This document shows, piece by piece, positions 1 to 64,000 of a stretch of 64,000 nucleotides of DNA. Both the position numbers and the translations under genes were made by a program. The stretch spans positions 17,771-81,770 of the forward strand of contig JAATGP010000007.1 of assembly GCA_015654635.1 (NCBI GenBank), in the 5' to 3' direction. A model generated the notes under the pieces. That model was not told the origin of the DNA. It saw only the letters and a list, made by a program, of their open reading frames with translations, and did no database searches. Position 1 is the stretch's first letter; every line of letters starts with the position of its first letter. Source of the stretch: Alphaproteobacteria bacterium. GTDB taxonomy: Bacteria > Pseudomonadota > Alphaproteobacteria > Micropepsales > Micropepsaceae.

Positions 1-728
1 CACACACCATCGCGTTGACCTTTGACGATGGTCCCAACAAGAATACCGGACCGGTCCTTGATGTCTTGAAGGCGCACAACGTCAAGGCGACCTTCTTTGT
101 TGTTGGCGAAGTGGCCGCCACCCATCACAACATGCTCGCGCGCATCTCGAACGAAGGCAGCCTGATTGCCAATCACAGCGCCACTCATCCGCTGCTCACC
201 GGCTTATACGATAACGATCCCGAAAAGCTGATCCATCAACTCAGGATGGTGCACGACGAAATCGCGCCTTACATGAAGCCGGGCGATAAATTTTATTTCC
301 GTGCGCCCTATGGCTATTGGCGTTCGGCCCACGCCGCGATCCTGAACGCCGACCCGGTGCTGCGCGATTATATTGGGCCGATCTACTGGGATATCGGCGG
401 CCAGATTTCAATGCGCGACGGTTACATTATGAGTTCCACCGATTGGGATTGCTGGCGCCACAAATGGTCGGCCCAGACCTGTGCCAAAGGCTACTTGCGC
501 GAAATCCGTCGTTCGGACGGCGGCGTTGTGCTGATGCACTCGCTCTATGCGAAATCGGCGGAACTTGCCGATACGGTTATCGAAGCCATGCAGGAAGAAG
601 GGTATCGTTTCGTGCGCCTGGACGAGGTGCCGGAATACCGCCAATACGAAACCCCGCAAACGGCGCCCGCCGTAGCCCAGTTGTCTTCGCCGCAGATGGT
701 TCTGGTCCGCAACGAAGACGTTAAATAG
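1..728 (+). CDS. Polysaccharide deacetylase (NodB homology / CE4 family), 5' end probably outside window
   Basis: ORF 15..728. The frame is open back to nt 3 and reads HTIALTFDDGP (canonical NodB motif); HSATHP follows further on. Confidence 0.8.
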   Translation, partial: HTIALTFDDGPNKNTGPVLDVLKAHNVKATFFVVGEVAATHHNMLARISNEGSLIANHSATHPLLTGLYDNDPEKLIHQLRMVHDEIAPYMKPGDKFYFRAPYGYWRSAHAAILNADPVLRDYIGPIYWDIGGQISMRDGYIMSSTDWDCWRHKWSAQTCAKGYLREIRRSDGGVVLMHSLYAKSAELADTVIEAMQEEGYRFVRLDEVPEYRQYETPQTAPAVAQLSSPQMVLVRNEDVK

Positions 729-795
729 CGGGCCACGCCTATATCCTCTGCCCAGGCGGCAGGCTTTTCGCAAGCGCTGCCGCCCATTCCTGGGC

Positions 796-1389
796 TTAGT
801 ACGTGTCGTGGCTCATTTCGTAGAGGTCATGGCGATCAAAGTCGGTCATAACCAGCTTGTTGTCGGCGTCGAAGCGCAGATCTGAGGATTCGATCCAGAC
901 ATCGCCCGGCTGATTGTCAAGGCTGACACGCAGCGCGCTGACGTGCCCCGATATAAGGGCGATTTCCACCACATGACCGACTACGTTACCGTTTGCTGTC
1001 GAAACGTTCGTGCCCAGAAGATCGTTGGTATTAACGATAAGGCGTTGCTCATAGCTTGCTGGCCACATGCCTCTGCGGTAGCGGGCGTGAGCGGCAATAT
1101 AGCGATCGCGGGCTGCCAGATAGGACTCGGCCCGCTCGTGATAGTTCGCCTGTTGCGCACGATAAATCTTAAGCTGCTCCTGATAGCGATCCACTTGCGC
1201 CTGATAGACGGCATTCTTATCCGTGCTCTGTGCATCGGCGGAAGCATTGGAGTTGGAGATACCTTGATTGAGCTGCTGTGTTTGCGCCTGTTCGGCGGGT
1301 GTAGAATCTGGCTGAGAGGCCATGGCAGGGCCCGTAGCGAGTAACACCAGCAAAGCGCCGGATAGTGGGACGGTTTTAGAGGACATCAT
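796..1389 (-). CDS. Secreted hypothetical protein, possible PRC-barrel-like C-terminus
   Basis: N-terminal signal peptide (LLVLLATGPAMA/SQ), a Gln-rich coiled region, and a C-terminal beta-rich segment. No antisense competitor with better coding character. Confidence 0.55.
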   Translation of the reverse strand: MMSSKTVPLSGALLVLLATGPAMASQPDSTPAEQAQTQQLNQGISNSNASADAQSTDKNAVYQAQVDRYQEQLKIYRAQQANYHERAESYLAARDRYIAAHARYRRGMWPASYEQRLIVNTNDLLGTNVSTANGNVVGHVVEIALISGHVSALRVSLDNQPGDVWIESSDLRFDADNKLVMTDFDRHDLYEMSHDTY

Positions 1390-1575
1390 AGTTACAGTTC
1401 CTTTGGGTTAGCTTCTCCGCTGAACGACAACTGCCGATTGGGGGGAGAACGTGTCGGAGACGCGGGTGATCCCGTGCCTTGGGTGTATTTCTGCGATGTG
1501 GTGGCGGTCGTAGTGAGCACGGCCTTGAATTCGCTTATATTATCTTCCTTAAACGGTATAACTCGGCGGGCGCAT

Positions 1576-2094
1576 TCACGGTCCTGTGCTGCCGTTCTCC
1601 CAGGCGTCGATGGTGCCGATCCACTGGCGGGCGCTCAACGCCGCTTCCGTCACGGTGGGTTCGGCCATCAAGGCCGGCGCATGGGGATAGCTCGCTGCGG
1701 CCTTCGCACCAATATCCGCGTCTGGCCATGTCTGCGGGGAAGGCGCTGGCGACGCTGCTCGACCGGAACGTATGCGGTTACTGTAGAGTTCGCCTTTGCC
1801 GTAGAATGCCGCTATGCCTGCAGCGAAGGCACCGGCAATGACGGCCCCTTCGACCGCCGCGACGATCAGCGTGCCGATGACCCCGAAGGTTAGGACATCG
1901 GATGTAAAGGGGATCGCAGCGAAAGCGACACCGAGAGCGAAGCCAAAGACACCGCCCAGCACAACACCGCGCCGGCCCCAGAATTTGACGCTGCCGCTGA
2001 CATCGTAGAAGGCAAAAATTTTCGGCTGGAGAATTCGTTTTGAAATCGACCTGGCCATTGTGTGCTTTCTAGCGGAGACCGCTTTGTAAGGCAC
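1576..2094 (-). CDS. Small membrane protein with Gly/Ala-rich TM pair (hypothetical); start may be Met13 at 2058
   Basis: Two glycine-zipper-like hydrophobic segments (GVVLGGVFGFALGVAFAAI, GVIGTLIVAAVEGAVIAGAFAAGIAAF). Motif copy S6 lies just upstream. Confidence 0.5.
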   Translation of the reverse strand: MPYKAVSARKHTMARSISKRILQPKIFAFYDVSGSVKFWGRRGVVLGGVFGFALGVAFAAIPFTSDVLTFGVIGTLIVAAVEGAVIAGAFAAGIAAFYGKGELYSNRIRSGRAASPAPSPQTWPDADIGAKAAASYPHAPALMAEPTVTEAALSARQWIGTIDAWENGSTGP

Positions 2095-2124
2095 AAATAC
2101 TATCCGCCAAGGCCACGGTGCTGC

Positions 2125-2145
2125 GATAGGATCGGACTCTACTCA
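2125..2145 (-). promoter_or_regulatory. Recurrent 21-nt motif copy S6 (TGAGTAGAGTCCGATCCTATC), function unknown
   Basis: 16/21 match to consensus TGAGTAGwTTCCGAnGCTGyC. Sense-oriented, 31-67 nt upstream of the 1576..2094 ORF. Confidence 0.45.
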
Positions 2146-2175
2146 GGTGGAGGCGCTAAGCGCTGCACTGCGCCG

Positions 2176-2661
2176 TCAACGGCTCGGTGTTGATGTTGCC
2201 GAAATATGTGCAGCGCTTGCGGGAGAGGAGGCTGGGCGTTGTATAAAAGACCACAATGAGGCGAGCGCGAGCATGATCATAATCACCGCTGCAAACAGAG
2301 CGATGCGGCCATGTGTTTGAGTGCTATAGTTGGGGAACACCTTGTTTAGCGGTCGTGCCAATACGGCGGCACCGCTTTGCGTCGGTAATAGCTTTATCAA
2401 ACGTTCGGCAATTTGGCCGGGCTCACCCGACACAGACGGTTTGACTTGCATGGCGAAGATCAGTGATGACAGTCTGCGCACGGCTGCATGCGTCGGCAAG
2501 AGAGACAATTGTGCCGCCTCAGTCCACGGATCAAGATCCATGCGTGCGATCGCCGACAGCACGCTGAGCGTGCTGCCATTCGGATCTGCGCCGATAACCG
2601 CGTAGAGAAAGGCATCGTATTCTTGTCCGATGCCTGAAATTTTGGCAGCAATGTCCGCCAT
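2176..2661 (-). CDS. Hypothetical protein with C-terminal TM anchor
   Basis: 161-aa ORF with a plausible soluble N-domain and a hydrophobic stretch (IALFAAVIMIMLALASLWSFI). No family recognised. Confidence 0.45.
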   Translation of the reverse strand: MADIAAKISGIGQEYDAFLYAVIGADPNGSTLSVLSAIARMDLDPWTEAAQLSLLPTHAAVRRLSSLIFAMQVKPSVSGEPGQIAERLIKLLPTQSGAAVLARPLNKVFPNYSTQTHGRIALFAAVIMIMLALASLWSFIQRPASSPASAAHISATSTPSR

Positions 2662-2728
2662 CAGACACCGTCTCTGGATATGGGCGAGGACAAAGTGCGG
2701 AAGATCGCGTCCTCACGTGGATCGCCGT

Positions 2729-3412
2729 TCAATAGAAGACGCCATAGCGCACTTGCACAATATCGCCGCTATAGCGGTCGATGAGCAGTGCATCATTGCC
2801 GACACGCACCCAAATGAGATCGGCTGGCGGGGCAAAAAGGCCAAACGTCAAAAAATCGGAAATCCAGTAGTTACGCGCGTAATAACCGCGCGGCAAGGTC
2901 TCGCCGTAACTCCAATGACGGTAACTGTAACCCTGGGGCGCGCGATAACTTCCGCTGTGGAATTTTTGCGGGGCTTGAATGTTGCGGCGATAGGCATTGA
3001 GCGCTGGCCTGTTCGCGTTACCCGTAGCTTGCCGGGTTTGCATGGCATTGCCCGGCCTCGAGACATCGTTCTGCCCGCGCCCGCCATGGGGCGTTTGACG
3101 GACATCGCCAGACCCCGGAAGAAAGTTGTTTGGCGTGTTCTGCGGGGCCGCCGCGCGAACGGCGCCTCTGTTCATAGTGGGATGTGCATTACCCGCGTTT
3201 CCATGCGTCTCGGTCCGCATCGCCGGACCCTGCCTGTTTTGCGGCGTGGCCGCCGGGCCTCTCTGCTCCTGGCGTGAAGCGCCAGCGGGGTGAGCATTGT
3301 TCGCATGTGCGGGCGCTCCGTGTTCCTCGCCGCGATGCTCATTGCTTTGCGCGGAGAGGGGAGTGAAGGCAAACAACCCCAATGCCGCAGCGCAAATAAC
3401 AAATTTTTTCAT
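2729..3412 (-). CDS. RcnB-like (Ni/Co-resistance-associated) periplasmic protein family
   Basis: Signal peptide MKKFVICAAALGLFAFTPLSA, a low-complexity His/Gln/Asn/Arg-rich middle, and a C-terminal RcnB-type signature (LPRGYYARNYWISDF..PPADLIWVRVGNDALLIDRYSGDIVQV). Confidence 0.65.
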   Translation of the reverse strand: MKKFVICAAALGLFAFTPLSAQSNEHRGEEHGAPAHANNAHPAGASRQEQRGPAATPQNRQGPAMRTETHGNAGNAHPTMNRGAVRAAAPQNTPNNFLPGSGDVRQTPHGGRGQNDVSRPGNAMQTRQATGNANRPALNAYRRNIQAPQKFHSGSYRAPQGYSYRHWSYGETLPRGYYARNYWISDFLTFGLFAPPADLIWVRVGNDALLIDRYSGDIVQVRYGVFY

Positions 3413-3479
3413 GTGAGTCTCCTATGCCGGGCCGGGATCGCGAGCCGAGCACCATCCATACCGGTGGCTCCGGCGACAG

Positions 3480-3500
3480 TACAGCCTCGGAACATACTCA
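3480..3500 (-). promoter_or_regulatory. Recurrent 21-nt motif copy S7 (TGAGTATGTTCCGAGGCTGTA), function unknown
   Basis: 18/21 match to consensus. Lies between the lpxR-like stop (3512) and the rcnB-like start (3412), sense-oriented, 68 nt from the ATG. Confidence 0.5.
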
Positions 3501-3511
3501 GGTTGGGGTGG

Positions 3512-4507
3512 CTAGAATCGGAAGGAGAGGGCAACAGCGCCAAATTTGCTCATAGCTGTTTGAGTTTTGTATTCGCGGCTGCGAATGACGTAGGTATAGG
3601 AGAGCCGAATAGCCCGGAAGGTGACGGCGGCGCCCAGATCATAGTCATAGACAAAGTTGAATTTGCTCACGCTGCGGCTGGTCTCGAAGGTATTGCCGTC
3701 GAGAAATAGATTGCGCGCGAGGGCCCGTCCATCTGCCCCGGCAAAAATATAAGCGCTGACGCCGCCATTGGGCTCGAAGAAATTCGAGCCCGGAAGGCTT
3801 GGATCGATCCGCATCGGACCATAGTCGCTCGGCAAGTTGAAACCCAAACGCGCCATCGTTCCGACACTGGCGAAATCGTAGACGTTGCCCACGGCGGCGC
3901 CATAGTTCGGTTCAATATCGAAGACCAAGCCCAAAAGCGATTTTGGTGGAATCAGTTTTATATTGCGCTGATATTGCACAATAAGACCGGGTTCGTTGCG
4001 TAGCTGATAATGCCAGCCATTGGCCTTTGCATCGCCGATAATGCCATGGACCCAGTTTTGGGTTTCTCCGGCAATCGACATCGGTCCAACCACGCCGATG
4101 GTGAATTGGAGCTGGTCCAGATGGGTTCCGCTGTCACCCACAAGGCCGAACGTACCAAACAGAAAACCGGCATAAGGCCGGTCCAGCAGTGAGGGATTGG
4201 TTACGGTTTTGTCCAGCGGCGTGAATATGGTTTGGCCAAGCGCATAACGCGTGCGCACATCCCCCGTTGCCGAAAAGAACGGAAGCCAGTGGGCCGTGGT
4301 GATCAACCAGTCGGGGGTGTCCTGCGGCGCCGTCGTGTAGTTGAGCTCCACGCCGTTCGTATAGTTATGGTCGGCTTTGGCGAACCAATCGTTCTCGAAG
4401 AGAATTCCGAAGGTTCCCTTTTCCAGATTCGGCTCATCCGCAGCCTTGGCCGCGCCGATGAGTAGAGCGGTGGACAACAGATAAAAGGCAATATGCTTCG
4501 CACGCAT
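3512..4507 (-). CDS. Lipid A deacylase LpxR-family (DUF2219) outer-membrane protein
   Basis: ORF 3512..4561. The likely start is MRAKHIAFYLLSTALLIGAAKA (signal peptide) at 4507. Carries an ENDWFAKADHNYTNGVELNYT-type motif and a beta-barrel-like C-terminus ending in F. Confidence 0.65.
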   Translation of the reverse strand: MRAKHIAFYLLSTALLIGAAKAADEPNLEKGTFGILFENDWFAKADHNYTNGVELNYTTAPQDTPDWLITTAHWLPFFSATGDVRTRYALGQTIFTPLDKTVTNPSLLDRPYAGFLFGTFGLVGDSGTHLDQLQFTIGVVGPMSIAGETQNWVHGIIGDAKANGWHYQLRNEPGLIVQYQRNIKLIPPKSLLGLVFDIEPNYGAAVGNVYDFASVGTMARLGFNLPSDYGPMRIDPSLPGSNFFEPNGGVSAYIFAGADGRALARNLFLDGNTFETSRSVSKFNFVYDYDLGAAVTFRAIRLSYTYVIRSREYKTQTAMSKFGAVALSFRF

Positions 4508-4624
4508 GAAATATCCCCGCTCCGGCAAGGGGCACATGCTGCTGTGTTCTTCGCCGGCCAATCACGTTCTGTTCATCCTTGGTCGTGCCCCAAGACGGTT
4601 TTGCCGTTCTGGGGCTGTCGCCAA

Positions 4625-5191
4625 TCAGTTCTTAATTCTGGTGATCTTCGTGCCCTCAAGGCTGATGCCGGCCATCAGGCCTTGCTGGCCGTAGATGAAG
4701 GCATAGGCATCGTCTTTGAGCGTGGAGCTGGAGAGGTTTTTGGCTTTGCCTTCGTCAACAATCACAACCGTCGGGCCCACGCCGATTTCCCAGCCATGGG
4801 TATTGCGGATGTAGCGCACGGCCTTGTCGGTCATCAGAAAGACGACATAGGAATAGGATTGGGCGCCAGCCTGAAGACCCCAGGAGCCGGTTACGGAATT
4901 GTAGTAGCCGATGACCGATGAACCCTTTTTCAGTTCACCTTCGCCATAGGCGCCACCAAAGATCAGGCCGGCCTTGACCACATTGGGAAAGATGAGAATG
5001 GCTTTGGCCTCATGGGACAGCCTCGCAGCAAAAGGGTGCAGCTTATAGAGCGCCGTGAGGGCCTGATCGGAATCGGTGTTGAGATCCGCCTCCGTCGCGG
5101 CATAGATGGGGGTGGTAACGCCGGCCACGACCAGCGAGGCGGTGGCAAGGGCGGTCGTCAAGAAAAGGCTTCTAAGAATGGTCATCGGCAT
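4625..5191 (-). CDS. Lipid-binding SYLF (Ysc84/DUF500) domain protein, secreted
   Basis: ORF 4625..5263. The likely start is MPMTILRSLFLTTALATASLVVAG at 5191. The GGAYGEGEL...WGLQAGAQSYSYVVFLM...IGVGPTVV pattern is typical of SYLF domains. Confidence 0.7.
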   Translation of the reverse strand: MPMTILRSLFLTTALATASLVVAGVTTPIYAATEADLNTDSDQALTALYKLHPFAARLSHEAKAILIFPNVVKAGLIFGGAYGEGELKKGSSVIGYYNSVTGSWGLQAGAQSYSYVVFLMTDKAVRYIRNTHGWEIGVGPTVVIVDEGKAKNLSSSTLKDDAYAFIYGQQGLMAGISLEGTKITRIKN

Positions 5192-5234
5192 AGTCCTGTT
5201 TTTGAATTTGGGAGGGTGTGGCTCGTTCGTACGC

Positions 5235-5714
5235 TTACTTTGGGACGATGTGGGATTCGACAAACCAGAGCTGCTGATCGATGCCGCGCGAGAGCTCGGT
5301 GAACAAATCGGCGGTCGTCATGTCGCCGAAGTCCGCAGCGGCATCGCTCGCCTCGCGAACCGATTGTCCAAAGGCGGCGAGCGCACCGGCAACGGCAAAA
5401 GTGTGCTGCTGCTCATCGGCGACGTCGACGCCATAAGGCACGAGAAAGGAGCGCTCGGCCGCTGTCTGGATGGTTCCTTGCGCAATGCCGCCAAGGCCGC
5501 GGGTACGTTCTGCAATCAAGTCGGAAAAGGCCTCCACCTCGGTGGATACCCTGTCGAACAACTCATGGATGGCAATGAAGTTCGGCCCACGCACATTCCA
5601 ATGGGCCTGCTTGGTCTGTCCGTGCAGGTCAATAGCCGCCGCCAAATGCTTGTTCAGTAGGTTTATCGACTGTGCCCGGATATTTTCTGATAACGTGTTG
5701 TGGGTGGGATACAT
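5235..5714 (-). CDS. dps: Dps (DNA starvation/stationary-phase protection, ferritin-like)
   Basis: 159 aa with LNKHLAAAIDLHGQTKQAHWNVRGPNFIAIHELFD, the characteristic Dps ferroxidase-site region. Confidence 0.9.
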   Translation of the reverse strand: MYPTHNTLSENIRAQSINLLNKHLAAAIDLHGQTKQAHWNVRGPNFIAIHELFDRVSTEVEAFSDLIAERTRGLGGIAQGTIQTAAERSFLVPYGVDVADEQQHTFAVAGALAAFGQSVREASDAAADFGDMTTADLFTELSRGIDQQLWFVESHIVPK

Positions 5715-5803
5715 TGTCGATCTCCAAACTTGTCAATTGCCCGCCGGCGCCAGAGTGATCCAGACCGTATCGATGGCGGTATAAGGGATGTAAGAAGATC
5801 GGG

Positions 5804-5824
5804 GACAGCGTCGGAATCTACTCA
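5804..5824 (-). promoter_or_regulatory. Recurrent 21-nt motif copy S4 (TGAGTAGATTCCGACGCTGTC), function unknown
   Basis: 21/21 match to consensus. Sense-oriented, 90 nt upstream of the dps ATG. A CTTATAC (-10-like) element sits 18 nt downstream of the motif. Confidence 0.6.
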
Positions 5825-5950
5825 AGGCGGCGCAGCCGTCGCGGGGTCTGTATTGGCTGCGACGGGCCCGGTGAGGTTAAGTTCGCCTGGCACTTGTGAG
5901 CGCTCGCGAGCGTCTGCTGATGGTCCGGATAGGGTAGCCAATATCCGTCG

Positions 5951-5971
5951 CTGAGGTTCGGAAACTACTCA
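5951..5971 (-). promoter_or_regulatory. Recurrent 21-nt motif copy S5 (TGAGTAGTTTCCGAACCTCAG), function unknown
   Basis: 17/21 match. This is a second copy in the 460-bp dps / kinase intergenic region, same orientation as S4 and about 147 nt further upstream. Confidence 0.45.
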
Positions 5972-6172
5972 GATCGGCAAAGGCCGCCTCCAGATGGAGG
6001 CTTTCTGGGAGCGGATGTGTAATGGATCGCGGAGCATTCTGTCGTGAAAACAGAGGTTTCTCCGATACGCCGAGCCCATTCGCGTGTTTGAGGCTATCCT
6101 TCTGCACGGCAGATTGTGATAGTGTAAGCTATCGCGTCTTGCTTCGAAGCTGCGTTTAGAGATTCATCGCGT

Positions 6173-9100
6173 ATGTCAAAGAGCCGCCCACGCCGGACAC
6201 CAAAGGTCCCGGTGTCCTCAAGGCCGCATCCCGTGCCGCCGCGCGATAAGAAAGCTTTGCCCAAAAAGCCAGCGGTTCCAGAGGCCGACTTACCGGAAGA
6301 GACACGGCCGGCGGGTGAACTTCTGGTCGTTGGCATTGGCGCTTCAGCCGGCGGTCTGGAGGCCTGTCGCAAATTCGTCAGTACGATTCCGACGGGAACA
6401 GCAATCGCCTTTATCCTGATACAGCATCTTGACCCCACCCATGGCAGCATGATGGTCGACCTCTTGAGCAGCCATACGCAGCTGACGGTGTGCCAAGCAA
6501 TGGACGGCATGGTGATCGCGGCAGACCATCTTTACGTCATTCCCCCGGGCACTTACCTTTCGGCCACCGATGGTAAGCTGCGCTTGTCGCCGCCGCAGGC
6601 ACGTCATGGTGCGCGATTGCCATTTGATTTCCTCTTGCGCTCCTTGGCAAAGGAGTATGGTGCCCGTGCCGTCTGTGTCGTGCTTTCTGGAACGGGACCT
6701 GATGGCAGTTCCGGATTGAAGGCGGTGAAGGAAAGGGGCGGGCTGATCATCGTCCAAGACCCCGCCGAAGCTGGCTATGACGGCATGCCACAAAACGCCA
6801 TTGCAACGGGGTTGGCTGATTTTGTCCTGCCCGCCGCAAGAATATCCGGAAAGATTATCCAGCACGCTACGCGAACGCCACTGTCCAGCCCAGGCGACAG
6901 CGTATCGCTTAAAGAAACCATTCAGGATCGGCTGCCGAAAATCATTGGATTGTTACGCACCAACACCAATCACGATTTCACGCTTTATAAACACGGTACA
7001 TTGGAGCGCCGGATTGAACGGCGCATGGTGATGGCTGGAATAGAAGCTGGTGACGGCGACCGCTATCTGAAACTCCTTGAGACCAGCAAGAATGAAGTCG
7101 AGCTTCTTGCCAAGGATCTCTTGATCAACGTCACGAGCTTCTTTCGCGATCCTAAGGTCTTCGCCACGCTGGAGCAAACAGTCATTCCGGAACTTATCCG
7201 GACCCATCCGGTTGGCCGCACGTTTCGTGTTTGGATTGTCGGCTGTAGCACGGGGGAGGAAGCCTATTCCCTCGCCATCTTGTTCCGGGAGCGGCTCGCG
7301 GCGGCGGCGCTCGGGATGGCACTCCAGATTTTTGCCTCCGACGTCGACCCGGAGGCGGTAGAAATCGCCCGCGAAGGTCTCTATCCGGCAAGCATTGAAG
7401 CCAATATGTCGCCAGAGCGCTTGGCACGCTTTTTCCGCAAGGAAAAGCAGGGCTATCGTGTCTCGCCGGAACTGCGCGCGGCGGTGGTCTTCACCGTGCA
7501 AGACGTGCTGAAAGATCCACCCTTCTCGCGCCTCGATTTGATCTCCTGCCGCAACCTGCTGATCTACTTGCGGCCCGAAGCACAGCTGAAAGCCATCTCG
7601 GTCTTCCATTTCGCCCTCAATACGGGCGGCCTTTTGCTGCTTGGTAGTGCGGAAACCGTTGGCAATGCCGAAAGCCATTTTGAACTGTATTCCAAGGCAG
7701 AGCGGCTGTACCGCCGGATCGGTCGTGCGCGGCTCGATACCTTGGGCATTGCCAAAGACAGCAGTTGGAGCGTGCGCGCCTTTGCCGGGGCCGGGCAGGG
7801 TAAGACGGCTTTGCGTCAAACCGCTATCGCCGACCTCTGTCAGCGAATGGTGATGGATGCGTTTGCGCCCGCCGCCGTTCTGGTCAATCGCAATCACGAA
7901 TGCCTCTATTCTTTGGGTCCAACAGACCGCTATTTGCGTGTTCCCGCTGGGCAGCCCACCTACGATCTGCTGGCTATGGTCAGCGAGGCGCTGCGCAGCA
8001 AACTCAAGCAGGGCATCATACAAGCCGGCGAAACCAAGGAGCGGGTATCTATTACGGGCGGCCTGAAAAGCCACGATGGTCACGTCTTCGCGATCACCGT
8101 CCAGCCTGCACCGGCTGAGGGTGAGGAACTCTTCCTTATTTGCTTCGTCAACGAGCCTGAGCCGGGTGATCGCAAAATCGGACCGATCCCGCTTGCCGAC
8201 ACGAGCAGAGTCGCCGAGCTCGAGCGCGAGCTGGAAACGGCCAAAACAGAGTTGCGCGACGCCATCCGCAATCTCCAGATTTCCGGAGAAGAACAGAAGG
8301 CCATCAACGAAGAAGCCTTATCGGTCAACGAGGAATTTCAGTCGACCAATGAGGAGTTGCTGACCTCCAAAGAGGAGCTGCAATCGCTCAACGAGGAATT
8401 GACCGCTCTCAACACACAATTGCAGGAAACGTTGGAACGTCAGCGCGAAACCTCCGATGATCTGCAGAACATTCTCTACAGCACCAATGTCGCAACGCTA
8501 TTTCTCGATCCCGAACTCAATATCCGCTTCTTCACACCGGCGACAAAGCTGCTGTTCAGCATTATTCCGGGTGATATCGGGCGGCCCCTCGCGGACCTTC
8601 ATTCGCTCTCGGCGGATAGTTCACTGACCGCCGATGCCCGTACGGTGCTGCACAATTTGGTTCCGATCGAACGCGAAGTAGAGGCGTTGGGCGGCGTCTG
8701 GTTCAGCCGCAGAATACTGCCGTACCACGCCCATGACGGTGCCGTCGAAGGTGTGGTGATCACCTTTACCAACATTACCGAACGCATACGCTCTGCCAAC
8801 GCTTTGGAAGCGGCCAAACAGCAGGCCGAGCTTGCCAATGTGGCGAAGTCGCGCTTTCTGGCCGCCGCCAGTCACGATTTGCGCCAGCCGCTTCAGACCT
8901 TGGCCTTGCTGCAAGGGCTGTTGGCAAAAATGGTCGTGGGCGAGGGTGCGCAGAGGCTGGTCGCGCGCCTAGATCTGACCTTGGGCGCCATATCCGGCAT
9001 GTTGAACACGCTGCTCGACCTCAATCAAATCGAGGCGGGAACGGTTCGCACCGAGATGGTGTCCTTTCCGATTGCCGGCTTGCTGGAGCGGATGCGGGAC

Positions 9101-10606
9101 GAATTCAGTTTTCATGCGGAGTCCCAAGGCCTGCAACTCCACGTGGTCCGTAGCAGCCAAGTTGTCATCAGCGATCCGCATCTGCTTGAGCAGATGATCC
9201 GTAATCTGCTCTCCAACGCATTGAAATATACGGAGAAGGGCAAAGTTCTGCTGGGCTGCCGGCGGCGCGAAGGAAAACTCTGCATCGAGGTGTGCGATAC
9301 GGGCATCGGCATTCCTTCGGACGAACTCAAGGCGATCTTCGACGAGTATCATCAGCTCGACAATGCCGCGCGTGAGCGTAGCCGAGGACTCGGTCTTGGT
9401 CTTTCCATTGTGCAGCGCTTGGGCAAGATGCTGGGCCATCCGGTACGGGTGCGCTCGCGGCCGGGCAAGGGTTCTATATTCTCTATTGAAGTCAAACTCG
9501 AACACGCGCCCGCGGTCGAAAAAATCAATTTGCATCGCCCGCCAACGCCGGTTGCCAGCGTTGGGCGAGGGGCGGGCGACATCCTTATTGTCGAAGACGA
9601 TACTGATGTTTGCGAACTCCTCGAACTGCTGCTCAAAAACGAGGGCCACCGCGTTGCCGCGGTGCATGAGGGCCTCGCCGCTATTGCGTTGCTCGAACGC
9701 GGCGCCATCAGGCCCGATCTGATTATCGCCGATTACAATTTGCCCAACGGGATGGACGGCCTTGAGGTTATCACCAGGCTGCGCGAAACAACGCAACGCA
9801 ATGTGCCAGCGATCATTCTCACCGGCGACATCACGACGAGTACGTTGCGCCGGGTTGCCGGACAACATTGCGTACAGCTGAATAAGCCTATAAAACCCGC
9901 CGAATTGATCCAGGTTATCGAGCGGCTTTTACCAAACTTGAAATCGGATGCCAACCTCCGTGCTACGGTCAGGACGGTTGCGCCGGTTGAGCACTCCAAG
10001 CCCGTGATTTTCATTGTCGATGACAATAACGAGATCCGGGCCGCCATGCGCGCGACCTTTGAGGCAGAGGGCAATATTGTCGAGGATTTTGTCAGTTGTG
10101 AACTGTTTCTCGAAGCCTACCGTCCAGGCACGGAAGGATGCCTTTTGATCGATGCCTATTTGCCGGGAATGGGCGGATTGGAATTACTGCAGCGTCTCCA
10201 AACGGCAGGCAATCATCTGCCGTCGATTATGATTACGGGCAACAGCGATGTGTCCATGGCAGTGCTGGCAATGAAAGCGGGGGCGTCGGATTTCCTGGAG
10301 AAGCCGATCAACAGCAAGGAGTTGCTCACTTCCGTTCATCGTGCTCTGGAACAGTCTAAGGATGCCACCAAACTGTTGAGCTGGCATGCGGAGGCGACGG
10401 ATCGCATCGCCACGCTCACGCCGCAACAGCGTCGCATTATGGATATGGTGCTGGCGGGTGATCCCAGCAAAAATATTGCCGCCGACCTTGGGATCAGTCA
10501 GCGCACCGTAGAGAACCATCGGGCTGCGATTATGACCAAAACGGGCGCTAAATCCCTTCCGGCACTGGCCCGGCTGGCGTTGGCCGCCGTCCCGGAAAAA
10601 GGCTAG
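6173..10606 (+). CDS. Giant CheB methylesterase-CheR methyltransferase-PAS-coiled coil-PAS-HisKA/HATPase-REC-REC-LuxR(HTH) fusion protein
   Basis: 1477 aa. CheB: GIGASAGGLEA, LSGTGPDGSSG. CheR: FFRDP, VWIVGCSTGEEAYSLA. HisKA: FLAAASHDLRQP. HATPase: CDTGIGIP..GLGLGLSIV. REC1: ILIVEDD..IIADYNLPNGMDG. The C-terminal FixJ-like module is IFIVDDN..LLIDAYLPGMGG..KP plus the LuxR HTH LTPQQRRIMDMVLAGDPSKNIAADLGISQRTVENHR. Confidence 0.9.
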   Translation: MSKSRPRRTPKVPVSSRPHPVPPRDKKALPKKPAVPEADLPEETRPAGELLVVGIGASAGGLEACRKFVSTIPTGTAIAFILIQHLDPTHGSMMVDLLSSHTQLTVCQAMDGMVIAADHLYVIPPGTYLSATDGKLRLSPPQARHGARLPFDFLLRSLAKEYGARAVCVVLSGTGPDGSSGLKAVKERGGLIIVQDPAEAGYDGMPQNAIATGLADFVLPAARISGKIIQHATRTPLSSPGDSVSLKETIQDRLPKIIGLLRTNTNHDFTLYKHGTLERRIERRMVMAGIEAGDGDRYLKLLETSKNEVELLAKDLLINVTSFFRDPKVFATLEQTVIPELIRTHPVGRTFRVWIVGCSTGEEAYSLAILFRERLAAAALGMALQIFASDVDPEAVEIAREGLYPASIEANMSPERLARFFRKEKQGYRVSPELRAAVVFTVQDVLKDPPFSRLDLISCRNLLIYLRPEAQLKAISVFHFALNTGGLLLLGSAETVGNAESHFELYSKAERLYRRIGRARLDTLGIAKDSSWSVRAFAGAGQGKTALRQTAIADLCQRMVMDAFAPAAVLVNRNHECLYSLGPTDRYLRVPAGQPTYDLLAMVSEALRSKLKQGIIQAGETKERVSITGGLKSHDGHVFAITVQPAPAEGEELFLICFVNEPEPGDRKIGPIPLADTSRVAELERELETAKTELRDAIRNLQISGEEQKAINEEALSVNEEFQSTNEELLTSKEELQSLNEELTALNTQLQETLERQRETSDDLQNILYSTNVATLFLDPELNIRFFTPATKLLFSIIPGDIGRPLADLHSLSADSSLTADARTVLHNLVPIEREVEALGGVWFSRRILPYHAHDGAVEGVVITFTNITERIRSANALEAAKQQAELANVAKSRFLAAASHDLRQPLQTLALLQGLLAKMVVGEGAQRLVARLDLTLGAISGMLNTLLDLNQIEAGTVRTEMVSFPIAGLLERMRDEFSFHAESQGLQLHVVRSSQVVISDPHLLEQMIRNLLSNALKYTEKGKVLLGCRRREGKLCIEVCDTGIGIPSDELKAIFDEYHQLDNAARERSRGLGLGLSIVQRLGKMLGHPVRVRSRPGKGSIFSIEVKLEHAPAVEKINLHRPPTPVASVGRGAGDILIVEDDTDVCELLELLLKNEGHRVAAVHEGLAAIALLERGAIRPDLIIADYNLPNGMDGLEVITRLRETTQRNVPAIILTGDITTSTLRRVAGQHCVQLNKPIKPAELIQVIERLLPNLKSDANLRATVRTVAPVEHSKPVIFIVDDNNEIRAAMRATFEAEGNIVEDFVSCELFLEAYRPGTEGCLLIDAYLPGMGGLELLQRLQTAGNHLPSIMITGNSDVSMAVLAMKAGASDFLEKPINSKELLTSVHRALEQSKDATKLLSWHAEATDRIATLTPQQRRIMDMVLAGDPSKNIAADLGISQRTVENHRAAIMTKTGAKSLPALARLALAAVPEKG

Positions 10607-10624
10607 GTAGATTCCGAAGCTGCC
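10604..10624 (+). promoter_or_regulatory. Recurrent 21-nt motif copy S3 (TAGGTAGATTCCGAAGCTGCC), function unknown
   Basis: 19/21 match. It starts on the TAG stop codon of the giant kinase gene, and the next ORF follows 4-52 nt downstream. Confidence 0.5.
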
Positions 10625-10627
10625 CCT

Positions 10628-10867
10628 GTGCCGCGTGGGTCCATTAAGCTCAAGCATCGGCTTTGCGAGGTCTCTATGCGGCAAAACTCGGTCGAACATT
10701 TGGGCGGCACGCGAATCCAAGTTGTGTTTCGCAACAGAGAGTCGTCGGTCCTTCTTTCGGGTGAGGCCACTCTGGAGCATATTGCCAGCACTTTGAGTGA
10801 AATGTCGAAGCGCTACGTCGAACGCCCGGTGGCAGTCTATGTCACGATGGCCCGTCCCGATTGTTAG
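10628..10867 (+). CDS. Small hypothetical protein (79 aa; 63 aa if it starts at Met17, nt 10676)
   Basis: Open frame between motif copies S3 and S1 with no family recognised. The coding call rests only on ORF integrity and position. Confidence 0.35.
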   Translation: MPRGSIKLKHRLCEVSMRQNSVEHLGGTRIQVVFRNRESSVLLSGEATLEHIASTLSEMSKRYVERPVAVYVTMARPDC

Positions 10868-10898
10868 CAATGCTGCGATGGGCTCTCGGCTCGCTGTT

Positions 10899-10919
10899 TG
10901 AGTAGTTTCCGACGCTGCC
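10899..10919 (+). promoter_or_regulatory. Recurrent 21-nt motif copy S1 (TGAGTAGTTTCCGACGCTGCC), function unknown
   Basis: 21/21 match, 110 nt upstream of the ATG at 11029. It shares an extra upstream block, TCTCGGC-N8, with copy S2. CCTATGA lies 18 nt downstream. Confidence 0.6.
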
Positions 10920-11028
10920 GCGGTTTTCCCTTCATCGCCTATGATCTCTTCGAGTGAGTGCATTGGGCGCTCGCCCCAGCTGGCGCGTTTTCTCCAGGAA
11001 AACATGCGCCGGATCACTCGAGGATTTC

Positions 11029-11679
11029 ATGATGTTGTATAGGATGAGCATGCTGCTCGCCACGGCGGCTATTGTCATCGCTGCCAGCGCTGCAAGCGCA
11101 GACGACCGCAATCAACCTGGGCCGAACAATGCTGGCCCACGCGACGACCAGAACCAGCCCACTTACGGTAGTGGTTACAATTACGGCTATGACGACGGTA
11201 TGGCCAAGCGCGACCGCAATGATCGTTATCGGCCCGAGCCTTATCGCCATGAGGTCCGTTATGACCGCGGCGCCTATTACTATGGCAGCGATTGCAGCAA
11301 CAACGTTGCAGGCACCGTTTTGGGCGCCGTCGCGGGCGGGTTGATCGGCGGCAGTGTCAGCCGTGGCAATGGCGGTGCGGTGCTTGGTGGTGTTATCCTT
11401 GGAGGATTGGCCGGCAATGCCATATCCAGAAACATAAATTGCGATGACCGCCGCTATGCCATGACGTCGTATAGCGCTGGATTCGATGGCAGAATCGGTG
11501 ATCGCCACGAATGGCGCAATCGCGATGGTGGCTACGGCACCTTTACGCCGACGCGGGAATATTCGCGGGCCGGCAATATGTGCCGCGATTTCCGCGAAAC
11601 TGGTTATAGCAACCGGCGTTCCTATGATCGAACCGGCACGGCTTGCCGTCATAACGACGGTAATTGGTACACGGATTAA
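11029..11679 (+). CDS. Secreted glycine-zipper / 17-kDa-surface-antigen-like protein
   Basis: ORF 10954..11679; the likely start is MMLYRMSMLLATAAIVIAASAASA (signal peptide) at 11029. Has a glycine zipper (GTVLGAVAGGLIGGSVSRGNGGAVLGGVILGGLAGNAIS) and a Cys-containing C-terminal surface-antigen-like domain. Confidence 0.7.
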   Translation: MMLYRMSMLLATAAIVIAASAASADDRNQPGPNNAGPRDDQNQPTYGSGYNYGYDDGMAKRDRNDRYRPEPYRHEVRYDRGAYYYGSDCSNNVAGTVLGAVAGGLIGGSVSRGNGGAVLGGVILGGLAGNAISRNINCDDRRYAMTSYSAGFDGRIGDRHEWRNRDGGYGTFTPTREYSRAGNMCRDFRETGYSNRRSYDRTGTACRHNDGNWYTD

Positions 11680-11697
11680 TAGCTGAAGTCTGTCTCG

Positions 11698-11718
11698 GCG
11701 GCCCGCTTGAGTAGATTC
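11698..11718 (+). promoter_or_regulatory. Recurrent 21-nt motif copy S2 (TGAGTAGATTCCGGGGCTGCC), function unknown
   Basis: 20/21 match, 85 nt upstream of the collagen-like lipoprotein ATG (11803). Confidence 0.6.
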
Positions 11719-11802
11719 CGGGGCTGCCGCCATCCTCGCTCCTGCCGTACGTTAACAATGTGCCGGCACAGTTCGCCGAGATTTTCTGAAAAGGATTCCG
11801 CC

Positions 11803-12108
11803 ATGAAATACTTAATGCCATTGGTTGCGCTGATTGCAGCACTCGGACTTTCCGCTTGCACAGGGCCCGCTGGCCCGGCTGGGCCGCAAGGCAACACCGG
11901 ATATACCGGCGACACGGGGTATACGGGCGCGACCGGCAGTACAGGTGCCACGGGCGGCGCGGGCGCGACGGGTGATACTGGCGCGACAGGCGTTCAGGGC
12001 GCGACGGGTGACACTGGCGCCAAAGGCGACAAAGGCACAAAGGGCACCAAAGGCAATACCGGTTCGGGCAACGGCTCGACGGTTATCGTCGTGCCGCCGC
12101 CGAAATAG
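11803..12108 (+). CDS. Collagen-like (Gly-X-Y)23 triple-helix-repeat lipoprotein, 101 aa
   Basis: ORF 11707..12108; the likely start is [19 protein letters not shown] (lipobox LSAC) at 11803. It has 23 uninterrupted GXY triplets ([19 protein letters not shown]...GTKGNTGSG), mostly Thr at Y, then a 12-aa tail. Confidence 0.75.
11863..12069 (+). repeat. Coding tandem repeat (9-nt GXY periodicity, with longer ggcgcgacgggtgaYactggcgc units)
   Basis: Direct reading of the collagen-like ORF. The repeat units are visible at DNA level. Confidence 0.8.
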
Positions 12109-12195
12109 GTGGTTAGGGTAATTGATATCTTTGATTTCGTTCTGGGCTGCGCGGAGCCAAGTTATCTTCGCAGCCCTCCTTAAGGAGATAATGCC

Positions 12196-12354
12196 GTGAC
12201 CCTGGGTTCTATACTGTTGATCATTCTGGTGCTGTTCATGATCGGTGCCTTGCCGAGATGGGGTTATAGCGCCAATTGGGGTTATCGGCCGACCGGTGGC
12301 ATTGGGCTCATTCTCATCATTGTTCTCGTTTTGGTGCTCGTCGGCCGGATATAG
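12196..12354 (+). CDS. DUF3309-like small membrane protein (52 aa), absent from ORF track
   Basis: GTG start 8 nt after the AAGGAGA RBS (12182-12188). Translation: MTLGSILLIILVLFMIGALPRWGYSANWGYRPTGGIGLILIIVLVLVLVGRI, two TM helices around the PRWGYS..WGY core typical of DUF3309. Confidence 0.7.
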   Translation: MTLGSILLIILVLFMIGALPRWGYSANWGYRPTGGIGLILIIVLVLVLVGRI

Positions 12355-12356
12355 AC

Positions 12357-12381
12357 GGAACAATTGGCGGTTATGGCGGTT
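12357..12381 (+). promoter_or_regulatory. Possible EcfG-type (general stress sigma) promoter GGAAC-N16-GGTT
   Basis: GGAAC at 12357-12361, a 16-nt spacer, then GGTT at 12378-12381 (consensus GGAAC-N16/17-CGTT). Lies about 30 nt upstream of the entericidin-like ATG. Confidence 0.3.
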
Positions 12382-12411
12382 GAGTGACCGCAGCCGAAAC
12401 GGAGTTTTGCA

Positions 12412-12567
12412 ATGTACAAAGGTACAAGGTTATTGGCCCTCATCATTTTTACGCTGGCTGGTGCCACGCTCCTCTTAGGCGGCTGTCACACGGTTGCGGG
12501 CGCGGGCGAAGACATTTCTCATACCGGCAAGGTCATCGAGAAGAGTGCCGACAAGAATACCCCTTAG
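12412..12567 (+). CDS. Entericidin EcnA/B-family small lipoprotein (51 aa), absent from ORF track
   Basis: Translation: MYKGTRLLALIIFTLAGATLLLGGCHTVAGAGEDISHTGKVIEKSADKNTP. The lipobox LLGGC followed by NTVxGxGxD-like and GxxIE motifs matches the entericidin pattern. Confidence 0.7.
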   Translation: MYKGTRLLALIIFTLAGATLLLGGCHTVAGAGEDISHTGKVIEKSADKNTP

Positions 12568-12617
12568 CCCCAACACGATTTGAAGCGTGGATATGCGTCC
12601 TGAAAGGACATTCTACA

Positions 12618-12944
12618 ATGCTGAAATTCTTGAAGAATTCCGCGATTGTTCTCGCCATTACCGGAACGGCTATGGCAACGACTGCGGTTGCCAGCGCCGA
12701 CAGCTTTGCTGTTGGCATTAATTCTGATCACGGTGATCGGCGTGGAAATGTGATTGCCGTTGGCTTCGGCAACGTGGCCATCGGCTATCGCGACGGGTAT
12801 TGGGACAACGGCCATCGCTGGCATCGCTGGCGCAATGAACGTGAGCACAGAGACTATCGTTCGCATTATTCCAGCGGCTACAGCGATTGGAATCACGACC
12901 GCGATGGTAACGACGGCTGGCGCGGTGGTAGGAACCATCATTGA
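12618..12944 (+). CDS. Secreted His/Arg/Trp/Asp-rich small protein (hypothetical)
   Basis: ORF 12384..12944; the likely start is MLKFLKNSAIVLAITGTAMATTAVASA (signal peptide) at 12618. The C-terminus is HRWHRWRNEREHRDYRSHYSSGYSDWNHDRDGNDGWRGGRNHH. Confidence 0.55.
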   Translation: MLKFLKNSAIVLAITGTAMATTAVASADSFAVGINSDHGDRRGNVIAVGFGNVAIGYRDGYWDNGHRWHRWRNEREHRDYRSHYSSGYSDWNHDRDGNDGWRGGRNHH

Positions 12945-13225
12945 TACCGCCGACGGCGCAAACACAACGGTCTAACTGCGTAGGTGATATTCTGGCGTCG
13001 ATCGATGCAAGTCTTTGCGCCAACCGCGAACTGCACGTGTACTGATTATACGCCGGGATAGAGCGGCGGCGGAAGGGCGCCCCCGTCTATTCCGCCGCCC
13101 ATTCTTTTGCCCTGCCAAAACCTGCGCGACGACCGGCAGCTGGCCAAATCTGACCCAACGTCGCGCGTGTTCGTTATCCACATGGCACAGATCATTTCGA
13201 TCTGCCGGAACGCTTAAAAAAGGAA

Positions 13226-13723
13226 TTGATCATGAAAAAGTCATTTGGTTTGACGCGTGGACTGATCGGTGCGGCCGTATTGGGAGCATTTGCATTCGCA
13301 GGCACGGCCAGTGCTGCTACGCATGGTGTGAAAGTCGGCGAACTGACTTGCGGCGTCGCCAGCGGCTGGGGCTTCGTCTTCGGCTCTTCAAAAGATCTGC
13401 ATTGCATTTTCCGTCAGAGCAAACACAACGCCGTGCATTACACAGGTTCAATCTCCAAATTCGGCGTTGATATCGGCTATACCGAGGGTGGTTTGCTGGT
13501 TTGGGAAGTTGTCGCTCCGACGTCTGATGTTCGGCCCGACGCTCTGGACGGGGACTATGTCGGTGTCAGCGCCAGCGCAACAGCGGGTGTTGGTGTTGGC
13601 GCCAATGTTCTGGTCGGCGGCTTCGATAAATCATTTTCGCTGCAGCCGCTGAGCGTGTCAGGAAACAAGGGTTTGAACGTAGCGGCTGGCATCGGTTCGA
13701 TCAGCTTGAAGCATGTGCCGTAA
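13226..13723 (+). CDS. DUF992-family secreted protein
   Basis: Signal peptide, then GELTCGVASGWGFVFGSSKDLHCIF...YTGSISKFGVDIGYT...GANVLVGGFDKSFSLQPLSVSG, the DUF992 pattern common in Rhizobiales. Confidence 0.75.
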   Translation: MIMKKSFGLTRGLIGAAVLGAFAFAGTASAATHGVKVGELTCGVASGWGFVFGSSKDLHCIFRQSKHNAVHYTGSISKFGVDIGYTEGGLLVWEVVAPTSDVRPDALDGDYVGVSASATAGVGVGANVLVGGFDKSFSLQPLSVSGNKGLNVAAGIGSISLKHVP

Positions 13724-13731
13724 TACGGCAA

Positions 13732-13768
13732 GCGCGCGGGCGCCAAAAACGTCCGCGCGTTATTACAT
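13732..13768 (+). terminator. Candidate intrinsic terminator after the DUF992 gene
   Basis: 7-bp GC stem cgcgcgg (13733-39) / ccgcgcg (13753-59), a 13-nt loop, then TTATTACATT. Confidence 0.4.
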
Positions 13769-13792
13769 TCACAGAATTGGAGACAGTTCGTA

Positions 13793-14176
13793 ATGGCTCA
13801 TGATGAAAAGAAAAAAAGAAGCCGCCTGGATTCGCGTCTCGGTGCCTTACGCTCGGAACTCGAATCGCTTGAGGCCGATATGAAGGACTTTGCCGGAGAT
13901 GTCGAAAATATCGCCGACAATCGCGTTCATCTTGCGCTTCGCAAAGCTGAAAATATTGCCCATCGTGCTTATCGTTATGCGGAAGAATCGAGCGCAAACG
14001 TGGCTCATGACGTCGAAAACTGGGCCGACGGCAATCTTAAGGACGCACGCAAGACGATCCGCGCCCAACCTATTTCTGCGCTCGCCATCTCGATAGGGGC
14101 CGGTGCACTGGTGGGCGCTGTCTTGGGGCTGTTTGGCCGCTGTGGGCCGAAACCCCCACAACCGCATCGTTCGTAG
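13793..14176 (+). CDS. DUF883 (ElaB/YqjD-like) membrane-anchored stress protein
   Basis: Long helical N-region (LESLEADMKDFAGDVENIADN...) and a C-terminal TM (PISALAISIGAGALVGAVLGLF), as in ElaB/YqjD-type proteins. Confidence 0.7.
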   Translation: MAHDEKKKRSRLDSRLGALRSELESLEADMKDFAGDVENIADNRVHLALRKAENIAHRAYRYAEESSANVAHDVENWADGNLKDARKTIRAQPISALAISIGAGALVGAVLGLFGRCGPKPPQPHRS

Positions 14177-14287
14177 GCCACAATAAACAACACAGAGGCT
14201 CGTTACAAAGACTCGCTTTGATGTGTTGCTTGGACTGCCACGATAAGAGACACTCGTTATCACGCCTGCCGCAATTGGAGTCGCCCT

Positions 14288-15340
14288 TTGAGTCAACCAG
14301 CGCAATTGATTTCTTTGGCGACCGCGGTTCCCGCGCACATCCTGCATCAGGAGGAGGTGGCGCGGGTCACCCGTGAAATGTTCGGCACACGCTATGCGGC
14401 CTTCGACCGGATGGCTCCAGTCTTTCAGACGGCGGGAATCGAAAAACGGCATGCCGCGCGTCCCATTGCCTGGTATGGCGAGCCTCAGGGCTGGAAGGAA
14501 CGAACGGCAGCCTATCTCGAAGTCGCTCAGGAGTTGTTTGTTGCGGCCGCGACCAAGGCGCTTTCTTTGGCGGAGCTGACAGCGGGTGAGGTCGATGTCG
14601 TGGTGACGGTTTCATCCACCGGCATTGCCACTCCCAGTCTGGAAGCTCGGGCCGCCAAGGTAATGGGCTTTCGCAACGACATTCAGCGTGTGCCGGTTTT
14701 CGGTCTTGGTTGTGCGGGCGGTGTGTCGGGGCTGGCCATCGCGTCTCGTCTTGCAAAGGCACAACCCGGCGCCAATGTGCTGTTGGTCGTGGTTGAGCTT
14801 TGCACGCTCGCCTTTCGCAGCGATCAGCTCACCAAAGCCAATATCGTCGCTTGTGCCCTGTTTGGAGACGGCGCAGCCGCTTGCATTTTGCGCGCGGGCG
14901 GGGACGGTCTTGCAGAGATCGAAGCGGCTGGTGAGCATACATGGCCGGGGACGCTGGACATCATGGGGTGGGATTTGGACGGGCAGGGCTTTGAGGTCAT
15001 TTTCGCCCAAGCCATCCCGTCTTTTGCGGAAGCAAATATGGGCCCAGCCCTGTCCGGCATCTTGAAGCGCTTCGATATCCATATGGATACGGTGGATCGT
15101 TTTATCTGTCATCCCGGCGGCACCAAAGTGGTCATTGCGTTGGAGCAGGCATTGGGGTTGGCCGAAGGCTCGCTTGATCACGAACGCGAGATCCTGCGCG
15201 AATACGGGAATATGTCGGCGCCCACAGTGCTGTTTGTGCTGGAACGTATGCTGCGCGCCGGTCTGCCACCCCGCGCGGTGCTTACGGCCATGGGGCCGGG
15301 CTTCAGCGCCAGCTGCGTATCGCTGAAGAGGGCCGCTTGA
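14288..15340 (+). CDS. Type III polyketide synthase (chalcone/stilbene synthase superfamily)
   Basis: 350 aa, TTG start. The Cys-His-Asn triad contexts are present (VFGLGCAGGVSG; FICHPGGTKV; YGNMSAPTVLFVLE). Confidence 0.9.
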   Translation: MSQPAQLISLATAVPAHILHQEEVARVTREMFGTRYAAFDRMAPVFQTAGIEKRHAARPIAWYGEPQGWKERTAAYLEVAQELFVAAATKALSLAELTAGEVDVVVTVSSTGIATPSLEARAAKVMGFRNDIQRVPVFGLGCAGGVSGLAIASRLAKAQPGANVLLVVVELCTLAFRSDQLTKANIVACALFGDGAAACILRAGGDGLAEIEAAGEHTWPGTLDIMGWDLDGQGFEVIFAQAIPSFAEANMGPALSGILKRFDIHMDTVDRFICHPGGTKVVIALEQALGLAEGSLDHEREILREYGNMSAPTVLFVLERMLRAGLPPRAVLTAMGPGFSASCVSLKRAA

Positions 15341-15843
15341 TTGGCGCTATTGCACTTCTCGTCTTTGTCACCGCGGAGCGGCTGGCGGAGCTTGTTTTGG
15401 CCAAGCACAACACGTCGCGGCTGCTCAGCCGCGGCGCCGTGGAGTTTTCGCCCTACCATTATCCGCTGATCGTCACCCTGCATGCCGCGTGGCTTTTCGG
15501 CTTGTGGTACGCCGCCTGGGATCGCCCGTTACATTGGGGGTGGCTGGCGCTCTTTGCCGTACTTCAAGTCTTGCGTGTCTGGGTGCTCGCAACGCTTGGA
15601 GAGCGTTGGACGACGCGCATCATCGTGCTGCCGGGCGCGCCGCTCGTAAAAACGGGGCCTTATCGTTTTTTGAGTCATCCCAATTACGCGGTTGTTATCG
15701 GCGAGATCGCGGTCCTGCCGCTGGTCTTCGGCCTGCCGTGGTATGCCTTGGCCTTCTCCGTTATGAATGCCATGGTGCTGTTTCTGCGTATTTCCGCTGA
15801 AAGCGCGGCTCTCCGAGGAGCATCCGATTCCCCGCAGCGATAA
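15337..15843 (+). CDS. Isoprenylcysteine carboxyl methyltransferase (ICMT)-family membrane methyltransferase
   Basis: 168 aa and polytopic. C-terminal motif GPYRFLSHPNYAVVIGEIAVLPL. The TTG start overlaps the PKS stop (TTGA). Confidence 0.8.
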   Translation: MIGAIALLVFVTAERLAELVLAKHNTSRLLSRGAVEFSPYHYPLIVTLHAAWLFGLWYAAWDRPLHWGWLALFAVLQVLRVWVLATLGERWTTRIIVLPGAPLVKTGPYRFLSHPNYAVVIGEIAVLPLVFGLPWYALAFSVMNAMVLFLRISAESAALRGASDSPQR

Positions 15844-17446
15844 GCTCCCGCTCGCCATCTGGGCTGGTTTTGCCATGATGTGCATCGGCATGTTCATGGC
15901 AATCCTGGACGTGCAGGTGGTTGCCACCTCGTTGCCGACCATCCAGGGCGCGCTGAGCATGGCGCGCGACCAGATGAGCTGGGTACAGACGGCCTATCTC
16001 GTGGCCGAGGTCATCGCTATTCCGCTGACCGGCTTGCTGACGCGCCTGCTGTCCATGCGCTGGCTGTTTGTCATTACCATTGCAATCTTCACCATCGCCT
16101 CGATCGGTTGTGCGGCCAGCACCAGTTTCACCGTTCTCATGGTGTGGCGCGTGGTGCAGGGCTTTTCCGGCGGCACCTTGATTCCGGCTGTCTTCTGCGC
16201 CGTGTTTCTGCTCTTTCCGCCGCGCTTGCAGGGCATCGCCACCACCATTGCCGGCGTTTTGGCGGTGCTCGCCCCAACGGTCGGTCCCATCGTCGGCGGC
16301 TGGATCACCGAGACCTATTCCTGGCACTGGCTGTTTCTCATCAATGTGCTACCGGGCTTTGTTGCGGGTTTGGCAAGTGTGTGGCTGTTGCCGAGGGAAA
16401 AGCCCGCCTTCGGTGAAGCACGCTCACTCGACATTCTTTCTATTCTCCTCCTGGTGATGGCGCTGGCGGCCTTGGAGATCGCGCTGAAAGAGGCACCGGA
16501 CCGCGGCTGGCTCTCGCCCCTTGTTTTGGGCCTGCTGTGCTTGTCGCTGGCGAGCGGATTCAGTTTTGTGCACCGTTCCCTTAGACGCCAGAAACCCGTC
16601 GTTGAGCTTCGTACCTTGCGAGATCCGCTCTTCGCGGTGGGTTGTTTGCTCAGTTTCGTTCTCGGCATCGGGCTTTACGGTTCCACGTACATGATGCCGG
16701 TGTTTCTGGCTTATGTGCGCGGCCACGAAGCGTTGCAGATCGGCAGCATTATGCTGGTGACGGGTATTGCTCAGCTTTTGACGGCACCGCTTGCCGTGGC
16801 GCTGGAAAGGCGTCTGGGCGCGCGGCTGCTGACCACGGTCGGCTTTGTACTTTTTGCTATTGGGCTGGGGCTCAGTGCCTTTCAAACGCCCGAAACCGAT
16901 TTTGCGGGGATGTTCTGGCCGCAAGTGATCCGCGGCGTGGCGATCATGTTTTGCCTGCTGCCACCGACGCGGCTGGCACTAGGCCATCTGAAAACGGTCG
17001 ACGTGCCGGACGCGAGCGGTCTTTTCAATCTGATGCGCAATCTGGGCGGCGCCATCGGTATCGCACTGATTGACAGCATCATCTATGGCCGCGCCCCGGT
17101 CCACGCCACGGCCATTGCCCAGCGCTTGATGGCGGGGGATGTCGTGACGGCAAAATTTGTCGGCATTCCGCTGCGTTTATTTCAGGATCGCGCGTCGGGG
17201 CCGATCGATCCCGTCACCCAGAGCCTCCTCGAACCCATGGTCAACCGTGCCGCCTTCGTTGCTGCCATGAATGATGCCTGGGCCGTGATTGCGATTGTGA
17301 CGTTAGCCGCACTTATCACGGTGCCTTTTGCGCGGGCAAGATGGTGGGCGCGCGCCCAGTCCACCGTACCGGTGGCGGGACAGGTTGGTGCGGCGGCCGT
17401 GGCACATCCGTTGCGAGAAGCGCTGGAAAAATGGCGGAATTTCTGA
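15767..17446 (+). CDS. MFS transporter, DHA2 (EmrB/QacA-like, 14-TMS) family
   Basis: LDVQVVATSLPTIQGAL, a motif-A-like region, and about 14 hydrophobic segments. The ATG at 15767 overlaps the ICMT gene by 77 nt out of frame. The next ATG (15875) would truncate TM1, so the start is uncertain. Confidence 0.8.
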   Translation: MPWCCFCVFPLKARLSEEHPIPRSDKLPLAIWAGFAMMCIGMFMAILDVQVVATSLPTIQGALSMARDQMSWVQTAYLVAEVIAIPLTGLLTRLLSMRWLFVITIAIFTIASIGCAASTSFTVLMVWRVVQGFSGGTLIPAVFCAVFLLFPPRLQGIATTIAGVLAVLAPTVGPIVGGWITETYSWHWLFLINVLPGFVAGLASVWLLPREKPAFGEARSLDILSILLLVMALAALEIALKEAPDRGWLSPLVLGLLCLSLASGFSFVHRSLRRQKPVVELRTLRDPLFAVGCLLSFVLGIGLYGSTYMMPVFLAYVRGHEALQIGSIMLVTGIAQLLTAPLAVALERRLGARLLTTVGFVLFAIGLGLSAFQTPETDFAGMFWPQVIRGVAIMFCLLPPTRLALGHLKTVDVPDASGLFNLMRNLGGAIGIALIDSIIYGRAPVHATAIAQRLMAGDVVTAKFVGIPLRLFQDRASGPIDPVTQSLLEPMVNRAAFVAAMNDAWAVIAIVTLAALITVPFARARWWARAQSTVPVAGQVGAAAVAHPLREALEKWRNF

Positions 17447-17594
17447 CACAAAAGGCGATGGATCCGCTTGTTGCCTTTGGCCATCATGTACCCCGGTTAT
17501 GTCGCGATTTGTCCTCCTCGATTGTGAAAGCCGAACATCGCCTTCTTAACGCCGGCTGGCGAACACGGCCAATCCCGCTGCTTATGATGGTGTC

Positions 17595-18233
17595 ATGGTG
17601 ACCGACAAAGCATCCGCCCATCCCTCCTGGCTATCTCTCATTGACTCTCGACTGTCGGCGCAATTGCGATTTTTGATCGAAGCCGACCGCCTTAAGACAG
17701 TCCTGCGCGGGAGCCGGATTAGCGATGGCTCGCGTAAAGAGAACACGGCAGAGCATAGTTGGCATCTCACTTTGTTCGCGACGGTTCTTTCGGAGTGGGC
17801 TATTGCCCCCGTCGACGTCCTGCGTGTGACGCAGATGCTGATCGTTCACGATCTGGTAGAGATCGACAGCGGCGACACGCCTCTCTTCGACACTGCAGGC
17901 GCTGCTACCCAAGCGGCTCGCGAAAGGGTAGCGGCCGAGCGGCTGTTCGGACTCCTCCCCGATGATCAGGGCAACAGACTTCATACATTGTGGCTCGAGT
18001 TCGAGGCCGCCACGACTGCCGATGCACGGTTCGCAAAGGCCTTGGATCGCCTTCAACCGATCCTGCTCAATCACATCGTAGGGGGCGGAACCTGGATCGA
18101 TTATGACGTCGATGAAACGCGCGAGCGTTCCATGACGTGTCGTATCGCCGAGGGCTCGCCTGTGCTGTGGAAAGCGGCCGAGGCCGTGTTCGCAGAAGCG
18201 GTTCAGATGGGCTGGCTTCGCCCGGCTCCGTGA
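17595..18233 (+). CDS. HD-domain phosphohydrolase (YfbR-like 5'-nucleotidase family)
   Basis: ENTAEHSWHLTLFA ... IVHDLVEIDSGDTP (H..HD..D metal ligands). Confidence 0.8.
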   Translation: MVTDKASAHPSWLSLIDSRLSAQLRFLIEADRLKTVLRGSRISDGSRKENTAEHSWHLTLFATVLSEWAIAPVDVLRVTQMLIVHDLVEIDSGDTPLFDTAGAATQAARERVAAERLFGLLPDDQGNRLHTLWLEFEAATTADARFAKALDRLQPILLNHIVGGGTWIDYDVDETRERSMTCRIAEGSPVLWKAAEAVFAEAVQMGWLRPAP

Positions 18234-18289
18234 GCGTTAGTTACAAAGCTATCGCCAGAATTCCGCGCCCTCACAAAAAAGCAGCCAAG

Positions 18290-18339
18290 TGGCGGCCCAC
18301 GAACGATGACGATAGGCGCTATGTCTACGCGATAACCAC
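18290..18339. repeat. Left copy of ~50-bp imperfect direct repeat (tggcggcccacgaacgatgacgataggcgctatgtctacgcgataacc...)
   Basis: About 38/47 identity with 20645-20695 by hand alignment. Abuts the stop codon of the SDR gene. Confidence 0.6.
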
Positions 18340-19383
18340 CTACGCAACCTCTCTTGAGTCACGAAGCAGGCCAAGCCGTATCAGGCTTTCGGCGGTCGCG
18401 ACTATGGCTTCCTCACTCGGACGCGGTGCCCAACCGAGCAAGCGTATCGCCTTTTCGCTGGTCGCATTCAAATTTACACCGAGCAGGGGCACGATCCCTT
18501 TCATCATCGGATCTTTCAGGGCGCCGAGACGCACCAACCAGTTGGGCAGTACTCGCGTCGGCACCTTGCTGGCGGCTATCCCCGCGCGCTGCCGCAACAC
18601 TCTTGCGACATCGATCATCCACAGACTTTCACCGGCGATCGCGAGGAAGCGCTCCCCTTTGGCGGCGGGATGAATCATGGCGCGCAGATGCAAGTCCGCC
18701 ACATCTCGGACATCGACAAATCCAGAATTGATCTTCGGGCATCCGGGTTGTCCGTCCATCAGATTCTTTATCAATCTGATGGAGTGTGAATAGTCTGCAC
18801 CCAGGACGGGGCCAAGAACGGCAGTCGGGTTGACGGCCGACAATTCGAGCCTGCGCCCCTCTCGCGCGACGAAATCCCAGGCCGCCCGTTCTGAAAGGGT
18901 CTTCGATTTCTGATAGGGCCAGACGCTGCCCGACAGGTCACTCCAGTCTGTCTCGTTGAACGGCCTGATCATCGATTTGTGTCCCGCGCAGATCGCACCG
19001 AAGGCGGAAGTCAGCACCACACGCTTAACCCCGGCGTCCCGCGCGGCACGCAGAACCCGCAGATTGCCTTCGACGGCAGGCTTGATCCAATCCTCCTCGC
19101 GGACCTGATCGCCTGTCGGGGTGGGTGAAGCGCCGTGCAGCACATAAACACAGCCGTCGGCGGCCTGTGCCCAGCCCTGGTCGGCGATGAGGTCAGTGGT
19201 GACGAATGACAGGCGATCACCCGGATCGGCCCCGCCAACCTTGAGGTGCGCGCGCACCTCGGCTTCTCGCGACAGCGAACGGACAGTAGTCCGCACGCGA
19301 TATCCGGCGTTCAACAGCGCCAGAATGCAATGCTGTGCGATGAATCCCGTTCCGCCGGTTACGAGTATCTGTTGGTCGTTCAT
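18340..19383 (-). CDS. NAD(P)-dependent SDR-family aldehyde/flavonol-type reductase (extended SDR, epimerase/dehydratase fold)
   Basis: ILVTGGTGFIAQH Rossmann motif and YxxSK (YQKSK). Confidence 0.85.
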   Translation of the reverse strand: MNDQQILVTGGTGFIAQHCILALLNAGYRVRTTVRSLSREAEVRAHLKVGGADPGDRLSFVTTDLIADQGWAQAADGCVYVLHGASPTPTGDQVREEDWIKPAVEGNLRVLRAARDAGVKRVVLTSAFGAICAGHKSMIRPFNETDWSDLSGSVWPYQKSKTLSERAAWDFVAREGRRLELSAVNPTAVLGPVLGADYSHSIRLIKNLMDGQPGCPKINSGFVDVRDVADLHLRAMIHPAAKGERFLAIAGESLWMIDVARVLRQRAGIAASKVPTRVLPNWLVRLGALKDPMMKGIVPLLGVNLNATSEKAIRLLGWAPRPSEEAIVATAESLIRLGLLRDSREVA

Positions 19384-19517
19384 GTCGATTTCCTAAGTGG
19401 TGCACTGGTCAGGGCGGGTGGTGCCCCTTCAACGGTCAATCGCCGCCATGCCCCGATCCGGAATGGCGGGTTCCTGCAAGCTTTCCCCCAAAATAAGATT
19501 GGATGCTAGGACTGTGA

Positions 19518-20558
19518 ATGCTTGAAAGTCCATTTTACTTGCGTGATAGTACGGATATGAGTGCCGATCCCTTCTCCGACATCCTCAAATTCACGAATGC
19601 GAAATCGCTCGTGACCGGTGGCTTCACGGCGGGAGGCTCGTGGGCAATCCGCTTTCCCGCGCCGGATAAGATAAAGTTCTTTGCCGTGGTAAAGGGCCAT
19701 TGCTGGGTCTGCATCGAGGGTGGGGCGGAGCCGATCCACTTTGAAACCGGAGACGTGGGACTGTTGTCGGCGAAGCGATCCTTCGTTCTGGCTAGTGACC
19801 CGAACCTCCCTCCTGTCGAGGCCATGAGCCTGTTTTCCGGAGCCGGCAGAACGATGGTGGAATTGGGGGATGGCGGCGACTTCGCCCATATCGGCGGCCA
19901 TGTTCTGCTTGATCCGGCGAGCGGTTGGCTGCTGGCGGACGTTTTACCGCCATGGATTCACGTGCCTGCGGCCTCACCGCAGGCAGCAGCCTTCCGGTGG
20001 CTGCTCGACCAACTTGTCGAGGAGCGCGCTTCCGAACAGCCCGGCACACAGCTCGCATCGGCGCAACTTGCCCAGCTTCTCTTCATCCAGATTTTGCGTG
20101 CCCATCTCAAGACATCCACTCCCATGCCGGCTGGGTGGCTGCGTGCACTGGGCGATTCACGCATCGCTCCAGCCCTTCGATTGATGCATGGTGATCCCGG
20201 TCGTGCTTGGCACCTCGACGCGCTCGCAAGGGCATGCGCCATGTCCCGGACGACGTTCGCTTTCCATTTCAAGAGCGTCGCGGGCGTCGCACCACTGACC
20301 TATCTCACCGAATGGCGTATGCATCTTGCTGAACGTGCCTTGCGGGAGGAGGCCACGCCCGTGGCAGTCGTTGGCCAATCACTTGGCTACGCATCCGAGA
20401 GTGCTTTTAGCAATGCCTTCAAACGCGTGACCGGCAGTTCACCCAAGGCATGCCGGAAAGCTGCGCGGGTTTCCGCCTCGCATATTGCCGCAAGCCAGAT
20501 CAACGGCACTCCTTCGCGAGGAGTGCACGACACCGATAGCATCGACATTCGGCAATGA
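19518..20558 (+). CDS. AraC-family transcriptional regulator with N-terminal cupin domain (start may be Met14 at 19557)
   Basis: DPFSDILKF cupin_6-type N-terminus and a C-terminal double HTH (..RTTFAFHFKSVAGVAPLTYLTEWRM..GYASESAFSNAFKR). Divergent from the SDR gene. Confidence 0.85.
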   Translation: MLESPFYLRDSTDMSADPFSDILKFTNAKSLVTGGFTAGGSWAIRFPAPDKIKFFAVVKGHCWVCIEGGAEPIHFETGDVGLLSAKRSFVLASDPNLPPVEAMSLFSGAGRTMVELGDGGDFAHIGGHVLLDPASGWLLADVLPPWIHVPAASPQAAAFRWLLDQLVEERASEQPGTQLASAQLAQLLFIQILRAHLKTSTPMPAGWLRALGDSRIAPALRLMHGDPGRAWHLDALARACAMSRTTFAFHFKSVAGVAPLTYLTEWRMHLAERALREEATPVAVVGQSLGYASESAFSNAFKRVTGSSPKACRKAARVSASHIAASQINGTPSRGVHDTDSIDIRQ

Positions 20559-20644
20559 AGGGCTCCGCAGCACGCGGAACATCAATTCTACGATCCAGCT
20601 ACCCTCGACACGCTATATTACGCTGACGGTACGCCAGAACTTTA

Positions 20645-20695
20645 TGGCGGGCCATGCCCGATGAAGATGGGCAATATATCTACGCCATAACCCTC
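20645..20695. repeat. Right copy of ~50-bp imperfect direct repeat
   Basis: tggcgggccatgcccgatgaagatgggcaatatatctacgccataacc..., matching 18290-18339. Confidence 0.6.
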
Positions 20696-20729
20696 TAAAT
20701 GATCTTCCAAGAATTATGGCTCCTATTGC

Positions 20730-21527
20730 TTAGTTATCGCAACCAAGAGTTGATACAGAAGTGATTGCCAATAGCGAAGTTAGGCCATCCGTAAGTGCCG
20801 CTGGTCCTGGCTGAAGGATAATCGCGGATTTGATCTCGTGCAGCCGATTGTTGCGTACCGCTGGAATCGCATCGAAGCCGGGACGGGCGGCGACCTTCGG
20901 TGCATGGAACTTCTTGCCGCACCACGAACCGATGATGATGTCGGGCGCGCGGATAATGACATCCTCGCGCGCAACAATGCGGTCCCTGCCGGATTTGCAC
21001 GTGGAAAGTTCGGCGAAGATGTCGTCACCGCCCGCAATCGCGATCAGCTCTGACACCCAGCCGATGCCGGAGATCATCGGGTCGTCCCATTCCTCGAAAT
21101 AGACCCTCGGGCGCACAGTCCGTTCGCGAGTCTCGGCACGAACGCGTTCGATATTTGTGGCAAGTTCATTTGCCAGCACACTTGCGCGTTCGTAGGCGCC
21201 CACGAACGCGCCGACCGTGCGGATCATGTCGAAGATTTCCGCCACGCTGCGCTGGTTGAACGCATGCACCGCGATGCCTTCGCGGATAAGGCCGGACACG
21301 ATGTCCGCTTGAAGATCGGAGAACGCGAGCACCAGGTCCGGCTTCAGCGCCAGAATCTTCGGAATATCCGCGCTGATGAAGGCGGAGACGCGAGGCTTCT
21401 CTTTCCGTGCCTGCGGTGGACGCACCGTGTAGCCGGAGATGCCGACGATGCGTCGCTCCTCACCGAGGAGATAGATCGTCTCGGTGGTTTCTTCCGTGAG
21501 ACAGACGATCCGTTCGGCCGGAAACAT
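20730..21527 (-). CDS. BtuF-like cobalamin/siderophore-type substrate-binding protein (Peripla_BP_2 fold) without signal peptide
   Basis: RIVCLTEETTETIYLLG..IVGISGY...LKPDLVLAF...YFEEW..P.ISGIGWVSELI is the class III SBP pattern. The N-terminus MFPAERIVCL has no hydrophobic leader. Confidence 0.7.
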   Translation of the reverse strand: MFPAERIVCLTEETTETIYLLGEERRIVGISGYTVRPPQARKEKPRVSAFISADIPKILALKPDLVLAFSDLQADIVSGLIREGIAVHAFNQRSVAEIFDMIRTVGAFVGAYERASVLANELATNIERVRAETRERTVRPRVYFEEWDDPMISGIGWVSELIAIAGGDDIFAELSTCKSGRDRIVAREDVIIRAPDIIIGSWCGKKFHAPKVAARPGFDAIPAVRNNRLHEIKSAIILQPGPAALTDGLTSLLAITSVSTLGCDN

Positions 21528-22084
21528 CAGGCCGCGCTTGGTGCCCGCGGCAAGCTGGCAACGCCTGCCGAAACGCCGATGCCTTGCAGCACCAGCAAGC
21601 CAGCAAAAGCAAAGCCATTCACCTCCGCGATATAGGCGATGATTTTGGCGCTGAAACCGCCATCGTCGCCGAGAAATGGCGTCGCGGCATAGAGCGCGAC
21701 CTCATACGCCGCGAAAGCGGCAACGAAACACGCCACAGCGCTCATCACCCATCCGGCGCGGTTGGCGACGCTACGCGTTCCGATGGCGGCAGCGGTAGCG
21801 ATCAAGGCGCTTATGCCGATCGCCGCGCCCCAGGCGAAGCTGTTGAAGTTCTGCGGATAATGCAGGAAGCCGTAGCCTATGATCTGGTTGGCGAGCCAGT
21901 TGATGAAGGTAAGCGCGAAAGCATCGCGCTTGCGCATGAAAAGGGCGGAAAGCGCGCCCAACGCCGGGAATGGCGTTGCGCAGGCGAAGATGAAACTGCC
22001 AATGACGGTCGCGCCGGTAAGAAGGGCGATCCACAGGCTGCGCTTTCCTTGCTCGTTGCGGCCGACGGCGGTATCCATTTTCAT
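21527..22084 (-). CDS. Polytopic membrane protein (5-6 TMS, ~185 aa), hypothetical; stop overlaps the start of the BtuF-like gene
   Basis: ORF 21527..22207; the plausible start is MKMDTAVGRNEQGKRSLWIALLTGATVIG (22084 or 22078). Hydrophobic throughout, with a 1-nt overlap with the downstream gene. Confidence 0.55.
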   Translation of the reverse strand: MKMDTAVGRNEQGKRSLWIALLTGATVIGSFIFACATPFPALGALSALFMRKRDAFALTFINWLANQIIGYGFLHYPQNFNSFAWGAAIGISALIATAAAIGTRSVANRAGWVMSAVACFVAAFAAYEVALYAATPFLGDDGGFSAKIIAYIAEVNGFAFAGLLVLQGIGVSAGVASLPRAPSAA

Positions 22085-22106
22085 GCTCCTCGAAAGCGAG
22101 TTCGGA

Positions 22107-22763
22107 ATGAAGGCCTTTGTGTCATGGAGTTCCGGCAAGGATAGCGCCTTTGCGCTCCATGAGGCGCGTCGCGCCGGGATCGAGATCGCGGGCGTCCTCA
22201 CCACCATAAACGAAGTCTATGACCGCGTCGCCATGCATGGCGTGCGCAACACGTTGCTCGACCGTCAGATCGCAGCGCTGGGCGTTCCCGCGATCAAGGT
22301 GCCCATCCCGAGCCCCTGTCCGAACGAGGTCTATGAAACGCGGATGGAAGACGCCTGCACTGCCATCAAGGCGCAGAGTATCCGCCACATCGTCTTCGGC
22401 GATCTCTTCCTGGAAGATATCCGTGCTTACCGCATCGAGAAGCTCGCGGCGGCTGGCATGGAACCCGTCTTCCCGCTGTGGCGGCGTGATACTGCCCAGC
22501 TTGCGCGCGAGATGATCGCCGGCGGACTCGTCGCCCATGTCGCCTGCCTCGATCCGCGCAAGTTGCCCCGCAACTTTGCCGGCCGGACCTTCGATGAGTC
22601 CTTCCTCCGCGATCTGCCTGAAGGCGTCGATCCGTGCGCGGAGAACGGCGAGTTTCATACCGCTGTCACGGCCGGCCCAATGTTCTCCGCGCCTGTCACC
22701 ATCACGATAGGCGACACGGTGGAGCGGGACGGCTTCGTCTTCACCGATATCATCCCGAACTAG
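22107..22763 (+). CDS. Dph6-related PP-loop ATP pyrophosphatase (adenine nucleotide alpha-hydrolase, Diphthami_syn_2 family)
   Basis: ORF 21879..22763; the likely start is MKAFVSWSSGKDSAFAL (SGGKDS-type PP-loop) at 22107. ENGEFHT motif near the C-terminus. Confidence 0.75.
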   Translation: MKAFVSWSSGKDSAFALHEARRAGIEIAGVLTTINEVYDRVAMHGVRNTLLDRQIAALGVPAIKVPIPSPCPNEVYETRMEDACTAIKAQSIRHIVFGDLFLEDIRAYRIEKLAAAGMEPVFPLWRRDTAQLAREMIAGGLVAHVACLDPRKLPRNFAGRTFDESFLRDLPEGVDPCAENGEFHTAVTAGPMFSAPVTITIGDTVERDGFVFTDIIPN

Positions 22764-23854
22764 GCCGCGCTTTTGCGCTTTTCGAACATCGCCCACACAC
22801 CGTCCTCGCCGTCCCAGCTTCCGCGGCTGGCGCCCTTGGAATACTCGGTGGCGCGTTGCTCGAAAAAGTTGGCGTGCTCCACGCCGTTGAGAATTTCGAC
22901 CAGCCAAGGCAAAGGATGCGCCTTCAATGGCCGATAGCCGCTGTCACTCTCTTCGAAGTTACCAAACACTGGCGGTAGCTTTAGTTGCGTCAACCGCCAG
23001 TCGGCGATGTAACGGACGTAAGCCTTGATATCGGCGGCACTCATGCCCTCGATGCCGCCGATCCCGAACGCCAGATCGACGAAGCCCTCTTCCAGTTTCA
23101 CCATCGTTTTGGCCACGTCGATGATGTCGTCGCGCACGGCCTTCGTCACGGCGCCGGTTTCGCGGTCCCATTGGTGAAAAAGCTTGATGACCCCTTCGCA
23201 ATGTAGGCTCTCGTCGCGCACCGACCAACTGACGATCTGGCCCATGCCATTCATCTTGTTGTGGCGCGGGAAATTGAGCAGCATCGCGAAACTAGCGAAC
23301 AACGCCATACCCTCGGTAAAAGCACCAAACATAGCGAGCGTGCGGGCGACGTCAGCGACGGTGTCCACGCCGAACGAGTGCATGTAATCCGCCTTGGCGC
23401 GCAGCTCGGCATAATCACGAAACGCTTCGAACTCCGCCTTCGGCATGCCCAGTGTTTTTAGGAGCAGCGCATAGGCGTCGATGTGCACCGTCTCCATGTT
23501 GGTGAAGGCGGCCATCATCATCTGCACTTCCAGCGGCTGGAACAGCGGGATGTAGCGCTTGAGGTAATTGTCGCCCACTTCCACGTCGCTCTGCGTGAAG
23601 AAGCGGAAAATTTGTGTCAGCAGCGCGCGTTCCGCAGGCGTAACGCGATCGGATGACCAGTCCTTGATGTCGTTGCCCAGCGGTACTTCCTCGCCCATCC
23701 AGTGCGTCTGCTGCTGGCGCTTCCAGAACTCATAGGCCCAAGGATAACGCTCAACGTCATAGGTACCGGTGGCGGTCAGCAATCCGACTTTGCCCGTGCC
23801 AATGAGGGTGCGCGGGTCCGTGTTGCCGGGAAGAATCACTGGCATGCCAAGCAC
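22760..23854 (-). CDS. nrdB: Class I ribonucleotide reductase small (beta) subunit
   Basis: Ferritin-like R2 with ETVHIDAY (E-x2-H-x3-Y spacing of the metal ligands and radical Tyr). GTG at 23854 or ATG at 23845. Overlaps or abuts the nrdA stop. Confidence 0.9.
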   Translation of the reverse strand: MLGMPVILPGNTDPRTLIGTGKVGLLTATGTYDVERYPWAYEFWKRQQQTHWMGEEVPLGNDIKDWSSDRVTPAERALLTQIFRFFTQSDVEVGDNYLKRYIPLFQPLEVQMMMAAFTNMETVHIDAYALLLKTLGMPKAEFEAFRDYAELRAKADYMHSFGVDTVADVARTLAMFGAFTEGMALFASFAMLLNFPRHNKMNGMGQIVSWSVRDESLHCEGVIKLFHQWDRETGAVTKAVRDDIIDVAKTMVKLEEGFVDLAFGIGGIEGMSAADIKAYVRYIADWRLTQLKLPPVFGNFEESDSGYRPLKAHPLPWLVEILNGVEHANFFEQRATEYSKGASRGSWDGEDGVWAMFEKRKSAA

Positions 23855-25770
23855 TCCTCGTAGTCGGTCGGCGCCTCGGCGCGCAGCGCGGCTTCTTTCT
23901 TCTCAAGCTGGCCGGCAAAGCCGGCGCGGCTCACCGATTTGGAGCGGCAGTAATAGAGGCTCTTGATACCGCGCTCCCACGCCGTCCAATGCAGCATGTG
24001 CAGATCCCATTTATCCACGTCACCGGGAATAAACAGATTGAGCGACTGGCTCTGGCAGATGAATGGCGCGCGGTCCGCCGCCAAATCGATGATCCAGCGC
24101 TGATCGATCTCGAAGGCGGTGCGATAGACAGCCTTCTCATCGTCCGTCAGGCAATCCAGATGCTGGACCGAACCTTCCTGCTCGACGATCGACTGCCAAG
24201 TCTCTGGCGTATCGACACCCTTCTCCGCCAACAGTTTCTGCAAATAGGGATTGCGCACGGCGAAGGAGCCGGACAGCGTCTTGTGATTGTAGATGTTGGC
24301 CGGGATCGGTTCGATGCAGGCGCTCGTGCCGCCGCAAATGATACTGATCGAGGCCGTCGGCGCGATCGCGATCTTATGGCTGAAGCGTGCCTTCATGCCG
24401 CGTTCGGCTGCGTCAGGGCAGGCGCCGCGCTCTTCCGCGAGCACATAAGACGCCGCGTCGGCTGCACGCCGAACATGCCGGAAGATGCGCAGGTTCCAGC
24501 TTTTCGCCAGCGCGCTTTCCATCGGAATGCCGCGCGATTGCAGGAAAGAGTGGAAGCCCATAACGCCTAAGCCAACGGAGCGTTCGCGCAGGGCGGAGTA
24601 TTTGGCCCGCGCCATGCTGTCCGGCGCGGTTTCGATGAAGCTGGTCAGCACATTGTCCAGCATCCGCATCACGTCTTCGATGAATTGCGGTTCCGCATTC
24701 CATTCGTCCCAAGTCTCGATGTTGAGAGAGGACAGGCAGCACACTGCGGTGCGTTGTTCGTCGCGGTGATCGACGCCGGTGGCAAGCGTGATCTCGCTGC
24801 ACAGATTCGAGGTGGAAACCTTGAGACCAAGGTCGCGCTGGTGCCGGGGCAGCGCGCGGTTCACATGGTCGATGAACAGCAGATAAGGTTCGCCGGTCTG
24901 CAACCGTGTCTCCAGGATGCGCTGCCAGAGCTGGCGGGCGCTTACCTCGCGGATGGTTTCGCCATTCTTTGGGCTCTTGAGCGCGAACATCGCGCCATCG
25001 CGCACGGCTTCCATAAAGGCGTCGGTGATGGCAATACCGTGATGCAGATTGAGCCCTTTGCGGTTGAAGTCGCCTGACGCCTTGCGGATTTCGAGGAACT
25101 CCTCGATTTCGGGATGATGCACGTCGAGATACACCGCCGCCGAACCGCGCCGCAGCGAGCCTTGGCTGATGGCAAGCGTCAGCCCGTCCATCACGTGGAT
25201 GAAGGGGATGATGCCGCTGGTCTCGCCGCATCCTTTCACCGCTTCGCCGATGGAGCGCACTTTGCCCCAATAGGTGCCGATGCCGCCGCCATTGGAGGCG
25301 AGCCAGACATTCTCGTTCCAGGTGTTCACGATGCCGTCGAGAGAATCCGACACGTCGTTGAGGAAGCAGGAGATGGGAAGGCCGCGCGTCGTGCCGCCAT
25401 TCGACAGGATCGGCGTCGCCGGCATGAACCAGAGTCGCGAGATGGCGTCGTAAAGGCGCTGCGCATGCGCAACGTCGTCGGCATAGGCGCAAGCGACGCG
25501 CGCGAACAAGTCCTGGAAGCTCTCGCCCGGCATGAGATAGCGATCTGTCAGAGTCGCTTTGCCAAACACGGTCAGAAGACTGTCGCGGCCACGATCCAAT
25601 TGGAGATCGGAGGGCTGTGGCCTGCGTCCAAGCGGACCGGGCATTGGTGCGGAACGCGGCTCGGCTTTGCGAAAAACAAGCCTCGGTCCCGGCATGGAGC
25701 GGCCGGGAGCGATCTCGGGCACAGGGACCAGATGACCATGAATGTCGAAGTCAAAAGCCGGGGACGACAT
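23836..25770 (-). CDS. nrdA: Class I ribonucleotide reductase large (alpha) subunit, no N-terminal ATP-cone evident
   Basis: PATPILSNGGT, NLCSEI, and a C-terminal redox tail EECLACQ. The chosen start is MSSPAFDF at 25770, preceded by AAGGAGA. The longer ORF to 25863 ends only about 20 nt short of the riboswitch. Confidence 0.9.
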   Translation of the reverse strand: MSSPAFDFDIHGHLVPVPEIAPGRSMPGPRLVFRKAEPRSAPMPGPLGRRPQPSDLQLDRGRDSLLTVFGKATLTDRYLMPGESFQDLFARVACAYADDVAHAQRLYDAISRLWFMPATPILSNGGTTRGLPISCFLNDVSDSLDGIVNTWNENVWLASNGGGIGTYWGKVRSIGEAVKGCGETSGIIPFIHVMDGLTLAISQGSLRRGSAAVYLDVHHPEIEEFLEIRKASGDFNRKGLNLHHGIAITDAFMEAVRDGAMFALKSPKNGETIREVSARQLWQRILETRLQTGEPYLLFIDHVNRALPRHQRDLGLKVSTSNLCSEITLATGVDHRDEQRTAVCCLSSLNIETWDEWNAEPQFIEDVMRMLDNVLTSFIETAPDSMARAKYSALRERSVGLGVMGFHSFLQSRGIPMESALAKSWNLRIFRHVRRAADAASYVLAEERGACPDAAERGMKARFSHKIAIAPTASISIICGGTSACIEPIPANIYNHKTLSGSFAVRNPYLQKLLAEKGVDTPETWQSIVEQEGSVQHLDCLTDDEKAVYRTAFEIDQRWIIDLAADRAPFICQSQSLNLFIPGDVDKWDLHMLHWTAWERGIKSLYYCRSKSVSRAGFAGQLEKKEAALRAEAPTDYEECLACQ

Positions 25771-25884
25771 CGCTTTGCTCTCCTTGATCTGGCGGAGAGA
25801 CAGCGGACGCATCGCAGGAAAAATGGCACGGAGCCACGGACCAGCAAGCGGCCACCGGGACACCCCGCCCGACGCACGTTCAAT

Positions 25885-26075
25885 CCGTTCCCGGCAGGTC
25901 TCCTGGCTCGCGGCTTTGTCGCTTCTGCCGGCCTTCCCGATGCATCCGCATCAGTGGCGTTTATGGCAGCGGCTTGCCGCTTACAGTTGCGGGGGCAGCG
26001 CCGGAATTGACCTGCTTTCAGGCCGTACCGGCTTCCCTCTTAGCCCCAGATGTCGCCATCCGGGGAACCGTGAAC
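25885..26075 (-). promoter_or_regulatory. Cobalamin (B12) riboswitch in the nrdAB leader
   Basis: The minus strand reads ...GGTTCCCCGG..GGGGCTAAGAGGGAAGCCGGT..GCTGCCCCCGCAACTGTAAGCGG..GCCACTG..GGGAAGGCC..GAGCCAGGAGACCTGCC (B12 box). It is collinear with the metE-leader element at 37805-38000. Confidence 0.8.
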
Positions 26076-26204
26076 CGCTATAGCTTGTGGTCAGGGTCGG
26101 GCCCAAGTCAAGCGGTTCTATGTTGCTGGTGTCGGATTCTCATGTGCGCAGCCAAGCATGAACCAACGGCACTATCTGATCGGCCCGGCAGCCATCAACC
26201 CACG

Positions 26205-26429
26205 TCACGGTTTTTGCGTTTCGCGGACGACGGGCACCATTTGATCGCCCCACGCGCCCGAGCCGTCGTGGCATCGTGAGACGCGCACCAGCTCGACGGA
26301 AATGCCACCATGAACCGCCTGCTCGATGGCGGCATTGAGACGGTGGGCGGCTTCTGCGATCCGGCGGACGGCGCGACCGGAGTCATCTTTGCTGGGCATC
26401 GGTGCCGGTTTGAATTCTGACTCGTCCAT
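26205..26429 (-). CDS. Small conserved hypothetical protein B (74 aa), paralog of 28143..28436
   Basis: Start MDESEF at 26429 with a GAGGAGG RBS. C-terminus LNAAIEQAVHGGISVELVRVSRCHDGSGAWGDQMVPVVRETQ aligns at about 49% identity, without gaps, to the other copy. Confidence 0.6.
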   Translation of the reverse strand: MDESEFKPAPMPSKDDSGRAVRRIAEAAHRLNAAIEQAVHGGISVELVRVSRCHDGSGAWGDQMVPVVRETQKP

Positions 26430-26484
26430 TGGCCCCTCCTCGTGTCGGGCAAAGCGGGCGCGCCGATACACGCCGCTTCGCCAA

Positions 26485-28104
26485 TTATCCGGCGACGAAC
26501 TGGTTCATGGTGTTGGCGTGCCCGCCCGCCTTGAGCGCGCGCTCACCGCTGACCATCGTCTTGAAGGTGTCGCCGAGGTCGGACCCGACCTCGTGCTGAT
26601 GCTTCACAGCAGAGATGCCGCGACGGATTTCTTCGCGCTGGACCGAGACAACATAGGCTTTCATGCGATCTTCGCCGAAATAGCCGCGCGACAGCTCATC
26701 CACGCTCTTAGCCGTCAGGTGGAAGGTCGGAAGCGTGATCAGATTGTGGAATACGCCGGCTCTCGCCGCGATATCCGCCTGGAAGCGCTTCAGGCGATCG
26801 TCCGCTTCGCGACCCAGTTCGGTGTCGTCGAATTGCGCGGACATAAGCGCAATGTCGCCCGGATAGTCGGACGCTTTGATGCGATCTTCCTTGATCCACT
26901 GCTCGCGCACCTGCTTGCGCAGGTTGAGCGTCCAGTTGAAGGAGGGAGAATTGTTGTAGGCGAGCTTTGCCTTTGGTGCTGCCTTGCGGATTTCGGCCAC
27001 CATCGAGGCGATCTCATCGACATTGGGGGTGTCGGTTTCGATCCAGAGCAGGTCAGCACCACCATCGTTGAGGGACGCGATGCAGTCCTCGATGACGCGT
27101 CCGCGCCCGGTATTGTCCTTGAATGCGAACAGGCCATTCGGCATGCGCACGGGTCGCGCGAATTTGCCGTCCCGAACCAGGACCAACTCGCCATCGCGCA
27201 GCGGGATCTTGTCCGTGATCTCCTCGGTCTTGAGCCATTTGATATAGGACGCGGCGTGATCGTCCGGTGACGTACTGACCGGCACCTTCTGCGTCAGGCC
27301 CGCGCCCAGGCTATCGGTACGCGCGACGATGACCCCTTCTTCGACGCCAAGTTCTTCGAACGCGAGGCGGCAGGCACGCAGCTTCTCGATAAAATCTTCC
27401 CGCGGTACCGTGACCTTGCCGTCTTGATGACCGCATTGTTTGGCATCGGAGACCTGGTTCTCGATCTGGATACAGCAGGCGCCGGCCTTGATCAGCTCTT
27501 TGGCGAGCAGATAGGTCGCGTGCTCGTTGCCGAAACCGGCATCGATATCCGCGATGATCGGGACGACATGGGTTTCGAAGGTGTCGATCGCCTTGATGGC
27601 AGCGGCTTCCGCGATGTTATCGCCTTTCTCGCGCGCTTCGCGCAGGGCCTCAAACAAATCGTTCAAGGCCACTTCGTCGGCCTGCCGCAGCGACACATAT
27701 ATCTCTTCGATCAGATCGGCGACCGCCGTCTTCTCGTGCATCGACTGATCGGGCAGATGGCCCCAGGTGTTGCGAAGTCCAGCGACCATCCAGCCAGACA
27801 AGTAAACGTAAGCGCCCTTTGTCGTGCCGCGCATGCGCTTCACCGACTTGATCATCTGCTGCGCGTGGAATCCGGACCAGCATCCCAGCGATTGCGTGAA
27901 CTTGGAGGTATCCTTGTCATACGCGGCCATGTCGGCGCGCATCACCTTGGCCATCGCGCGCGCGATATCGAGATGCGTGTCGAAGGTATTCTGCAATTTG
28001 AGCTGTACGATGTCGTCAACACTGACGCCACCCGGTGCCACACCCGAAGGATAGCGCTTGAGAAGCTCGTTTGCGAGTTCGCGGTAGGTCTTGCGTGCAG
28101 CCAT
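26485..28104 (-). CDS. aceA: Isocitrate lyase (long, ~540-aa form)
   Basis: The ICL signature region KQCGHQDGK (KKCGH-type) and overall length. ATG at 28104 (MAARKTYRELA); an alternative GTG at 28146 would overlap the upstream small ORF stop (GTGA). Confidence 0.9.
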   Translation of the reverse strand: MAARKTYRELANELLKRYPSGVAPGGVSVDDIVQLKLQNTFDTHLDIARAMAKVMRADMAAYDKDTSKFTQSLGCWSGFHAQQMIKSVKRMRGTTKGAYVYLSGWMVAGLRNTWGHLPDQSMHEKTAVADLIEEIYVSLRQADEVALNDLFEALREAREKGDNIAEAAAIKAIDTFETHVVPIIADIDAGFGNEHATYLLAKELIKAGACCIQIENQVSDAKQCGHQDGKVTVPREDFIEKLRACRLAFEELGVEEGVIVARTDSLGAGLTQKVPVSTSPDDHAASYIKWLKTEEITDKIPLRDGELVLVRDGKFARPVRMPNGLFAFKDNTGRGRVIEDCIASLNDGGADLLWIETDTPNVDEIASMVAEIRKAAPKAKLAYNNSPSFNWTLNLRKQVREQWIKEDRIKASDYPGDIALMSAQFDDTELGREADDRLKRFQADIAARAGVFHNLITLPTFHLTAKSVDELSRGYFGEDRMKAYVVSVQREEIRRGISAVKHQHEVGSDLGDTFKTMVSGERALKAGGHANTMNQFVAG

Positions 28105-28142
28105 GACACTAATTTCCCTGAGTTCGTTGTTCGAATCCGATT

Positions 28143-28436
28143 TCACTTCTCGCGCTGGCGCGTCTGAACCAATGGCGCCATCTGGTCGCCCCAGCAGCCG
28201 TCGCCGGAATGAACGCGGTAGCGGCGGCGAAGCTCGATGATGACGCCTGCCTCCGTCGCCCGCGCTACCGACGCATTGAGTTGCTCGACGTCGCTCTCCA
28301 CGGAGCGCAGCGATGCGCGCAACTCCGGCGTGAGCGCCTGGCTCGCGCTGGTCAGATAGACATCGCTCTGCGCTTCAAGATCGGAGGGCATCGGACAACT
28401 GCCGGCGCCGGGAATGGCGAGAATGTCTTGGGACAT
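28143..28436 (-). CDS. Small conserved hypothetical protein A (97 aa), paralog of 26205..26429
   Basis: ATG at 28436 lies 1 nt after the aceB stop (TGAtATG). C-terminus LNASVARATEAGVIIELRRRYRVHSGDGCWGDQMAPLVQTRQ. Confidence 0.6.
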   Translation of the reverse strand: MSQDILAIPGAGSCPMPSDLEAQSDVYLTSASQALTPELRASLRSVESDVEQLNASVARATEAGVIIELRRRYRVHSGDGCWGDQMAPLVQTRQREK

Positions 28437-28437
28437 A

Positions 28438-30045
28438 TCAGGCTCCGGTGATTTCGAGTTCAAGAAGGCGGCGATAGGCCGATGTCGTGAGGAAGGGTTC
28501 GAGCGTCTCGGCAAGGCATTGCGACAAGAACAGCCCCCGTGCCTCGACAAGGCTGCGGGGTGCATCGCTATCCTTTGGGATCAGCCTGGAGATCTCCTGA
28601 TCGACAATCTTTGTCAGAAACTCATCCGTCAGCGTTTCGCCGGTATCGAACCGAACGCGATGCAGACGCCATTGCCAAACTTGCGCGCGCGATATTTCCG
28701 CGGTCGCTGCGTCTTCCATGAGATTGTAGAGCGGCACGCAGCCCATGCCGTCGAGCCATGCAGCGATATATTGGATTGCGACGCGGACATTTGCCCGCAA
28801 GCCTTCTTCGGTGATCGTCCCTTCGGGCTTGCGTGTAAGATTGGCCGCAGTGACATGCACGTCGTCGCGCTGGCGGGAGACCTGGTTGGCGCCGGGCATG
28901 AATTCGTCAAAGGCGGCGCGTGCGATCGGAATGAGGCCGGGATGGGCAACCCAGGTGCCATCGTGCCCGTTGCGCGCCTCGCGTTCCTTGTCAGCTTTGA
29001 CTTTCGCGAACGCCGCTTCGTTGGCTTCCGCGTCGTCGCGGATCGGAATTTGCGCCGCCATCCCGCCCATCGCATGCGCACCGCGGCGATGGCACGTCTT
29101 GATGAGAAGCTCGCTATAAGCGGCGAGCGCGGGCGATGTCATCGCGACTTGGCCGCGATCCGGCAGAATGAAATCCGCGCGGCGGCCGAGCGTCTTGATC
29201 ATAGAGAAGATGTAATCCCACCGCCCGCAGTTCAGGCCGACGATGTGATCGCGCATTTCGTAGAGGATTTCGTCCATCTCGAAAGCGGCAGGTAGCGTCT
29301 CGATCAAAACGGTGGCGCGGATCGATCCGCGCGGGATATCGAGCAGCTTCTCGGTATAGAGGAAGACATCATTCCAGAGCGTGGACTCGTGTCGGCTCTC
29401 CATTTTCGGCAGATAGAAGTACGGACCGCTCCCGCGCGCTAGAAGTTCGCGCGCGTTGTGGAAAACGTAGAGACCGAAGTCGAGAAGCGAGGCGGAAATC
29501 TCCTCGCCTGCGACCTCCAAATGAGCTTCGTTCATGTGCCAGCCGCGCGGACGCACCAGAAGAATCGCAGTCTGTGGATTGAGGGTGTAGTCACGCCCGG
29601 TCTTCTCGTCGCGATACGCAAGCGTGCGGCGCACCGCGGCCATCAGATTGGCTTGGCCGTCGATCAAGTTCGCCCATGTGGGCGATGAGGCGTCCTCGAA
29701 GTCCGCCATGAACGCCTGCGCGCCGGAGTTCAGCGCGTTGATAATCATCTTGGCGTTGACCGGACCCGTGATTTCGACGCGCCGGTCGAGCAGATCCTTT
29801 GGCGGCGGGGCGATGATCCAATCGGCGTCGCGCAGCTTTTGGGTATCGGCAGGAAAGCCGAGCGTCTCTTCGCCAGCATCGAGTCGGGCCTGCCGCTTGA
29901 CGCGCAGCGATAGCAAATCGCGCCGGAAAGCATCGAAGCGGCGATGAAGATTGGCGAGAAACGAAATGGCCTCCGGCGTCAGAACCGTAGTCTGCGCCGG
30001 ATGTTGCCCGGTGATCGTGATGCGATCGCGTGTGTTGCCTGCCAT
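28438..30045 (-). CDS. aceB: Malate synthase A
   Basis: A ~535-aa A-type malate synthase (..YFYLPKMESRHE..RATVLIETL..NCGRWDYIFS..). The start is taken as MAGNTRDRITI (30045); the ORF is open to 30102. Confidence 0.9.
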   Translation of the reverse strand: MAGNTRDRITITGQHPAQTTVLTPEAISFLANLHRRFDAFRRDLLSLRVKRQARLDAGEETLGFPADTQKLRDADWIIAPPPKDLLDRRVEITGPVNAKMIINALNSGAQAFMADFEDASSPTWANLIDGQANLMAAVRRTLAYRDEKTGRDYTLNPQTAILLVRPRGWHMNEAHLEVAGEEISASLLDFGLYVFHNARELLARGSGPYFYLPKMESRHESTLWNDVFLYTEKLLDIPRGSIRATVLIETLPAAFEMDEILYEMRDHIVGLNCGRWDYIFSMIKTLGRRADFILPDRGQVAMTSPALAAYSELLIKTCHRRGAHAMGGMAAQIPIRDDAEANEAAFAKVKADKEREARNGHDGTWVAHPGLIPIARAAFDEFMPGANQVSRQRDDVHVTAANLTRKPEGTITEEGLRANVRVAIQYIAAWLDGMGCVPLYNLMEDAATAEISRAQVWQWRLHRVRFDTGETLTDEFLTKIVDQEISRLIPKDSDAPRSLVEARGLFLSQCLAETLEPFLTTSAYRRLLELEITGA

Positions 30046-30128
30046 TTTCTGCCGTCCAATGATCTCGTTGACAGTCTTTACAAGAGGGATGCGCGGCATC
30101 AATGATGCGTCCGCACTAAAAGTGTCGA

Positions 30129-30180
30129 TTTGTAAAGGCTTTCACAGCCAAGGCGGCACTTCTGTAAAGGTTGTAAACAG
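30129..30180. promoter_or_regulatory. Candidate ScfR/RamB operator repeats (TTTGTAAA; cTGTAAAggTTGTAAAc) in the aceB / regulator divergent region
   Basis: TTTGTAAA at 30129-36. TGTAAA at 30163-68 and 30172-77 (9-nt spacing) abuts the GTG start at 30181. These resemble the TTTGCAAA-type sites reported for ScfR/RamB regulators. Confidence 0.3.
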
Positions 30181-31599
30181 GTGGCGGAACGAAAGGTTTT
30201 TGCGGGCCAGCGCGTCAGGCATCTGAGAACCGCGCTGGGTTTGAACCAGGCGGCGATGGCGCGCGACCTGGGAATCTCGGCGAGCTATCTCAATCTTGTC
30301 GAACGCAACCAGCGCCCGCTGACCACGCAGCTCATCCTCAAGCTGGCCGAAACTTACGACCTCGATCTGCGCGAATTGCGCGGCGACCGCGAAACCCGCC
30401 GCATCGCCGAACTCACGGAAATCCTGGTCGATCCGGTGTTTGGCAAGATGCCGCCATCATCGGCTATTGCCGATGTGGTCAACGGTTATCCCGACATCGC
30501 GGCGGCGCTCGCTTCCGTCTATGGCGCATATCGCAAAGCACACGCATCCGGCGTACCGGACTTTGCTGCCAGCGACGACCGGCAGCCCGTGCCGCCCGAC
30601 GAGCGCTTTCCAGTCGAGGAGGTGCGCGACTATTTCCACGCACGCAACAACTACATCGCCTCGCTCGATGAACAGGCCGAGGCGCTTCATGGCGAGCTTG
30701 CAGAGAAGGATGATCTGTTCGCGGCGTTGCGCGATTATCTGCGCGAGCAGCATCAGATTCGTGTGACCATCCTTCCCATCCATGCGATGCCCGACGCGCA
30801 ACGCCGCTTCGACCGGCATAACCGCCGCCTGTTCTTGTCTGAAATGCTCCCGGTGCCCAGCCGCATCTTCCAGACCGCGGTGCAGGTCGCATTGCTTTCC
30901 TATGGCGCGGAGATCGACCGGCTTGTCAGTGCAGCCAGTCTTAGCGGTGAAGACGCCAATCGCCTGTTCCGCATCGGACTCGCCAATCATTTCGCCGGTG
31001 CGCTGATGATGCCGTATGAACGCTTTCTGGAAGCAGCAATCGCCACACGCTACGACATCGACGTGCTTGCCAGCCGCTTCGGCGCCAGCGTCGAGCAGGT
31101 GGCGCACCGGCTGACAACCCTGCAACGCACGGAACGGCGCGGCGTGCCGTTCTTTCTGCTGAGGCTGGACAATGCCGGCAACATTTCTAAACGTTTCTCC
31201 GCCGGTGGCTTTGCCTTCGCACGGTTCGGCGGGACGTGCCCGCGCTGGCGCGTTCACGATGCCTTCGGCACGCCGGGCGAGACGATCGTGCAGCTCGTCG
31301 AACTGCCGGACGGCACGCGTTATCTGACAGTTTCGCGCACCGTCGAAACCATGCGCGGGCGTTATCCACTGAATGCCCGCAAGCTCGCGATCAGCCTCGG
31401 CTGCGAAATCTCCTATGCGTCGCAACTCGTCTATGCAGAGGGACTTGATCTTGCCGGCGCGGAAGCCGCCACGCCTATCGGCGTGACTTGTCGCGTCTGC
31501 GAACGCACCAACTGCGCGGCGCGCGCCTTTCCGCCGATGACGCGGCCACTGACGATCGATGCGTCGCGCAAGGGATTCTCGGCGTTCGAATTCGGTTAA
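30181..31599 (+). CDS. ScfR-family (RamB-like) short-chain acyl-CoA-responsive regulator: XRE HTH + ImmA/IrrE-like + DUF2083 Cys-rich domain
   Basis: MAERKVFAGQRVRHLR..LGLNQAAMARDLGISASYLNLVERNQRPL, NHFAGALMMPY, and C-terminal Cys residues (GGTCPRW..GCEI..CRVCERTNC). Divergent from aceB. Confidence 0.8.
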   Translation: MAERKVFAGQRVRHLRTALGLNQAAMARDLGISASYLNLVERNQRPLTTQLILKLAETYDLDLRELRGDRETRRIAELTEILVDPVFGKMPPSSAIADVVNGYPDIAAALASVYGAYRKAHASGVPDFAASDDRQPVPPDERFPVEEVRDYFHARNNYIASLDEQAEALHGELAEKDDLFAALRDYLREQHQIRVTILPIHAMPDAQRRFDRHNRRLFLSEMLPVPSRIFQTAVQVALLSYGAEIDRLVSAASLSGEDANRLFRIGLANHFAGALMMPYERFLEAAIATRYDIDVLASRFGASVEQVAHRLTTLQRTERRGVPFFLLRLDNAGNISKRFSAGGFAFARFGGTCPRWRVHDAFGTPGETIVQLVELPDGTRYLTVSRTVETMRGRYPLNARKLAISLGCEISYASQLVYAEGLDLAGAEAATPIGVTCRVCERTNCAARAFPPMTRPLTIDASRKGFSAFEFG

Positions 31600-32105
31600 G
31601 GCTGCGCCGTTTGGCCATTCTCATCGTTTGCGCGCCAAGATGCGATCAATGCAGGGTCCGACAACAGTTTGGCGATGCCGTCCGGTGCATAGGTGCGGAT
31701 GTTGATGGTCTGCCCGCGGCGAAAGCTGATACTGCCTTTGACCGGCAGGCGTCCGTCCTTGGTCCAGCGCAGCCGCTCGCGCGCGGTAATGCCCAGCACA
31801 TTCTGGACGAGGCGAGGCGTCAGCGGGCGGTTGGCAATGATCTTCAACGCCGCGTCGATTTCCGCGACAATCCCGCGAACCGTGTGGATGTCGTCGCGCC
31901 GGAAAATCCAAACATCCGGCGCTTTCGCATAAGCGCCGATATCCAGCCGGCGCAGATATGTGGCGATGCGCTTTTTGACTTCCGCTTCGCGCAGGCGCAG
32001 GCCGAGAAAGCGATTCAAGCCCTTCTGCGGAGAGAGATGGATTTCGTCCTGACCGACAGTGACATGAAGAAATCCGCTCCGCACGATCTCTCCGGCATGC
32101 GTCAT
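31596..32105 (-). CDS. Hypothetical protein with possible C-terminal excisionase/MerR-like HTH
   Basis: 169-aa ORF. The segment LVQNVLGITARERLRWTKDGRLP resembles HTH_17-type motifs. Its 3' end overlaps the convergent regulator gene by 4 nt. Confidence 0.45.
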   Translation of the reverse strand: MTHAGEIVRSGFLHVTVGQDEIHLSPQKGLNRFLGLRLREAEVKKRIATYLRRLDIGAYAKAPDVWIFRRDDIHTVRGIVAEIDAALKIIANRPLTPRLVQNVLGITARERLRWTKDGRLPVKGSISFRRGQTINIRTYAPDGIAKLLSDPALIASWRANDENGQTAQP

Positions 32106-32130
32106 GGCGAGGCCATCCGATGATCGCCGT

Positions 32131-33549
32131 TCAACTCACCGGATAGGGTGCGAACCGGCTTCGGTTTTCATCCACCGCGACGCGCTTGCCGATGGGCGGA
32201 AAAGCGCGCTGCGAACAGTTCGGGCGCTCGCAAACCCGACAGCCGGCGCCGATGGGCGTTGCGGACTGAAGATCGGTTAGATCGAGCCCCTTCGCATATA
32301 CCAGTCTCGGTGCATGGCGTATATCGCAGCCCAAACCGATCGCGAAGGTCTTGCCCGGCGCGCCATAACCATCGCCGCCACGCGAGACCGTGCGCGCGAT
32401 CCAGAGATAAGTGCGCCCGTCCGGCATCTGGGCGATCTGCGTCAGAATCTGGCCTGGCTGCGCAAAGGCAGCATAAACATTCCACAACGGACAGGCGCCA
32501 CCAACGCGCGAGAAGTGGAAGTCCGTCGCCGATTGGCGTTTCGAGATATTGCCGGCGCGGTCCACCCGGATGAAGAAGAACGGCACGCCACGCGCTTCGG
32601 GACGCTGCAAGGTCGAAAGCCGGTGACAGACCGTTTCGAATCCCACACCGAACTGCCGACCTAGACGCTCGATATCGTAGCGGAGCGTCTCAGCCGCCTG
32701 ATGGAAAAGCCCGTAAGGCAGGATAAGCCCGCCCGCAAAATAATTCGCCAAACCGATCCGTCCCAGCGCACGGGCCTCGTCGCTGGAGAAGGCTGCGTCC
32801 TGTGTCAAACGGTCGAGCGCCGTTCCCACCTCCAGGAAAGCCAGTTGCGTTGCCATCTGGAAGGCCTGCTGGCCCGGACGCAGTTCGGCGGAGAGATAGA
32901 GAACCTTGCTCGCGGGATCGAAGCGCCGCTGTGTTCCGCTCACCGTATCTTCGATGCGCTCGATCACGACGCGCACACCGTGCCGGCGGGACAGCCAATC
33001 CGTAAAACCGGCATGGACGCCACCGGGCGACAACTCCGCTTTGCGATAGAGCCGCTCCGCGGCCTCATCGAGTTCGGCGATGTAATTGTGGCGCGAATAG
33101 AAGAAGTCGCGCACCTCTTCATAGGGCATGGGCTGCGGCGCTTCGGTTTCCCAATCGTCGCCGAGGCGCGCCGCCATTGCTTCGGTTCGTTGCACGCTCT
33201 CGCGATAGCGCCGGTGCAGCGTGATCAGGGCGCGGCCGATGGCGGGCATGTTGGCGGCTAACTCGCGGATTTCGGCAGTCGTCACGCGCTCGATAGTCTG
33301 GGTATCCGACAGCGTGTCACGCAAATCGGCGATCAGGCGCGCTTCCTCGTCTTCGGAGAAAAGCTGTACGTCGATGCCGAGCGCTGCGTTGATCTTCAAG
33401 AGCACCGGCACCGTCAGCGGACGCTGGTTTTTCTCAAGCTGGCTCAGATAGCTCGTGGAAAGCTCCAGCGCATCGGCAAGCGCTGCCTGGGTCAGGCCGC
33501 GTTCCTCGCGCAGCCGCCGCAACCGGACTCCCATGAACGCCTTGCGCAT
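32131..33549 (-). CDS. ScfR-family (PrpR/MccR-like) regulator of the methylcitrate operon
   Basis: Same architecture as 30181..31599 (MRKAFMGVRLRRLREERGLTQAALADALELSTSYLSQLEKNQRPL ... GGACPLW ... CRVCERPNC). The start is placed at 33549 by analogy to the paralog; the ORF is open to 33594. Confidence 0.8.
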   Translation of the reverse strand: MRKAFMGVRLRRLREERGLTQAALADALELSTSYLSQLEKNQRPLTVPVLLKINAALGIDVQLFSEDEEARLIADLRDTLSDTQTIERVTTAEIRELAANMPAIGRALITLHRRYRESVQRTEAMAARLGDDWETEAPQPMPYEEVRDFFYSRHNYIAELDEAAERLYRKAELSPGGVHAGFTDWLSRRHGVRVVIERIEDTVSGTQRRFDPASKVLYLSAELRPGQQAFQMATQLAFLEVGTALDRLTQDAAFSSDEARALGRIGLANYFAGGLILPYGLFHQAAETLRYDIERLGRQFGVGFETVCHRLSTLQRPEARGVPFFFIRVDRAGNISKRQSATDFHFSRVGGACPLWNVYAAFAQPGQILTQIAQMPDGRTYLWIARTVSRGGDGYGAPGKTFAIGLGCDIRHAPRLVYAKGLDLTDLQSATPIGAGCRVCERPNCSQRAFPPIGKRVAVDENRSRFAPYPVS

Positions 33550-33561
33550 CACCATATTCAC

Positions 33562-33648
33562 AAACTTTGCAACTTCGGTCATTTCGCTCCACAAAACTAC
33601 GCTAATTCAGTGGTTTCGTGATGCTGTAAGATTGCGGATATTGCGGAA
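33562..33648. promoter_or_regulatory. Candidate ScfR operators: AAACTTTGCAA (33562-72) and TTGCGGAtaTTGCGGA (33632-47)
   Basis: AAACTTTGCAA matches 11/13 of the RamB box A(A/G)AACTTTGCAAA as I recall it. The 9-nt-spaced direct repeat abuts the ATG of the first prp-operon gene. Confidence 0.35.
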
Positions 33649-34086
33649 ATGCAGCCCGCAGCGCAAGCCGTACCATCCGATCATCCCAGCGACCTGCCGG
33701 GCGAAGCGCGTCTTCTGGAAATGGTTTTTCCAGAACAGGCCAATCACTACGGCACGCTCTTTGGCGGGACCGCGCTCGCCCTGATGGGCAAGGCGGCGTT
33801 CATCGCCGCGAGCCGGCACGCACGCTGTGCTGTCGTCATGGCGGCATCCGACCGCATCGAATTCCATGTGCCGGTGAAGGTCGGCCAGATGATCGAGCTG
33901 CACGCATGGATCGAGCGGCGTGGACGCACCTCGATGACGGTCGCCGTCGATGTCGTCGCCGAAACGCCGGCGACCGGCGTGCGCCAACCTGCCATGCGTG
34001 GCCGCTTCGAGATGGTCGCCGTCGATGCGAACGGCCGTCCCACGCCGATCACTTCCCCATCGCACAATGAGAACGCCGACACATGA
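33649..34086 (+). CDS. Hotdog-fold acyl-CoA thioesterase (YciA-like)
   Basis: [30 protein letters not shown] ... [11 protein letters not shown] overlap with prpD. Confidence 0.8.
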
Positions 34087-35624
34087 AGCTTCATACCGTC
34101 CGTACCTACAAATCCGCCGAGATGCTCAAGCGCGAAGACCAGCTTGCCTGGAAGCTTGCCGCAGTCGCGAGCGACCCGGTGGCCGTCGAAGACGATGTCG
34201 TCGAGATGATCGGCAATCGCATCATCGACAATGCGGCGGTAGCCGCCGCGTCGGTCAATCGTCATCCGGTCGTTAGTGCGCGGGCGCAAGCCGTGACGCA
34301 TCCCTATACGCGCGGCGCAACGGTAGTCGGATTGCCCAGCACATCGCGGGTCTCGCCCGAATGGGCGGCCTGGGCGAATGGTGTCGCCGTGCGGGAGTTG
34401 GACTATCACGACACGTTCCTGGCCGCGGAATATTCGCATCCTGGCGACAATATCCCGCCGGTGCTGGCCGTGGCGCAGCATTGCGGTTTGTCAGGCGCCG
34501 ATCTCATCCGCGGCATCGCGGCTGGATATGAAATCCAGGTCGATCTCGTGAAGGGCATCTGCCTGCACGAGCACAAGATCGACCACATCGCCCATCTCGG
34601 CCCTTCGGCGGCTGCCGGAATCGGCGCGGCGCTCAATCTGCCAACCGAGACGGTCTATCAGGCAATTCAGCAGGCGCTGCACGTCACCACCACCACGCGC
34701 CAGTCGCGCAAGGGTGAGATTTCGAGCTGGAAAGCTTACGCGCCCGCTTTCGCGGGAAAGATGGCGGTGGAAGCGGTGGACCGCGCGCTCCGTGGCGAAG
34801 GCGCGCCGTCGCCGGCCTATGAGGGCGAGGACGGTTTTATCGCGTGGCTGCTGGGCGGCTCCAAGGTCGAATACCTCGTCCCGCTGCCGGAGCCGGGTGA
34901 GCCCAAACGCGCGATCCTCGATACTTATACGAAAGAACATTCCGCAGAATATCAAAGCCAGGCGTTGATCGATCTGGCGCGTAGGCTTGGTCCCAGGATC
35001 GGCGATCTTTCGCGCGTGAAGGACATCCTGATCCGCACCAGCCATCACACCCATTATGTGATCGGCACCGGCGCCAACGATCCGCAAAAGATGGACCCGA
35101 ACGCCAGCCGCGAAACGCTGGATCACTCCATCATGTACATCTTCGCGGTCGCGCTGGAAGACGGCGGCTGGCATCACGAGCGATCCTATGCACCGGAACG
35201 CGCGAAGCGGCCGGAAACCGTCGCGCTCTGGCACAATATCCGCACCGAGGAAGACCCGGCGTGGACGACGCGGTATCACGCGACCGATCCGAAGGTGAAA
35301 GCCTTCGGCGGCCATGTCGTCGTCACGCTGAAGGATGGGAGCGTTATTGAAGATGAGATCGCCGTCGCCGACGCCCATCCGCTCGGCGCCCATCCCTGGA
35401 AACGTCCCGATTATATCCGTAAGTTCCAGCTTCTCGCGGACGGCGTGGTCAGCGCAAGCGAACAGACGCGCTTCCTCGCCGCTGTCGAGAACCTCCCGCA
35501 ACTGAAGCCCGACGATCTTTTCCAACTGAGTTTCCGCGTCGAGCGGCTCGAACGGCCCGCGACGCACGGACTCTTCGACTGGCCCACCAAAGAGTGGCCG
35601 TCGCCACATGCATCCTTCGCCTGA
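34083..35624 (+). CDS. prpD: 2-methylcitrate dehydratase (MmgE/PrpD family)
   Basis: 513 aa with PrpD-family features (..[20 protein letters not shown]..), in context with prpC and prpB. Confidence 0.9.
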
Positions 35625-35634
35625 GGAGGCCCCC

Positions 35635-36804
35635 ATGTCCGAAGCACCCAAGCCGAAGAAGTCAGTGGCGTTATCCGGTGTGCTGGCGGGCAACACCGCG
35701 CTCTGCACCGTAGGGCGGACCGGCAACGATCTGCACTATCGCGGTTATGACATTCTCGATGTGGCCGAGGCCTGCGAGTTCGAGGAGATCGCGCACTTGC
35801 TTGTGCATGGCACGCTGCCGACCGAATCTCATCTCGCAAGCTACAAGGAAAAACTGCGTAGCCTGCGCGGGTTGCCCGCAGCCGTGAAGCAGACGCTGGA
35901 AGCGATCCCGGCGGCGGCCCATCCGATGGATGTGATGCGTTCCGGTGTTTCGGCGCTGGGTTGCGTGCTACCGGAAGCCGCCGACCACAATCTGCCCGGT
36001 GCCCGCGATATCGCCGACCGGCTGATGGCCTCGCTGGGTTCGATGCTCCTTTACTGGTTTCACTTCGCCCATCACGGACGGCGGATCGAGGTCGAGACGG
36101 ACGACGACAGCATCGGTGCGCATTTCCTGCATCTTTTGCATGGCGTAAAGCCGAGCGCTTCCCACATCCGCGCCATGCACACCTCGCTCATTCTCTACGC
36201 CGAGCATGAGTTCAATGCCTCAACCTTCACGGCGCGCGCCATCGCGGGCACCGGCGCGGATGTCTATTCGGCGGTGACCGGCGCGATCGGCGCCTTGCGC
36301 GGACCCAAGCATGGCGGAGCCAACGAAGCCGCGTTCGATATTCAGAAACGCTATGCCGATGCCGACGAGGCGGAAGCCGACATCCGCCGCCGCGTGGAGG
36401 CCAAGGAGGTCGTGATCGGCTTCGGCCATCCCGTCTATACGGTCGCCGATCCGCGCAACAAGGTCATCAAGGAGGTGGCCCGCGATCTCAGCGCCGAGGC
36501 AGATGCGATGAAGATGTTCGAAATCGCCGAACGGATCGAATCGGTTATGGCGGAAACCAAAAAGATGTTCGCCAACCTCGACTGGTTCAGCGCCGTCTCC
36601 TATCACATGATGGGCGTGCCCACGGCGATGTTCACGCCGCTGTTCGTCATCGCGCGAACGTCAGGCTGGTGCGCGCATGTCATCGAGCAGCGCATCGACA
36701 ACAAGATCATTCGCCCGTCCGCGAATTATACGGGGCCAGAGAATCTGGTCTTCGTGCCGCTCAAGGAGCGCGGTAAAACCGGCAAGCGGCAGAAAGCCGC
36801 CTGA
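35635..36804 (+). CDS. prpC: 2-methylcitrate synthase (citrate synthase family)
   Basis: Start [16 protein letters not shown] after a GAGGAGG RBS. Carries [25 protein letters not shown] and GFGHPVY signatures. Confidence 0.9.
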
Positions 36805-36815
36805 AGGACCAAGCC

Positions 36816-37751
36816 ATGCCCTATCTCGTCGCCGCCGATCTGCCCGTACAATCTGCCGCCCGCCGATTCCGCGAACTGCTCGCGCGCCCGAATATCCTGC
36901 GTCTGCCCGGTGCCCACAATGGTATGGCGGCGCTTCAGGCGCGGGCGGCAGGATTCGAGGCGCTCTATCTCTCCGGCGCAGCGATGACCGCTTCGATGGG
37001 ATTGCCTGACCTCGGCGTCATCACCGTAGACGAAGTGGCATTCTTCATCCGTCAAATCGCGCGCGCGAGCGGCCTGCCGCTTCTGGTCGATGGCGACACC
37101 GGATACGGCGAAGCGCTCAACGTCATGCACATGGTGCGCACCTTCGAAGACGCTGGCGCCGGTGCGGTTCATATCGAAGACCAGCTCCTGCCCAAGAAAT
37201 GCGGCCACCTCAACGACAAGAAACTCGCCGACGCGCATGACATGGCAGCCAAGGTGGCGGCGGCCGCGAAAGCGCGGCGCGATCTGCTCATCATCGCGCG
37301 CACCGATGCTGCGGCGAGTGAAGGCATCGACGGCGCTGTTGCGCGCGCAAAGCTCTACCTTGAAGCCGGTGCCGATGCGATTTTTCCAGAGGCGTTGACG
37401 ACCGCGGAGATGTTCCGCGCATTCGCGGAGTCGCTCCCCGGCGCGAAACTGCTCGCCAACATGACCGAGTTCGGCAGGACGCCGTTCTTCACGGCGAATG
37501 AATTCGAGAAGATGGGCTACAGCATGGTGATCTGGCCGGTCAGTTCGCTGCGCGTCGCCAACAAGGCGCAGGAGAAGCTTTATGCCGCCATCGCGCGCGA
37601 CGGCGGTACGCAGAACATGATCGATGCGATGCAGACGCGCACCGAACTCTACGCAACCATCGGTTATCACGACTACGAGGCGCTCGATGCCTCAATCGTC
37701 GAGACGGTGATCGCGGAAATCATGACCCAGCGCCGCCCCCAAAAGACATAA
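36816..37751 (+). CDS. prpB: Methylisocitrate lyase
   Basis: PEP-mutase/ICL superfamily: DGDTGYG..HIEDQ..PKKCGHLNDK. Confidence 0.9.
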   Translation: MPYLVAADLPVQSAARRFRELLARPNILRLPGAHNGMAALQARAAGFEALYLSGAAMTASMGLPDLGVITVDEVAFFIRQIARASGLPLLVDGDTGYGEALNVMHMVRTFEDAGAGAVHIEDQLLPKKCGHLNDKKLADAHDMAAKVAAAAKARRDLLIIARTDAAASEGIDGAVARAKLYLEAGADAIFPEALTTAEMFRAFAESLPGAKLLANMTEFGRTPFFTANEFEKMGYSMVIWPVSSLRVANKAQEKLYAAIARDGGTQNMIDAMQTRTELYATIGYHDYEALDASIVETVIAEIMTQRRPQKT

Positions 37752-37770
37752 AGACTTCTTTATATCCTTG

Positions 37771-37800
37771 TTGACAGAAGGAGTTGGCTTCGGCTTAATC
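37771..37800 (+). promoter_or_regulatory. Candidate sigma-70 promoter TTGACA-N18-TTAATC for the metE leader
   Basis: TTGACA at 37771-76 and TTAATC at 37795-800, immediately upstream of the riboswitch. Confidence 0.4.
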
Positions 37801-37804
37801 GGCC

Positions 37805-38000
37805 TATCGTGGTTCTCCCGGTCGCGTTGGCCGGGAGCTAAGAGGGAATCCGGTGCGCCGGGCTTTCGAAAGAAAGACGGCAATGCCGGAGCTGCCCCCG
37901 CAACTGTAAGCGGCGAGCCCGCTGTCGTTTCCGGTCACTGACGTTCGCGTCGGGAAGACCAGACAGCAGGCAATGACCCGTGAGCCAGGAGACCTGCCAC
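37805..38000 (+). promoter_or_regulatory. Cobalamin (B12) riboswitch in the metE leader
   Basis: GGTTCTCCCGG..CCGGGAGCTAAGAGGGAATCCGGTG..GCTGCCCCCGCAACTGTAAGCGG..GTCACTG..GGGAAGACC..GAGCCAGGAGACCTGCC. Downstream, GCCCTTGCCCTC can pair with the GAGGAAGGGC RBS at 38101-38110. Confidence 0.85.
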
Positions 38001-38113
38001 GATGAAAGAACGTCCACGGGCGGGGTGCTCCTGTTGGTCGCTTGCAGCAGACGGAGTCCGTCTGCGACACGCGCTCCACTTGGCCCTTGCCCTCATCAGT
38101 AGAGGAAGGGCTC

Positions 38114-40438
38114 ATGTCCATCACCGTCAGCGCACTCGGCTTCCCCCGCATCGGTCCGCACCGCGAACTCAAGACCGCCCTTGAAGGCTATTGGGCTGGC
38201 AAGAGCGACGAGCAGACCCTGTTGAAGAAAGCCGCAAGCCTGCGCGCAGCAACATGGGCGCGGCAGAAAGCGCTGGGCGTCACGCATATCCCGAGCAACG
38301 ATTTCTCGCTCTACGACCATGTGCTCGATACGAGCGTGATGGTAGGCGCCATCCCACCCATCTACGGCTGGGATGGCGGCACGGTTTCGCTCGACACCTA
38401 TTTCGCGATGGCGCGCGGCAGCCAGCCTGATGCGGACGATGGACATGCCCATGCGCATGGCGGTCACGGCGATCTGCCCGCACTGGAAATGACGAAATGG
38501 TTCGACACCAACTATCACTACATGGTGCCTGAGCTTGCGCCGGATCAGACGTTCACACTCGCATCGACCAAACCGATCGACGAATTCCTGGAAGCAAAGG
38601 CGCTCGGCTATCAGACGCGGCCGGTTCTGCTCGGTCCCGTCACCTATCTTCTGCTCGCCAAGAGCAAACAGAAGGGCTTCGACACGCTGTCGCTGCTCGA
38701 CAGATTGTTGCCGGTCTATGCCGATGTTCTCAAGCGGCTGGGTGAGTCCGGTGCCGAATGGCTGCAAATCGACGAGCCTGCGCTTGTCCTCGATCTCAGC
38801 AACGAGGCGCGCGCCGCGTTCGGAAAAGCCCATGCGGTGCTGAAGAACGCCGCGCCTGGCCTGAAGCTGCTGCTCACGACATATTTTGGCGCACTGGACG
38901 ACAATCTCGACACCGCGCTGAATCTCCCGGTTGCCGGTTTGCATATCGACCTGGTCCGCGCGCCGCAGCAACTCGAAGACGTGCTCGCCAAAGCACCGGC
39001 CAATCTCGTTCTGTCGCTTGGCGTCATCGACGGCCGCAACATCTGGCGTGCCGATCTGAACGCGCTGTTGGCCCGGCTGCAGCCTATCGTCGCCTCCGGG
39101 CGCCAAATCCTGCTCGCGCCGTCATGCTCGCTTCTGCACACGCCGATTGACTTGGCGCTGGAAACTGATCTCGACCCGGAAGTGAAAGATTGGCTGGCCT
39201 TCGCGGTTCAGAAACTGGACGAGCTTTCGACGCTCGCGGCCGCGCTCGATGGCAGGCGCGAAAGCGTCGCCGACAAATTGGCGATCTCCGCCAAGGCCGT
39301 CGCGGCGCGCAGGGCGTCACCCCGCACAAACGACCCGGCGGTACGCCAGAGGCTGGCGGCGGTGACAGCGGAGATGGCGCGGCGTTCCGAGCCTTTTGCT
39401 GCGCGTCGTACTGTCCAGCGCGGTCGACTCAATCTACCGGCCTTCCCGACGACCACCATCGGCTCGTTCCCGCAAACCACCGATGTGCGCAAGGCGCGCG
39501 CCGCTCACGTCAAAGGCGCGCTTACGGACGCTGAATATGATGCCTTCCTGAAGCGCGAGACGGAAGCGGCCATCCGCTGGCAGGAAGAGATCGGCCTCGA
39601 TGTCCTGGTGCATGGCGAGTTCGAACGCAACGACATGGTGCAGTATTTCGGCGAACAGCTTTCCGGCTTCGTCTTCACCAAGCACGCCTGGGTGCAGAGC
39701 TACGGTTCGCGCTGCGTCCGCCCGCCGATCATCTTCGGCGATGTGTCCCGTCCCAAACCCATGACTGTGGAATGGTGGCACTATGCGCAATCGCTGACCG
39801 GCAAACCCGTGAAGGGCATGCTCACGGGGCCGGTGACGATCTTGCAGTGGTCGTTCGTTCGCGACGACCAGCCCCGTAGCGAAACCTGTCGCCAGATTGC
39901 ACTCGCCATACGCGACGAGGTGCATGATTTGGAAGTCGCGGGCGCCAAAATCATCCAGATTGACGAGGCCGCCCTGCGTGAAGGTCTGCCGCTGCGCCGT
40001 ACAGATTGGCAGCATTATCTAGACTGGGCCGTCGAGTGTTTTCGTCTTACTTCGTCGGGTGTGCGCACGGAAACGCAGATTCATACGCATATGTGCTACT
40101 CCGAGTTCAACGACATCATCGCCGCGATTGGAGCGATGGACGCAGACGTCATCTCCATCGAGACTGCGCGTTCGAAGGTGGAATTGCTGGATGCTTTCCG
40201 GACATACGCCTATCCGAACGAAATCGGTCCCGGCGTTTACGACATCCATTCGCCGCGCGTACCCAGCGTCGAGGAAATGCGCGAACTTCTGCAAGCAGCC
40301 GGCAAACGGCTCGCATCCGACAAGCTTTGGGTCAATCCAGACTGCGGCCTCAAGACGCGAGGTTGGAAGGAAGTTCGTCCGGCACTCGTCAACATGGTCG
40401 AAGCCGCCAGACTGGCACGGGCGGAGGGGACAATTTGA
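38114..40438 (+). CDS. metE: Cobalamin-independent methionine synthase
   Basis: MSITVSALGFPRIGPHRELK N-terminus, C-terminal Zn site HTHMCYSEFNDI, about 775 aa. The ORF track start at 38042 lies inside the leader. Confidence 0.95.
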   Translation: MSITVSALGFPRIGPHRELKTALEGYWAGKSDEQTLLKKAASLRAATWARQKALGVTHIPSNDFSLYDHVLDTSVMVGAIPPIYGWDGGTVSLDTYFAMARGSQPDADDGHAHAHGGHGDLPALEMTKWFDTNYHYMVPELAPDQTFTLASTKPIDEFLEAKALGYQTRPVLLGPVTYLLLAKSKQKGFDTLSLLDRLLPVYADVLKRLGESGAEWLQIDEPALVLDLSNEARAAFGKAHAVLKNAAPGLKLLLTTYFGALDDNLDTALNLPVAGLHIDLVRAPQQLEDVLAKAPANLVLSLGVIDGRNIWRADLNALLARLQPIVASGRQILLAPSCSLLHTPIDLALETDLDPEVKDWLAFAVQKLDELSTLAAALDGRRESVADKLAISAKAVAARRASPRTNDPAVRQRLAAVTAEMARRSEPFAARRTVQRGRLNLPAFPTTTIGSFPQTTDVRKARAAHVKGALTDAEYDAFLKRETEAAIRWQEEIGLDVLVHGEFERNDMVQYFGEQLSGFVFTKHAWVQSYGSRCVRPPIIFGDVSRPKPMTVEWWHYAQSLTGKPVKGMLTGPVTILQWSFVRDDQPRSETCRQIALAIRDEVHDLEVAGAKIIQIDEAALREGLPLRRTDWQHYLDWAVECFRLTSSGVRTETQIHTHMCYSEFNDIIAAIGAMDADVISIETARSKVELLDAFRTYAYPNEIGPGVYDIHSPRVPSVEEMRELLQAAGKRLASDKLWVNPDCGLKTRGWKEVRPALVNMVEAARLARAEGTI

Positions 40439-40468
40439 TGTGTCGAATGTGACACGCATGGCGTAGCG

Positions 40469-41356
40469 ATGCGGCTCAAAGCGCTTCAGTATTTGACGGC
40501 GGTTGTAGATGCGGGAAGTTTTGCCAAGGCCGCCGTTATGCTTGAAGTCAACGCCTCGACGCTCACGCGGTGTATCGATGCATTGGAGGATGAACTTGGG
40601 CTGACGCTTCTCGAACGCAGCCATTCTGGCGTCCGGCTTACCTCCGGTGGGACGGCGGTGATGGTTGCGGTGCGGCGGATGTTGGCAGACCTCGATGCTG
40701 TTGCAGAGACCGCTCGTTACAAAAGCGCAGGCAATGAAGGTGAGCTTAAATTGGGCGTGCGCATGCCGCCGATCGGCGATCCGCTGGAAACGCTGTTGGC
40801 GGAATGGCGCGGCCATCATCCCAAAGTCTCGCTGACGTTGTATGAGATGCCAGACCACGACCTCTACACCGCTGTCGAAAATCGGCGGCTGGATGCGGCT
40901 CTGGTGGCCGGCTACGGCGCGTGGCCCAATGTCGCGACCGAGCCGCTGTTCTGCGAGTTGTTGTTCGCCGCTTTGCCGAACGGCCACCCGCTCTGCGCAC
41001 GCGAAAGTGTCGATTGGAATTGCCTGCGCCGCGAAACGATCCTCGTGCAGGATTGGGATGGAAGCCACGCCACGCGCGAGTTCTACGCGTCGCTGCTCGG
41101 CATTGGAATGCCATTTCAATCCCATTCAGCGAGCGAACAATCGGTGTTGGCCCTGGTAGGTGCCGGCTTCGGCGTGACGCTTGTGACGCATGGTCGGGCG
41201 CTGGCGGACTTCCCTGGCGTGACCTTCAAACCGATAAGGGAGCCCAACGCGCAGATGCGCATAGAATTGGCCTGGGCGCTTGAATCCAAGGACGCTGTCG
41301 TCGGCCGTTTTGTCAGTTTCATGCGCGATAACACCCGTTTGAAGCGAATTCCGTAA
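40469..41356 (+). CDS. LysR-family transcriptional regulator
   Basis: N-terminal wHTH (MRLKALQYLTAVVDAGSFAKAAVMLEVNASTLTRCIDALEDELG) plus a LysR substrate-binding domain. Confidence 0.85.
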   Translation: MRLKALQYLTAVVDAGSFAKAAVMLEVNASTLTRCIDALEDELGLTLLERSHSGVRLTSGGTAVMVAVRRMLADLDAVAETARYKSAGNEGELKLGVRMPPIGDPLETLLAEWRGHHPKVSLTLYEMPDHDLYTAVENRRLDAALVAGYGAWPNVATEPLFCELLFAALPNGHPLCARESVDWNCLRRETILVQDWDGSHATREFYASLLGIGMPFQSHSASEQSVLALVGAGFGVTLVTHGRALADFPGVTFKPIREPNAQMRIELAWALESKDAVVGRFVSFMRDNTRLKRIP

Positions 41357-41891
41357 TCATTCGGATTACTCACGCGATACAGATTGAACGCAGATTGCGC
41401 AGCCCGTCGTTTGTGATTTAGCCGCAGGCGTTTTGCGGTCGGTTGTTCATCGTGCCTTTGCGTCGCGACCTCATTTGATCGATTGCAAGATAAAAGCGAT
41501 GTCGTTGCTCGCCGCTTCGGTGCATTTAAGCAATTGTCTGCACGATACTTTTGACTGATGACGATGCTGCCACCAACAGAAGCCGGCTGGCGCTATCATC
41601 AAATTTCCTTTTCTCATCAAGGCAAAACTGGCTGGCATCGTCGTACGCAAGAGTAGAAGCTGGCGCATATCGTATTGATAGATTTGATGTTTCCTTGAAT
41701 GCGTATGGCAGCGTGGTTTTCGCGACTGGCGGAAAAACTCTGTTGCCACAATCGGATAAGCCAACACGCCGTTGTGGCTTTTATCTCGCCGTCCACGATC
41801 ATGTGTTTCCCGGCTGCCATTCGCGCGAATAAATATCCATGCGATGACATCGCGAAAGCGGGCTCCGGGGTAGGAATCGGTCGTTCCGCTG

Positions 41892-42173
41892 ATGAGGCTG
41901 TGGGGCGATCCTCGCTCCATGTTCCAACGAGACGCACATGAACATAGCGGCCCCGATCAATGGCGGCGAGTTGGTCTGCTGCCCGATGATCTCCACGACT
42001 ATCTGCTGCCTGTTCCACGCCGTTCTGGCCGTCCATCGAAGCATGATCTCTCGGCCTGGACCGTTACCGACGACTGGCCGGCGCGCGTGCCTGTGACCGA
42101 GCGCGAATTGGACGTGTTCGAGGCATGGTTCGGTGATATTCTGGATGAGTTGCTTCGGAGGCACCGGCCATGA
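41892..42173 (+). CDS. Small ORF translationally coupled (ATGA) to the serine recombinase; true start uncertain
   Basis: C-terminal segment TDDWPARVPVTERELDVFEAWFGDILDELL. From memory, this kind of short ORF accompanies recombinase genes on alphaproteobacterial mobile DNA. Confidence 0.35.
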   Translation: MRLWGDPRSMFQRDAHEHSGPDQWRRVGLLPDDLHDYLLPVPRRSGRPSKHDLSAWTVTDDWPARVPVTERELDVFEAWFGDILDELLRRHRP

Positions 42174-43783
42174 ATGCTCCAGTCGTAACCGTACCACTGC
42201 GTGCCGCCCTCTATCTGCGCGTCTCGACGGTGCGGCAGGCCGAGCACGATGTCTCCATTCCCGACCAGCGCAAGCAAGGCGAAGCCTATTGTCAGTCACG
42301 CGGCTACCAGCTCATCGAGACCTATGTGGAGGCGGGCGCGTCGGCCACCAACGACCGGCGGCCGGAGTTTCAGCGCATGATCGAGGCGGGCACCAGCAAG
42401 CCCGCGCCCTTTGATGTCGTGGTCGTCCATTCGTTCAGCCGGTTCTTCCGCGATCACTTCGAACTGGAGTTCTACGTCAGGAAGCTCGCCAAGAACGGCG
42501 TCAGGCTCGTCTCCATTACCCAGGAGATGGGTGACGATCCCATGCATGTCATGATGCGGCAGATCATGGCGTTGTTCGACGAGTATCAATCCAAGGAGAA
42601 CGCCAAGCACGTCATGCGCGCCATGAAGGAGAATGCCCGGCAGGGATTCTGGAACGGCTCGCTGCCTCCCATCGGCTACCGGGTGGTCGCCGCCGAGCAG
42701 CGTGGCGCCAAGACCAAGAAGAAGCTGGAGATCGACCCGTTGCACGCCGACACCATCCGGCTGATCTATCGGCTGGCCCTGGAGGGCGACGGTACATCCG
42801 GCCCGGTAGGAGTCAAAGCCATCGCGGACTATCTGAACCGCCACCATATCTTCACCCGTGACGGCGGGCGCTGGGGCATCGGGCAGGTCCACCGCATCCT
42901 GACCCGCCGCACCTATATCGGCGAGCACCAGTTCAACAAGCGCTCGAAGACGAAGGAACTGAAGCCCGTCAGCGAGGTGGTGATGGTCGCCGTGCCGCCG
43001 ATCATCGACCAAGCGACCTTCGACGCCGTGCAGGTGCATCTTCATGCCCGCAACCCGAAGGTGACGCCCGCCCGCGTCGTTAGCGGTCCGACCCTCCTTA
43101 CCGGCATCTGCTTCTGCGCCAACTGCGGCGGAGCCATGACACTCAGAACCGGCAAGGGCGGGCGCTATCGCTACTACACCTGCTCGATCAAAGCCCGGCA
43201 GGGCGAGACGGGCTGCAAGGGCCGCTCGATCCCGATGGACAAGCTGGACGATCTGGTTGCCCGCCATCTGGAGAACCGGCTGCTCGATCCCGAACGCTTG
43301 CAGGAAGTCCTGGCTTCACTTCTGGACCGCAGGCAGGAGCGTATCCAGCATCGCAAAGAACATGCCGCGGAGTTGAACAGACGTGCCGCCGAAGCCGAGC
43401 TGCGTCTCAAGCGCCTCTATGAGGCCATCGAATCCGGAATTGCCGATCTGGACGATCCGGCACTGAAGGAGCGTGTCGCTGGCCTCAGGGCAACGCGCGA
43501 TCAAGCTCGGGCCGACGCCGAGCGCACGCGGGCTGTCTCCGAAGACACTAGAAACATCATCAACCCGGCTCTGCTCGGAGGTTTTGCCAAAGCCGCCAGG
43601 GAACGCATTCGGCTACCCAATGGCGGCTACCGGCGGGACCATCTCCGGGCGCTCGCCCAGCGTGTCGAGGTCGCCGACAAAGAGGTCCGCATCATGGGAT
43701 CGAAAAGCGACCTATTGCGGACGCTGGCTGCCTCTTCGGGCGTAAAGCCGGCTACGCCCGGCGTTCGCAGTTCTGTTCTGAAG
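41892..43783. mobile_element. Minimal or decayed integrative element: coupled small ORF + large serine recombinase abutting the tRNA-Ser 3' end
   Basis: Recombinase gene next to a tRNA 3' end, with an AT-richer, non-coding-looking 41.36-41.9 kb stretch on the other side. No terminal repeats found. Confidence 0.4.
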
Positions 43784-43888
43784 TGGCGGATGGGGAGGGA
43801 TTCGAACCCCCGGACCCCGTTAAGGGCCGTCGGTTTTCAAGACCGATGCAATCGACCACTCTGCCACCCATCCGCAACGGGAGCCTGA
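42170..43888 (+). CDS. Large serine recombinase (resolvase N-domain + recombinase domain + Zn-ribbon + coiled coil)
   Basis: AALYLRVSTVRQ catalytic Ser context and CFCANCGGAMTLRTGKGGRYRYYTC zinc ribbon. The last ~35 codons are antisense read-through of tRNA-Ser, so the native C-terminus is uncertain. Confidence 0.85.
   Translation: MNAPVVTVPLRAALYLRVSTVRQAEHDVSIPDQRKQGEAYCQSRGYQLIETYVEAGASATNDRRPEFQRMIEAGTSKPAPFDVVVVHSFSRFFRDHFELEFYVRKLAKNGVRLVSITQEMGDDPMHVMMRQIMALFDEYQSKENAKHVMRAMKENARQGFWNGSLPPIGYRVVAAEQRGAKTKKKLEIDPLHADTIRLIYRLALEGDGTSGPVGVKAIADYLNRHHIFTRDGGRWGIGQVHRILTRRTYIGEHQFNKRSKTKELKPVSEVVMVAVPPIIDQATFDAVQVHLHARNPKVTPARVVSGPTLLTGICFCANCGGAMTLRTGKGGRYRYYTCSIKARQGETGCKGRSIPMDKLDDLVARHLENRLLDPERLQEVLASLLDRRQERIQHRKEHAAELNRRAAEAELRLKRLYEAIESGIADLDDPALKERVAGLRATRDQARADAERTRAVSEDTRNIINPALLGGFAKAARERIRLPNGGYRRDHLRALAQRVEVADKEVRIMGSKSDLLRTLAASSGVKPATPGVRSSVLKWRMGRDSNPRTPLRAVGFQDRCNRPLCHPSATGA
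43784..43873 (-). tRNA. tRNA-Ser (anticodon UGA) with long variable arm and encoded CCA
   Basis: Hand fold. Acceptor GGATGGG/CCCATCC; D-arm GCAG/TTGC. Anticodon stem TCGGT/ACCGA with loop CTTGAAA; T-arm GGGGG-TTCGAAT-CCCTC. Discriminator G followed by CCA. Confidence 0.9.
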
Positions 43889-44130
43889 AGTACTGAAGCG
43901 GCTGGCGCAGCGCAAGCCCCTGCGGAATTTGCCGGTTTCTGAGCGCCCCGCCATTTTGGTTCAGGTTGGGTGGCTTGCTGCGTGGCGCGAAAGCAATTCC
44001 TCAAGCAGAATATCGGGCATTAGAGGAGGGCAGGTTTACACCCCTGTCATGGTGCGAGGCCATCTTCAGCCTTCCACAAGGGGCTGCCATCGATTACGAA
44101 TTGAATCTCGATTGAGGTTGATTCCGTAAC

Positions 44131-45075
44131 ATGCGTCCACACTTGGTTAAGGCCTGTGCTGGACTGCTTGTCGCCGCACTGGCGGCAGGGTGCAGCACGA
44201 CACGGGCACCCGAACGTCACGCTGTCAGCATCCCGGCCAATGCGGGCGTCTACCGGGTCGGCAATCCCTATCAAATCGGCGGCACTTGGTATTATCCGCG
44301 CGAGCAGCCTGACTATGACGAGACGGGCGTTGCCTCCTGGTATGGGCCGGGCTTCTACAACAATTTGACCGCGGACGGCGAAATGTTCACCTCCAAGGAT
44401 CTAACCGCCGCCCACCGCACCCTGCCGTTGCCGGTCAATGTGCGCATTACCAATCTCGACAACGGCCAGTCGCTGGTGGTGCGTGTCAACGACCGCGGGC
44501 CCTATGCCAAAGGGCGCATCATCGATGTCTCGGAACGCGCCGCCAAGCTGCTCGGTTTCAGCGACAAAGGCACGGCCAAAGTGCGGGTGCAGTATCTCGC
44601 CCGCGCCGATTTGCCCAATGGCACCCCGCAGCCTTTTGGCGCCGGAACGCCCGATAGCGAAAAGAACGCCTTGCCGGCCGTGCCCAGCACCGGGGTAGAA
44701 ACCGAACCTCTGGCCCCGGTTGCAGGGTTGCCAGTCGCCCCGCCCAAGCCGGTCGCGGCCTTGCCCAAACCGGTCCCCAGTACCGTGGTGGCCAGCGACG
44801 AAAGCGCTTTGCCGTCCGGCAAGGTCACGCGCGTGCCTGTGCCTGCCGTAACCCATCTCTATGTACAGCTCGGCGCTTTCAGCAATTACCAGAACGCCCA
44901 GCGATTGGCCGCACATCTGGGTGCCGATGTAAGAATTTCGACCATTCAACGCGGCGGCCAAACACTCTATAGAGTGCGCTCAGGTCCGTTCGCTACGACC
45001 GATGATGCCGATACGGCGCTGACCTCGCTGCTGAACCGCGGCGGCACCGACGCCCATATCATCGTCGATCAATAG
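44131..45075 (+). CDS. rlpA: Septal ring lytic transglycosylase RlpA-family lipoprotein (DPBB + SPOR)
   Basis: Lipobox LAAGC, GVASWYGPGF...TAAHRTLPLP..VRVNDRGP, and a C-terminal SPOR domain (LYVQLGAFSNYQNAQRL...YRVRSGPF). Confidence 0.85.
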   Translation: MRPHLVKACAGLLVAALAAGCSTTRAPERHAVSIPANAGVYRVGNPYQIGGTWYYPREQPDYDETGVASWYGPGFYNNLTADGEMFTSKDLTAAHRTLPLPVNVRITNLDNGQSLVVRVNDRGPYAKGRIIDVSERAAKLLGFSDKGTAKVRVQYLARADLPNGTPQPFGAGTPDSEKNALPAVPSTGVETEPLAPVAGLPVAPPKPVAALPKPVPSTVVASDESALPSGKVTRVPVPAVTHLYVQLGAFSNYQNAQRLAAHLGADVRISTIQRGGQTLYRVRSGPFATTDDADTALTSLLNRGGTDAHIIVDQ

Positions 45076-45105
45076 ACCGCTCAGCTGCCTTTGGAGGGCA
45101 TTATC

Positions 45106-46299
45106 ATGTCGCGATTGCGCGTCCTCTTCGCCATTCTTTCCCTTTGCGCCTTATCGATGGGGCCTGCGGGCGCGGTGATGAACACCAGTGCCGAACATGC
45201 GGTGCTGATGGACGCCCAGACCGGTCAGGTTTTGTGGGCCAAGGACGGCTATGCGCAAATGGCGCCCGCCTCCATGAGCAAGCTGATGACCCTGGAGGTC
45301 TTGTTCCAGCGCTTGAAGGATGGTCGCGTCAAGCTCACGGATAAGTTCGCAGTCTCCGAGCGGGCCTGGCGGACCGGCGGCTCCAAGGGTTTTGTGCGTG
45401 TTGGTGACCAGCTTACGGTGGAAGATCTTATCAACCGCATCATTGTGGTCTCGGGCAACGACGCCTGTGTGGTCGTAGCCGAGGCGCTGGGCGGCTCGAT
45501 GGAGGGCTTTGTCGATCTGATGAACAGCCGCGCCAAGGCGATTGGCCTTTCCGGCTCGCATTTCGTCAATCCGGATGGATTGCCGGAACCAGCTGGGCAG
45601 ACGATGACGGCCTTTGACCTTGCCAAACTGGCGCGCCACCTGATCAACACCTATCCTGCCTATTATCATTTCTTCAGTGTCCGCAGCTACACCACCACCG
45701 ACCAAGGCAAATCGATTACCCAGCCCAACCGCAACATGGTGCTCGATAAGTTCCCGGGCGCTGACGGCCTGAAAACCGGTCATACCGATTTGGCGGGTTA
45801 TGGCGTGACCGCTTCCGCCGTGAAGGATGGCCATCGCCTGATCTTGGTGCTCAATGGCCTTCGTTATCCCGATCTCAATAAGGCTCCGCCAGCCAAGGCC
45901 GACTGGTTTGCCGAGCTGCGCCGCGCCGAAGAAGCCGCTCGCGTGCTCGCCATGGGCTTTCGCGAATTCCGTTCCTTTGCGGTCTTCAAAACCAATGAGA
46001 TCGCCGGCAATATTCCGGTCTCCGGCGGGGCGCAAAGCTTCGTGCCGGTGACGGCCAAGGCGCCGGTTGCCGTGACCATGCAGGTCGACTCGCGCCAGGG
46101 GCTGAAAGTGGCCCTGCATTATGCGCCCCAGGTCAAAGCTCCGATCAGAGCCGGCGATCAGGTCGGCACACTGTCGGTGACGGCTCCCGATTTTCCCGGA
46201 TTGACGGTTCCCGTCTTTGCCGCACAAGACGTTCCGCGCATCAGTCTCTTCAGCCGCATGGCCGCCAGCATCCAGGCGCTCTTCAAAGGCAAGAAGTAA
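45106..46299 (+). CDS. D-alanyl-D-alanine carboxypeptidase (PBP5/6 class)
   Basis: SxxK (ASMSKLMT), SxN (SGND) and KTG (KTGHT) motifs. Start MSRLRVLF after GGAGGG. Confidence 0.85.
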   Translation: MSRLRVLFAILSLCALSMGPAGAVMNTSAEHAVLMDAQTGQVLWAKDGYAQMAPASMSKLMTLEVLFQRLKDGRVKLTDKFAVSERAWRTGGSKGFVRVGDQLTVEDLINRIIVVSGNDACVVVAEALGGSMEGFVDLMNSRAKAIGLSGSHFVNPDGLPEPAGQTMTAFDLAKLARHLINTYPAYYHFFSVRSYTTTDQGKSITQPNRNMVLDKFPGADGLKTGHTDLAGYGVTASAVKDGHRLILVLNGLRYPDLNKAPPAKADWFAELRRAEEAARVLAMGFREFRSFAVFKTNEIAGNIPVSGGAQSFVPVTAKAPVAVTMQVDSRQGLKVALHYAPQVKAPIRAGDQVGTLSVTAPDFPGLTVPVFAAQDVPRISLFSRMAASIQALFKGKK

Positions 46300-46302
46300 G
46301 CA

Positions 46303-46938
46303 ATGGCAAAATTGGGCCGCTTTATTACCTTCGAAGGCGGCGAGGGCACCGGCAAATCCACCCAGGCTAAGCGCCTTCAAGCGAAGTTGGCACAGCGCAA
46401 CATTCCTAGCATTCTGACGCGCGAACCGGGCGGCTCGCCGGGCGCCGAAGAAATTCGCAGCCTGCTTCTGCAAGGCAATCCGGGACGGTGGGAGCCGCTG
46501 ACGGAGGCGCTCCTGTTCTACGCCGCGCGGGCCGATCATACCGACCGCACCATCAAACCGGCGCTCGTTGCCGGGAAATGGGTGATTTGCGACCGTTATT
46601 CGGATTCCAGCTATGCCTATCAGGGTGGTGGTCGCGGGCTGAACCGCGAAACCGTGCGCCGCATCGAGGCCATCGCCATCGGCGACTTCAAGCCTGAACT
46701 GACGCTGATCCTGGATCAGGACCCCGAGATCGGCTTGGCGCGTGTGGCTTCGCGCACCCACAAAGAAACCCGTTTTGAGGAGTTCGACATCGAATTTCAC
46801 CGCCGCATGCGCAAATCCTTTCTCGACATTGCCCGCCGCGCCCCTGATCGCTGCGCCGTGATCGATGCCAACCAGGATGTGGACGCGGTGGAAGAGGCGG
46901 TTTTCCAGCTGCTTAAGACGCGATTGCGGATAAAGTAG
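46303..46938 (+). CDS. tmk: Thymidylate kinase
   Basis: FITFEGGEGTGKSTQ P-loop and DRY-type motif (CDRYSDSSYAYQG). Confidence 0.9.
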   Translation: MAKLGRFITFEGGEGTGKSTQAKRLQAKLAQRNIPSILTREPGGSPGAEEIRSLLLQGNPGRWEPLTEALLFYAARADHTDRTIKPALVAGKWVICDRYSDSSYAYQGGGRGLNRETVRRIEAIAIGDFKPELTLILDQDPEIGLARVASRTHKETRFEEFDIEFHRRMRKSFLDIARRAPDRCAVIDANQDVDAVEEAVFQLLKTRLRIK

Positions 46939-46942
46939 CCGC

Positions 46943-47998
46943 ATGGCCAGGAAAGTTCGCGTTCAGGAAATTGCCGAACTCGACCGGGTTGAGGGTGCGC
47001 CCCACCCGCGGGAGACGGCGCGGCTCGCGGGTCAAGATGCTGCCCTCGATATTGTCTCCCGGGCGTTGCGCAGTGGCCGGCCGCCGCAAGCTTGGCTGAT
47101 GTGCGGACCGCCCGGCGTCGGCAAAGCCACCATGGCCTACCGCATCGCGCGTTATCTTCTGGCTTACGGCGCCACCGCGGAGGGTCCCGAAGACCTTGGC
47201 GTTCCGGCGCACGATACCGTTACCCAACAAGTTGCGGCAGGGTCTCATCCTGGGCTTTTGGTGCTGAAACGTGGCCTGAATGATGCCGGCAAGCTGATGA
47301 CAGTGCTCGGTGTTGACGAAATGAGCCGCCTCAACAGCTTTTTCGGCATGACCAGCGGCGCCGGTGGCTGGCGCGTCGTTATCATCGACACTGCCGACGA
47401 CATGAATGACAACGCCGCCAACGCATTGCTGAAATTGCTCGAAGAGCCGCCCAAACAGGCGATGTTGCTGCTCCTCACACACACGCCAGGGCGGCTACTT
47501 CCCACCATTCGCTCGCGCTGCCAGCGGCTGTTACTCAGGCCGTTGGACGAGGCCGCCATGCAAGACGAACTGGCCCTGCTTCTGCCCGAGGCGAGCCCGG
47601 ACGAGCGCGCCGCGCTGGCGCAGCTTGCGGGTGGATCGCTCGGCGCCGCGCTCAGGTTGGGGCAGGGCGACGGTGTTACCCTCGCCAAGGATGCCTTGCG
47701 GCTGATCGATAACGCGGCCGTTCCTGATATTGTCGCCCTGCTTTCCCTTGCGGATCGGCTGGCGCGTATCACCGACGGGCTCAACATGCTGGGCGATTTT
47801 ATGGCCCAGGCCCTGACCGACCGCATTCGTGCCCGCGCCATGGCCGGCCAAACCGGGCTCTACAAATGGGTGGATGCGCTGGAGCGTATGCGCCGGCATT
47901 TCGGGCGCACGGATGCGCTCCATCTCGACCCACGCCAGAGTCTGCTGTCGACGGCCAGCGATCTGGCCGCCACAAGTCGCCGAGCGGGAGGAATTTGA
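46943..47998 (+). CDS. holB: DNA polymerase III delta' subunit
   Basis: GPPGVGKATMAYRIARYLL, LLKLLEEPP, SRCQ. Confidence 0.85.
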   Translation: MARKVRVQEIAELDRVEGAPHPRETARLAGQDAALDIVSRALRSGRPPQAWLMCGPPGVGKATMAYRIARYLLAYGATAEGPEDLGVPAHDTVTQQVAAGSHPGLLVLKRGLNDAGKLMTVLGVDEMSRLNSFFGMTSGAGGWRVVIIDTADDMNDNAANALLKLLEEPPKQAMLLLLTHTPGRLLPTIRSRCQRLLLRPLDEAAMQDELALLLPEASPDERAALAQLAGGSLGAALRLGQGDGVTLAKDALRLIDNAAVPDIVALLSLADRLARITDGLNMLGDFMAQALTDRIRARAMAGQTGLYKWVDALERMRRHFGRTDALHLDPRQSLLSTASDLAATSRRAGGI

Positions 47999-48777
47999 TG
48001 CTGGTCGATAGCCATTGCCATCTGGAGTACGACAGCTTCGTGGACGAAGGCTCGGCGGTCATGGACCGTGCCCGTGCCGCCGGGGTCGCCACTTGCGTCA
48101 CCATCGGCACCAAACTGTCCAGCTTTCCCAAAACCTTGGCGGTGGCCGAGCGTTACGACCATATCTGGTGCACTGTCGGTGTGCATCCCCACGAAGCGGC
48201 GGCCGAGCCTTTGACCGATGCCAGTGTCCTCATCGAAGCCACGCGCCACCCCAAAGTGATCGGCATCGGCGAGACCGGGCTCGATTATTACTACGATCAT
48301 TCTCCGCGAGCCGAGCAGGCCACCAATTTTCTTGTCCATATCGATGCGGCGCAGCAGACCGGTTTGCCGCTGGTGATCCACACCCGCGATGCCGAGGACG
48401 ACACCATAGCGATGCTGGATGAGAAGATGAAGAAAGCGCCGTATAGCGCTGTATTACATTGCTTTTCTGGAACTCCAAAGCTCGCAGAGGCGGGCCTGAA
48501 GATGGGGATGTATCTGTCGGCTTCGGGTATCATAACCTTCAAAACCGCGGAGGCTCTGCGGGACGTCTTTCGCACCGTGCCGCTTGACCGGCTGCTGGTG
48601 GAGACGGATTCACCCTATCTGGCTCCGATCCCTTATCGCGGCAAACGCAATGAGCCGTCCTATGTGGTTCATACCGCTGCGATTTTGGCTGAGCTCAAAG
48701 GTGTCAGCCCCGCAGAAATCGCCCGCGTCACCACCGAAAACTTCTTTCGTCTCTTTGCCAAAGCCATGGCAGCATGA
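47998..48777 (+). CDS. TatD-family metal-dependent hydrolase
   Basis: MLVDSHCHL start overlapping the holB stop (TGATG); GETGLDYYY, HTRDA. Confidence 0.85.
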   Translation: MLVDSHCHLEYDSFVDEGSAVMDRARAAGVATCVTIGTKLSSFPKTLAVAERYDHIWCTVGVHPHEAAAEPLTDASVLIEATRHPKVIGIGETGLDYYYDHSPRAEQATNFLVHIDAAQQTGLPLVIHTRDAEDDTIAMLDEKMKKAPYSAVLHCFSGTPKLAEAGLKMGMYLSASGIITFKTAEALRDVFRTVPLDRLLVETDSPYLAPIPYRGKRNEPSYVVHTAAILAELKGVSPAEIARVTTENFFRLFAKAMAA

Positions 48778-49595
48778 ACGAGATCGTCGTCACCATTCTT
48801 GGCAGCGGCTGTTCTTCTGGCGTCCCGCGCCTGGGTGGGGCGGATCTGGCTGGCGATTGGGGGGCCTGCGACCCCTTAAATCCGAAAAACCGGCGCACAC
48901 GCTGTTCCATACTGGTCGAGCGGCATGGTTCGGGGGGCGTCACCAGGGTGTTGGTGGATACGGCGCCGGACCTGCGCGAGCAGATGTTGCGTGCCCGGGT
49001 AGCCGCTGTGGATGCGGTGCTTCTCACCCACGACCATGCCGATCAGCTGCATGGCCTGGATGACCTGCGCCAGCTTGCCCATTTTATGGGGCGCCGGGTC
49101 GCGGTCTACGCCGACCCGCGCTGCGCCACCACGGTGTCGGCCCGGTTCGGTTATTGCTTTGCCTCCCCACAGGGTAGCCCTTATCCGCCCATCGCCGTTT
49201 TGAACATTATCCCGGAGCCGCTGGCAGCGTGGGAAATTGCTGGGGCAGGGGGCCCTCTTCCGGTTTCGCCATTTTGGCAGCAGCATGGCACCATCCGTTC
49301 TCTCGGCTTTCGCTTTGGCCCTATCGCCTATTCGCCGGACGTCAACGCACTGGATAATGATGCCTTCGCCGTGTTGGCTGGCGTCGAGACTTGGATCGTG
49401 GACGCGCTGCGCCACAAGCCGCATCCAACCCATGCCAATGTCACGCAAGCTCTGGAATGGATCGCGCGTCTCAAGCCGCGGCACGCGGTATTGACCAATC
49501 TGCATCAGGATTTGGATTACGAGACCCTGAAAACCAGCCTCGCGGACGGTATCGAGCCGGCCTATGACGGTTTACGGCTCGCCGTAGCCCTCTGA
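48774..49595 (+). CDS. MBL-fold metallo-hydrolase (PhnP-like)
   Basis: LLTHDHADQLHGLDDL (HxHxDH) motif. ATGA overlap with the tatD-like gene. Confidence 0.8.
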   Translation: MNEIVVTILGSGCSSGVPRLGGADLAGDWGACDPLNPKNRRTRCSILVERHGSGGVTRVLVDTAPDLREQMLRARVAAVDAVLLTHDHADQLHGLDDLRQLAHFMGRRVAVYADPRCATTVSARFGYCFASPQGSPYPPIAVLNIIPEPLAAWEIAGAGGPLPVSPFWQQHGTIRSLGFRFGPIAYSPDVNALDNDAFAVLAGVETWIVDALRHKPHPTHANVTQALEWIARLKPRHAVLTNLHQDLDYETLKTSLADGIEPAYDGLRLAVAL

Positions 49596-49746
49596 GGCTC
49601 GCAATTCCCGGGGTTTAGCAGACGACCTCAGAATATAACATTTACCATGTAATATCAAGTGCTTATATGTCATCACCCTGCCCGGTTTCGCCCCAAATAG
49701 GGAATCGCAATTTTGACGGGCAGGGGATGAAAATAGGGTTGATGGG

Positions 49747-49944
49747 CTAGCGCCCCTGATGGCGGAAGTTGCGGCCCTTGCCTTTGAGCTGGCCAAAATT
49801 CTTCGAGCCGCGAGTTGGAAAATCGGCGGCGATATTGGGCGGCAGTCCGCCAATAGGCGCTTTTACCGGGCGCTTGGTATCGTCATGTAGATGTTCCTTG
49901 ACCGGTTGGTCGTCGGGATTTTGGTCTTTTGGGGTATTGGGCAT
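49747..49944 (-). CDS. Small basic hypothetical protein (65 aa)
   Basis: Start MPNTPKDQNPDD after a CAGGAG RBS. Lys/Pro/Gly-rich and probably disordered. No family recognised. Confidence 0.4.
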   Translation of the reverse strand: MPNTPKDQNPDDQPVKEHLHDDTKRPVKAPIGGLPPNIAADFPTRGSKNFGQLKGKGRNFRHQGR

Positions 49945-49969
49945 TGCAAACTCCTGCCTGTGCGGACGC

Positions 49970-49995
49970 ACCGACTATACACCCAATCCAGTTCC
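49970..49995 (-). promoter_or_regulatory. Possible EcfG-type promoter GGAAC-N17-CGGT upstream of the small basic ORF
   Basis: Minus strand: GGAAC (49995-49991), 17 nt, CGGT (49973-49970). The implied 5' UTR is about 18-25 nt. Confidence 0.25.
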
Positions 49996-50123
49996 ATGAG
50001 CGATTTTCCTAGCCAAAGCCCATCACGAATTTCCCATAATATATCTTATACGAATTATGGATAGTCCGATTATCTTTCTGCGGAGCCTTGCCCCCGGTGG
50101 GCCTCCGCCGCTCTTATCGCCCC

Positions 50124-50918
50124 ATGACTCAGATTCCAACCAATGACCTGCCCGGCCTCCTCGCTCTAATGGCGCGCTTGCGCTCTTCTGAAGGCGGCTG
50201 CCCCTGGGACCGCGAGCAGAGCTTCGCCACTGTCGCCCCTTACACAATCGAAGAAGCCTATGAAGTTGCCGCAGCCATCGAGGAGGAAGATTGGAGCCAC
50301 CTGAGGGAGGAATTGGGCGACCTGCTCTTTCAAGTCGTGTTCCATTCCCAAATGGCGGCCGAGCGCGATTTGTTCGATTTCCAGGATGTGGCTGCTGGCA
50401 TTGTGGCCAAGATGATCATGCGCCATCCCCATGTCTTTGCGAATGCTGAGCGGCCTGGTGATGCCACAGCACAGACAGAGGCCTGGGAACGATTGAAGCG
50501 CAAAGAGCGCGCCGCCAAACACACCAGCCTCCTGGATGACGTGCCGCTCGCCCTGCCCGCACTGATGCGCGCGGAAAAACTCCAGAAGCGCGCCGGAAGC
50601 GTCGGATTTGATTGGGATGATTCTCGCAAGGTCGTGGCTAAGCTGGCCGAGGAAGCAGGCGAAATCGTCGACGCTGTGGAGGCTGGTGAAGGCCAAGCTC
50701 GAATCGAGGAAGAGGTAGGGGATCTGCTGTTTGTGGTGGCAAACCTCGCACGCCACTTGAAGGTCGCTCCGGAAGTGGCTCTGCGCAAAGCGAATCACAA
50801 GTTTGTGACTCGTTTCCAACACATCGAAGCCGCCCTCGCCCAGGCCGGACGCACGCCCGCCGAGGCTAGCTTAGACGAGATGGAAGCGTTGTGGCTGGAA
50901 GCAAAGAAAAAGGTCTAA
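50124..50918 (+). CDS. mazG: Nucleoside triphosphate pyrophosphohydrolase MazG
   Basis: Tandem MazG domains (CPWDREQSF..EEAYEV..ELGDLLFQVV; EEVGDLLFVVANLARH). Confidence 0.85.
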   Translation: MTQIPTNDLPGLLALMARLRSSEGGCPWDREQSFATVAPYTIEEAYEVAAAIEEEDWSHLREELGDLLFQVVFHSQMAAERDLFDFQDVAAGIVAKMIMRHPHVFANAERPGDATAQTEAWERLKRKERAAKHTSLLDDVPLALPALMRAEKLQKRAGSVGFDWDDSRKVVAKLAEEAGEIVDAVEAGEGQARIEEEVGDLLFVVANLARHLKVAPEVALRKANHKFVTRFQHIEAALAQAGRTPAEASLDEMEALWLEAKKKV

Positions 50919-51044
50919 TGCCTCTCAACCTCCTTCTATTTATTTCCAAGGCTTTTGTTGCACCCGGAGTGTTGCCGTAACGAATGTTTATTGTAGGTTT
51001 TTTAGCTTCAAACTATAACGTCCCGTGTCGTTGGACACCTAACT

Positions 51045-51722
51045 ATGGCAGCGGATATTGAATCAACCGCACTAGCGGTAACGCACTACGATGCGGACTA
51101 TTTTGCTTGGCAGAACTCGCTTGGCGATATGACTGGAGTCCTCAACGGACAAATGTTTGCTCCGTTTGTCAAACCAAAGGACGCGGTCGTCGATTTTGGC
51201 TGTGGCGGCGGATATTTGCTGTCTTATCTGCAGGTCGCCCGAAAACTGGGGATTGATGTTAATCCCGTCGCCCGTGATCACGCCAAAACGCTTGGTATCG
51301 ACACGGTAGCATCACTGGACGATGTGGCCGACAACAGTTTCGATGTGGCAATTTCTTGCCACGCGCTTGAGCATACGGAAGCGCCGTTGGACGTGTTGCG
51401 GATTATTAAATCTAAGATTAAGCCCGGCGGGCGTGCTGTTTTTGTCGTCCCCTGCGAGCGCTACGACATGGCCTATGTGCCGACAAACATAGATCAACAT
51501 TTGTACACCTGGAGCCCGGTGAACATCGGTAATCTGTTCGTCCATGCAGGCTTCGAAGTGGAAACCGTGCAGCGGATTGCCCATCGGTGGCCTCCCCTGA
51601 TACACACGATCTACCGTTTCTTCGGTCTTGCTGTGACCAATTTTTGCTGCAAGCTTTATGCTTGGCTGCGGCCGAAATTGACCCAGATTCGGGTGGTAGC
51701 CCGGCGCCCAATCGAAGCGTAA
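51045..51722 (+). CDS. Class I SAM-dependent methyltransferase (orphan, lower-GC)
   Basis: VVDFGCGGGYLL motif I. The gene and both flanks are visibly AT-richer than the surroundings. Confidence 0.75.
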   Translation: MAADIESTALAVTHYDADYFAWQNSLGDMTGVLNGQMFAPFVKPKDAVVDFGCGGGYLLSYLQVARKLGIDVNPVARDHAKTLGIDTVASLDDVADNSFDVAISCHALEHTEAPLDVLRIIKSKIKPGGRAVFVVPCERYDMAYVPTNIDQHLYTWSPVNIGNLFVHAGFEVETVQRIAHRWPPLIHTIYRFFGLAVTNFCCKLYAWLRPKLTQIRVVARRPIEA

Positions 51723-51769
51723 CGACGCGTTTGCTCGCAGCTAAACGGTGAGAAAATCGTCCGAACTTA

Positions 51770-53089
51770 CTAGGGCGACACCATTTTCTCGCCGAAGCGG
51801 TGGTTAAACTGTTCCAGTTCGGCGGGGGTGGCCGACAAGGTCAGCTCGACCGTGGCGTCGTCGTTGAACTGGCGTTCGTGCACCCTGCCGTGACGGTAGA
51901 CCCAGGCCTGGGCTTCGCCGTCTGCGGCCTCCAACGTTAGCTGAAAATATATGTTGGCACTGGATATCTGAGCCTCAAAACGGCTCAAAAGCTGGTCCAA
52001 CCCCTCGCCGGTACGGGCGGAAACGGCTATCGGCGCATTTGCCCCTTCACGGCCCAGCAAGCCCTCACGGGCTTCTGGCTCCAGGAGGTCGATCTTGTTG
52101 AGAACCTCGATAAAAGGCCGGTCGTTGCCCGCCTCGACACCCAGTTCAGCCAGCACTTTAAGAACGTCCACCTTTTGTGCTTCTGACTCCAAATGGGCGC
52201 AGTCGCGGACATGGACGATGAGGTCGGCTTCCAGCACCTCCTCCAGCGTCGCCCGGAAGGAGGCTACCAGCTCATGCGGCAGGTCGGCGATGAACCCCAC
52301 CGTGTCCGACAGGATCACCTTGGTCCCGCCCGGCAATCGAAGACCCCGCATGGTAGGATCCAGGGTGGCGAAGAGCACGTCCTTGGCCAGCACCCCGGCA
52401 TCGGTCAGGCTGTTGAACAGGGTCGACTTGCCGGCATTGGTGTAACCGACCAGAGCGATCAGCGGGAACGGCACCCGTTTCCTGGCCCGGCGCTGCAGAT
52501 TGCGGGTCCGTTTGACCCCTTCCAGCTCGCGCCGGATTTTAGTCAACCGCTCGCCGATCAGGCGGCGGTCGGTTTCGATCTGGGATTCGCCAGGACCACC
52601 CAGGAAGCCAAAGCCGCCGCGCTGACGCTCCAAATGGGTCCAGCTGCGCACCAGCCTGCTCTTCTGATAGTTGAGATGGGCAAGTTCGACTTGCAGCCGG
52701 CCTTCCCGCGTTCGCGCCCGCTCGCCAAAGATTTCCAGAATGAGCGCGGTGCGGTCCAGCACCTTGGCATTCCAGGCCTTCTCCAGATTGCGCTGTTGCA
52801 CGGGCGAGAGTTGGGCATTGACGATGACCACTTCAGGCTCACGGGCCCGGGCATCGGCCGCGATCTCCTCGACCTTGCCGCTCCCCATCAAAGTGGCAGG
52901 GACTGGCCGGGCCAGCGGCACAATGTGCTCGCCGACCACCACCAGCCCTATTGCCGCCGTGAGCCCGACCGCTTCCGCCAGACGCGCACGCGCGTCGCGG
53001 TCGCTGGCTTCGTGCCGTGTTTTGGGTTCGATATGGACCACAAGCGCCGTGCGGGGTTGCACGACGTCGGTATCATGTTCTGTACTCAA
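51770..53089 (-). CDS. hflX: GTPase HflX
   Basis: GYTNAGKSTLFN (G1), DTVGF (G3), NKID (G4). Confidence 0.9.
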   Translation of the reverse strand: MSTEHDTDVVQPRTALVVHIEPKTRHEASDRDARARLAEAVGLTAAIGLVVVGEHIVPLARPVPATLMGSGKVEEIAADARAREPEVVIVNAQLSPVQQRNLEKAWNAKVLDRTALILEIFGERARTREGRLQVELAHLNYQKSRLVRSWTHLERQRGGFGFLGGPGESQIETDRRLIGERLTKIRRELEGVKRTRNLQRRARKRVPFPLIALVGYTNAGKSTLFNSLTDAGVLAKDVLFATLDPTMRGLRLPGGTKVILSDTVGFIADLPHELVASFRATLEEVLEADLIVHVRDCAHLESEAQKVDVLKVLAELGVEAGNDRPFIEVLNKIDLLEPEAREGLLGREGANAPIAVSARTGEGLDQLLSRFEAQISSANIYFQLTLEAADGEAQAWVYRHGRVHERQFNDDATVELTLSATPAELEQFNHRFGEKMVSP

Positions 53090-53100
53090 GAGAACTCGCG

Positions 53101-53349
53101 CTAACCGGCCTCGGAGACCGTTTCCTGCTCTTGGAGCTGGATAGGCCCCATCGGCATAACTGTGGAAATGGCGTGCTTATAGACAAGCTGGGCCTGACCA
53201 TCGCGGCGCAGAAGCACGCAGAAATTGTCGAACCAAGTGATGTTGCCCTGAAGCTTGACGCCGTTCACCAGGAAGATTGTGACAGAGGATTTGCTCTTCC
53301 GGACTGCGTTCAGAAAAGTGTCCTGCAGGTTTTGTTGTTTTTCGCTCAT
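53101..53349 (-). CDS. hfq: RNA chaperone Hfq
   Basis: [66 protein letters not shown], the canonical Sm1/Sm2. Confidence 0.95.
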
Positions 53350-53415
53350 TATCATACCCGTCTGTTTATTGGCCCCGCGTCCCCCGCGAAGCATGGTGAC
53401 CTAACATAAGGCCTT

Positions 53416-54357
53416 CTAGCACTGAGACGAAACCCCTGTATGCCAGGTTGGCGCATTGTCAGACAGGTTGCCCGCGCAATTCTGCGAGCGGGCCGCATAG
53501 AGCGCTTGCAGCCGAAGCGTGAGCCGACCGGGCTTGCCAGCCCCGATCGTTGTGCCATCGATCGCCACCACGGGGACTGCTGCGGCTGAGGCCGCCGTGA
53601 CAAAAGCCTCGCTGGCAGCTTTCGCTTCATCAGGTGTAAAAACACGCTCTACAACCGGAATTTGCGCCTTTTCCGCCAGTTGCAGAAGCACTAGGCGGGT
53701 TACCCCAGGCAGGATGGTGGTCGATAGAGGGCGGGTGATAAGGCGCCCCTCACCGTCTACGATCCAAGCCGTCGTCGAGGCGCCTTCGCTGACAAAACCA
53801 TCCTTATCGGTAAACCATGCCTCGTAAGCCCCTGCCCGCCGGGCCGCAGTTTTGGCGAGGAGGTTAGGCAGGAGCTGGGTGGACTTGATGTCGCAGCGGG
53901 CCCAGCGCTCGTCCGGCGCGGTGATAACCCTCACGCCCTCCCGCAGTCTTTTGCCCAAAGACACCATGTCCAGGCGCCGGACGGTGACAACGATGGATGG
54001 CTTCGGGGCCGGATCGGGGATGGGGTGGTCGCGGCGCCCTGCTCCGCGCGTCACCTGCAGGTATACGATGGCGTCAGCCGCAAGATTACGCCGGACTGTT
54101 TCAGCCAAGACCTGCTTTAGGGCGGAGCGGGACATTGGCAGGGCAATCTCGATTTGGCCCAGCGAACGCTCCAGCCGGTCGAGATGTTCCTCCGTGTCCA
54201 ACAGGCGCCCGGCAGCCAGGCGCCAGACCTCATAGACCGAATCGCCAAATTGCAGGCCGCGATCCTCGATATGGATTGAGGCGGACCCATGCGGCAGGTA
54301 ACGGCCGTCGACATAAGCGATGCGCCCGGAGGGAGCGCGGGTGGGCCAAGCCGTCAT
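53416..54357 (-). CDS. Class IV (D-amino-acid / branched-chain) aminotransferase
   Basis: Fold-type IV pattern (..EDRGLQFGDSVYEV.. ; ..ILPGVTR..). Confidence 0.8.
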   Translation of the reverse strand: MTAWPTRAPSGRIAYVDGRYLPHGSASIHIEDRGLQFGDSVYEVWRLAAGRLLDTEEHLDRLERSLGQIEIALPMSRSALKQVLAETVRRNLAADAIVYLQVTRGAGRRDHPIPDPAPKPSIVVTVRRLDMVSLGKRLREGVRVITAPDERWARCDIKSTQLLPNLLAKTAARRAGAYEAWFTDKDGFVSEGASTTAWIVDGEGRLITRPLSTTILPGVTRLVLLQLAEKAQIPVVERVFTPDEAKAASEAFVTAASAAAVPVVAIDGTTIGAGKPGRLTLRLQALYAARSQNCAGNLSDNAPTWHTGVSSQC

Positions 54358-54360
54358 GCG

Positions 54361-55776
54361 CTATGCAACAATCCCTTCGCGTCCCGTGATCGCCGAACCG
54401 ACACCGAGGGATTTCAGCTTCCTATGCAGGGCCGACCTCTCCATGCCGATAAAGGCGGCGGTGCGCGAGATGTTGCCACCGAACCGGTTGATCTGGGCAA
54501 TGAGGTAATCGCGCTCGAAAATCTCGCGGGCTTCGCGCAAGGGCAGCGAAATGACGAGATCGCTGCGGCTGGCGCCGCCCCATTGCGCCCCTGCCCCTAA
54601 GTCCGAGGGCAAAAGGTCCGCCGAAATGGCCTGGGCCGCATCGTCGGTGGCCAGGATCAGCAAGCGCTCCACCACATTGCGCAGTTGGCGCACATTGCCA
54701 GGCCACATATGGGCCTGTAGCACCGCCATGGCGTCATCGCCGATCTCGCGGATGGCAAGGCCGGAGGCTGCCGACAGGCGCTTCATGAAATGGGTCACCA
54801 GCAGCGGGATGTCGTCACGGCGCTCGGCCAGCGGCGGCACCCGCACCGGCACCACGTTTAAGCGATGATAGAGATCCTCGCGGAAACGCCCGGAGGCAAT
54901 CTCGTTGCGCAGCTCGCTCGAGGTTGAGGAGACGACACGTGCATCGACCTGCACCCGTTGGGTACCGCCGACCCGGGTGAAGGTCTGGTCCACCAGAACG
55001 CGCAAGACCTTGCCTTGCGTCTCCAGCGGCATGTCGCCGACTTCATCGAGAAACAGCGTACCGTTGTGGGCAAGTTCCAACAGGCCGATCTTGCGCGGAC
55101 CTTCGTTGCTTTCGATGCCGAAGAGTTCGATCTCGATGCGGTCCGGCTCCATCGTGGCGCAGTTGACCGCGACGAAAGCATTGGCGGCCCGGCGTGAGCG
55201 CGAATGGATCAGGCGGGCGAGCAATTCCTTGCCGCAGCCCGGCGGTCCCGAAATGAAGACGCGGCTATTGGTGGGTGCGATCTTTTCCACCGCTTGGCGG
55301 ATTTGTGCCACCAGCGAGGACTGGCCGATCAGATCCGTCTCGTCGCCTGCTTTCAGCTTCAGTTCCTGCACTTCGCGTTTCAAGCGAGCCGATTCCAGTG
55401 CGCGATGCACAACGTGAATCAGCCTGTCCGCCTTGAAGGGCTTTTCGATAAAGTCATAGGCACCTTTTTTGATCGACCCGACGGCCGTCTCAATGGTGCC
55501 GTGGCCGGAAATCATGATGACCGGCAGATCGGGATGCTCGCGCTTGAGAATCTCGAGCACCTGAATGCCGTCGAGCCGGCTGCCTTGCAGCCAGATATCG
55601 AGAATGACCAATTGCGGCCGGCGCTGGCGTACCGCGTTGAGTGCGGTTTCGCTGTCGCCGGCAATGCGGGTTTCGTGACCCTCATCACTCAGTATCCCCG
55701 CGATCAGGTCGCGAATATCTTCTTCATCGTCGATTACCAGGATCTCAGACGCGAGAGGCAATCCGTGTTTGCTCAT
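54361..55776 (-). CDS. ntrX: Response regulator NtrX (REC + AAA+ lacking GAFTGA + Fis HTH)
   Basis: REC (ILVIDDEEDIRDL), Walker A (GPPGCGKE), no GAFTGA loop (ELFGIESNEGPRK), C-terminal HTH. Directly follows ntrY. Confidence 0.85.
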   Translation of the reverse strand: MSKHGLPLASEILVIDDEEDIRDLIAGILSDEGHETRIAGDSETALNAVRQRRPQLVILDIWLQGSRLDGIQVLEILKREHPDLPVIMISGHGTIETAVGSIKKGAYDFIEKPFKADRLIHVVHRALESARLKREVQELKLKAGDETDLIGQSSLVAQIRQAVEKIAPTNSRVFISGPPGCGKELLARLIHSRSRRAANAFVAVNCATMEPDRIEIELFGIESNEGPRKIGLLELAHNGTLFLDEVGDMPLETQGKVLRVLVDQTFTRVGGTQRVQVDARVVSSTSSELRNEIASGRFREDLYHRLNVVPVRVPPLAERRDDIPLLVTHFMKRLSAASGLAIREIGDDAMAVLQAHMWPGNVRQLRNVVERLLILATDDAAQAISADLLPSDLGAGAQWGGASRSDLVISLPLREAREIFERDYLIAQINRFGGNISRTAAFIGMERSALHRKLKSLGVGSAITGREGIVA

Positions 55777-58039
55777 CGGTTAGACCTTTTTCACGCATGT
55801 TCCGTTGTTTCAAAGGGAACACCAAAGACACTTGCGCCCCCCTCCCGTCTTCTGCGGCATCTTCAAGGAGGATCTCGCCGCCATGGTCCTCCATGACTTT
55901 GCGCACGATAGCAAGCCCGAGGCCGGTGCCCTTAGCGCGCGTTGTAACATAGGGCTCGGTCAGGCGATGGCGATGCTCCGCCGGCAGACCGATTCCGTTA
56001 TCGATCACCTTGAAGGCGATCATTGAGTCGGTGGTTTCTATGGCAACGGTGATTTTGCCATGCGTATCATCTCCCGTGGCAATACGCGACGCGATTCCTT
56101 CCGTCGCGTTCTTGATGACATTGGTCAGCGCCTGACCGATCAAGCGGCCGTCGCCTTCGAAATAGACCATATCTTTTGGTATCTGCGTGTCAAAGGTGAT
56201 CTCGGAATGGGCCTCACGCTGGAGAAAGAGTGGCTGGCTCAAAAGTTCCTGCGCACATTCGCGCCGCATCACCGGTGTCGGCATGCGCGCGAAGGAGGAG
56301 AATTCATCCACCATGCGGCCGATATCACCGACCTGGCGGATGATGGTGTTGGTGCATTGTTCGAAGACCCCCTGATCCTCGCCGATCAAGGCGCTGTATT
56401 TGCGCTTCAAGCGCTCGGCGGAGAGTTGAATAGGGGTCAGTGGATTTTTGATTTCATGGGCAATGCGGCGCGCCACATCCGCCCAAGCAGCGGTGCGCTG
56501 AGCAGAGACGAGATCAGTGATGTCGTCAAAGGTCGCGACATAACCTTTGGCCTGATGGCCCTGTTCGTTGGTTACTTGCACGCTGAGTTGACGTGTCGAG
56601 CTACCGCGCTTGATGGTGGCTTCACCGCTGGAGCGGCCGACGGGCTCCTGGATAGCCCTGCGGATCAAAGCCGCCAGTTCCGGCACGGCTTCGGCGTAAT
56701 GACGGCTTTCGAGTTCTTCCGGATCGGCATTCAGCAGCCGCGCGGCGGCGCGATTGACGATGGTAATCTTGCCATCGCCATCCACACCAATCACGCCAGC
56801 GCTGACACCGGCCAGCACGGTTTCGGTGAAGCGGCGGCGTTCATCGATTTGCAGATTGGCTTCGATCAAGGCGCTACGTTGACCGTCGAGTTGTTGCGTC
56901 ATGCGGTTGAAGGCATGACCCAAGGTTCCCATCTCGTCATCGCCGCGATCAATCGCCACTTGGGCCTTCAGATCGCCTTCCGAAACGCGCTCGGCGGCGC
57001 TGATCAGGCGCGAGATCGGCCGCACGATGCGATTGGCGGCCCATAGGCCCAGCCAAATGGCGGCCAGAAGAATGACGAGTGACACCGCCGTATACAGCCC
57101 CGCGAAGGTCAGCAGCACCGTCGAGCGGTTCTTTTCCATGGCCTTGTACTGGCCGATGACATCTTGCGTGCGCTGGTAATAGCCGATCACCTTGGGATCG
57201 ACCGCGCGCACAAGCAGGATATAGGCATCCTTCAAGGCGGTCAGGCGGACCAAGGCATAGACGATGCCTTGATCGGGATTGCCATCGATGACGATGGTGC
57301 CGTCGCGCGCGATGTTAAAAGCCTCCGCCGTCACCACCGGCGGGCGGGCCAAATTCGGGTTGCGATTGCCGATAGGGACTGTCTTGCTTAAGCCCCGCCC
57401 GGAACTATCGATCACGAATGACGCCTGAAGCCCGTGATTGCGGGTCATATCCGCCAATTTCGCGAAGAGGATGCCGACCTGAACCTGTTCGGTCTTCCAA
57501 TCGAATATCTCGGGGTCCTTTTGCAGGGTGTTAACGATGTCGCGCGCATCCGCCGTGAGGCCGCGTTCATGCTCGGACTCATAGGCCTCGGCCACGCTGA
57601 GCGCCCCGCTGAGGGCCTCTTTCACATGTGAGGAGAACCAAGCTTCGACACCCTGGTTCAAGGTCACAGCGGCAAACACAGCCACCAGGATGGTCGGGAC
57701 CACCGCCACCAGGCTGAAGGTCATCACCAGCCTTGCATGCAGCCTGGAGCCCGCCCGGCCCGAGCGGCGCTCCGCCCACAGCCGCACCAGCCGCCACGCG
57801 ATCAAGGCGCCCAGGCACAGAACCATCGTCAGGTTCACGAGCCCAAGACCAATCAGCCCCAACGGCGTGCCGTCCGAAGGCTTCAGCGTGCGTAAGGCTA
57901 GGTACAGGTAGCCGCCCGACGCCAGCGAGAGCAGCGCCATGCCGATCGCCAACCAAGCTGCGCCTGAAAGCCCTCCAGACCGTGATTTCTTTACGACTGT
58001 TGTCGTTGCCATTCCCAACCGCCAGCGAGCAGTGGTCAC
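55745..58039 (-). CDS. ntrY: Sensor histidine kinase NtrY
   Basis: Multi-TM N-terminus, HAMP, PAS, and the HisKA box [19 protein letters not shown]. Confidence 0.85.
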   Translation of the reverse strand: MTTARWRLGMATTTVVKKSRSGGLSGAAWLAIGMALLSLASGGYLYLALRTLKPSDGTPLGLIGLGLVNLTMVLCLGALIAWRLVRLWAERRSGRAGSRLHARLVMTFSLVAVVPTILVAVFAAVTLNQGVEAWFSSHVKEALSGALSVAEAYESEHERGLTADARDIVNTLQKDPEIFDWKTEQVQVGILFAKLADMTRNHGLQASFVIDSSGRGLSKTVPIGNRNPNLARPPVVTAEAFNIARDGTIVIDGNPDQGIVYALVRLTALKDAYILLVRAVDPKVIGYYQRTQDVIGQYKAMEKNRSTVLLTFAGLYTAVSLVILLAAIWLGLWAANRIVRPISRLISAAERVSEGDLKAQVAIDRGDDEMGTLGHAFNRMTQQLDGQRSALIEANLQIDERRRFTETVLAGVSAGVIGVDGDGKITIVNRAAARLLNADPEELESRHYAEAVPELAALIRRAIQEPVGRSSGEATIKRGSSTRQLSVQVTNEQGHQAKGYVATFDDITDLVSAQRTAAWADVARRIAHEIKNPLTPIQLSAERLKRKYSALIGEDQGVFEQCTNTIIRQVGDIGRMVDEFSSFARMPTPVMRRECAQELLSQPLFLQREAHSEITFDTQIPKDMVYFEGDGRLIGQALTNVIKNATEGIASRIATGDDTHGKITVAIETTDSMIAFKVIDNGIGLPAEHRHRLTEPYVTTRAKGTGLGLAIVRKVMEDHGGEILLEDAAEDGRGAQVSLVFPLKQRNMREKGLTDEQTRIASRV

Positions 58040-58143
58040 TTAAGTGACGGCCATTGCTTCAGAAAGTGACAGTGTAACGCAATCGACACCTGTTGCAAGA
58101 AAGCAGCGGTGACGAGTTTGGGCGTGGTTAATCGGAGGACGCC

Positions 58144-59595
58144 CTATTCCGATTTGAGCCCGCGAATCACTTCGAGGCCCAAATCCCGGATTTTCTTGCG
58201 TAGCGTGTTGCGGTTCAGCCCCAGCAGATGCGCCGCCCGGATTTGATTGCCCCTGGTGGCCGCCAGACAGATCGACAGCAAGGGCCGCTCAATTTCCTGC
58301 AGCACCCGGTCATAAAGGCCCGGCGGCGGCAGCCGGTCGCCATGGCTGGAGAAGTATTTGGTGAGATGGCGCTCGACCGCGGCACTGAGGGAGACCGGCT
58401 CATCGCCATCCTCTGAGCTGGAGCTGCGAACCGGCTCTTTCAACTCCGACGCAATGGCAGAGCCCGGAATGGCATCGCCCGAATGCAGCACGGCAAGACG
58501 GCGGATCAAATTCTCCAACTCACGCACATTGCCCGGCCAGCGGTGGTGCCGCAGAATTTCCAGAGCTTCCGGCTCCAGATGCTTGGCAGGAAGCCCCTCC
58601 TCTTCCGCCTTGCGCAGGAAATGGCGCACCAGATCGCCAATATCCTCGGCGCGCTCGCGCAACGGCGGCAAGCGCAGCGGCACGACGTTGAGGCGGTAAT
58701 AGAGATCTTCGCGGAACAGGCCCTGCTGGATCAGCTGGCGCAGATCGCGGTTGGTGGCGGCAATGATGCGCACATCGGTCTTGATCGGGGTGCGTCCGCC
58801 CACGGTGGTGTATTCGCCTTGCTGCAGCACCCGCAGCAAACGGGTCTGTGCTTCCAGCGGCATATCGCCGATTTCGTCGAGGAACAGTGTGCCGCCTTCG
58901 GCCTGTTCAAAACGGCCGACGCCGCGATTGGTGGCGCCGGTAAAGGCACCGCGCTCATGGCCGAAGAGTTCGCTCTCGACCAACTCCTTGGGTATCGCGG
59001 CCATATTGACGGCGACGAAATTGCCATGACGGCGCTTACCGTAATCATGCAAAGCGCGCGCGACGAGTTCCTTGCCGGTACCGCTCTCGCCCATGATCAT
59101 GACGGTGAGATCGGTCTGGGTCAGCCGTGCTATGACGCGATAAATTTCCTGCATGGCCGGTGAACGGCCAATCAGCGGCAAGCCATCGGCTTCGCTATCG
59201 TGATCGCTGCCCGCATCGCGCTTGGCTTGCGGCGCCGCCAGTGCGCGCTGCACGACGGACGTCAGCTCCTTGAGGTCGAAAGGCTTGGGCAGGTAATCGA
59301 AGGCGCCGCGTTCGGCCGCCGTTATCGCAGTCAGAATGGTGTTTTGCGCACTCATCACCACCACCGGCAGATCAGGCCGAAGGCGTTTGATGCGCGGAAT
59401 GAGGTCGAAGCCATTTTCGTCTGGCAGCACCACGTCGGTGATGACGAGATTGCCGTCACCAGCCGCCACCCAGCGCCACAAACCCGCCTCTGTGCCGGTG
59501 GTTCTGACGTTGTAGCCAGCCCGGCCGAGGGCTTGGTTCAAGACGGTGCGGATCGCAGAATCGTCGTCGGCAATTAAAATCGTGCCCTCAGGCAT
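58144..59595 (-). CDS. ntrC: Nitrogen regulation response regulator NtrC (sigma-54 activator)
   Basis: REC domain, [24 protein letters not shown]-terminal Fis-type HTH. Confidence 0.9.
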
Positions 59596-60739
59596 TCTTA
59601 TTCTCCTCGGGTCCGGCTGCCGCCTTGGGCAAAAGAATTCGGAATATGGTCCGGCGAGGGACCGATTCGCATTCGATCACGCCGCCATGATCGCCAATGA
59701 TCTTCGCCACCAAAGCGAGACCCAATCCCGAGCCACCGCGCTTGGTGGTAACGAAGGGATCGAAAATATAGGGCATTAAATCGGTGGGAACGCCCGCCCC
59801 GTTATCGCGTACGGTTACCTCTAGCGGTAGACTCAGTCTTTCGCCGGCAACCGCCGCGCCAAATTTCACACCCGGCCGGTAACCCGTGGTCAGGGTGATT
59901 TCTCCCCCCGTCTCCGGCAAAGCATCGGCGGCATTGCGCACGAGATTGAGGAAGACCTGAATCAGCTGATCGCGGTCGCCAAGCACGCGCGGCAAGGAGG
60001 GGTCAAAATGTTCCGCGATGGTGACGTTGCGCGCAAAGCCGGATTCGGCGACGCGGCGAACCCTGTCGAGCACCTCGTGAATATTGACGGGTGTGCGGGT
60101 AAAGCTGCGGCTGTCGCCAAACGACTCCATGCGATCAATCAGGCCACGAATGCGATCCGTTTCGTTTTGGATGAGCTGGGTCAGCTCGCGCTCGTTGGGC
60201 GCCAACTGCTCTTCGATGAGCTGGGCCGCTCCGCGAATGCCCGCCAGCGGGTTTTTGATTTCATGCGCTAAGACCGCGGCCATGCCATGCATGGAGCGAA
60301 CCGCCCCCCGCGCCAGCAATTGCCGGTCGATGCGTTGGGCGAGACTGCGCTCTTGCAAGGTGATGACAACCGCTCCTTCGGGTTCGAGCAGAGGCGTGAC
60401 CGTGATATCGGCCAAATGATCGCCATGACGCGGCGTCGTCATATCGACGTGGCGTTCGCCCACCGAGGATCGCCGCTCAATCGCTTGCGATACCAACTGT
60501 AGGACTGGGCTGCCGAAGGGGATCAAATCCTTGAGCGTCTGCTTCAGCAAATGCCCCGAACCGGTCGAGAAAAACTGCTCCGCTGCGGGATTGACGAAGA
60601 GGATCTGAAGCTCAGGGCCGACCACAATAATCGGCATTGGCAACGCACCGGCGATCTGTGCCGTGACGGGTAAGTCGGGGTTCGTCGGGGAAGCAGCCAC
60701 ACACAAATCCATGCCTATTACTTGGGCATGATAAAGCAT
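59588..60739 (-). CDS. ntrB: Nitrogen regulation sensor kinase NtrB
   Basis: PAS domain plus the H-box [18 protein letters not shown]. 8-nt overlap with ntrC. Confidence 0.85.
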
Positions 60740-60889
60740 TGCTGATTAACTGTGCAACAGCTGTATTGGCTGCCGGTCCGAGGTTTATCGTATTCCAGCG
60801 TCGCAGGCCAGCGACCGCGAAGGCTAGGAAGTTGGCGGCCAATGGCTTATCCAAAGGCCCTCAAAACCTGAAAAAGATACGATTTCACC

Positions 60890-62044
60890 ATGTCTCGCCT
60901 CGCAATTTTGATTGTTGCCGCCGGCAAAGGCGTACGCGCCGGTGGCGCCGTGCCCAAGCAATATGCCCCGCTGTTGGGGAGAGCGATGCTTCGTCGCACG
61001 CTGGAGGCATTTGCTGGCCATCCCCTTATCCAAGTGGTGATCGGTCCCGGCCAAGAATCCCTTTTTTCCGCCGTTACGCAGGGAATCATCCTTCTGCCGC
61101 CGCTTCAGGGGGGCGCCTCGCGCCAGGAAAGCGTGCGAATCGGTCTGGAGGCGCTAGCACCCGAGGCGCCCGATTTTGTCCTCATCCACGATGCAGCCCG
61201 CCCGCTGGTCTCTCCGAGGGTCATTGCTGGCGTCATTACGGTCCTGGAAGATGGCGCTGACGCGGCCGTGCCGCACCTGCCGGTCACCGATACCTTGCGC
61301 AAACAGGAAAAGGGAACCTGGGTCACCGTCCCGCGCGAGGGCTTGATGCGGGCTCAAACTCCGCAAGGCTTCCGTTTTGACACTATTCTCAAGGCCCATC
61401 GCGATTTCGCCGCGCAAGACGTTACCGATGACATGGCGTTGGCAGCGCTGGCTGGACTCGCCATCGTCGCCACTGCGGGGGAAGAGACCAACATGAAGGT
61501 GACCACGCCTGAAGATTTCGCCACGGCAGAAATGGTGCTCAGCGCTAGACTCGGCGATGTGCGCACCGCCACCGGCTATGACGTGCACAAATTTTCCGAG
61601 GGCGATCACATCTGGCTCTGCGGCCTCAAAATTGCGCACAGCCACGGTCTTGAAGGCCATTCCGATGCCGATGTGGCCTTGCACGCCCTCACCGATGCGC
61701 TGCTCGGTACCATCTGCGATGGCGACATCGGTATGCATTTTCCGCCCACGGATGAACGCTGGCGCGGCGCCACCTCCTCCATCTTCCTCGCCCATGCGGC
61801 CAGCTTGCTGCGCGATAAGGGCGGCGTCATCAATCACTGCGATGTCACCATCATCTGCGAGCGCCCCAAAGTGGGGCCGCAGCGCGAGGCCATGCGCGCC
61901 AAGATCGCCGACATTCTGCAAATCGATCTTGGCCGCGTCAGTGTCAAAGCCACCACCACCGAAGGCCTTGGCTTTACCGGTCGCAGAGAAGGCATCGCCG
62001 CCCAAGCCATCGCCACCGTGCGTCTGCCAACAGGGACACCATGA
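60890..62044 (+). CDS. ispDF: Bifunctional IspD/IspF (MEP cytidylyltransferase / MEcPP synthase)
   Basis: N-terminal [14 protein letters not shown]-terminal IspF region GYDVHKF..GHSDADV. Confidence 0.9.
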
Positions 62045-62517
62045 CCTCCGAACAATTCGCCACCGCCTTCGGTATTGGCCGCCTGCCCTCCGCGCCCGGC
62101 ACTTGGGCAAGCCTCGCTGCCATTGTCATCGCCGTTCCCGTGATGTGGTTTACGGGTTGGATGGGCATGGCGGTGCTCGCTCTGGTCACCACCGTGTTTG
62201 GCATCTGGATATCGGATCACTATGCCGCGCGGACCGGCATCGAAGACCCCAAAGAATGCGTCATCGACGAATTTGCCGGGCAGTGGATTACCTGTGCCAT
62301 CGCCGGTATGGCCGCCATGCCGGGCAGTCCGCCCTTGTCTTGGGTCGGTTTTCTGCTGGCGTTTCTGCTCTTTAGGCTGTTCGATATCGCCAAGCCCTGG
62401 CCGATCAATCGCGCCGAGCATTTGCGCGGCGGTTTGGGTATCATGGCCGATGATGTGGTGGCGGGCGCCATCGCAGGCTTTGTCGTCTTTCTCGTCAACT
62501 ACTCGTTCGCCATCTGA
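62041..62517 (+). CDS. pgpA: Phosphatidylglycerophosphatase A
   Basis: [33 protein letters not shown]. Confidence 0.85.
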
Positions 62518-63005
62518 TGTTTGCTGCCGATCTCATCGCCTTGGCCGAAGCGGTTTTAAACGCCGCGCGCGCGAAGGGTCTTCGCATCGCCACGGCGGAA
62601 AGCTGCACCGGCGGGTTGATAGCCGGATTGCTGACGGAAATCCCCGGCTCCTCCGATGTGGTGGAACGCGGCTTTGTCACCTATTCCAATGAAGCCAAAG
62701 CCGATCTCCTCGGCATTCCCTTGTCGTTGATCCAAGAAAATGGCGCGGTTTCGCCAATTGTGGCCCGCGCAATGGCGGAGGGCGCCGTACAACATTCCCT
62801 GGCACAGTTATCTGTGGCGGTCACCGGCATCGCAGGCCCCGGCGGCGGCTCGACCGAAAAACCTGTCGGCCTCGTGCATATGGCGGCGGCTCGCGACGAC
62901 GGCAAAACCTTACACGAAGAACACCGCTTCGGCGACATCGGTCGAACAGAAGTGCGGCTGAAAACCGTGGAAGCGGCGCTGCGGCTGTTACAGCGCCTCC
63001 TGTGA
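62517..63005 (+). CDS. CinA C-terminal domain / nicotinamide-nucleotide amidohydrolase PncC family
   Basis: ATAESCTGGLIAGLLTEIPGSS, VAVTGIAGPGGG. Confidence 0.8.
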   Translation: MFAADLIALAEAVLNAARAKGLRIATAESCTGGLIAGLLTEIPGSSDVVERGFVTYSNEAKADLLGIPLSLIQENGAVSPIVARAMAEGAVQHSLAQLSVAVTGIAGPGGGSTEKPVGLVHMAAARDDGKTLHEEHRFGDIGRTEVRLKTVEAALRLLQRLL

Positions 63006-63434
63006 CAATGCCTTGGCCCGCGCTTCAAAGGCGCTAGCCATTTGCATCATCACGATACCGAAGGCTTTGCCCGCCACGGCATTGAGCAACGGATTGCGAA
63101 ATTCGAAGGCGATCGAGAAATCGACACTGCAGCCCTCGTCTTTCGGCGTGAAGCGCCAGTGGTTTTCAAGTTGTCGGAACGGTCCGCCCTCGGTCTTCAC
63201 CACATCGACCTTGTGGGCCACCGGGTCCAGCGTGACGCGGCTGATATAGCGTTCCGAAAGCCCCGCAAAGCCAACACGCATTTCGGAATCGAAAACCGTA
63301 TCCGAGAGGCGGCGGACGATGGAAAGCCCCGTCACCCAAGGCAAAAACTGCGGATATTTCTCCACATCCGACACCACGGCATACATCATATCCGCCGTAT
63401 ACGGAAGAACACGGGATTCGCGATGCGCCGGCAC
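62988..63434 (-). CDS. SRPBCC-fold RatA/COQ10-like protein
   Basis: VVSDVEKYPQFLPWV START/polyketide-cyclase-like signature. Sits in the conserved position downstream of lipA. Confidence 0.75.
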   Translation of the reverse strand: MPAHRESRVLPYTADMMYAVVSDVEKYPQFLPWVTGLSIVRRLSDTVFDSEMRVGFAGLSERYISRVTLDPVAHKVDVVKTEGGPFRQLENHWRFTPKDEGCSVDFSIAFEFRNPLLNAVAGKAFGIVMMQMASAFEARAKALSQEAL

Positions 63435-63435
63435 G

Positions 63436-64000
63436 TTACGCCTTGGCCGCGCGCGCCGCTTTCATCTCAGCGAAATCGGCATCGGCGTGATAGGAGGAGC
63501 GCGTCAACGGGGTGGCCGAGACCATGATGAAGCCCTTGGCGCGGGCGGTCGTTTCCAGGCTCTTGAATTCGTCCGGCGTCCAAAAGCGGTCGAGCGCGGC
63601 GTGTTTGCGGGTCGGCTGGAGATATTGGCCGATAGTGAGGAAATCGACACCCGCAGCGCGCAGATCGTCCATCACCTGCATGATCTCTTCGCGGGCTTCA
63701 CCGAGGCCCACCATCAAGCCGGATTTGGTAAAGCCGTCCGGCACCAATTCCTTGGCCCGGTCGAGCAGCCGCAGCGATGTGTAATAGCGCGCGCCGGGCC
63801 GGATGCCGAGATAGAGCCGCGGCACGGTTTCCAGATTGTGGTTGAAGACGTCGGGGCGCGCTTCCATCACGATCTCGACGCCGCCCTTCTTGCCGCGAAA
63901 ATCGGGCGTCAGCACTTCGATGGTGGTATCCGGGCTGGCGCGGCGCACTGCATGGATGGTGTCGGCAAAATGTTTGGCGCCACCATCGGCCAGATCATCG
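63436..64000 (-). CDS. lipA: Lipoyl synthase, C-terminal part (N-terminus beyond window)
   Basis: [41 protein letters not shown]. The frame is open to the window edge. Confidence 0.9.

Follow-up and report, generated by a model that had tools for sequence, protein, structure and literature searches.

In the PhyR-NepR-sigma EcfG system, which runs the alphaproteobacterial general stress response, promoters of the form GGAAC-N16-17-CGTT are controlled by sigma/anti-sigma partner switching, and the regulon includes genes for Dps, CsbD, DUF3309, entericidin, BON, PRC-barrel, and Gly-zipper proteins. The oxygen-sensing FixLJ two-component system of Sinorhizobium meliloti pairs a haem-PAS sensor, FixL, with the regulator FixJ, which has the REC plus GerE fold. 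Canonical FixJ sites are described as imperfect palindromes. Published sites are GTAGTTTCCC, selected by SELEX, and TAAGTAATTTCCCTTA, from fixK; the FixJ footprints on the pfixK promoter extend from −69 to −44 and from −57 to −31, and the sole known conserved FixJ target is fixK (PMC4999443). In Sphingopyxis granuli TFA, ICE3 is a mobile island with usp, dps, trx, and genes annotated as fixL/fixJ and LuxR, and ICE3-type islands occur in Sphingomonadales and Rhizobiales; the study deals with gene content and transcriptome, and an operator, a promoter architecture, and a CheBR-kinase regulator are absent from its report (bioRxiv 10.64898/2025.12.11.693706).

We analyzed a 64-kb stretch of DNA (the window) in which seven copies of a 21-nt block, here called the box, flank the gene for a 1,477-aa sensor kinase. 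The seven repeats are promoter elements, conserved across Alphaproteobacteria and lying ahead of general stress genes. Judged from sequence comparisons, the block is probably the operator of a FixJ-family response regulator in activator-dependent promoters, and the FixJ-like tail of the kinase probably switches the box-preceded genes on. On the best reading, the box defines a mobile stress regulon separate from EcfG. It has its taxonomic range and its kind of cargo in common with EcfG, but box promoters are unlike EcfG promoters in sequence and architecture, and control is proposed to lie with a DNA-binding response regulator rather than with partner switching.

Seven boxes in the window

The original prediction of seven copies proved right. 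With the pattern TGAGTAGWTTCCGANGCTGYC, allowing up to three mismatches, we recovered six sites (copies A, B, C, D, F, and G), where shuffled sequence would be expected to give 0.05; six were reached in none of 100 shuffles. The seventh site, copy E at 5951-5971, has a perfect 14-nt core and four mismatches, all in its 3′ part. A position weight matrix built from the seven copies scored them at 26 to 33 bits. Since the best other match in the 64 kb scored only 10.6 bits, the claim that the window holds no further copies stands too. Of the site coordinates, one needed correction: the copy placed at 11698 lies at 11708.

10899..10919, + strand: box copy A, TGAGTAGTTTCCGACGCTGCC, 5′ of the 17-kDa-antigen/Gly-zipper gene
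11708..11728, + strand: box copy B, TGAGTAGATTCCGGGGCTGCC, 5′ of the collagen-repeat lipoprotein gene
10604..10624, + strand: box copy C, TAGGTAGATTCCGAAGCTGCC, 5′ of a 63-aa open reading frame (ORF), overlapping the kinase stop codon (TAG)
5804..5824, − strand: box copy D, TGAGTAGATTCCGACGCTGTC, predicted proximal dps promoter
5951..5971, − strand: box copy E, TGAGTAGTTTCCGAACCTCAG, 147 nt 5′ of D, in the gap that separates dps from the divergent kinase gene
3480..3500, − strand: box copy F, TGAGTATGTTCCGAGGCTGTA, 5′ of the RcnB-domain gene
2125..2145, − strand: box copy G, TGAGTAGAGTCCGATCCTATC, 5′ of a 160-aa membrane ORF

As had been noted, all seven copies are intergenic (apart from the overlap of copy C with the stop codon), all seven point at the next gene, and the motif is nonpalindromic, being asymmetric and free of inverted-repeat structure. 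The distance to the start codon had been given as 30 to 110 nt; measured from the motif end, it is 52 to 110 nt for six copies and about 237 nt for copy E. The genes behind the boxes, assigned with Pfam except where another basis is given, are as follows.

5235..5714, − strand: dps
4625-5191, − strand: Ysc84 gene, downstream of dps and without its own box
3512-4507, − strand: LpxR gene, downstream of dps and without its own box
2729..3412, − strand: RcnB-domain secreted protein, followed by a 161-aa ORF
1576..2058, − strand: 160-aa Gly-rich membrane protein, without a hit in the Pfam search and related to the C-terminal part of YflT-type general stress proteins
10676..10867, + strand: 63-aa ORF, without a hit in the Pfam search
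11029..11679, + strand: 17-kDa surface antigen/glycine-zipper protein
11803-12108, + strand: collagen-repeat lipoprotein
12196-12354, + strand: DUF3309 gene
12412-12567, + strand: entericidin gene

Because they lie on the same strand with gaps of 58 to 88 nt, the collagen-repeat lipoprotein, DUF3309, and entericidin genes behind copy B, together with a 108-aa gene, probably form one operon. For the 63-aa ORF we rejected GTG 10628 as the start codon in favor of ATG 10676.

Predicted −10 elements and promoter layout

No canonical sigma-70 promoter was found at any window copy. The original prediction had described a −10-like element downstream of most copies. It is real, and its spacing is more regular than described, with a TA beginning at motif position 41, 42, or 44 in all seven window copies. 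Six of the −10-like hexamers are listed here; the remaining one is TATCCG.

10940..10945, + strand: predicted −10 of copy A, TATGAT, with TA at motif positions 42-43
11748..11753, + strand: predicted −10 of copy B, TACGTT
10645..10650, + strand: predicted −10 of copy C, TAAGCT, with the TA retained in a related metagenome-assembled genome (MAG)
5778..5783, − strand: predicted −10 of copy D, TATACC, conserved at locus L022
3455..3460, − strand: predicted −10 of copy F, TATGGA
2097..2102, − strand: predicted −10 of copy G, TAGTAT, 2 to 3 nt more distant from its box than the other predicted −10s

The position predicted for copy A is conserved across 116 plus 98 sites. The 98 are independent secondary copies, selected blind to positions 17-18 and 40-44; 73% of them have TA at positions 40-44, compared with 1 to 11% in control windows. 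Position 17 is C in 90 of the 98, and position 18 is T in 97. Since the conserved TA-led −10 sits 19 to 20 nt after the block, the block would lie at about −52 to −33. In the layout that we propose, the protein would bind at the core TGAGTAGWTTCCGA (about −52 to −39), the CTGYC next to it (about −36 to −32) would act as a weak −35, and the TA-led −10 would follow 19 to 20 nt 3′ of the block. This layout predicts a transcription start about 52 to 55 nt downstream of the T that opens the box.

The block had been proposed to be either an activator site or the −35 of an unusual sigma factor, and the −10 spacing and the match to FixJ sites (below) favor the former. If the block were instead an extended −35 region that an alternative sigma factor, of ECF or sigma-32-like type, reads without an activator, its asymmetry, its strict orientation, and its fixed distance to a −10-like element would be explained, and its cargo is that of EcfG or sigma-B regulons elsewhere. 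The −10 is also frequently CCTAT or CTA, like that of alphaproteobacterial RpoH and RpoD promoters. We nonetheless regard this as improbable, since at least 26 nt separate the best-conserved core from the −10: positions 1-14, where conservation is strongest, stop 26 to 27 nt short of it, too far for region 4/region 2 spacing. In addition, the 25 commonest Pfam families of first downstream genes include no sigma family, and the recurrent neighbors of the box do include a FixJ-like helix-turn-helix (HTH). GGAAC-N15-18-CGTT is absent from the stress genes of the window, and elsewhere it shows no enrichment around boxes (3 observed versus 1.9 expected).

The box beyond the window

We looked for the exact pattern in one genome per species and found at least 120 loci. 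Among the 120 listed, about 100 belong to Alphaproteobacteria, from at least six orders, and others come from Caballeronia, Paraburkholderia, and Pseudomonas. The sites share the consensus TGAGTAGWTTCCGANNCTGYC. Motif position 8, left free in the scan pattern, is A or T in 113 of 116 sites, and no conservation was seen upstream of motif position 1 across the aligned sites. Two or more copies are present in 73 of the 120 listed loci; shuffled sequences gave 15 hits in 892 kb.

Orthologous promoters in different orders keep the box. A Rhizomicrobium MAG retains the window's boxes E, D, C, and A, although the flanks have diverged. At locus L086 we found a counterpart of copy B, the TAGG variant of copy C, an orthologue of the 17-kDa antigen gene, and a conserved reading frame for the 63-aa ORF, which in the related MAG shows a codon-like substitution pattern. 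Locus L022 keeps the box, −10, and 5′ untranslated region of copy D and has an equivalent of copy G at 4997. Copy E at that locus has a perfectly conserved 17-nt core within flanks that are about random, and its −10 is not conserved in this comparison; copy E may have an auxiliary role or may serve the promoter of the kinase gene.

The first genes downstream of the box encode CsbD (8 cases), YflT (8), Zn-ADH (7), Dps (7), PRC-barrel (PRC, 7), phosphoketolase (XFP, 5), and BON (5) proteins; genes for alcohol and aldehyde dehydrogenases also follow boxes. The genes of the window recur in this setting: dps follows a box in five other loci, LpxR and Ysc84 genes in two (L023 and L120), RcnB genes in two (L065 and L067), and homologs of the 160-aa ORF in four (L014, L049, L052, and L066).

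These data also bear on the idea that the block plays no part in transcription initiation and is instead a REP/MITE-like dispersed repeat or a transcribed RNA element. It is indeed short, multicopy, and exclusively intergenic, but we find this idea hardly credible. Sites are gene oriented rather than random, with a conserved same-strand gene downstream of 83 of 182 sites versus 35 of 182 in the mirror control, and they are retained at orthologous promoters across orders. Conservation is limited to the 21 nt plus the −10, inverted-repeat structure is absent, an Rfam search gave no match, and the predicted start site lies downstream of the box. In four annotated plasmid loci (L122-L125), 15 of 15 sites are intergenic, mostly 100 to 260 nt before a same-strand coding sequence.

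A FixJ-like output module as candidate box binder

The protein that would bind the box is encoded between copies E and C.

6173..10606, + strand: 1,477-aa sensor protein with CheB-CheR, a Glu-rich coiled coil, PAS_10, HisKA/HATPase, REC1, REC2, and GerE (Pfam)
9998..10603, + strand: REC2-GerE (FixJ-like) output module, the proposed box binder (PDB and NCBIfam)

The best PDB hit of REC2-GerE is FixJ (5xso, E value of 3.5e-36), and the NCBIfam FixJ model NF006900 ranks first at 192.7 bits. Since this score falls under NCBI's cutoff of 255 for FixJ, the module is best described as a FixJ paralogue. The HK-REC1 part resembles the NahK/ErcS′ kinases that occur with the LuxR-type regulators ErdR/ErbR in Pseudomonas aeruginosa (NahK/ErcS family best in NCBIfam, 369.8 bits against a cutoff of 400), and the output of the window protein is likewise of the NarL/FixJ class; here, however, the input is CheB-CheR-PAS_10 and the regulator is fused. 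No recognizable Hpt domain was found in this two-REC protein.

The box itself resembles FixJ operators. Its positions 4-13 match both the SELEX site and the fixK site at 9 of 10, with core GTAGTTTCCG aligning to the former and box TGAGTAGTTTCC aligning to TAAGTAATTTCC in the latter. Like the window boxes, the S. meliloti pfixK box is oriented toward its gene; as in pfixK and pnifA, the box lies 5′ of or overlaps the −35, and a canonical −35 is absent from both promoter types. There are also clear differences. The window box is asymmetric and ends ..CCGANNCTG, whereas the FixJ site ends in the palindromic ..CCCTTA. Provided that the −10s are predicted correctly, the box is about 12 bp (about one helical turn) nearer the −10 than is the high-affinity pfixK box. 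The sensor is a CheB-CheR-PAS_10 hybrid kinase with its regulator fused rather than haem-PAS FixL, the recognition helix is ISQRTVENHR rather than the canonical ISPRTVEVHR, and the box precedes dozens of general stress genes rather than fixK and nifA.

We consider REC2-GerE the most likely box binder in the window. Once phosphorylated, it would bind the box, recruit RNA polymerase, and switch on six transcription units: dps (with Ysc84 and LpxR), the RcnB gene plus the 161-aa ORF, the 17-kDa antigen gene, the collagen-DUF3309-entericidin operon, and the single genes for the membrane protein and the 63-aa product. That the module binds, that it activates and does not repress, and which holoenzyme, phosphotransfer route, and signal are involved are what we infer here. 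Of the 120 listed loci, which were chosen by motif alone, 26 have a REC-GerE module no more than 8 kb from the motif that shares at least 67% identity with the kinase C terminus. The modules found near boxes, including those in Caballeronia, Paraburkholderia, and Pseudomonas, occur in full-length, PAS-HK-only, and stand-alone REC-GerE forms. Two loci with homologs of the CheBR kinase, in which the tblastn match stops short of REC2-GerE, had no site at up to one mismatch. All 27 homologs compared have the recognition helix ISQRTVENHR unchanged; the HTH as a whole is FixJ-like and almost invariant.

In the other 94 listed loci, the 8 kb around the motif show no regulator of this kind, so the box could equally be bound by a paralogue encoded at a distant genomic site. 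This is consistent with the idea that the box is a FixJ-family operator used here by another family member (a stand-alone REC-GerE protein, or the canonical oxygen-responsive FixJ of a FixLJ pair, encoded outside the window), the kinase being merely co-located or coregulated. Stand-alone REC-GerE proteins with the same recognition helix adjoin boxes in Rhizobium sp. ASV20 (L012), Pseudomonas (L110), and R. capsulatus (L001), and HK-REC-GerE genes lie downstream of the box in several loci, so they are likely to be targets too. We judge this unlikely for the window, where the kinase's own module is the only one seen near the boxes and the seven boxes flank the kinase. As for canonical FixLJ, its recognition helix differs, the canonical S. 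meliloti fixK box is four positions off the core and was missed by the core search, and the top 25 Pfam families of 141 first downstream genes include no obvious fixK/nifA-type target.

Asymmetric 20-bp sites that overlap the −35 are typical of monomeric activators, and the box is of this kind. It might thus be bound by an unrelated factor (e.g., an AraC- or MarA-like monomer), perhaps a repressor, with the likeness to FixJ sites reflecting coincidence or coregulation. We give this little credence: with all offsets and both strands counted, a 9/10 match to the SELEX 10-mer has a chance probability of about 7e-4, the HTH and the box are invariant in parallel, and clustering of the neighboring ORFs revealed no other recurring regulator family (the top clusters being unlabeled by family).

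The original prediction had tied the box to a local regulon of the LuxR-type output domain of the kinase. The FixJ-like module and its presence in 26 of 120 loci favor the link to that domain, but the regulon is not local, as the box is found throughout the class and also on beta- and gammaproteobacterial plasmids. Kinase orthologues are present in 15 to 28 of the 120 listed motif loci, also on plasmids, and islands with kinase and box, which resemble ICE3-type islands as mobile carriers of stress genes, are often plasmid borne with IS elements and occur in Burkholderiaceae and Pseudomonas. A Methylocapsa plasmid has a split kinase and many CsbD/DUF3309 genes yet a single box.

The box in the window and in its nearest relative

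The original prediction placed seven copies of a 21-nt box around the gene for a 1477-aa kinase and none in the other 50 kb of the window. A search with TGAGTAGWTTCCGANGCTGYC at up to three mismatches recovers six sites, against 0.05 expected from dinucleotide shuffles, and the seventh copy is recognized by its core. In the list below, box positions are counted from the first T and the core is positions 1 to 14.

Box copies and kinase gene in the window
10899-10919, plus strand: copy A
11708-11728, plus strand: copy B
10604-10624, plus strand: copy C, overlapping the kinase stop codon
5804-5824, minus strand: copy D, proximal copy upstream of dps
5951-5971, minus strand: copy E, distal copy upstream of dps; 14-nt core perfect, 3′ end diverged
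3480-3500, minus strand: copy F
2125-2145, minus strand: copy G
6173-10606, plus strand: kinase with the Pfam domain order CheB-CheR-PAS_10-HisKA-HATPase-REC-REC-GerE
9998-10603, plus strand: REC2-GerE output module of the kinase

A PWM built from the seven copies scores them at 26-33 bits, and the best score in the remaining 50 kb is 10.6 bits, which bears out the claimed absence of further copies. The positions first given also stand, except that 11698 should read 11708. All seven copies are intergenic, if copy C with its stop-codon overlap is included, and each points in the direction of the next gene, as had been proposed. The genes read earlier as dps, RcnB-like, surface-antigen-like and collagen-like agree with the Pfam families Dps, RcnB, 17-kDa/Gly-zipper and collagen repeats; DUF3309 and entericidin were also found in the window.

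The nearest relative that we found is a Rhizomicrobium sp. MAG contig, in which two adjacent blocks picked by the box scan (L086 and L022) are syntenic with the window and the kinase domains are 85-94% identical. Conservation upstream of orthologous genes in relatives had been set as a check, and four copies are kept there: A and C, the latter with its TAG stop-codon variant; D, together with its −10 and leader; and E, as a 17-nt identity island amid unalignable sequence (L022 1865-1885). Because this comparison revealed no conserved −10 for copy E, that copy may be an auxiliary site or may act on the divergent kinase promoter. A 63-aa ORF shows a codon-like substitution pattern between the two genomes.

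Several other features of the window deserve mention.

Other features of the window
15-728, plus strand: polysaccharide deacetylase gene, cut by the window start
796-1389, minus strand: 197-aa secreted protein with a weak PRC-barrel match, without a box upstream here; a homologue follows a box in another locus (L062)
2176-2661, minus strand: 161-aa ORF without a Pfam family, a recurrent island member with homologues (..LSVLSA(L/I)AR(L/M)DLDPW..) in seven of the motif loci listed
5984-6003, plus strand: hairpin GCCTCCagatGGAGGC and a following TTTCT between dps and the kinase gene; no plus-strand gene that it might terminate is obvious upstream
10946-10990: 45-nt block (ATCTCTTCGAGTGAGTGCATTGGGCGCTCGCCCCAGC...) in the predicted 17-kDa/Gly-zipper leader, identical in the Rhizomicrobium MAG although both flanks diverge; it may be a leader or regulatory RNA element

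Box anatomy and promoter geometry

We scanned one genome per species with the exact pattern TGAGTAGNTTCCGANGCTG and obtained at least 120 loci. Among the matches listed, 116 non-redundant sites show no conservation upstream of position 1; position 8, left free in the scan, is A or T in 113 of them, and a second conserved element occupies positions 41-47 (T/C41, A42, a43, T46/47). To avoid selection bias, we gathered another 98 copies in these loci, using nothing but the 14-nt core as the criterion. C17 is present in 90, T18 in 97 and C21 in 70 of these independent copies, and TA falls within positions 40-44 in 73%, compared with 1-11% in eight control windows. The refined element reads TGAGTAGWTTCCGA-NN-CTGYC-N19/20-TAnnnT. 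A TAT-containing −10-like element had been predicted for most window copies; TA is in fact present in all seven (TATGAT, TACGTT, TAAGCT, TATACC, TATCCG, TATGGA and TAGTAT for the set A to G).

If the TA element is the −10, the core is predicted to span about −52 to −39 and CTGYC (xTGxC) to take the −35 position with a spacer of 18-19, and transcription would start 52-55 nt past box position 1. The start predicted in this way is always upstream of the assigned start codon, leaving leaders of 19-77 nt. A promoter scan found no canonical sigma-70 promoter at any window copy, as expected for activator-dependent promoters. Reckoned from the predicted start, the promoters combine a conserved −10 at a fixed distance, a poor −35 and a site centred at about −45, as in activator-dependent promoters of the sigma-70 type. 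A terminator scan at the window boxes gave no usable terminators, so operon structure here is inferred. By eye, we saw no convincing hidden dyad or direct-repeat symmetry in the box.

The earlier suggestion that the block might be the −35 of an alternative sigma factor is not favoured by this geometry. From the end of the core (position 14) to the start of the −10 (41-42) there are 26-27 nt where 15-18 nt would be needed, and −35-like spacing is found only for the weaker CTGYC. This distance, together with the lack of any sigma family in the top 25 Pfam families that the downstream genes hit, makes an alternative sigma factor unlikely. The boxes had been said not to fit the promoter of EcfG (ECF15), the alphaproteobacterial general-stress sigma factor, and this held: GGAAC-N15-18-CGTT is absent at the window box genes, and the two window matches (GGAAC-N16-17-CGTT) lie elsewhere at chance level. 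Near boxes in other loci such promoters are not enriched (3 near 224 boxes, 1.9 expected). Overlap with CcrM GANTC, which reads GATTC when position 8 is A, was also rejected, being present in only about a quarter of sites.

Distribution and cargo of the boxes

About 100 of the 120 loci listed carry an Alphaproteobacteria label, among them Rhodobacter, Paracoccaceae, Sphingomonadales, Caulobacterales, Hyphomicrobiales, Rhodospirillales, Acetobacteraceae and Rhizomicrobium. Eight of the loci listed are labelled "uncultured proteobacterium", and the remainder listed include Caballeronia (three), Paraburkholderia and Pseudomonas. Two evident chance matches, in an archaeon and in Granulicella, lie within long ORFs and have C at position 8. 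Some listed MAG contigs duplicate alphaproteobacterial ones. Box surroundings in bins labelled Actinomycetes or Verrucomicrobiae are near-identical to those of alphaproteobacterial or Acetobacteraceae MAGs (L057 versus L048 and L117; L064 versus L097), and these cases are probably mis-binning and not true occurrences.

At least two cores with up to two mismatches are present in 73 of the 120 loci listed, often back to back on opposite strands; shuffled loci gave 15 such core matches in 892 kb. Because the E-values of two-mismatch cores are at chance level, we counted as evidence only cores with at most one mismatch. One stretch of a MAG chromosome (OY969816.1, 2,424,001-2,440,000; loci L087 and L092) has eleven cores with up to two mismatches in 16 kb, so box-dense stress islands much larger than that of the window exist.

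The annotated plasmid loci of Caballeronia, Methylocystis, Sphingomonas and Rhizobium have 15 of 15 sites in intergenic DNA, most of them 100-260 nt upstream of a same-strand CDS; the products include a general stress protein, USP, BON, HAD phosphatase, DUF3309, slipin and GrpE, among others. With the crude, conservation-based and heuristic gene calls used for the 120 loci listed, a conserved gene follows just downstream on the same strand at 83 of 182 unpaired sites, versus 35 of 182 in the mirror orientation, and 7% of sites fall inside conserved ORFs. Pfam families of the first downstream genes at 141 non-redundant sites are headed by CsbD and YflT (8 each), then Zn-ADH, Ferritin/Dps and PRC-barrel (7 each), XFP phosphoketolase and BON (5 each) and REC (4); SOUL, transketolase, oleate hydratase, aldehyde dehydrogenase, P-type ATPase, Band 7, RcnB, CBS and LTXXQ also occur. 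Targets in the window recur behind boxes in other loci listed: Dps in five, the membrane ORF in four, RcnB and entericidin in two each, and LpxR, Ysc84 and the 197-aa PRC-like protein in one each.

These data exclude the reading of the box as a dispersed repeat (REP/MITE) or RNA element, for which orientation-random or genic copies had been the proposed sign. The orientation bias of 83 to 35 speaks against it, as do the lack of conservation outside the 21 nt and the −10 and the retention of the box at orthologous promoters. An RNA element also has no Rfam match: covariance models returned nothing relevant at E ≤1 in window positions 1-14000.

On the Caballeronia sp. SBC2 plasmid pSBC2-4 (L122), a perfect minus-strand box points into 340 nt past the kinase stop that carry no annotated gene (24386-24725), which suggests an unannotated small ORF or sRNA. 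The same island has arginine deiminase, ornithine decarboxylase and antiporter genes of the acid-resistance type.

The FixJ-like module near the boxes and a possible circuit

After clustering all ORFs of the 120 loci listed, we compared each domain of the window kinase with them. Orthologues of the kinase domains, at 60-90% identity per domain, are present in 15 (CheB) to 28 (REC1) of the loci, and within 8 kb of the box a GerE domain at least 67% identical to that of the kinase is found in 26 of the 120 motif-selected loci listed. The output module is the constant element among the kinase-related proteins near boxes. It occurs as CheB-CheR-PAS-HK-REC-REC-GerE, PAS-HK-REC-REC-GerE, HK-REC-GerE and stand-alone REC-GerE, the last near boxes in Rhizobium sp. 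ASV20, Pseudomonas sp. BR20 and R. capsulatus. This co-localization is far above chance for a one- or two-copy gene (we estimate well under 1%). All 27 sequences, from Alpha-, Beta- and Gammaproteobacteria, have the recognition helix ISQRTVENHR unchanged, which matches the near-invariance of the box.

Full-length kinase orthologues are found on plasmids of Methylocystis, Phyllobacterium, Caballeronia, Lichenicola, Sphingomonas, Polymorphobacter, Methylocapsa, Asticcacaulis, Acidiphilium, Roseateles, Novosphingobium, Rhizobium/Agrobacterium and Roseicitreum. Each of six plasmid kinase loci that we examined has at least one core with at most one mismatch, against about 0.05 expected per locus. 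The Azospirillum and Sulfitobacter homologue loci, where the tblastn match stops short of REC2-GerE, have no core at that threshold. A BLAST search of the 21-mer against plasmids, which has low sensitivity, hit six records, five of which belong to the plasmids listed as kinase carriers; the Beijerinckiaceae record is outside that list. IS elements are too abundant in the Acidiphilium cryptum plasmid locus for it to be informative, and Rhizobium sp. Y9 has a 48%-identical kinase in an EPS cluster with only one box, which may represent a diverged subfamily.

Residues 1277-1477 of the window kinase have Bradyrhizobium japonicum FixJ as their best solved-structure match (5xso, E 3.5e-36), followed by StyR. 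Among NCBIfam models the FixJ equivalog comes first for the module at 192.7 bits, with a cut-off of 255 (S. meliloti FixJ scores 320.9); judged by this score below the cut-off, the module is a FixJ-like paralogue and not FixJ. For the HK-REC1 part, the closest family is NahK/ErcS (369.8 bits; cut-off 400). S. meliloti FixJ shares 48% identity with the window module in the GerE domain, and both have R-T-V-E-x-H-R in the recognition helix.

The box itself resembles FixJ sites. Positions 4-13 (GTAGTTTCCG) match the first class of SELEX-selected FixJ site, GTAGTTTCCC (PMC4999443), at 9 of 10 positions, and TGAGTAG resembles the second class. In the S. meliloti pSymA record the fixK box, TAAGTAGTTCCCCTTA, lies 85 nt before the ATG, points at the gene and matches the window box at about 10 of 13 positions. 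As in a FixJ-type operator, the sequence agrees with experimental sites and a FixJ-family regulator, which is predicted to bind it, is encoded alongside. Binding by an unrelated factor is disfavoured by the SELEX match, which has a chance probability of about 7e-4, and by the co-localization of the HTH with the boxes.

There are differences, however. Canonical FixJ sites are imperfect palindromes with the right arm CCCTTA, whereas the box is asymmetric and has CCGANNCTG instead; in pfixK the box is about 12 bp farther from the −10 than here, by our predicted −10. Four positions separate the canonical box from the core, enough to tell the two operator types apart. In this organism the box may really be read by a different protein of the FixJ family, whether a stand-alone paralogue or canonical FixJ; the latter is made less likely by the differences in helix and box. 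Most of what is known of FixJ-type regulators concerns fixK and nifA. According to PMC4999443, fixK is the sole conserved target known for FixJ. No fixK-type family is among the top 25 Pfam families of the first downstream genes. We also rejected a canonical FixLJ system: the module is below the equivalog cut-off, the sensor is CheB-CheR-PAS_10-HK where FixLJ has a haem-PAS FixL, and stress-protein families prevail among the first downstream genes.

On the reading that the kinase-encoded module is the regulator, the phosphorylated FixJ-like module would bind TGAGTAGWTTCCGA just upstream of a weak −35 and recruit RNA polymerase. Probably this would be the housekeeping holoenzyme, as alphaproteobacterial RpoD promoters typically have a CTA/TAnnnT −10. 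Because the window module is the C terminus of the very kinase that the boxes flank, the simplest circuit would be a single protein leading from signal to promoter; this kinase has two REC domains and no Hpt. The cargo and the carrier habitats (peat, acidic soils, lichens) suggest stationary-phase, acid or osmotic stress as the inducing condition. Dps and CsbD increase in concert with a GroES-type ADH and a stress-induced protein in Methylocystis sp. SC2 under ionic stress (PMC9600857), which is circumstantial here.

Between CheR and PAS_10, at window positions 8288-8449 (kinase residues 706-759), the kinase has a stretch of heptads rich in Glu/Gln (NEEFQSTNEELLTSKEELQSLNEEL...). By its resemblance to chemoreceptor methylation helices, it is a candidate intramolecular substrate of CheB/CheR.

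General stress control in Alphaproteobacteria is usually credited to PhyR-NepR-EcfG. Tentatively, and at somewhat less than even confidence, we suggest that the box, its FixJ-like reader and the CheB/CheR kinase form a self-contained, mobile general-stress regulon that is parallel to and independent of that pathway across the class and has spread on plasmids and islands to Burkholderiaceae and Pseudomonas. In the fused form, one polypeptide would detect the signal, adapt by adding methyl groups to its own Glu-rich coiled coil and removing them, phosphorylate itself and bind to promoters.

Operators for response regulators at activator-dependent promoters are a well-known kind of element, and by sequence the box is recognizably FixJ-type. 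Apparently undescribed are an operator that is highly conserved across the class, has a fixed promoter geometry and serves a large general-stress cargo separate from the EcfG regulon, as well as a dedicated FixJ-like subfamily, in many cases joined to CheB/CheR hybrid kinases, and the mobile nature of the package as a whole. A search of the literature outside subscription journals found no bacterial paper with the motif as 9- to 16-mers on either strand, and no functional study of CheB/CheR-fusion kinases or FixJ-like stress regulons. The sole relevant match for the motif was GTAGTTTCC(C), via the FixJ SELEX citation. Closest to this is a preprint (bioRxiv 10.64898/2025.12.11.693706) describing an ICE with stress cargo, on which genes are annotated as fixL/fixJ and LuxR; the preprint gives no operator.

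In about a hundred sampled species (at least 120 loci), genes for CsbD, YflT, Dps, BON, PRC-barrel, dehydrogenase and phosphoketolase proteins have a near-invariant 19- to 21-bp operator with fixed promoter geometry in front of them. The FixJ-like module that travels with this operator keeps its recognition helix unchanged from Rhizomicrobium to Pseudomonas. If the predicted binding is true, this would amount to a second, mobile stress regulon with an easily scanned operator, give a function to the widespread, uncharacterized "CheB/CheR fusion" hybrid kinases and offer a compact sensor-to-promoter module for synthetic use.

In Methylocystis iwaonis (L123, 19018-19380) and Sphingomonas paeninsulae (L124, 19399-19758), a single-domain response regulator gene lies divergently beside the kinase, with a box upstream in Methylocystis; the gene is absent at the corresponding place in the window. 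Its product is a possible phosphorelay partner.

Follow-up and report, generated by a model that had tools for sequence, protein, structure and literature searches.

The glyoxylate-shunt operon described here encodes two small proteins, orfA and orfB, besides malate synthase and isocitrate lyase (ICL). It lies in a 64,000-nucleotide stretch of DNA from an alphaproteobacterium (GCA_015654635.1, JAATGP010000007.1:17771-81770), called the window below. The best explanation, to which we give a probability of about three in four, is that both are ICL-linked feedback proteins of the SMc00767 family, two modules having been joined in one operon. Both are new as members of a family that is already known and poorly understood; they do not represent a new kind of system.

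Operon layout and gene calls

The operon occupies the minus strand in the order aceB, orfA, aceA, orfB. Gene aceB (28438..30045, 535 aa, ATG at 30045, stop at 28440-28438) was identified as malate synthase A by a score of 768.2 bits against TIGR01344 (cut-off 594.5) and displayed all three Pfam domains MS_N, MS_TIM-barrel and MS_C. Its TGA is followed after 1 nt (TGAtATG) by the ATG of orfA (28143..28436, minus strand, 97 aa). The GGAG upstream of orfA falls within the final aceB codons, where in relatives it precedes any gene that comes next after aceB. Gene aceA (26485..28104, minus strand, 539 aa) encodes a long-type ICL, with 870.5 bits against NF005074/PRK06498 (cut-off 446) over profile positions 17-530 of 531. 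It displayed 93% identity to its counterpart in the closest genome, the Rhizomicrobium MAG L001, and 82-87% to long ICLs of an unclassified alphaproteobacterial MAG (L009), Caulobacteraceae and Bosea. Gene orfB (26205..26429, minus strand, 74 aa) occupies the canonical place 3' of aceA, 55 nt past its TAA, with its own GAGGAGG ribosome-binding site. A GC-rich hairpin in this 55-nt spacer was considered and set aside, since its stability does not exceed that of shuffled sequence (z = -0.84). A search within and after the operon yielded no intrinsic terminator.

Gene order, protein sizes, the 1-nt junction and the spacing and ribosome-binding site of orfB had all been given in the initial annotation and were confirmed by gene calls. 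It had also placed the orfA stop against or across the aceA start, a view that rested on GTG 28146, no more than the earliest start codon available to the aceA open frame. ATG 28104 was favoured by homologues and by the NCBIfam alignment (MAARKTYRELA versus MSAARKTYRDL in L001), which leaves a spacer of 38 nt between the two genes.

Membership of the SMc00767 family

The small proteins had initially been left without a family. Both matched NCBIfam model NF050174, 'SMc00767 family acetate metabolism repressor' (orfA: E=2.5e-15, 56.4 bits, profile positions 7-66 of 66; orfB: E=2.2e-22, 79 bits, positions 12-66 of 66), and at the sequence level their homology to this family is secure. Since both scores fall below the curated equivalog (naming) cut-off of 95 bits, a function shared with SMc00767 is assumed rather than established, and the two were filed as divergent members and not as SMc00767 equivalents. 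In a reciprocal test, all 108 representative homologues gathered with a window-derived profile matched NF050174. The profile search itself recovered 1666 clusters at 90% identity; where a cluster is named, it is a rhizobial one under this same name, which is already in NCBI and UniRef use. Family members mostly measure about 60-130 aa; one match of 1938 aa with six matched stretches (P0076) was discarded as a spurious hit to a repetitive adhesin-like protein.

Compared with a Sinorhizobium member (P0255), orfA displayed 45% identity over 64 aa (E=8e-20) and orfB 51% over 53 aa (E=4e-19). The family core motif N-x5-A-x7-E-x2-R-x2-R-x-H-x-G-x-G-x-W-[GA]-D-x3-P was present in both window proteins, and its columns were invariant in two alignments (A2 and A4) that take in both of them and rhizobial members. 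Among the 108 representatives, N, G and R were invariant and A, V, E, R, H, G, W, G and D at least 90% conserved, while a 33-sequence alignment of relatives displayed invariant N, A, E, R, R, H, G, G, W, D, Q and P.

The two proteins are likewise homologous to each other (BLASTP, 39% identity over 54 aa, ungapped, E=4e-15). The initial annotation had put their ungapped similarity at about 49%; a hand count over the same segments gave 20 identical residues out of 42 (~48%). The conserved H-x-G-x-G-x-W tail that it had noticed was found in both as H-x-G-x-G-x-W-[GA]-D-Q-M-x-P. Identity by codon position 1/2/3 was 0.57/0.57/0.39, the third position being the most diverged, as expected for what would be an old, protein-level paralogy. 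Twenty-three homologues of orfA were recorded at 100-47% identity, and orthologues of orfB at 90-59%. With dN/dS values of 0.10 (orfB versus L001) and 0.185 (orfA versus its relative in L044), both are, on comparative grounds, real conserved protein-coding genes under purifying selection.

The same fold, one helix and a beta-hairpin, is predicted for both by AF2 models (orfA: pLDDT 80, helix 37-62, hairpin 65-76/82-92; orfB: pLDDT 85, helix 14-40, hairpin 43-54/60-70). The 30 N-terminal residues of orfA are disordered and contain a G-x-C-P-M-P motif. Neither protein is basic, with pI values of 5.0 and 6.3 against a family median of 6.4. Foldseek returned no match against PDB at E<=0.001 (best E=1.3), a PDB sequence profile search gave nothing under E=0.01, and Pfam contained no family for orfA or orfB, with no DNA-binding domain recognised. 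A likeness to MADS-box proteins was examined and rejected, the resemblance to MEF2A (E=4.8, TM 0.38) being not significant and only loose in topology.

Synteny and origin of the two copies

The small gene was found immediately 3' of aceA, short or long, and never after aceB, in 36 of 36 genome loci. Metagenome contigs with enough sequence displayed the same arrangement. The aceB-orfA-aceA order of the window is repeated in at least two metagenomic relatives, P0012 (83%) and P0014 (79%). In the window, the position 3' of aceA is held by orfB and not by orfA, which lies after aceB and before aceA. The initial proposal of one paralog per enzyme gene does not survive this comparison, whereas the co-occurrence with the glyoxylate shunt that it had suggested checking was borne out, both small genes being tied to the shunt by strict synteny. 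Relatives of orfA at 73% identity or less occurred 3' of short-type aceA genes (P0015, P0019, P0020, P0022 and loci L036-L043), and the closest genome, L001, displayed aceB-aceA(long)-orfB and no orfA. Many family members accompany aceA alone, with no aceB nearby.

In nearly all related loci, the aceA-small unit had a ramB-like/ScfR-type regulator gene as its immediate upstream neighbour; at the Sinorhizobium locus, ramB is divergent from aceA (429 aa), which is followed by a small gene of 79 aa. This unit was broadly distributed in Rhizobiales in the broad sense (Sinorhizobium, Bosea, Methylobacterium, Hyphomicrobium), Caulobacteraceae, Rhodospirillaceae and Rhizomicrobium-like bacteria. Because ramB, aceA and the small gene always occur together, synteny with ramB is inseparable from synteny with aceA.

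In the tree, orfA was nested among copies from aceB-aceA(short)-small operons; the sister of orfA (P0015 of locus L044, 73% identity) is located behind a short ICL gene. By contrast, orfB clustered with long-ICL-linked copies of Rhizomicrobium, Caulobacteraceae and Bosea. Copies of Methylobacterium and Hyphomicrobium also fell into the long-ICL-linked clade, yet they lie behind short ICL genes; identity between the two ICL types is only about 29%.

Judged from tree and synteny, the presence of two copies most likely reflects an exchange of ICL genes, and not one helper per enzyme. The two proteins would be anciently diverged family members, brought together when two ICL-linked modules came to share an operon: the aceB-aceA(short)-small operon native to the lineage would have supplied orfA, the long-type aceA would have brought orfB with it, and the short aceA would since have gone from the operon. 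A short-type ICL may be encoded elsewhere in the genome, beyond the window, as the true partner of orfA. The junction TGAcATGTCC|GCCGCACGC of L001 was considered as an orfA start fused to aceA and rejected, as long ICLs elsewhere also begin with ATGTC[C/T] (Met-Ser); for the same reason it is mute on whether orfA was lost in L001 or gained in the lineage of the window.

Divergent regulator and control region

A RamB-like ScfR-family transcriptional regulator (30181..31599, plus strand) is encoded divergently from the operon. Its HTH_3, Peptidase_M78 and ScfRs domains (Pfam) make membership of the ScfR family secure. The name RamB was assigned from gene position, the score against NCBIfam RamB NF038139 (443 bits) being under the 700-bit cut-off. 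The control region between this gene and aceB (30046..30180) contained three TGTAAAG(A/G)(C/T)T(G/T)T boxes, located by motif scan at 30071-30082 (minus), 30131-30142 (plus) and 30163-30174 (plus). With up to two mismatches, the whole window displayed four matches versus 1.2 expected by chance, three of the four in these 135 bp. A further element, TTGTAAAGACTGTCAA, was conserved upstream of aceB in 12 loci. The two plus-strand boxes are 32 bp apart, which fits the class 2 RamB arrangement of two boxes with an 18-bp spacer (PMC10370305), a likeness judged on spacing. In Paracoccus, RamB is encoded divergently from the shunt operon and acts on it both as activator and as repressor (PMC10370305). 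A second ScfR gene (32131-33594, minus strand), divergent from prpD-prpC-prpB, was dismissed as a partner arriving with the long ICL, being by position a regulator of the methylcitrate cycle.

Proposed role of the small proteins

To our knowledge, the only functional study of the SMc00767 family is the 2007 work of Ramirez-Trujillo and colleagues on S. meliloti, in which SMc00767 mutants were reportedly impaired on acetate and gene fusions are said to have indicated repression of aceA expression by the SMc00767 protein. We know of no work in which the mechanism of such a small protein was established, and a literature search on the phrase 'acetate metabolism repressor' gave no match. Operon-encoded negative feedback on shunt expression is the likely role of orfA and orfB. 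Being co-transcribed with the ICL gene, the small gene would yield a protein that lowers expression of the shunt genes, and induction on C2 compounds, acetate included, would thereby be self-limiting. We infer that this feedback acts through RamB: the small, non-basic protein would serve as anti-activator or co-repressor on the RamB-type regulator at the ramB-aceB promoter. Three observations point to such a partner, namely that the regulator is the one neighbour found with both ICL types, that the orfA motif is kept in operons whose short aceA neighbour has gone, and that the proteins are neutral to acidic without a recognisable DNA-binding domain. Action on the regulator appears to us more likely than direct binding to DNA or to ICL.

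Direct binding to ICL, with orfB matched to the long enzyme and orfA to a short one elsewhere, would inhibit or tune the enzyme after translation. It agrees with a small gene always right behind aceA and often translationally close to it, with small-protein clades that partly track ICL type and with proteins that are not basic. Yet closely related small proteins occur behind both of the very dissimilar ICL types, as the Methylobacterium and Hyphomicrobium copies illustrate, orfA is conserved in operons without short aceA, and the family name and the S. meliloti fusion data as reported suggest a transcriptional effect; we consider this reading rather unlikely. A comparably low probability attaches to stand-alone dimeric repressors that would apply the helix and an Arg-rich beta-hairpin to the ramB-aceB boxes. 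The repressor name of the family, conserved arginines in the first beta-strand (ELRRRxRVH in the orfA type), the three repeated boxes with the conserved 16-nt element upstream of aceB, and MADS-box MEF2A-DNA complexes (1egw, 6byy) among the weak Foldseek matches would all suit it. All Foldseek E-values exceeded 1, however, MEF2A included, and the Pfam and PDB sequence searches yielded no DNA-binding domain. A core net charge of about 0 and a whole-protein pI of 5.0-6.4 would be unusual for a small repressor, and the boxes read equally well as RamB sites.

Far less probable are enzyme-specific accessory subunits or assembly factors, orfA for malate synthase and orfB for ICL, as the adjacency of orfA to the aceB stop and of orfB to aceA might suggest. 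Not one family member followed aceB among the 36 genome loci, the relatives of orfA lie behind short aceA, L001 keeps aceB without orfA, and many members occur with aceA only; the GGAG in the final aceB codons, moreover, stands in relatives before whichever gene comes next. Of the roles offered in the initial annotation (accessory subunits, regulators or assembly factors), that of regulator was retained on the family name and on what the 2007 study reportedly found, and the others were abandoned. Its view that these are not chance ORFs held: GC-rich sequence gives many spurious ORFs in this region, but an origin by chance or from a duplicated non-coding spacer is hardly credible in view of the low dN/dS (0.10-0.19), a motif invariant and in frame across hundreds of homologues, third codon positions that are the most diverged between the copies and confident AF2 models of both proteins.

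A broader version of RamB-linked feedback is conceivable, and we hold it only tentatively: the SMc00767 family would be a general, overlooked third component of alphaproteobacterial shunt control, with a new helix-plus-hairpin fold, closing a feedback loop by binding RamB/ScfR or ICL itself. If so, two specialised paralogs would cooperate in this lineage once its ICL gene had been swapped, perhaps as a heterodimer or each on its own target. In annotation, orfA and orfB are to be labelled SMc00767-family small proteins, not hypothetical proteins or accessory subunits. A conserved unit of three genes, ramB, aceA and the small gene, emerges from our survey. The two-copy operon offers a natural example of a small gene outliving its neighbouring ICL gene; this speaks for a partner other than that ICL and is useful for choosing experiments.

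Comparison with known systems

By analogy only, the E. coli aceBAK operon also carries its own regulator gene, aceK, downstream of aceA. AceK, a 578-aa kinase/phosphatase acting on isocitrate dehydrogenase, and IclR, a classical DNA-binding repressor, are not homologous to the small proteins.

The closest relationship is to S. meliloti SMc00767, a 240-bp ORF downstream of aceA. The window proteins share with the Sinorhizobium member a homologous core (45-51% identity over 53-64 aa), size class and core motif (N, E, R, R, H, G, G, W, D, P); orfB likewise lies 3' of aceA, and a divergent ramB-like neighbour is present at both loci. The window operon differs by its two copies and aceB, by an orfA located behind aceB with a 30-residue disordered N-terminal extension and Cys motif, and by an orfB that accompanies a long-type (539 aa) instead of a 429-aa ICL.

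With the RamB/ScfR regulators of Paracoccus denitrificans and Corynebacterium, the window regulator shares the HTH_3, M78 and ScfRs architecture; its head-to-head orientation to the shunt operon is also that of Paracoccus, and two similar boxes 32 bp apart recall class 2 RamB sites. RamB is the main regulator, however, and not the small protein, and the Paracoccus RamB study leaves a small third gene unmentioned (PMC10370305).

In Caulobacter crescentus NA1000, aceA is co-transcribed in one operon with a downstream hypothetical ORF (PMC4551563). This ORF, CCNA_01842, resembles orfB by position, directly behind a long-type aceA. A Caulobacteraceae MAG (L010) displayed the same aceA-small-aceB layout as Caulobacter, with a small protein 74% identical to orfB. 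In contrast to the window, NA1000 has a single copy, and its aceB is located downstream and transcribed separately.

Organization of the operon and coding status of the small genes

Four genes in series, aceB, orfA, aceA and orfB, occupied the minus strand at 26205-30045. The first of them (ATG at 30045, stop codon 28440-28438) coded for malate synthase A (TIGR01344, 768 bits against a cut-off of 594.5) and was followed by orfA (28436-28143, 97 aa), whose ATG was situated one base 3' of the aceB TGA. Gene aceA coded for a long-type isocitrate lyase (ICL; NF005074/PRK06498, 870 bits against 446). Its start was assigned to ATG 28104, since homologous ICLs and the NCBIfam alignment start there, and not to GTG 28146, which overlaps the orfA stop. 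The initial annotation had the orfA stop touching or overlapping the aceA start region, whereas 38 nt actually separate it from ATG 28104. Gene order, the 1-nt gap between aceB and orfA, and the GAGGAGG in front of orfB (26429-26205, minus strand, 74 aa), itself located 55 nt past the aceA stop, were as previously described. The aceA-orfB spacer (26430-26484, minus strand) displayed a GC-rich hairpin (GGGCGCG…CGCGCCC), also present at 7949-8000 of the related locus L001, a Rhizomicrobium MAG; in the window, it gained no folding stability over shuffled sequences (z=-0.84). For Caulobacter, too, a GC-rich hairpin is mentioned behind aceA-CCNA_01842 (PMC4551563).

Both small ORFs behaved as real genes, as had been proposed, and were under purifying selection. 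Homologues were found for each, with identities of 90-59% among orfB orthologues and of 100-47% among the 23 orfA homologues, and dN/dS values (Nei-Gojobori) were 0.10 for orfB against L001 and 0.185 for orfA against metagenome contig L044. Their GC3 values (0.79 and 0.69) lay on either side of those of the neighbouring enzyme genes (0.72 and 0.76). The similarity between the two products was also upheld: they aligned without gaps over 54 residues at 39% identity (BLASTP, E=4e-15) and shared the tail H-x-G-x-G-x-W-G-D-Q-M-x-P. In a 33-sequence alignment 12 positions were invariant and the N-terminal parts varied freely. Identities between orfA and orfB at codon positions 1, 2 and 3 were 0.57, 0.57 and 0.39, the pattern of an old, protein-level paralogy. 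A recently copied spacer was considered as the source of the similarity and rejected, these values not fitting it.

The otherwise divergent, disordered N-terminal tails had a P-M-P-S motif in common, i.e. CPMPSD at 28377-28394 (orfA residues 15-20) and APMPSK at 26388-26405 (orfB residues 9-14), with weaker 'MP' forms in relatives. It may represent a candidate short linear binding motif.

In the AlphaFold2 predictions, the two proteins shared one small fold: a long helix packed on a beta-hairpin in orfB (residues 14-40 and 43-54 / 60-70, respectively; pLDDT 85) and, in orfA, a helix (37-62) and a hairpin (65-76 / 82-92; pLDDT 80) preceded by 30 disordered N-terminal residues. In these models the invariant H-G-G-W-D residues mapped to the end of the first strand, the hairpin turn and the start of the second strand. 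The best E-value in a Foldseek comparison with the PDB was 1.3, and nothing significant came from searching PDB sequences with a profile. On average, the conserved core carried no net charge, whereas both full-length proteins were slightly acidic (pI 5.0 and 6.3; family median 6.4).

Family assignment

No Pfam family matched either protein. Both nevertheless matched NCBIfam NF050174, "SMc00767 family acetate metabolism repressor" (orfA, E=2.5e-15, 56 bits; orfB, E=2.2e-22, 79 bits), with scores under its equivalog cut-off of 95 bits; the small proteins thus belong with a named family, although none had been recognised initially. A profile made from the two small proteins and related sequences, searched against 1.84 billion representative proteins, recovered 166 clusters at 50% identity, and NF050174 was matched by all 108 of those tested. 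A wider profile search yielded 1666 clusters at 90% identity, many of which already bore the SMc00767 family name at NCBI or UniRef (Agrobacterium, Rhizobium, Neorhizobium, Mesorhizobium, Sinorhizobium and Aquamicrobium). The member from Sinorhizobium sp. BG8 displayed 51% identity to orfB over 53 aa and 45% to orfA over 64 aa, each being nearer to this rhizobial protein than to the other. Another member (P0035, 94 aa, from a 909-bp JGI contig) carried two tandem hairpin motifs, …ELLRTSRYHSDDGCWGDQLTP… and …ELMRTSRFHSEAGSWGDQMTP…; its source label, 'phage gp46-like protein', is probably a misannotation.

In the founding genetic study of the family (Ramirez-Trujillo et al., 2007), a 240-bp ORF 3' of aceA was reportedly required for normal acetate growth, and its product is said to repress aceA expression; the NCBIfam name is consistent with these findings. 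The SMc00767 family is already curated and named, with one genetic study behind it. The window contributes two divergent members to it, together with an unusual operon holding two copies, within a small Rhizomicrobium-like clade.

Gene context and origin of the two copies

Genes aceA, aceB, ramB and the small gene were mapped in 36 motif-encoding genome loci and in several metagenome contigs. All 36 loci were from Alphaproteobacteria (Rhizomicrobium, Caulobacteraceae, Bosea, Methylobacterium, Hyphomicrobium, Rhodospirillaceae and Novispirillum). Wherever enough sequence was available to judge, the small gene was immediately 3' of aceA, for short (~430 aa) and long (~540 aa) ICLs alike, and almost all loci whose flanks were long enough had a RamB/ScfR-type gene just upstream. 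In Sinorhizobium, too, the order was ramB<>aceA(429 aa)-small(79 aa). For Caulobacter NA1000, joint transcription of aceA with a hypothetical ORF behind it, but not with aceB, has been reported (PMC4551563), an arrangement matching that of L010, a Caulobacteraceae MAG locus. This ramB-aceA-small unit is conserved and widespread.

The neighbour-joining tree of the small proteins displayed two deep clades. That of orfA was confined to Rhizomicrobium-like operons arranged as ramB<>aceB-aceA(short)-small, whose RamB and AceB were 46-80% and 66-74% identical to the window proteins; the nearest relative of orfA outside its own small group (P0015 of L044, 73% identity) is encoded behind a short ICL. 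In turn, orfB grouped with copies behind long ICLs from L001, an unclassified alphaproteobacterium, Caulobacteraceae and Bosea. The closest genome, L001 (RamB 88%, AceB 82%, ICL 93% and orfB 86% identical), had the order aceB-aceA(long)-orfB, with no orfA. The aceB-orfA-aceA order recurred in the metagenomic relatives P0012 (83%) and P0014 (79%), the contig of the latter ending inside the gene that follows orfA. Taken together, clades and gene orders suggest that the window operon would combine a resident small gene of the short-ICL type (orfA), which no longer has its ICL neighbour, and a module composed of a long ICL and orfB that came in from elsewhere. The difference between L001 and the window could reflect either loss of orfA in the former or re-insertion in the clade of the latter, two scenarios between which the aceB/aceA junction sequences do not discriminate.

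Among the loci examined outside the window's own small clade, no family member followed aceB. Since both copies have an ICL-linked history, the original view of one paralog per enzyme gene is unsupported.

Proposed action of the small protein

The small gene lies within the shunt operon, immediately 3' of aceA, and is under purifying selection; it always accompanies aceA and nearly always a RamB-type regulator. The family name and the 2007 study point to a negative feedback of the small protein on expression of the operon. Its target would be RamB, which is the constant neighbour across two very different ICL types. Direct inhibition of ICL is a live but less likely alternative, for this same reason and also because orfA stays conserved in operons lacking its short ICL. 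Stand-alone DNA binding by the small protein is a live alternative of about the same likelihood, the proteins being not basic and bearing no DNA-binding signature. Feedback through RamB would be more probable than either.

Neighbouring genes and control region

A cobalamin riboswitch (25876-26087, minus strand; RF00174, 134 bits) came directly after orfB, with no terminator-like site found between them, and preceded a class I-type ribonucleotide reductase alpha-subunit gene (23836-25863, minus strand; NF006577, 1014 bits). A second one (37793-38015, plus strand, 128 bits) was located upstream of metE, coding for cobalamin-independent methionine synthase (38042-40438, plus strand). A second ScfR-family regulator (32131-33594, minus strand), 44% identical to the RamB-like one, was divergent from prpD, citrate-synthase-family (prpC-like) and PEP-mutase/ICL-family (prpB-like) genes (34083-37751, plus strand), so that a methylcitrate-cycle cluster with its own regulator adjoins the glyoxylate-shunt operon. 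Between the two regulators, a 169-aa ORF (31596-32105, minus strand) with no Pfam match ran 4 nt into the 3' end of the ramB-like gene (30181-31599, plus strand) from the opposite strand; a gene call was made for it in L004, an identical Logan contig, as well.

Shortly before the aceB start, in the 135-bp stretch at 30046-30180, a 16-nt element, TTGTAAAGACTGTCAA, was kept in 12 related loci (occurrences include L001, L005, L007, L037-L040, L042 and L043). It was nearly invariant among aceB-type operons, although their proteins share only 70-80% identity, and is a candidate operator or 5'-UTR element. The ramB-aceB intergenic region of the window further contained three copies of the TGTAAAGNNTNT box, two of which lie 32 bp from each other. 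Class 2 RamB, which activates on acetate and represses on succinate, has sites composed of two boxes with an 18-bp spacer (PMC10370305), and the 32-bp spacing observed here fits this organization.
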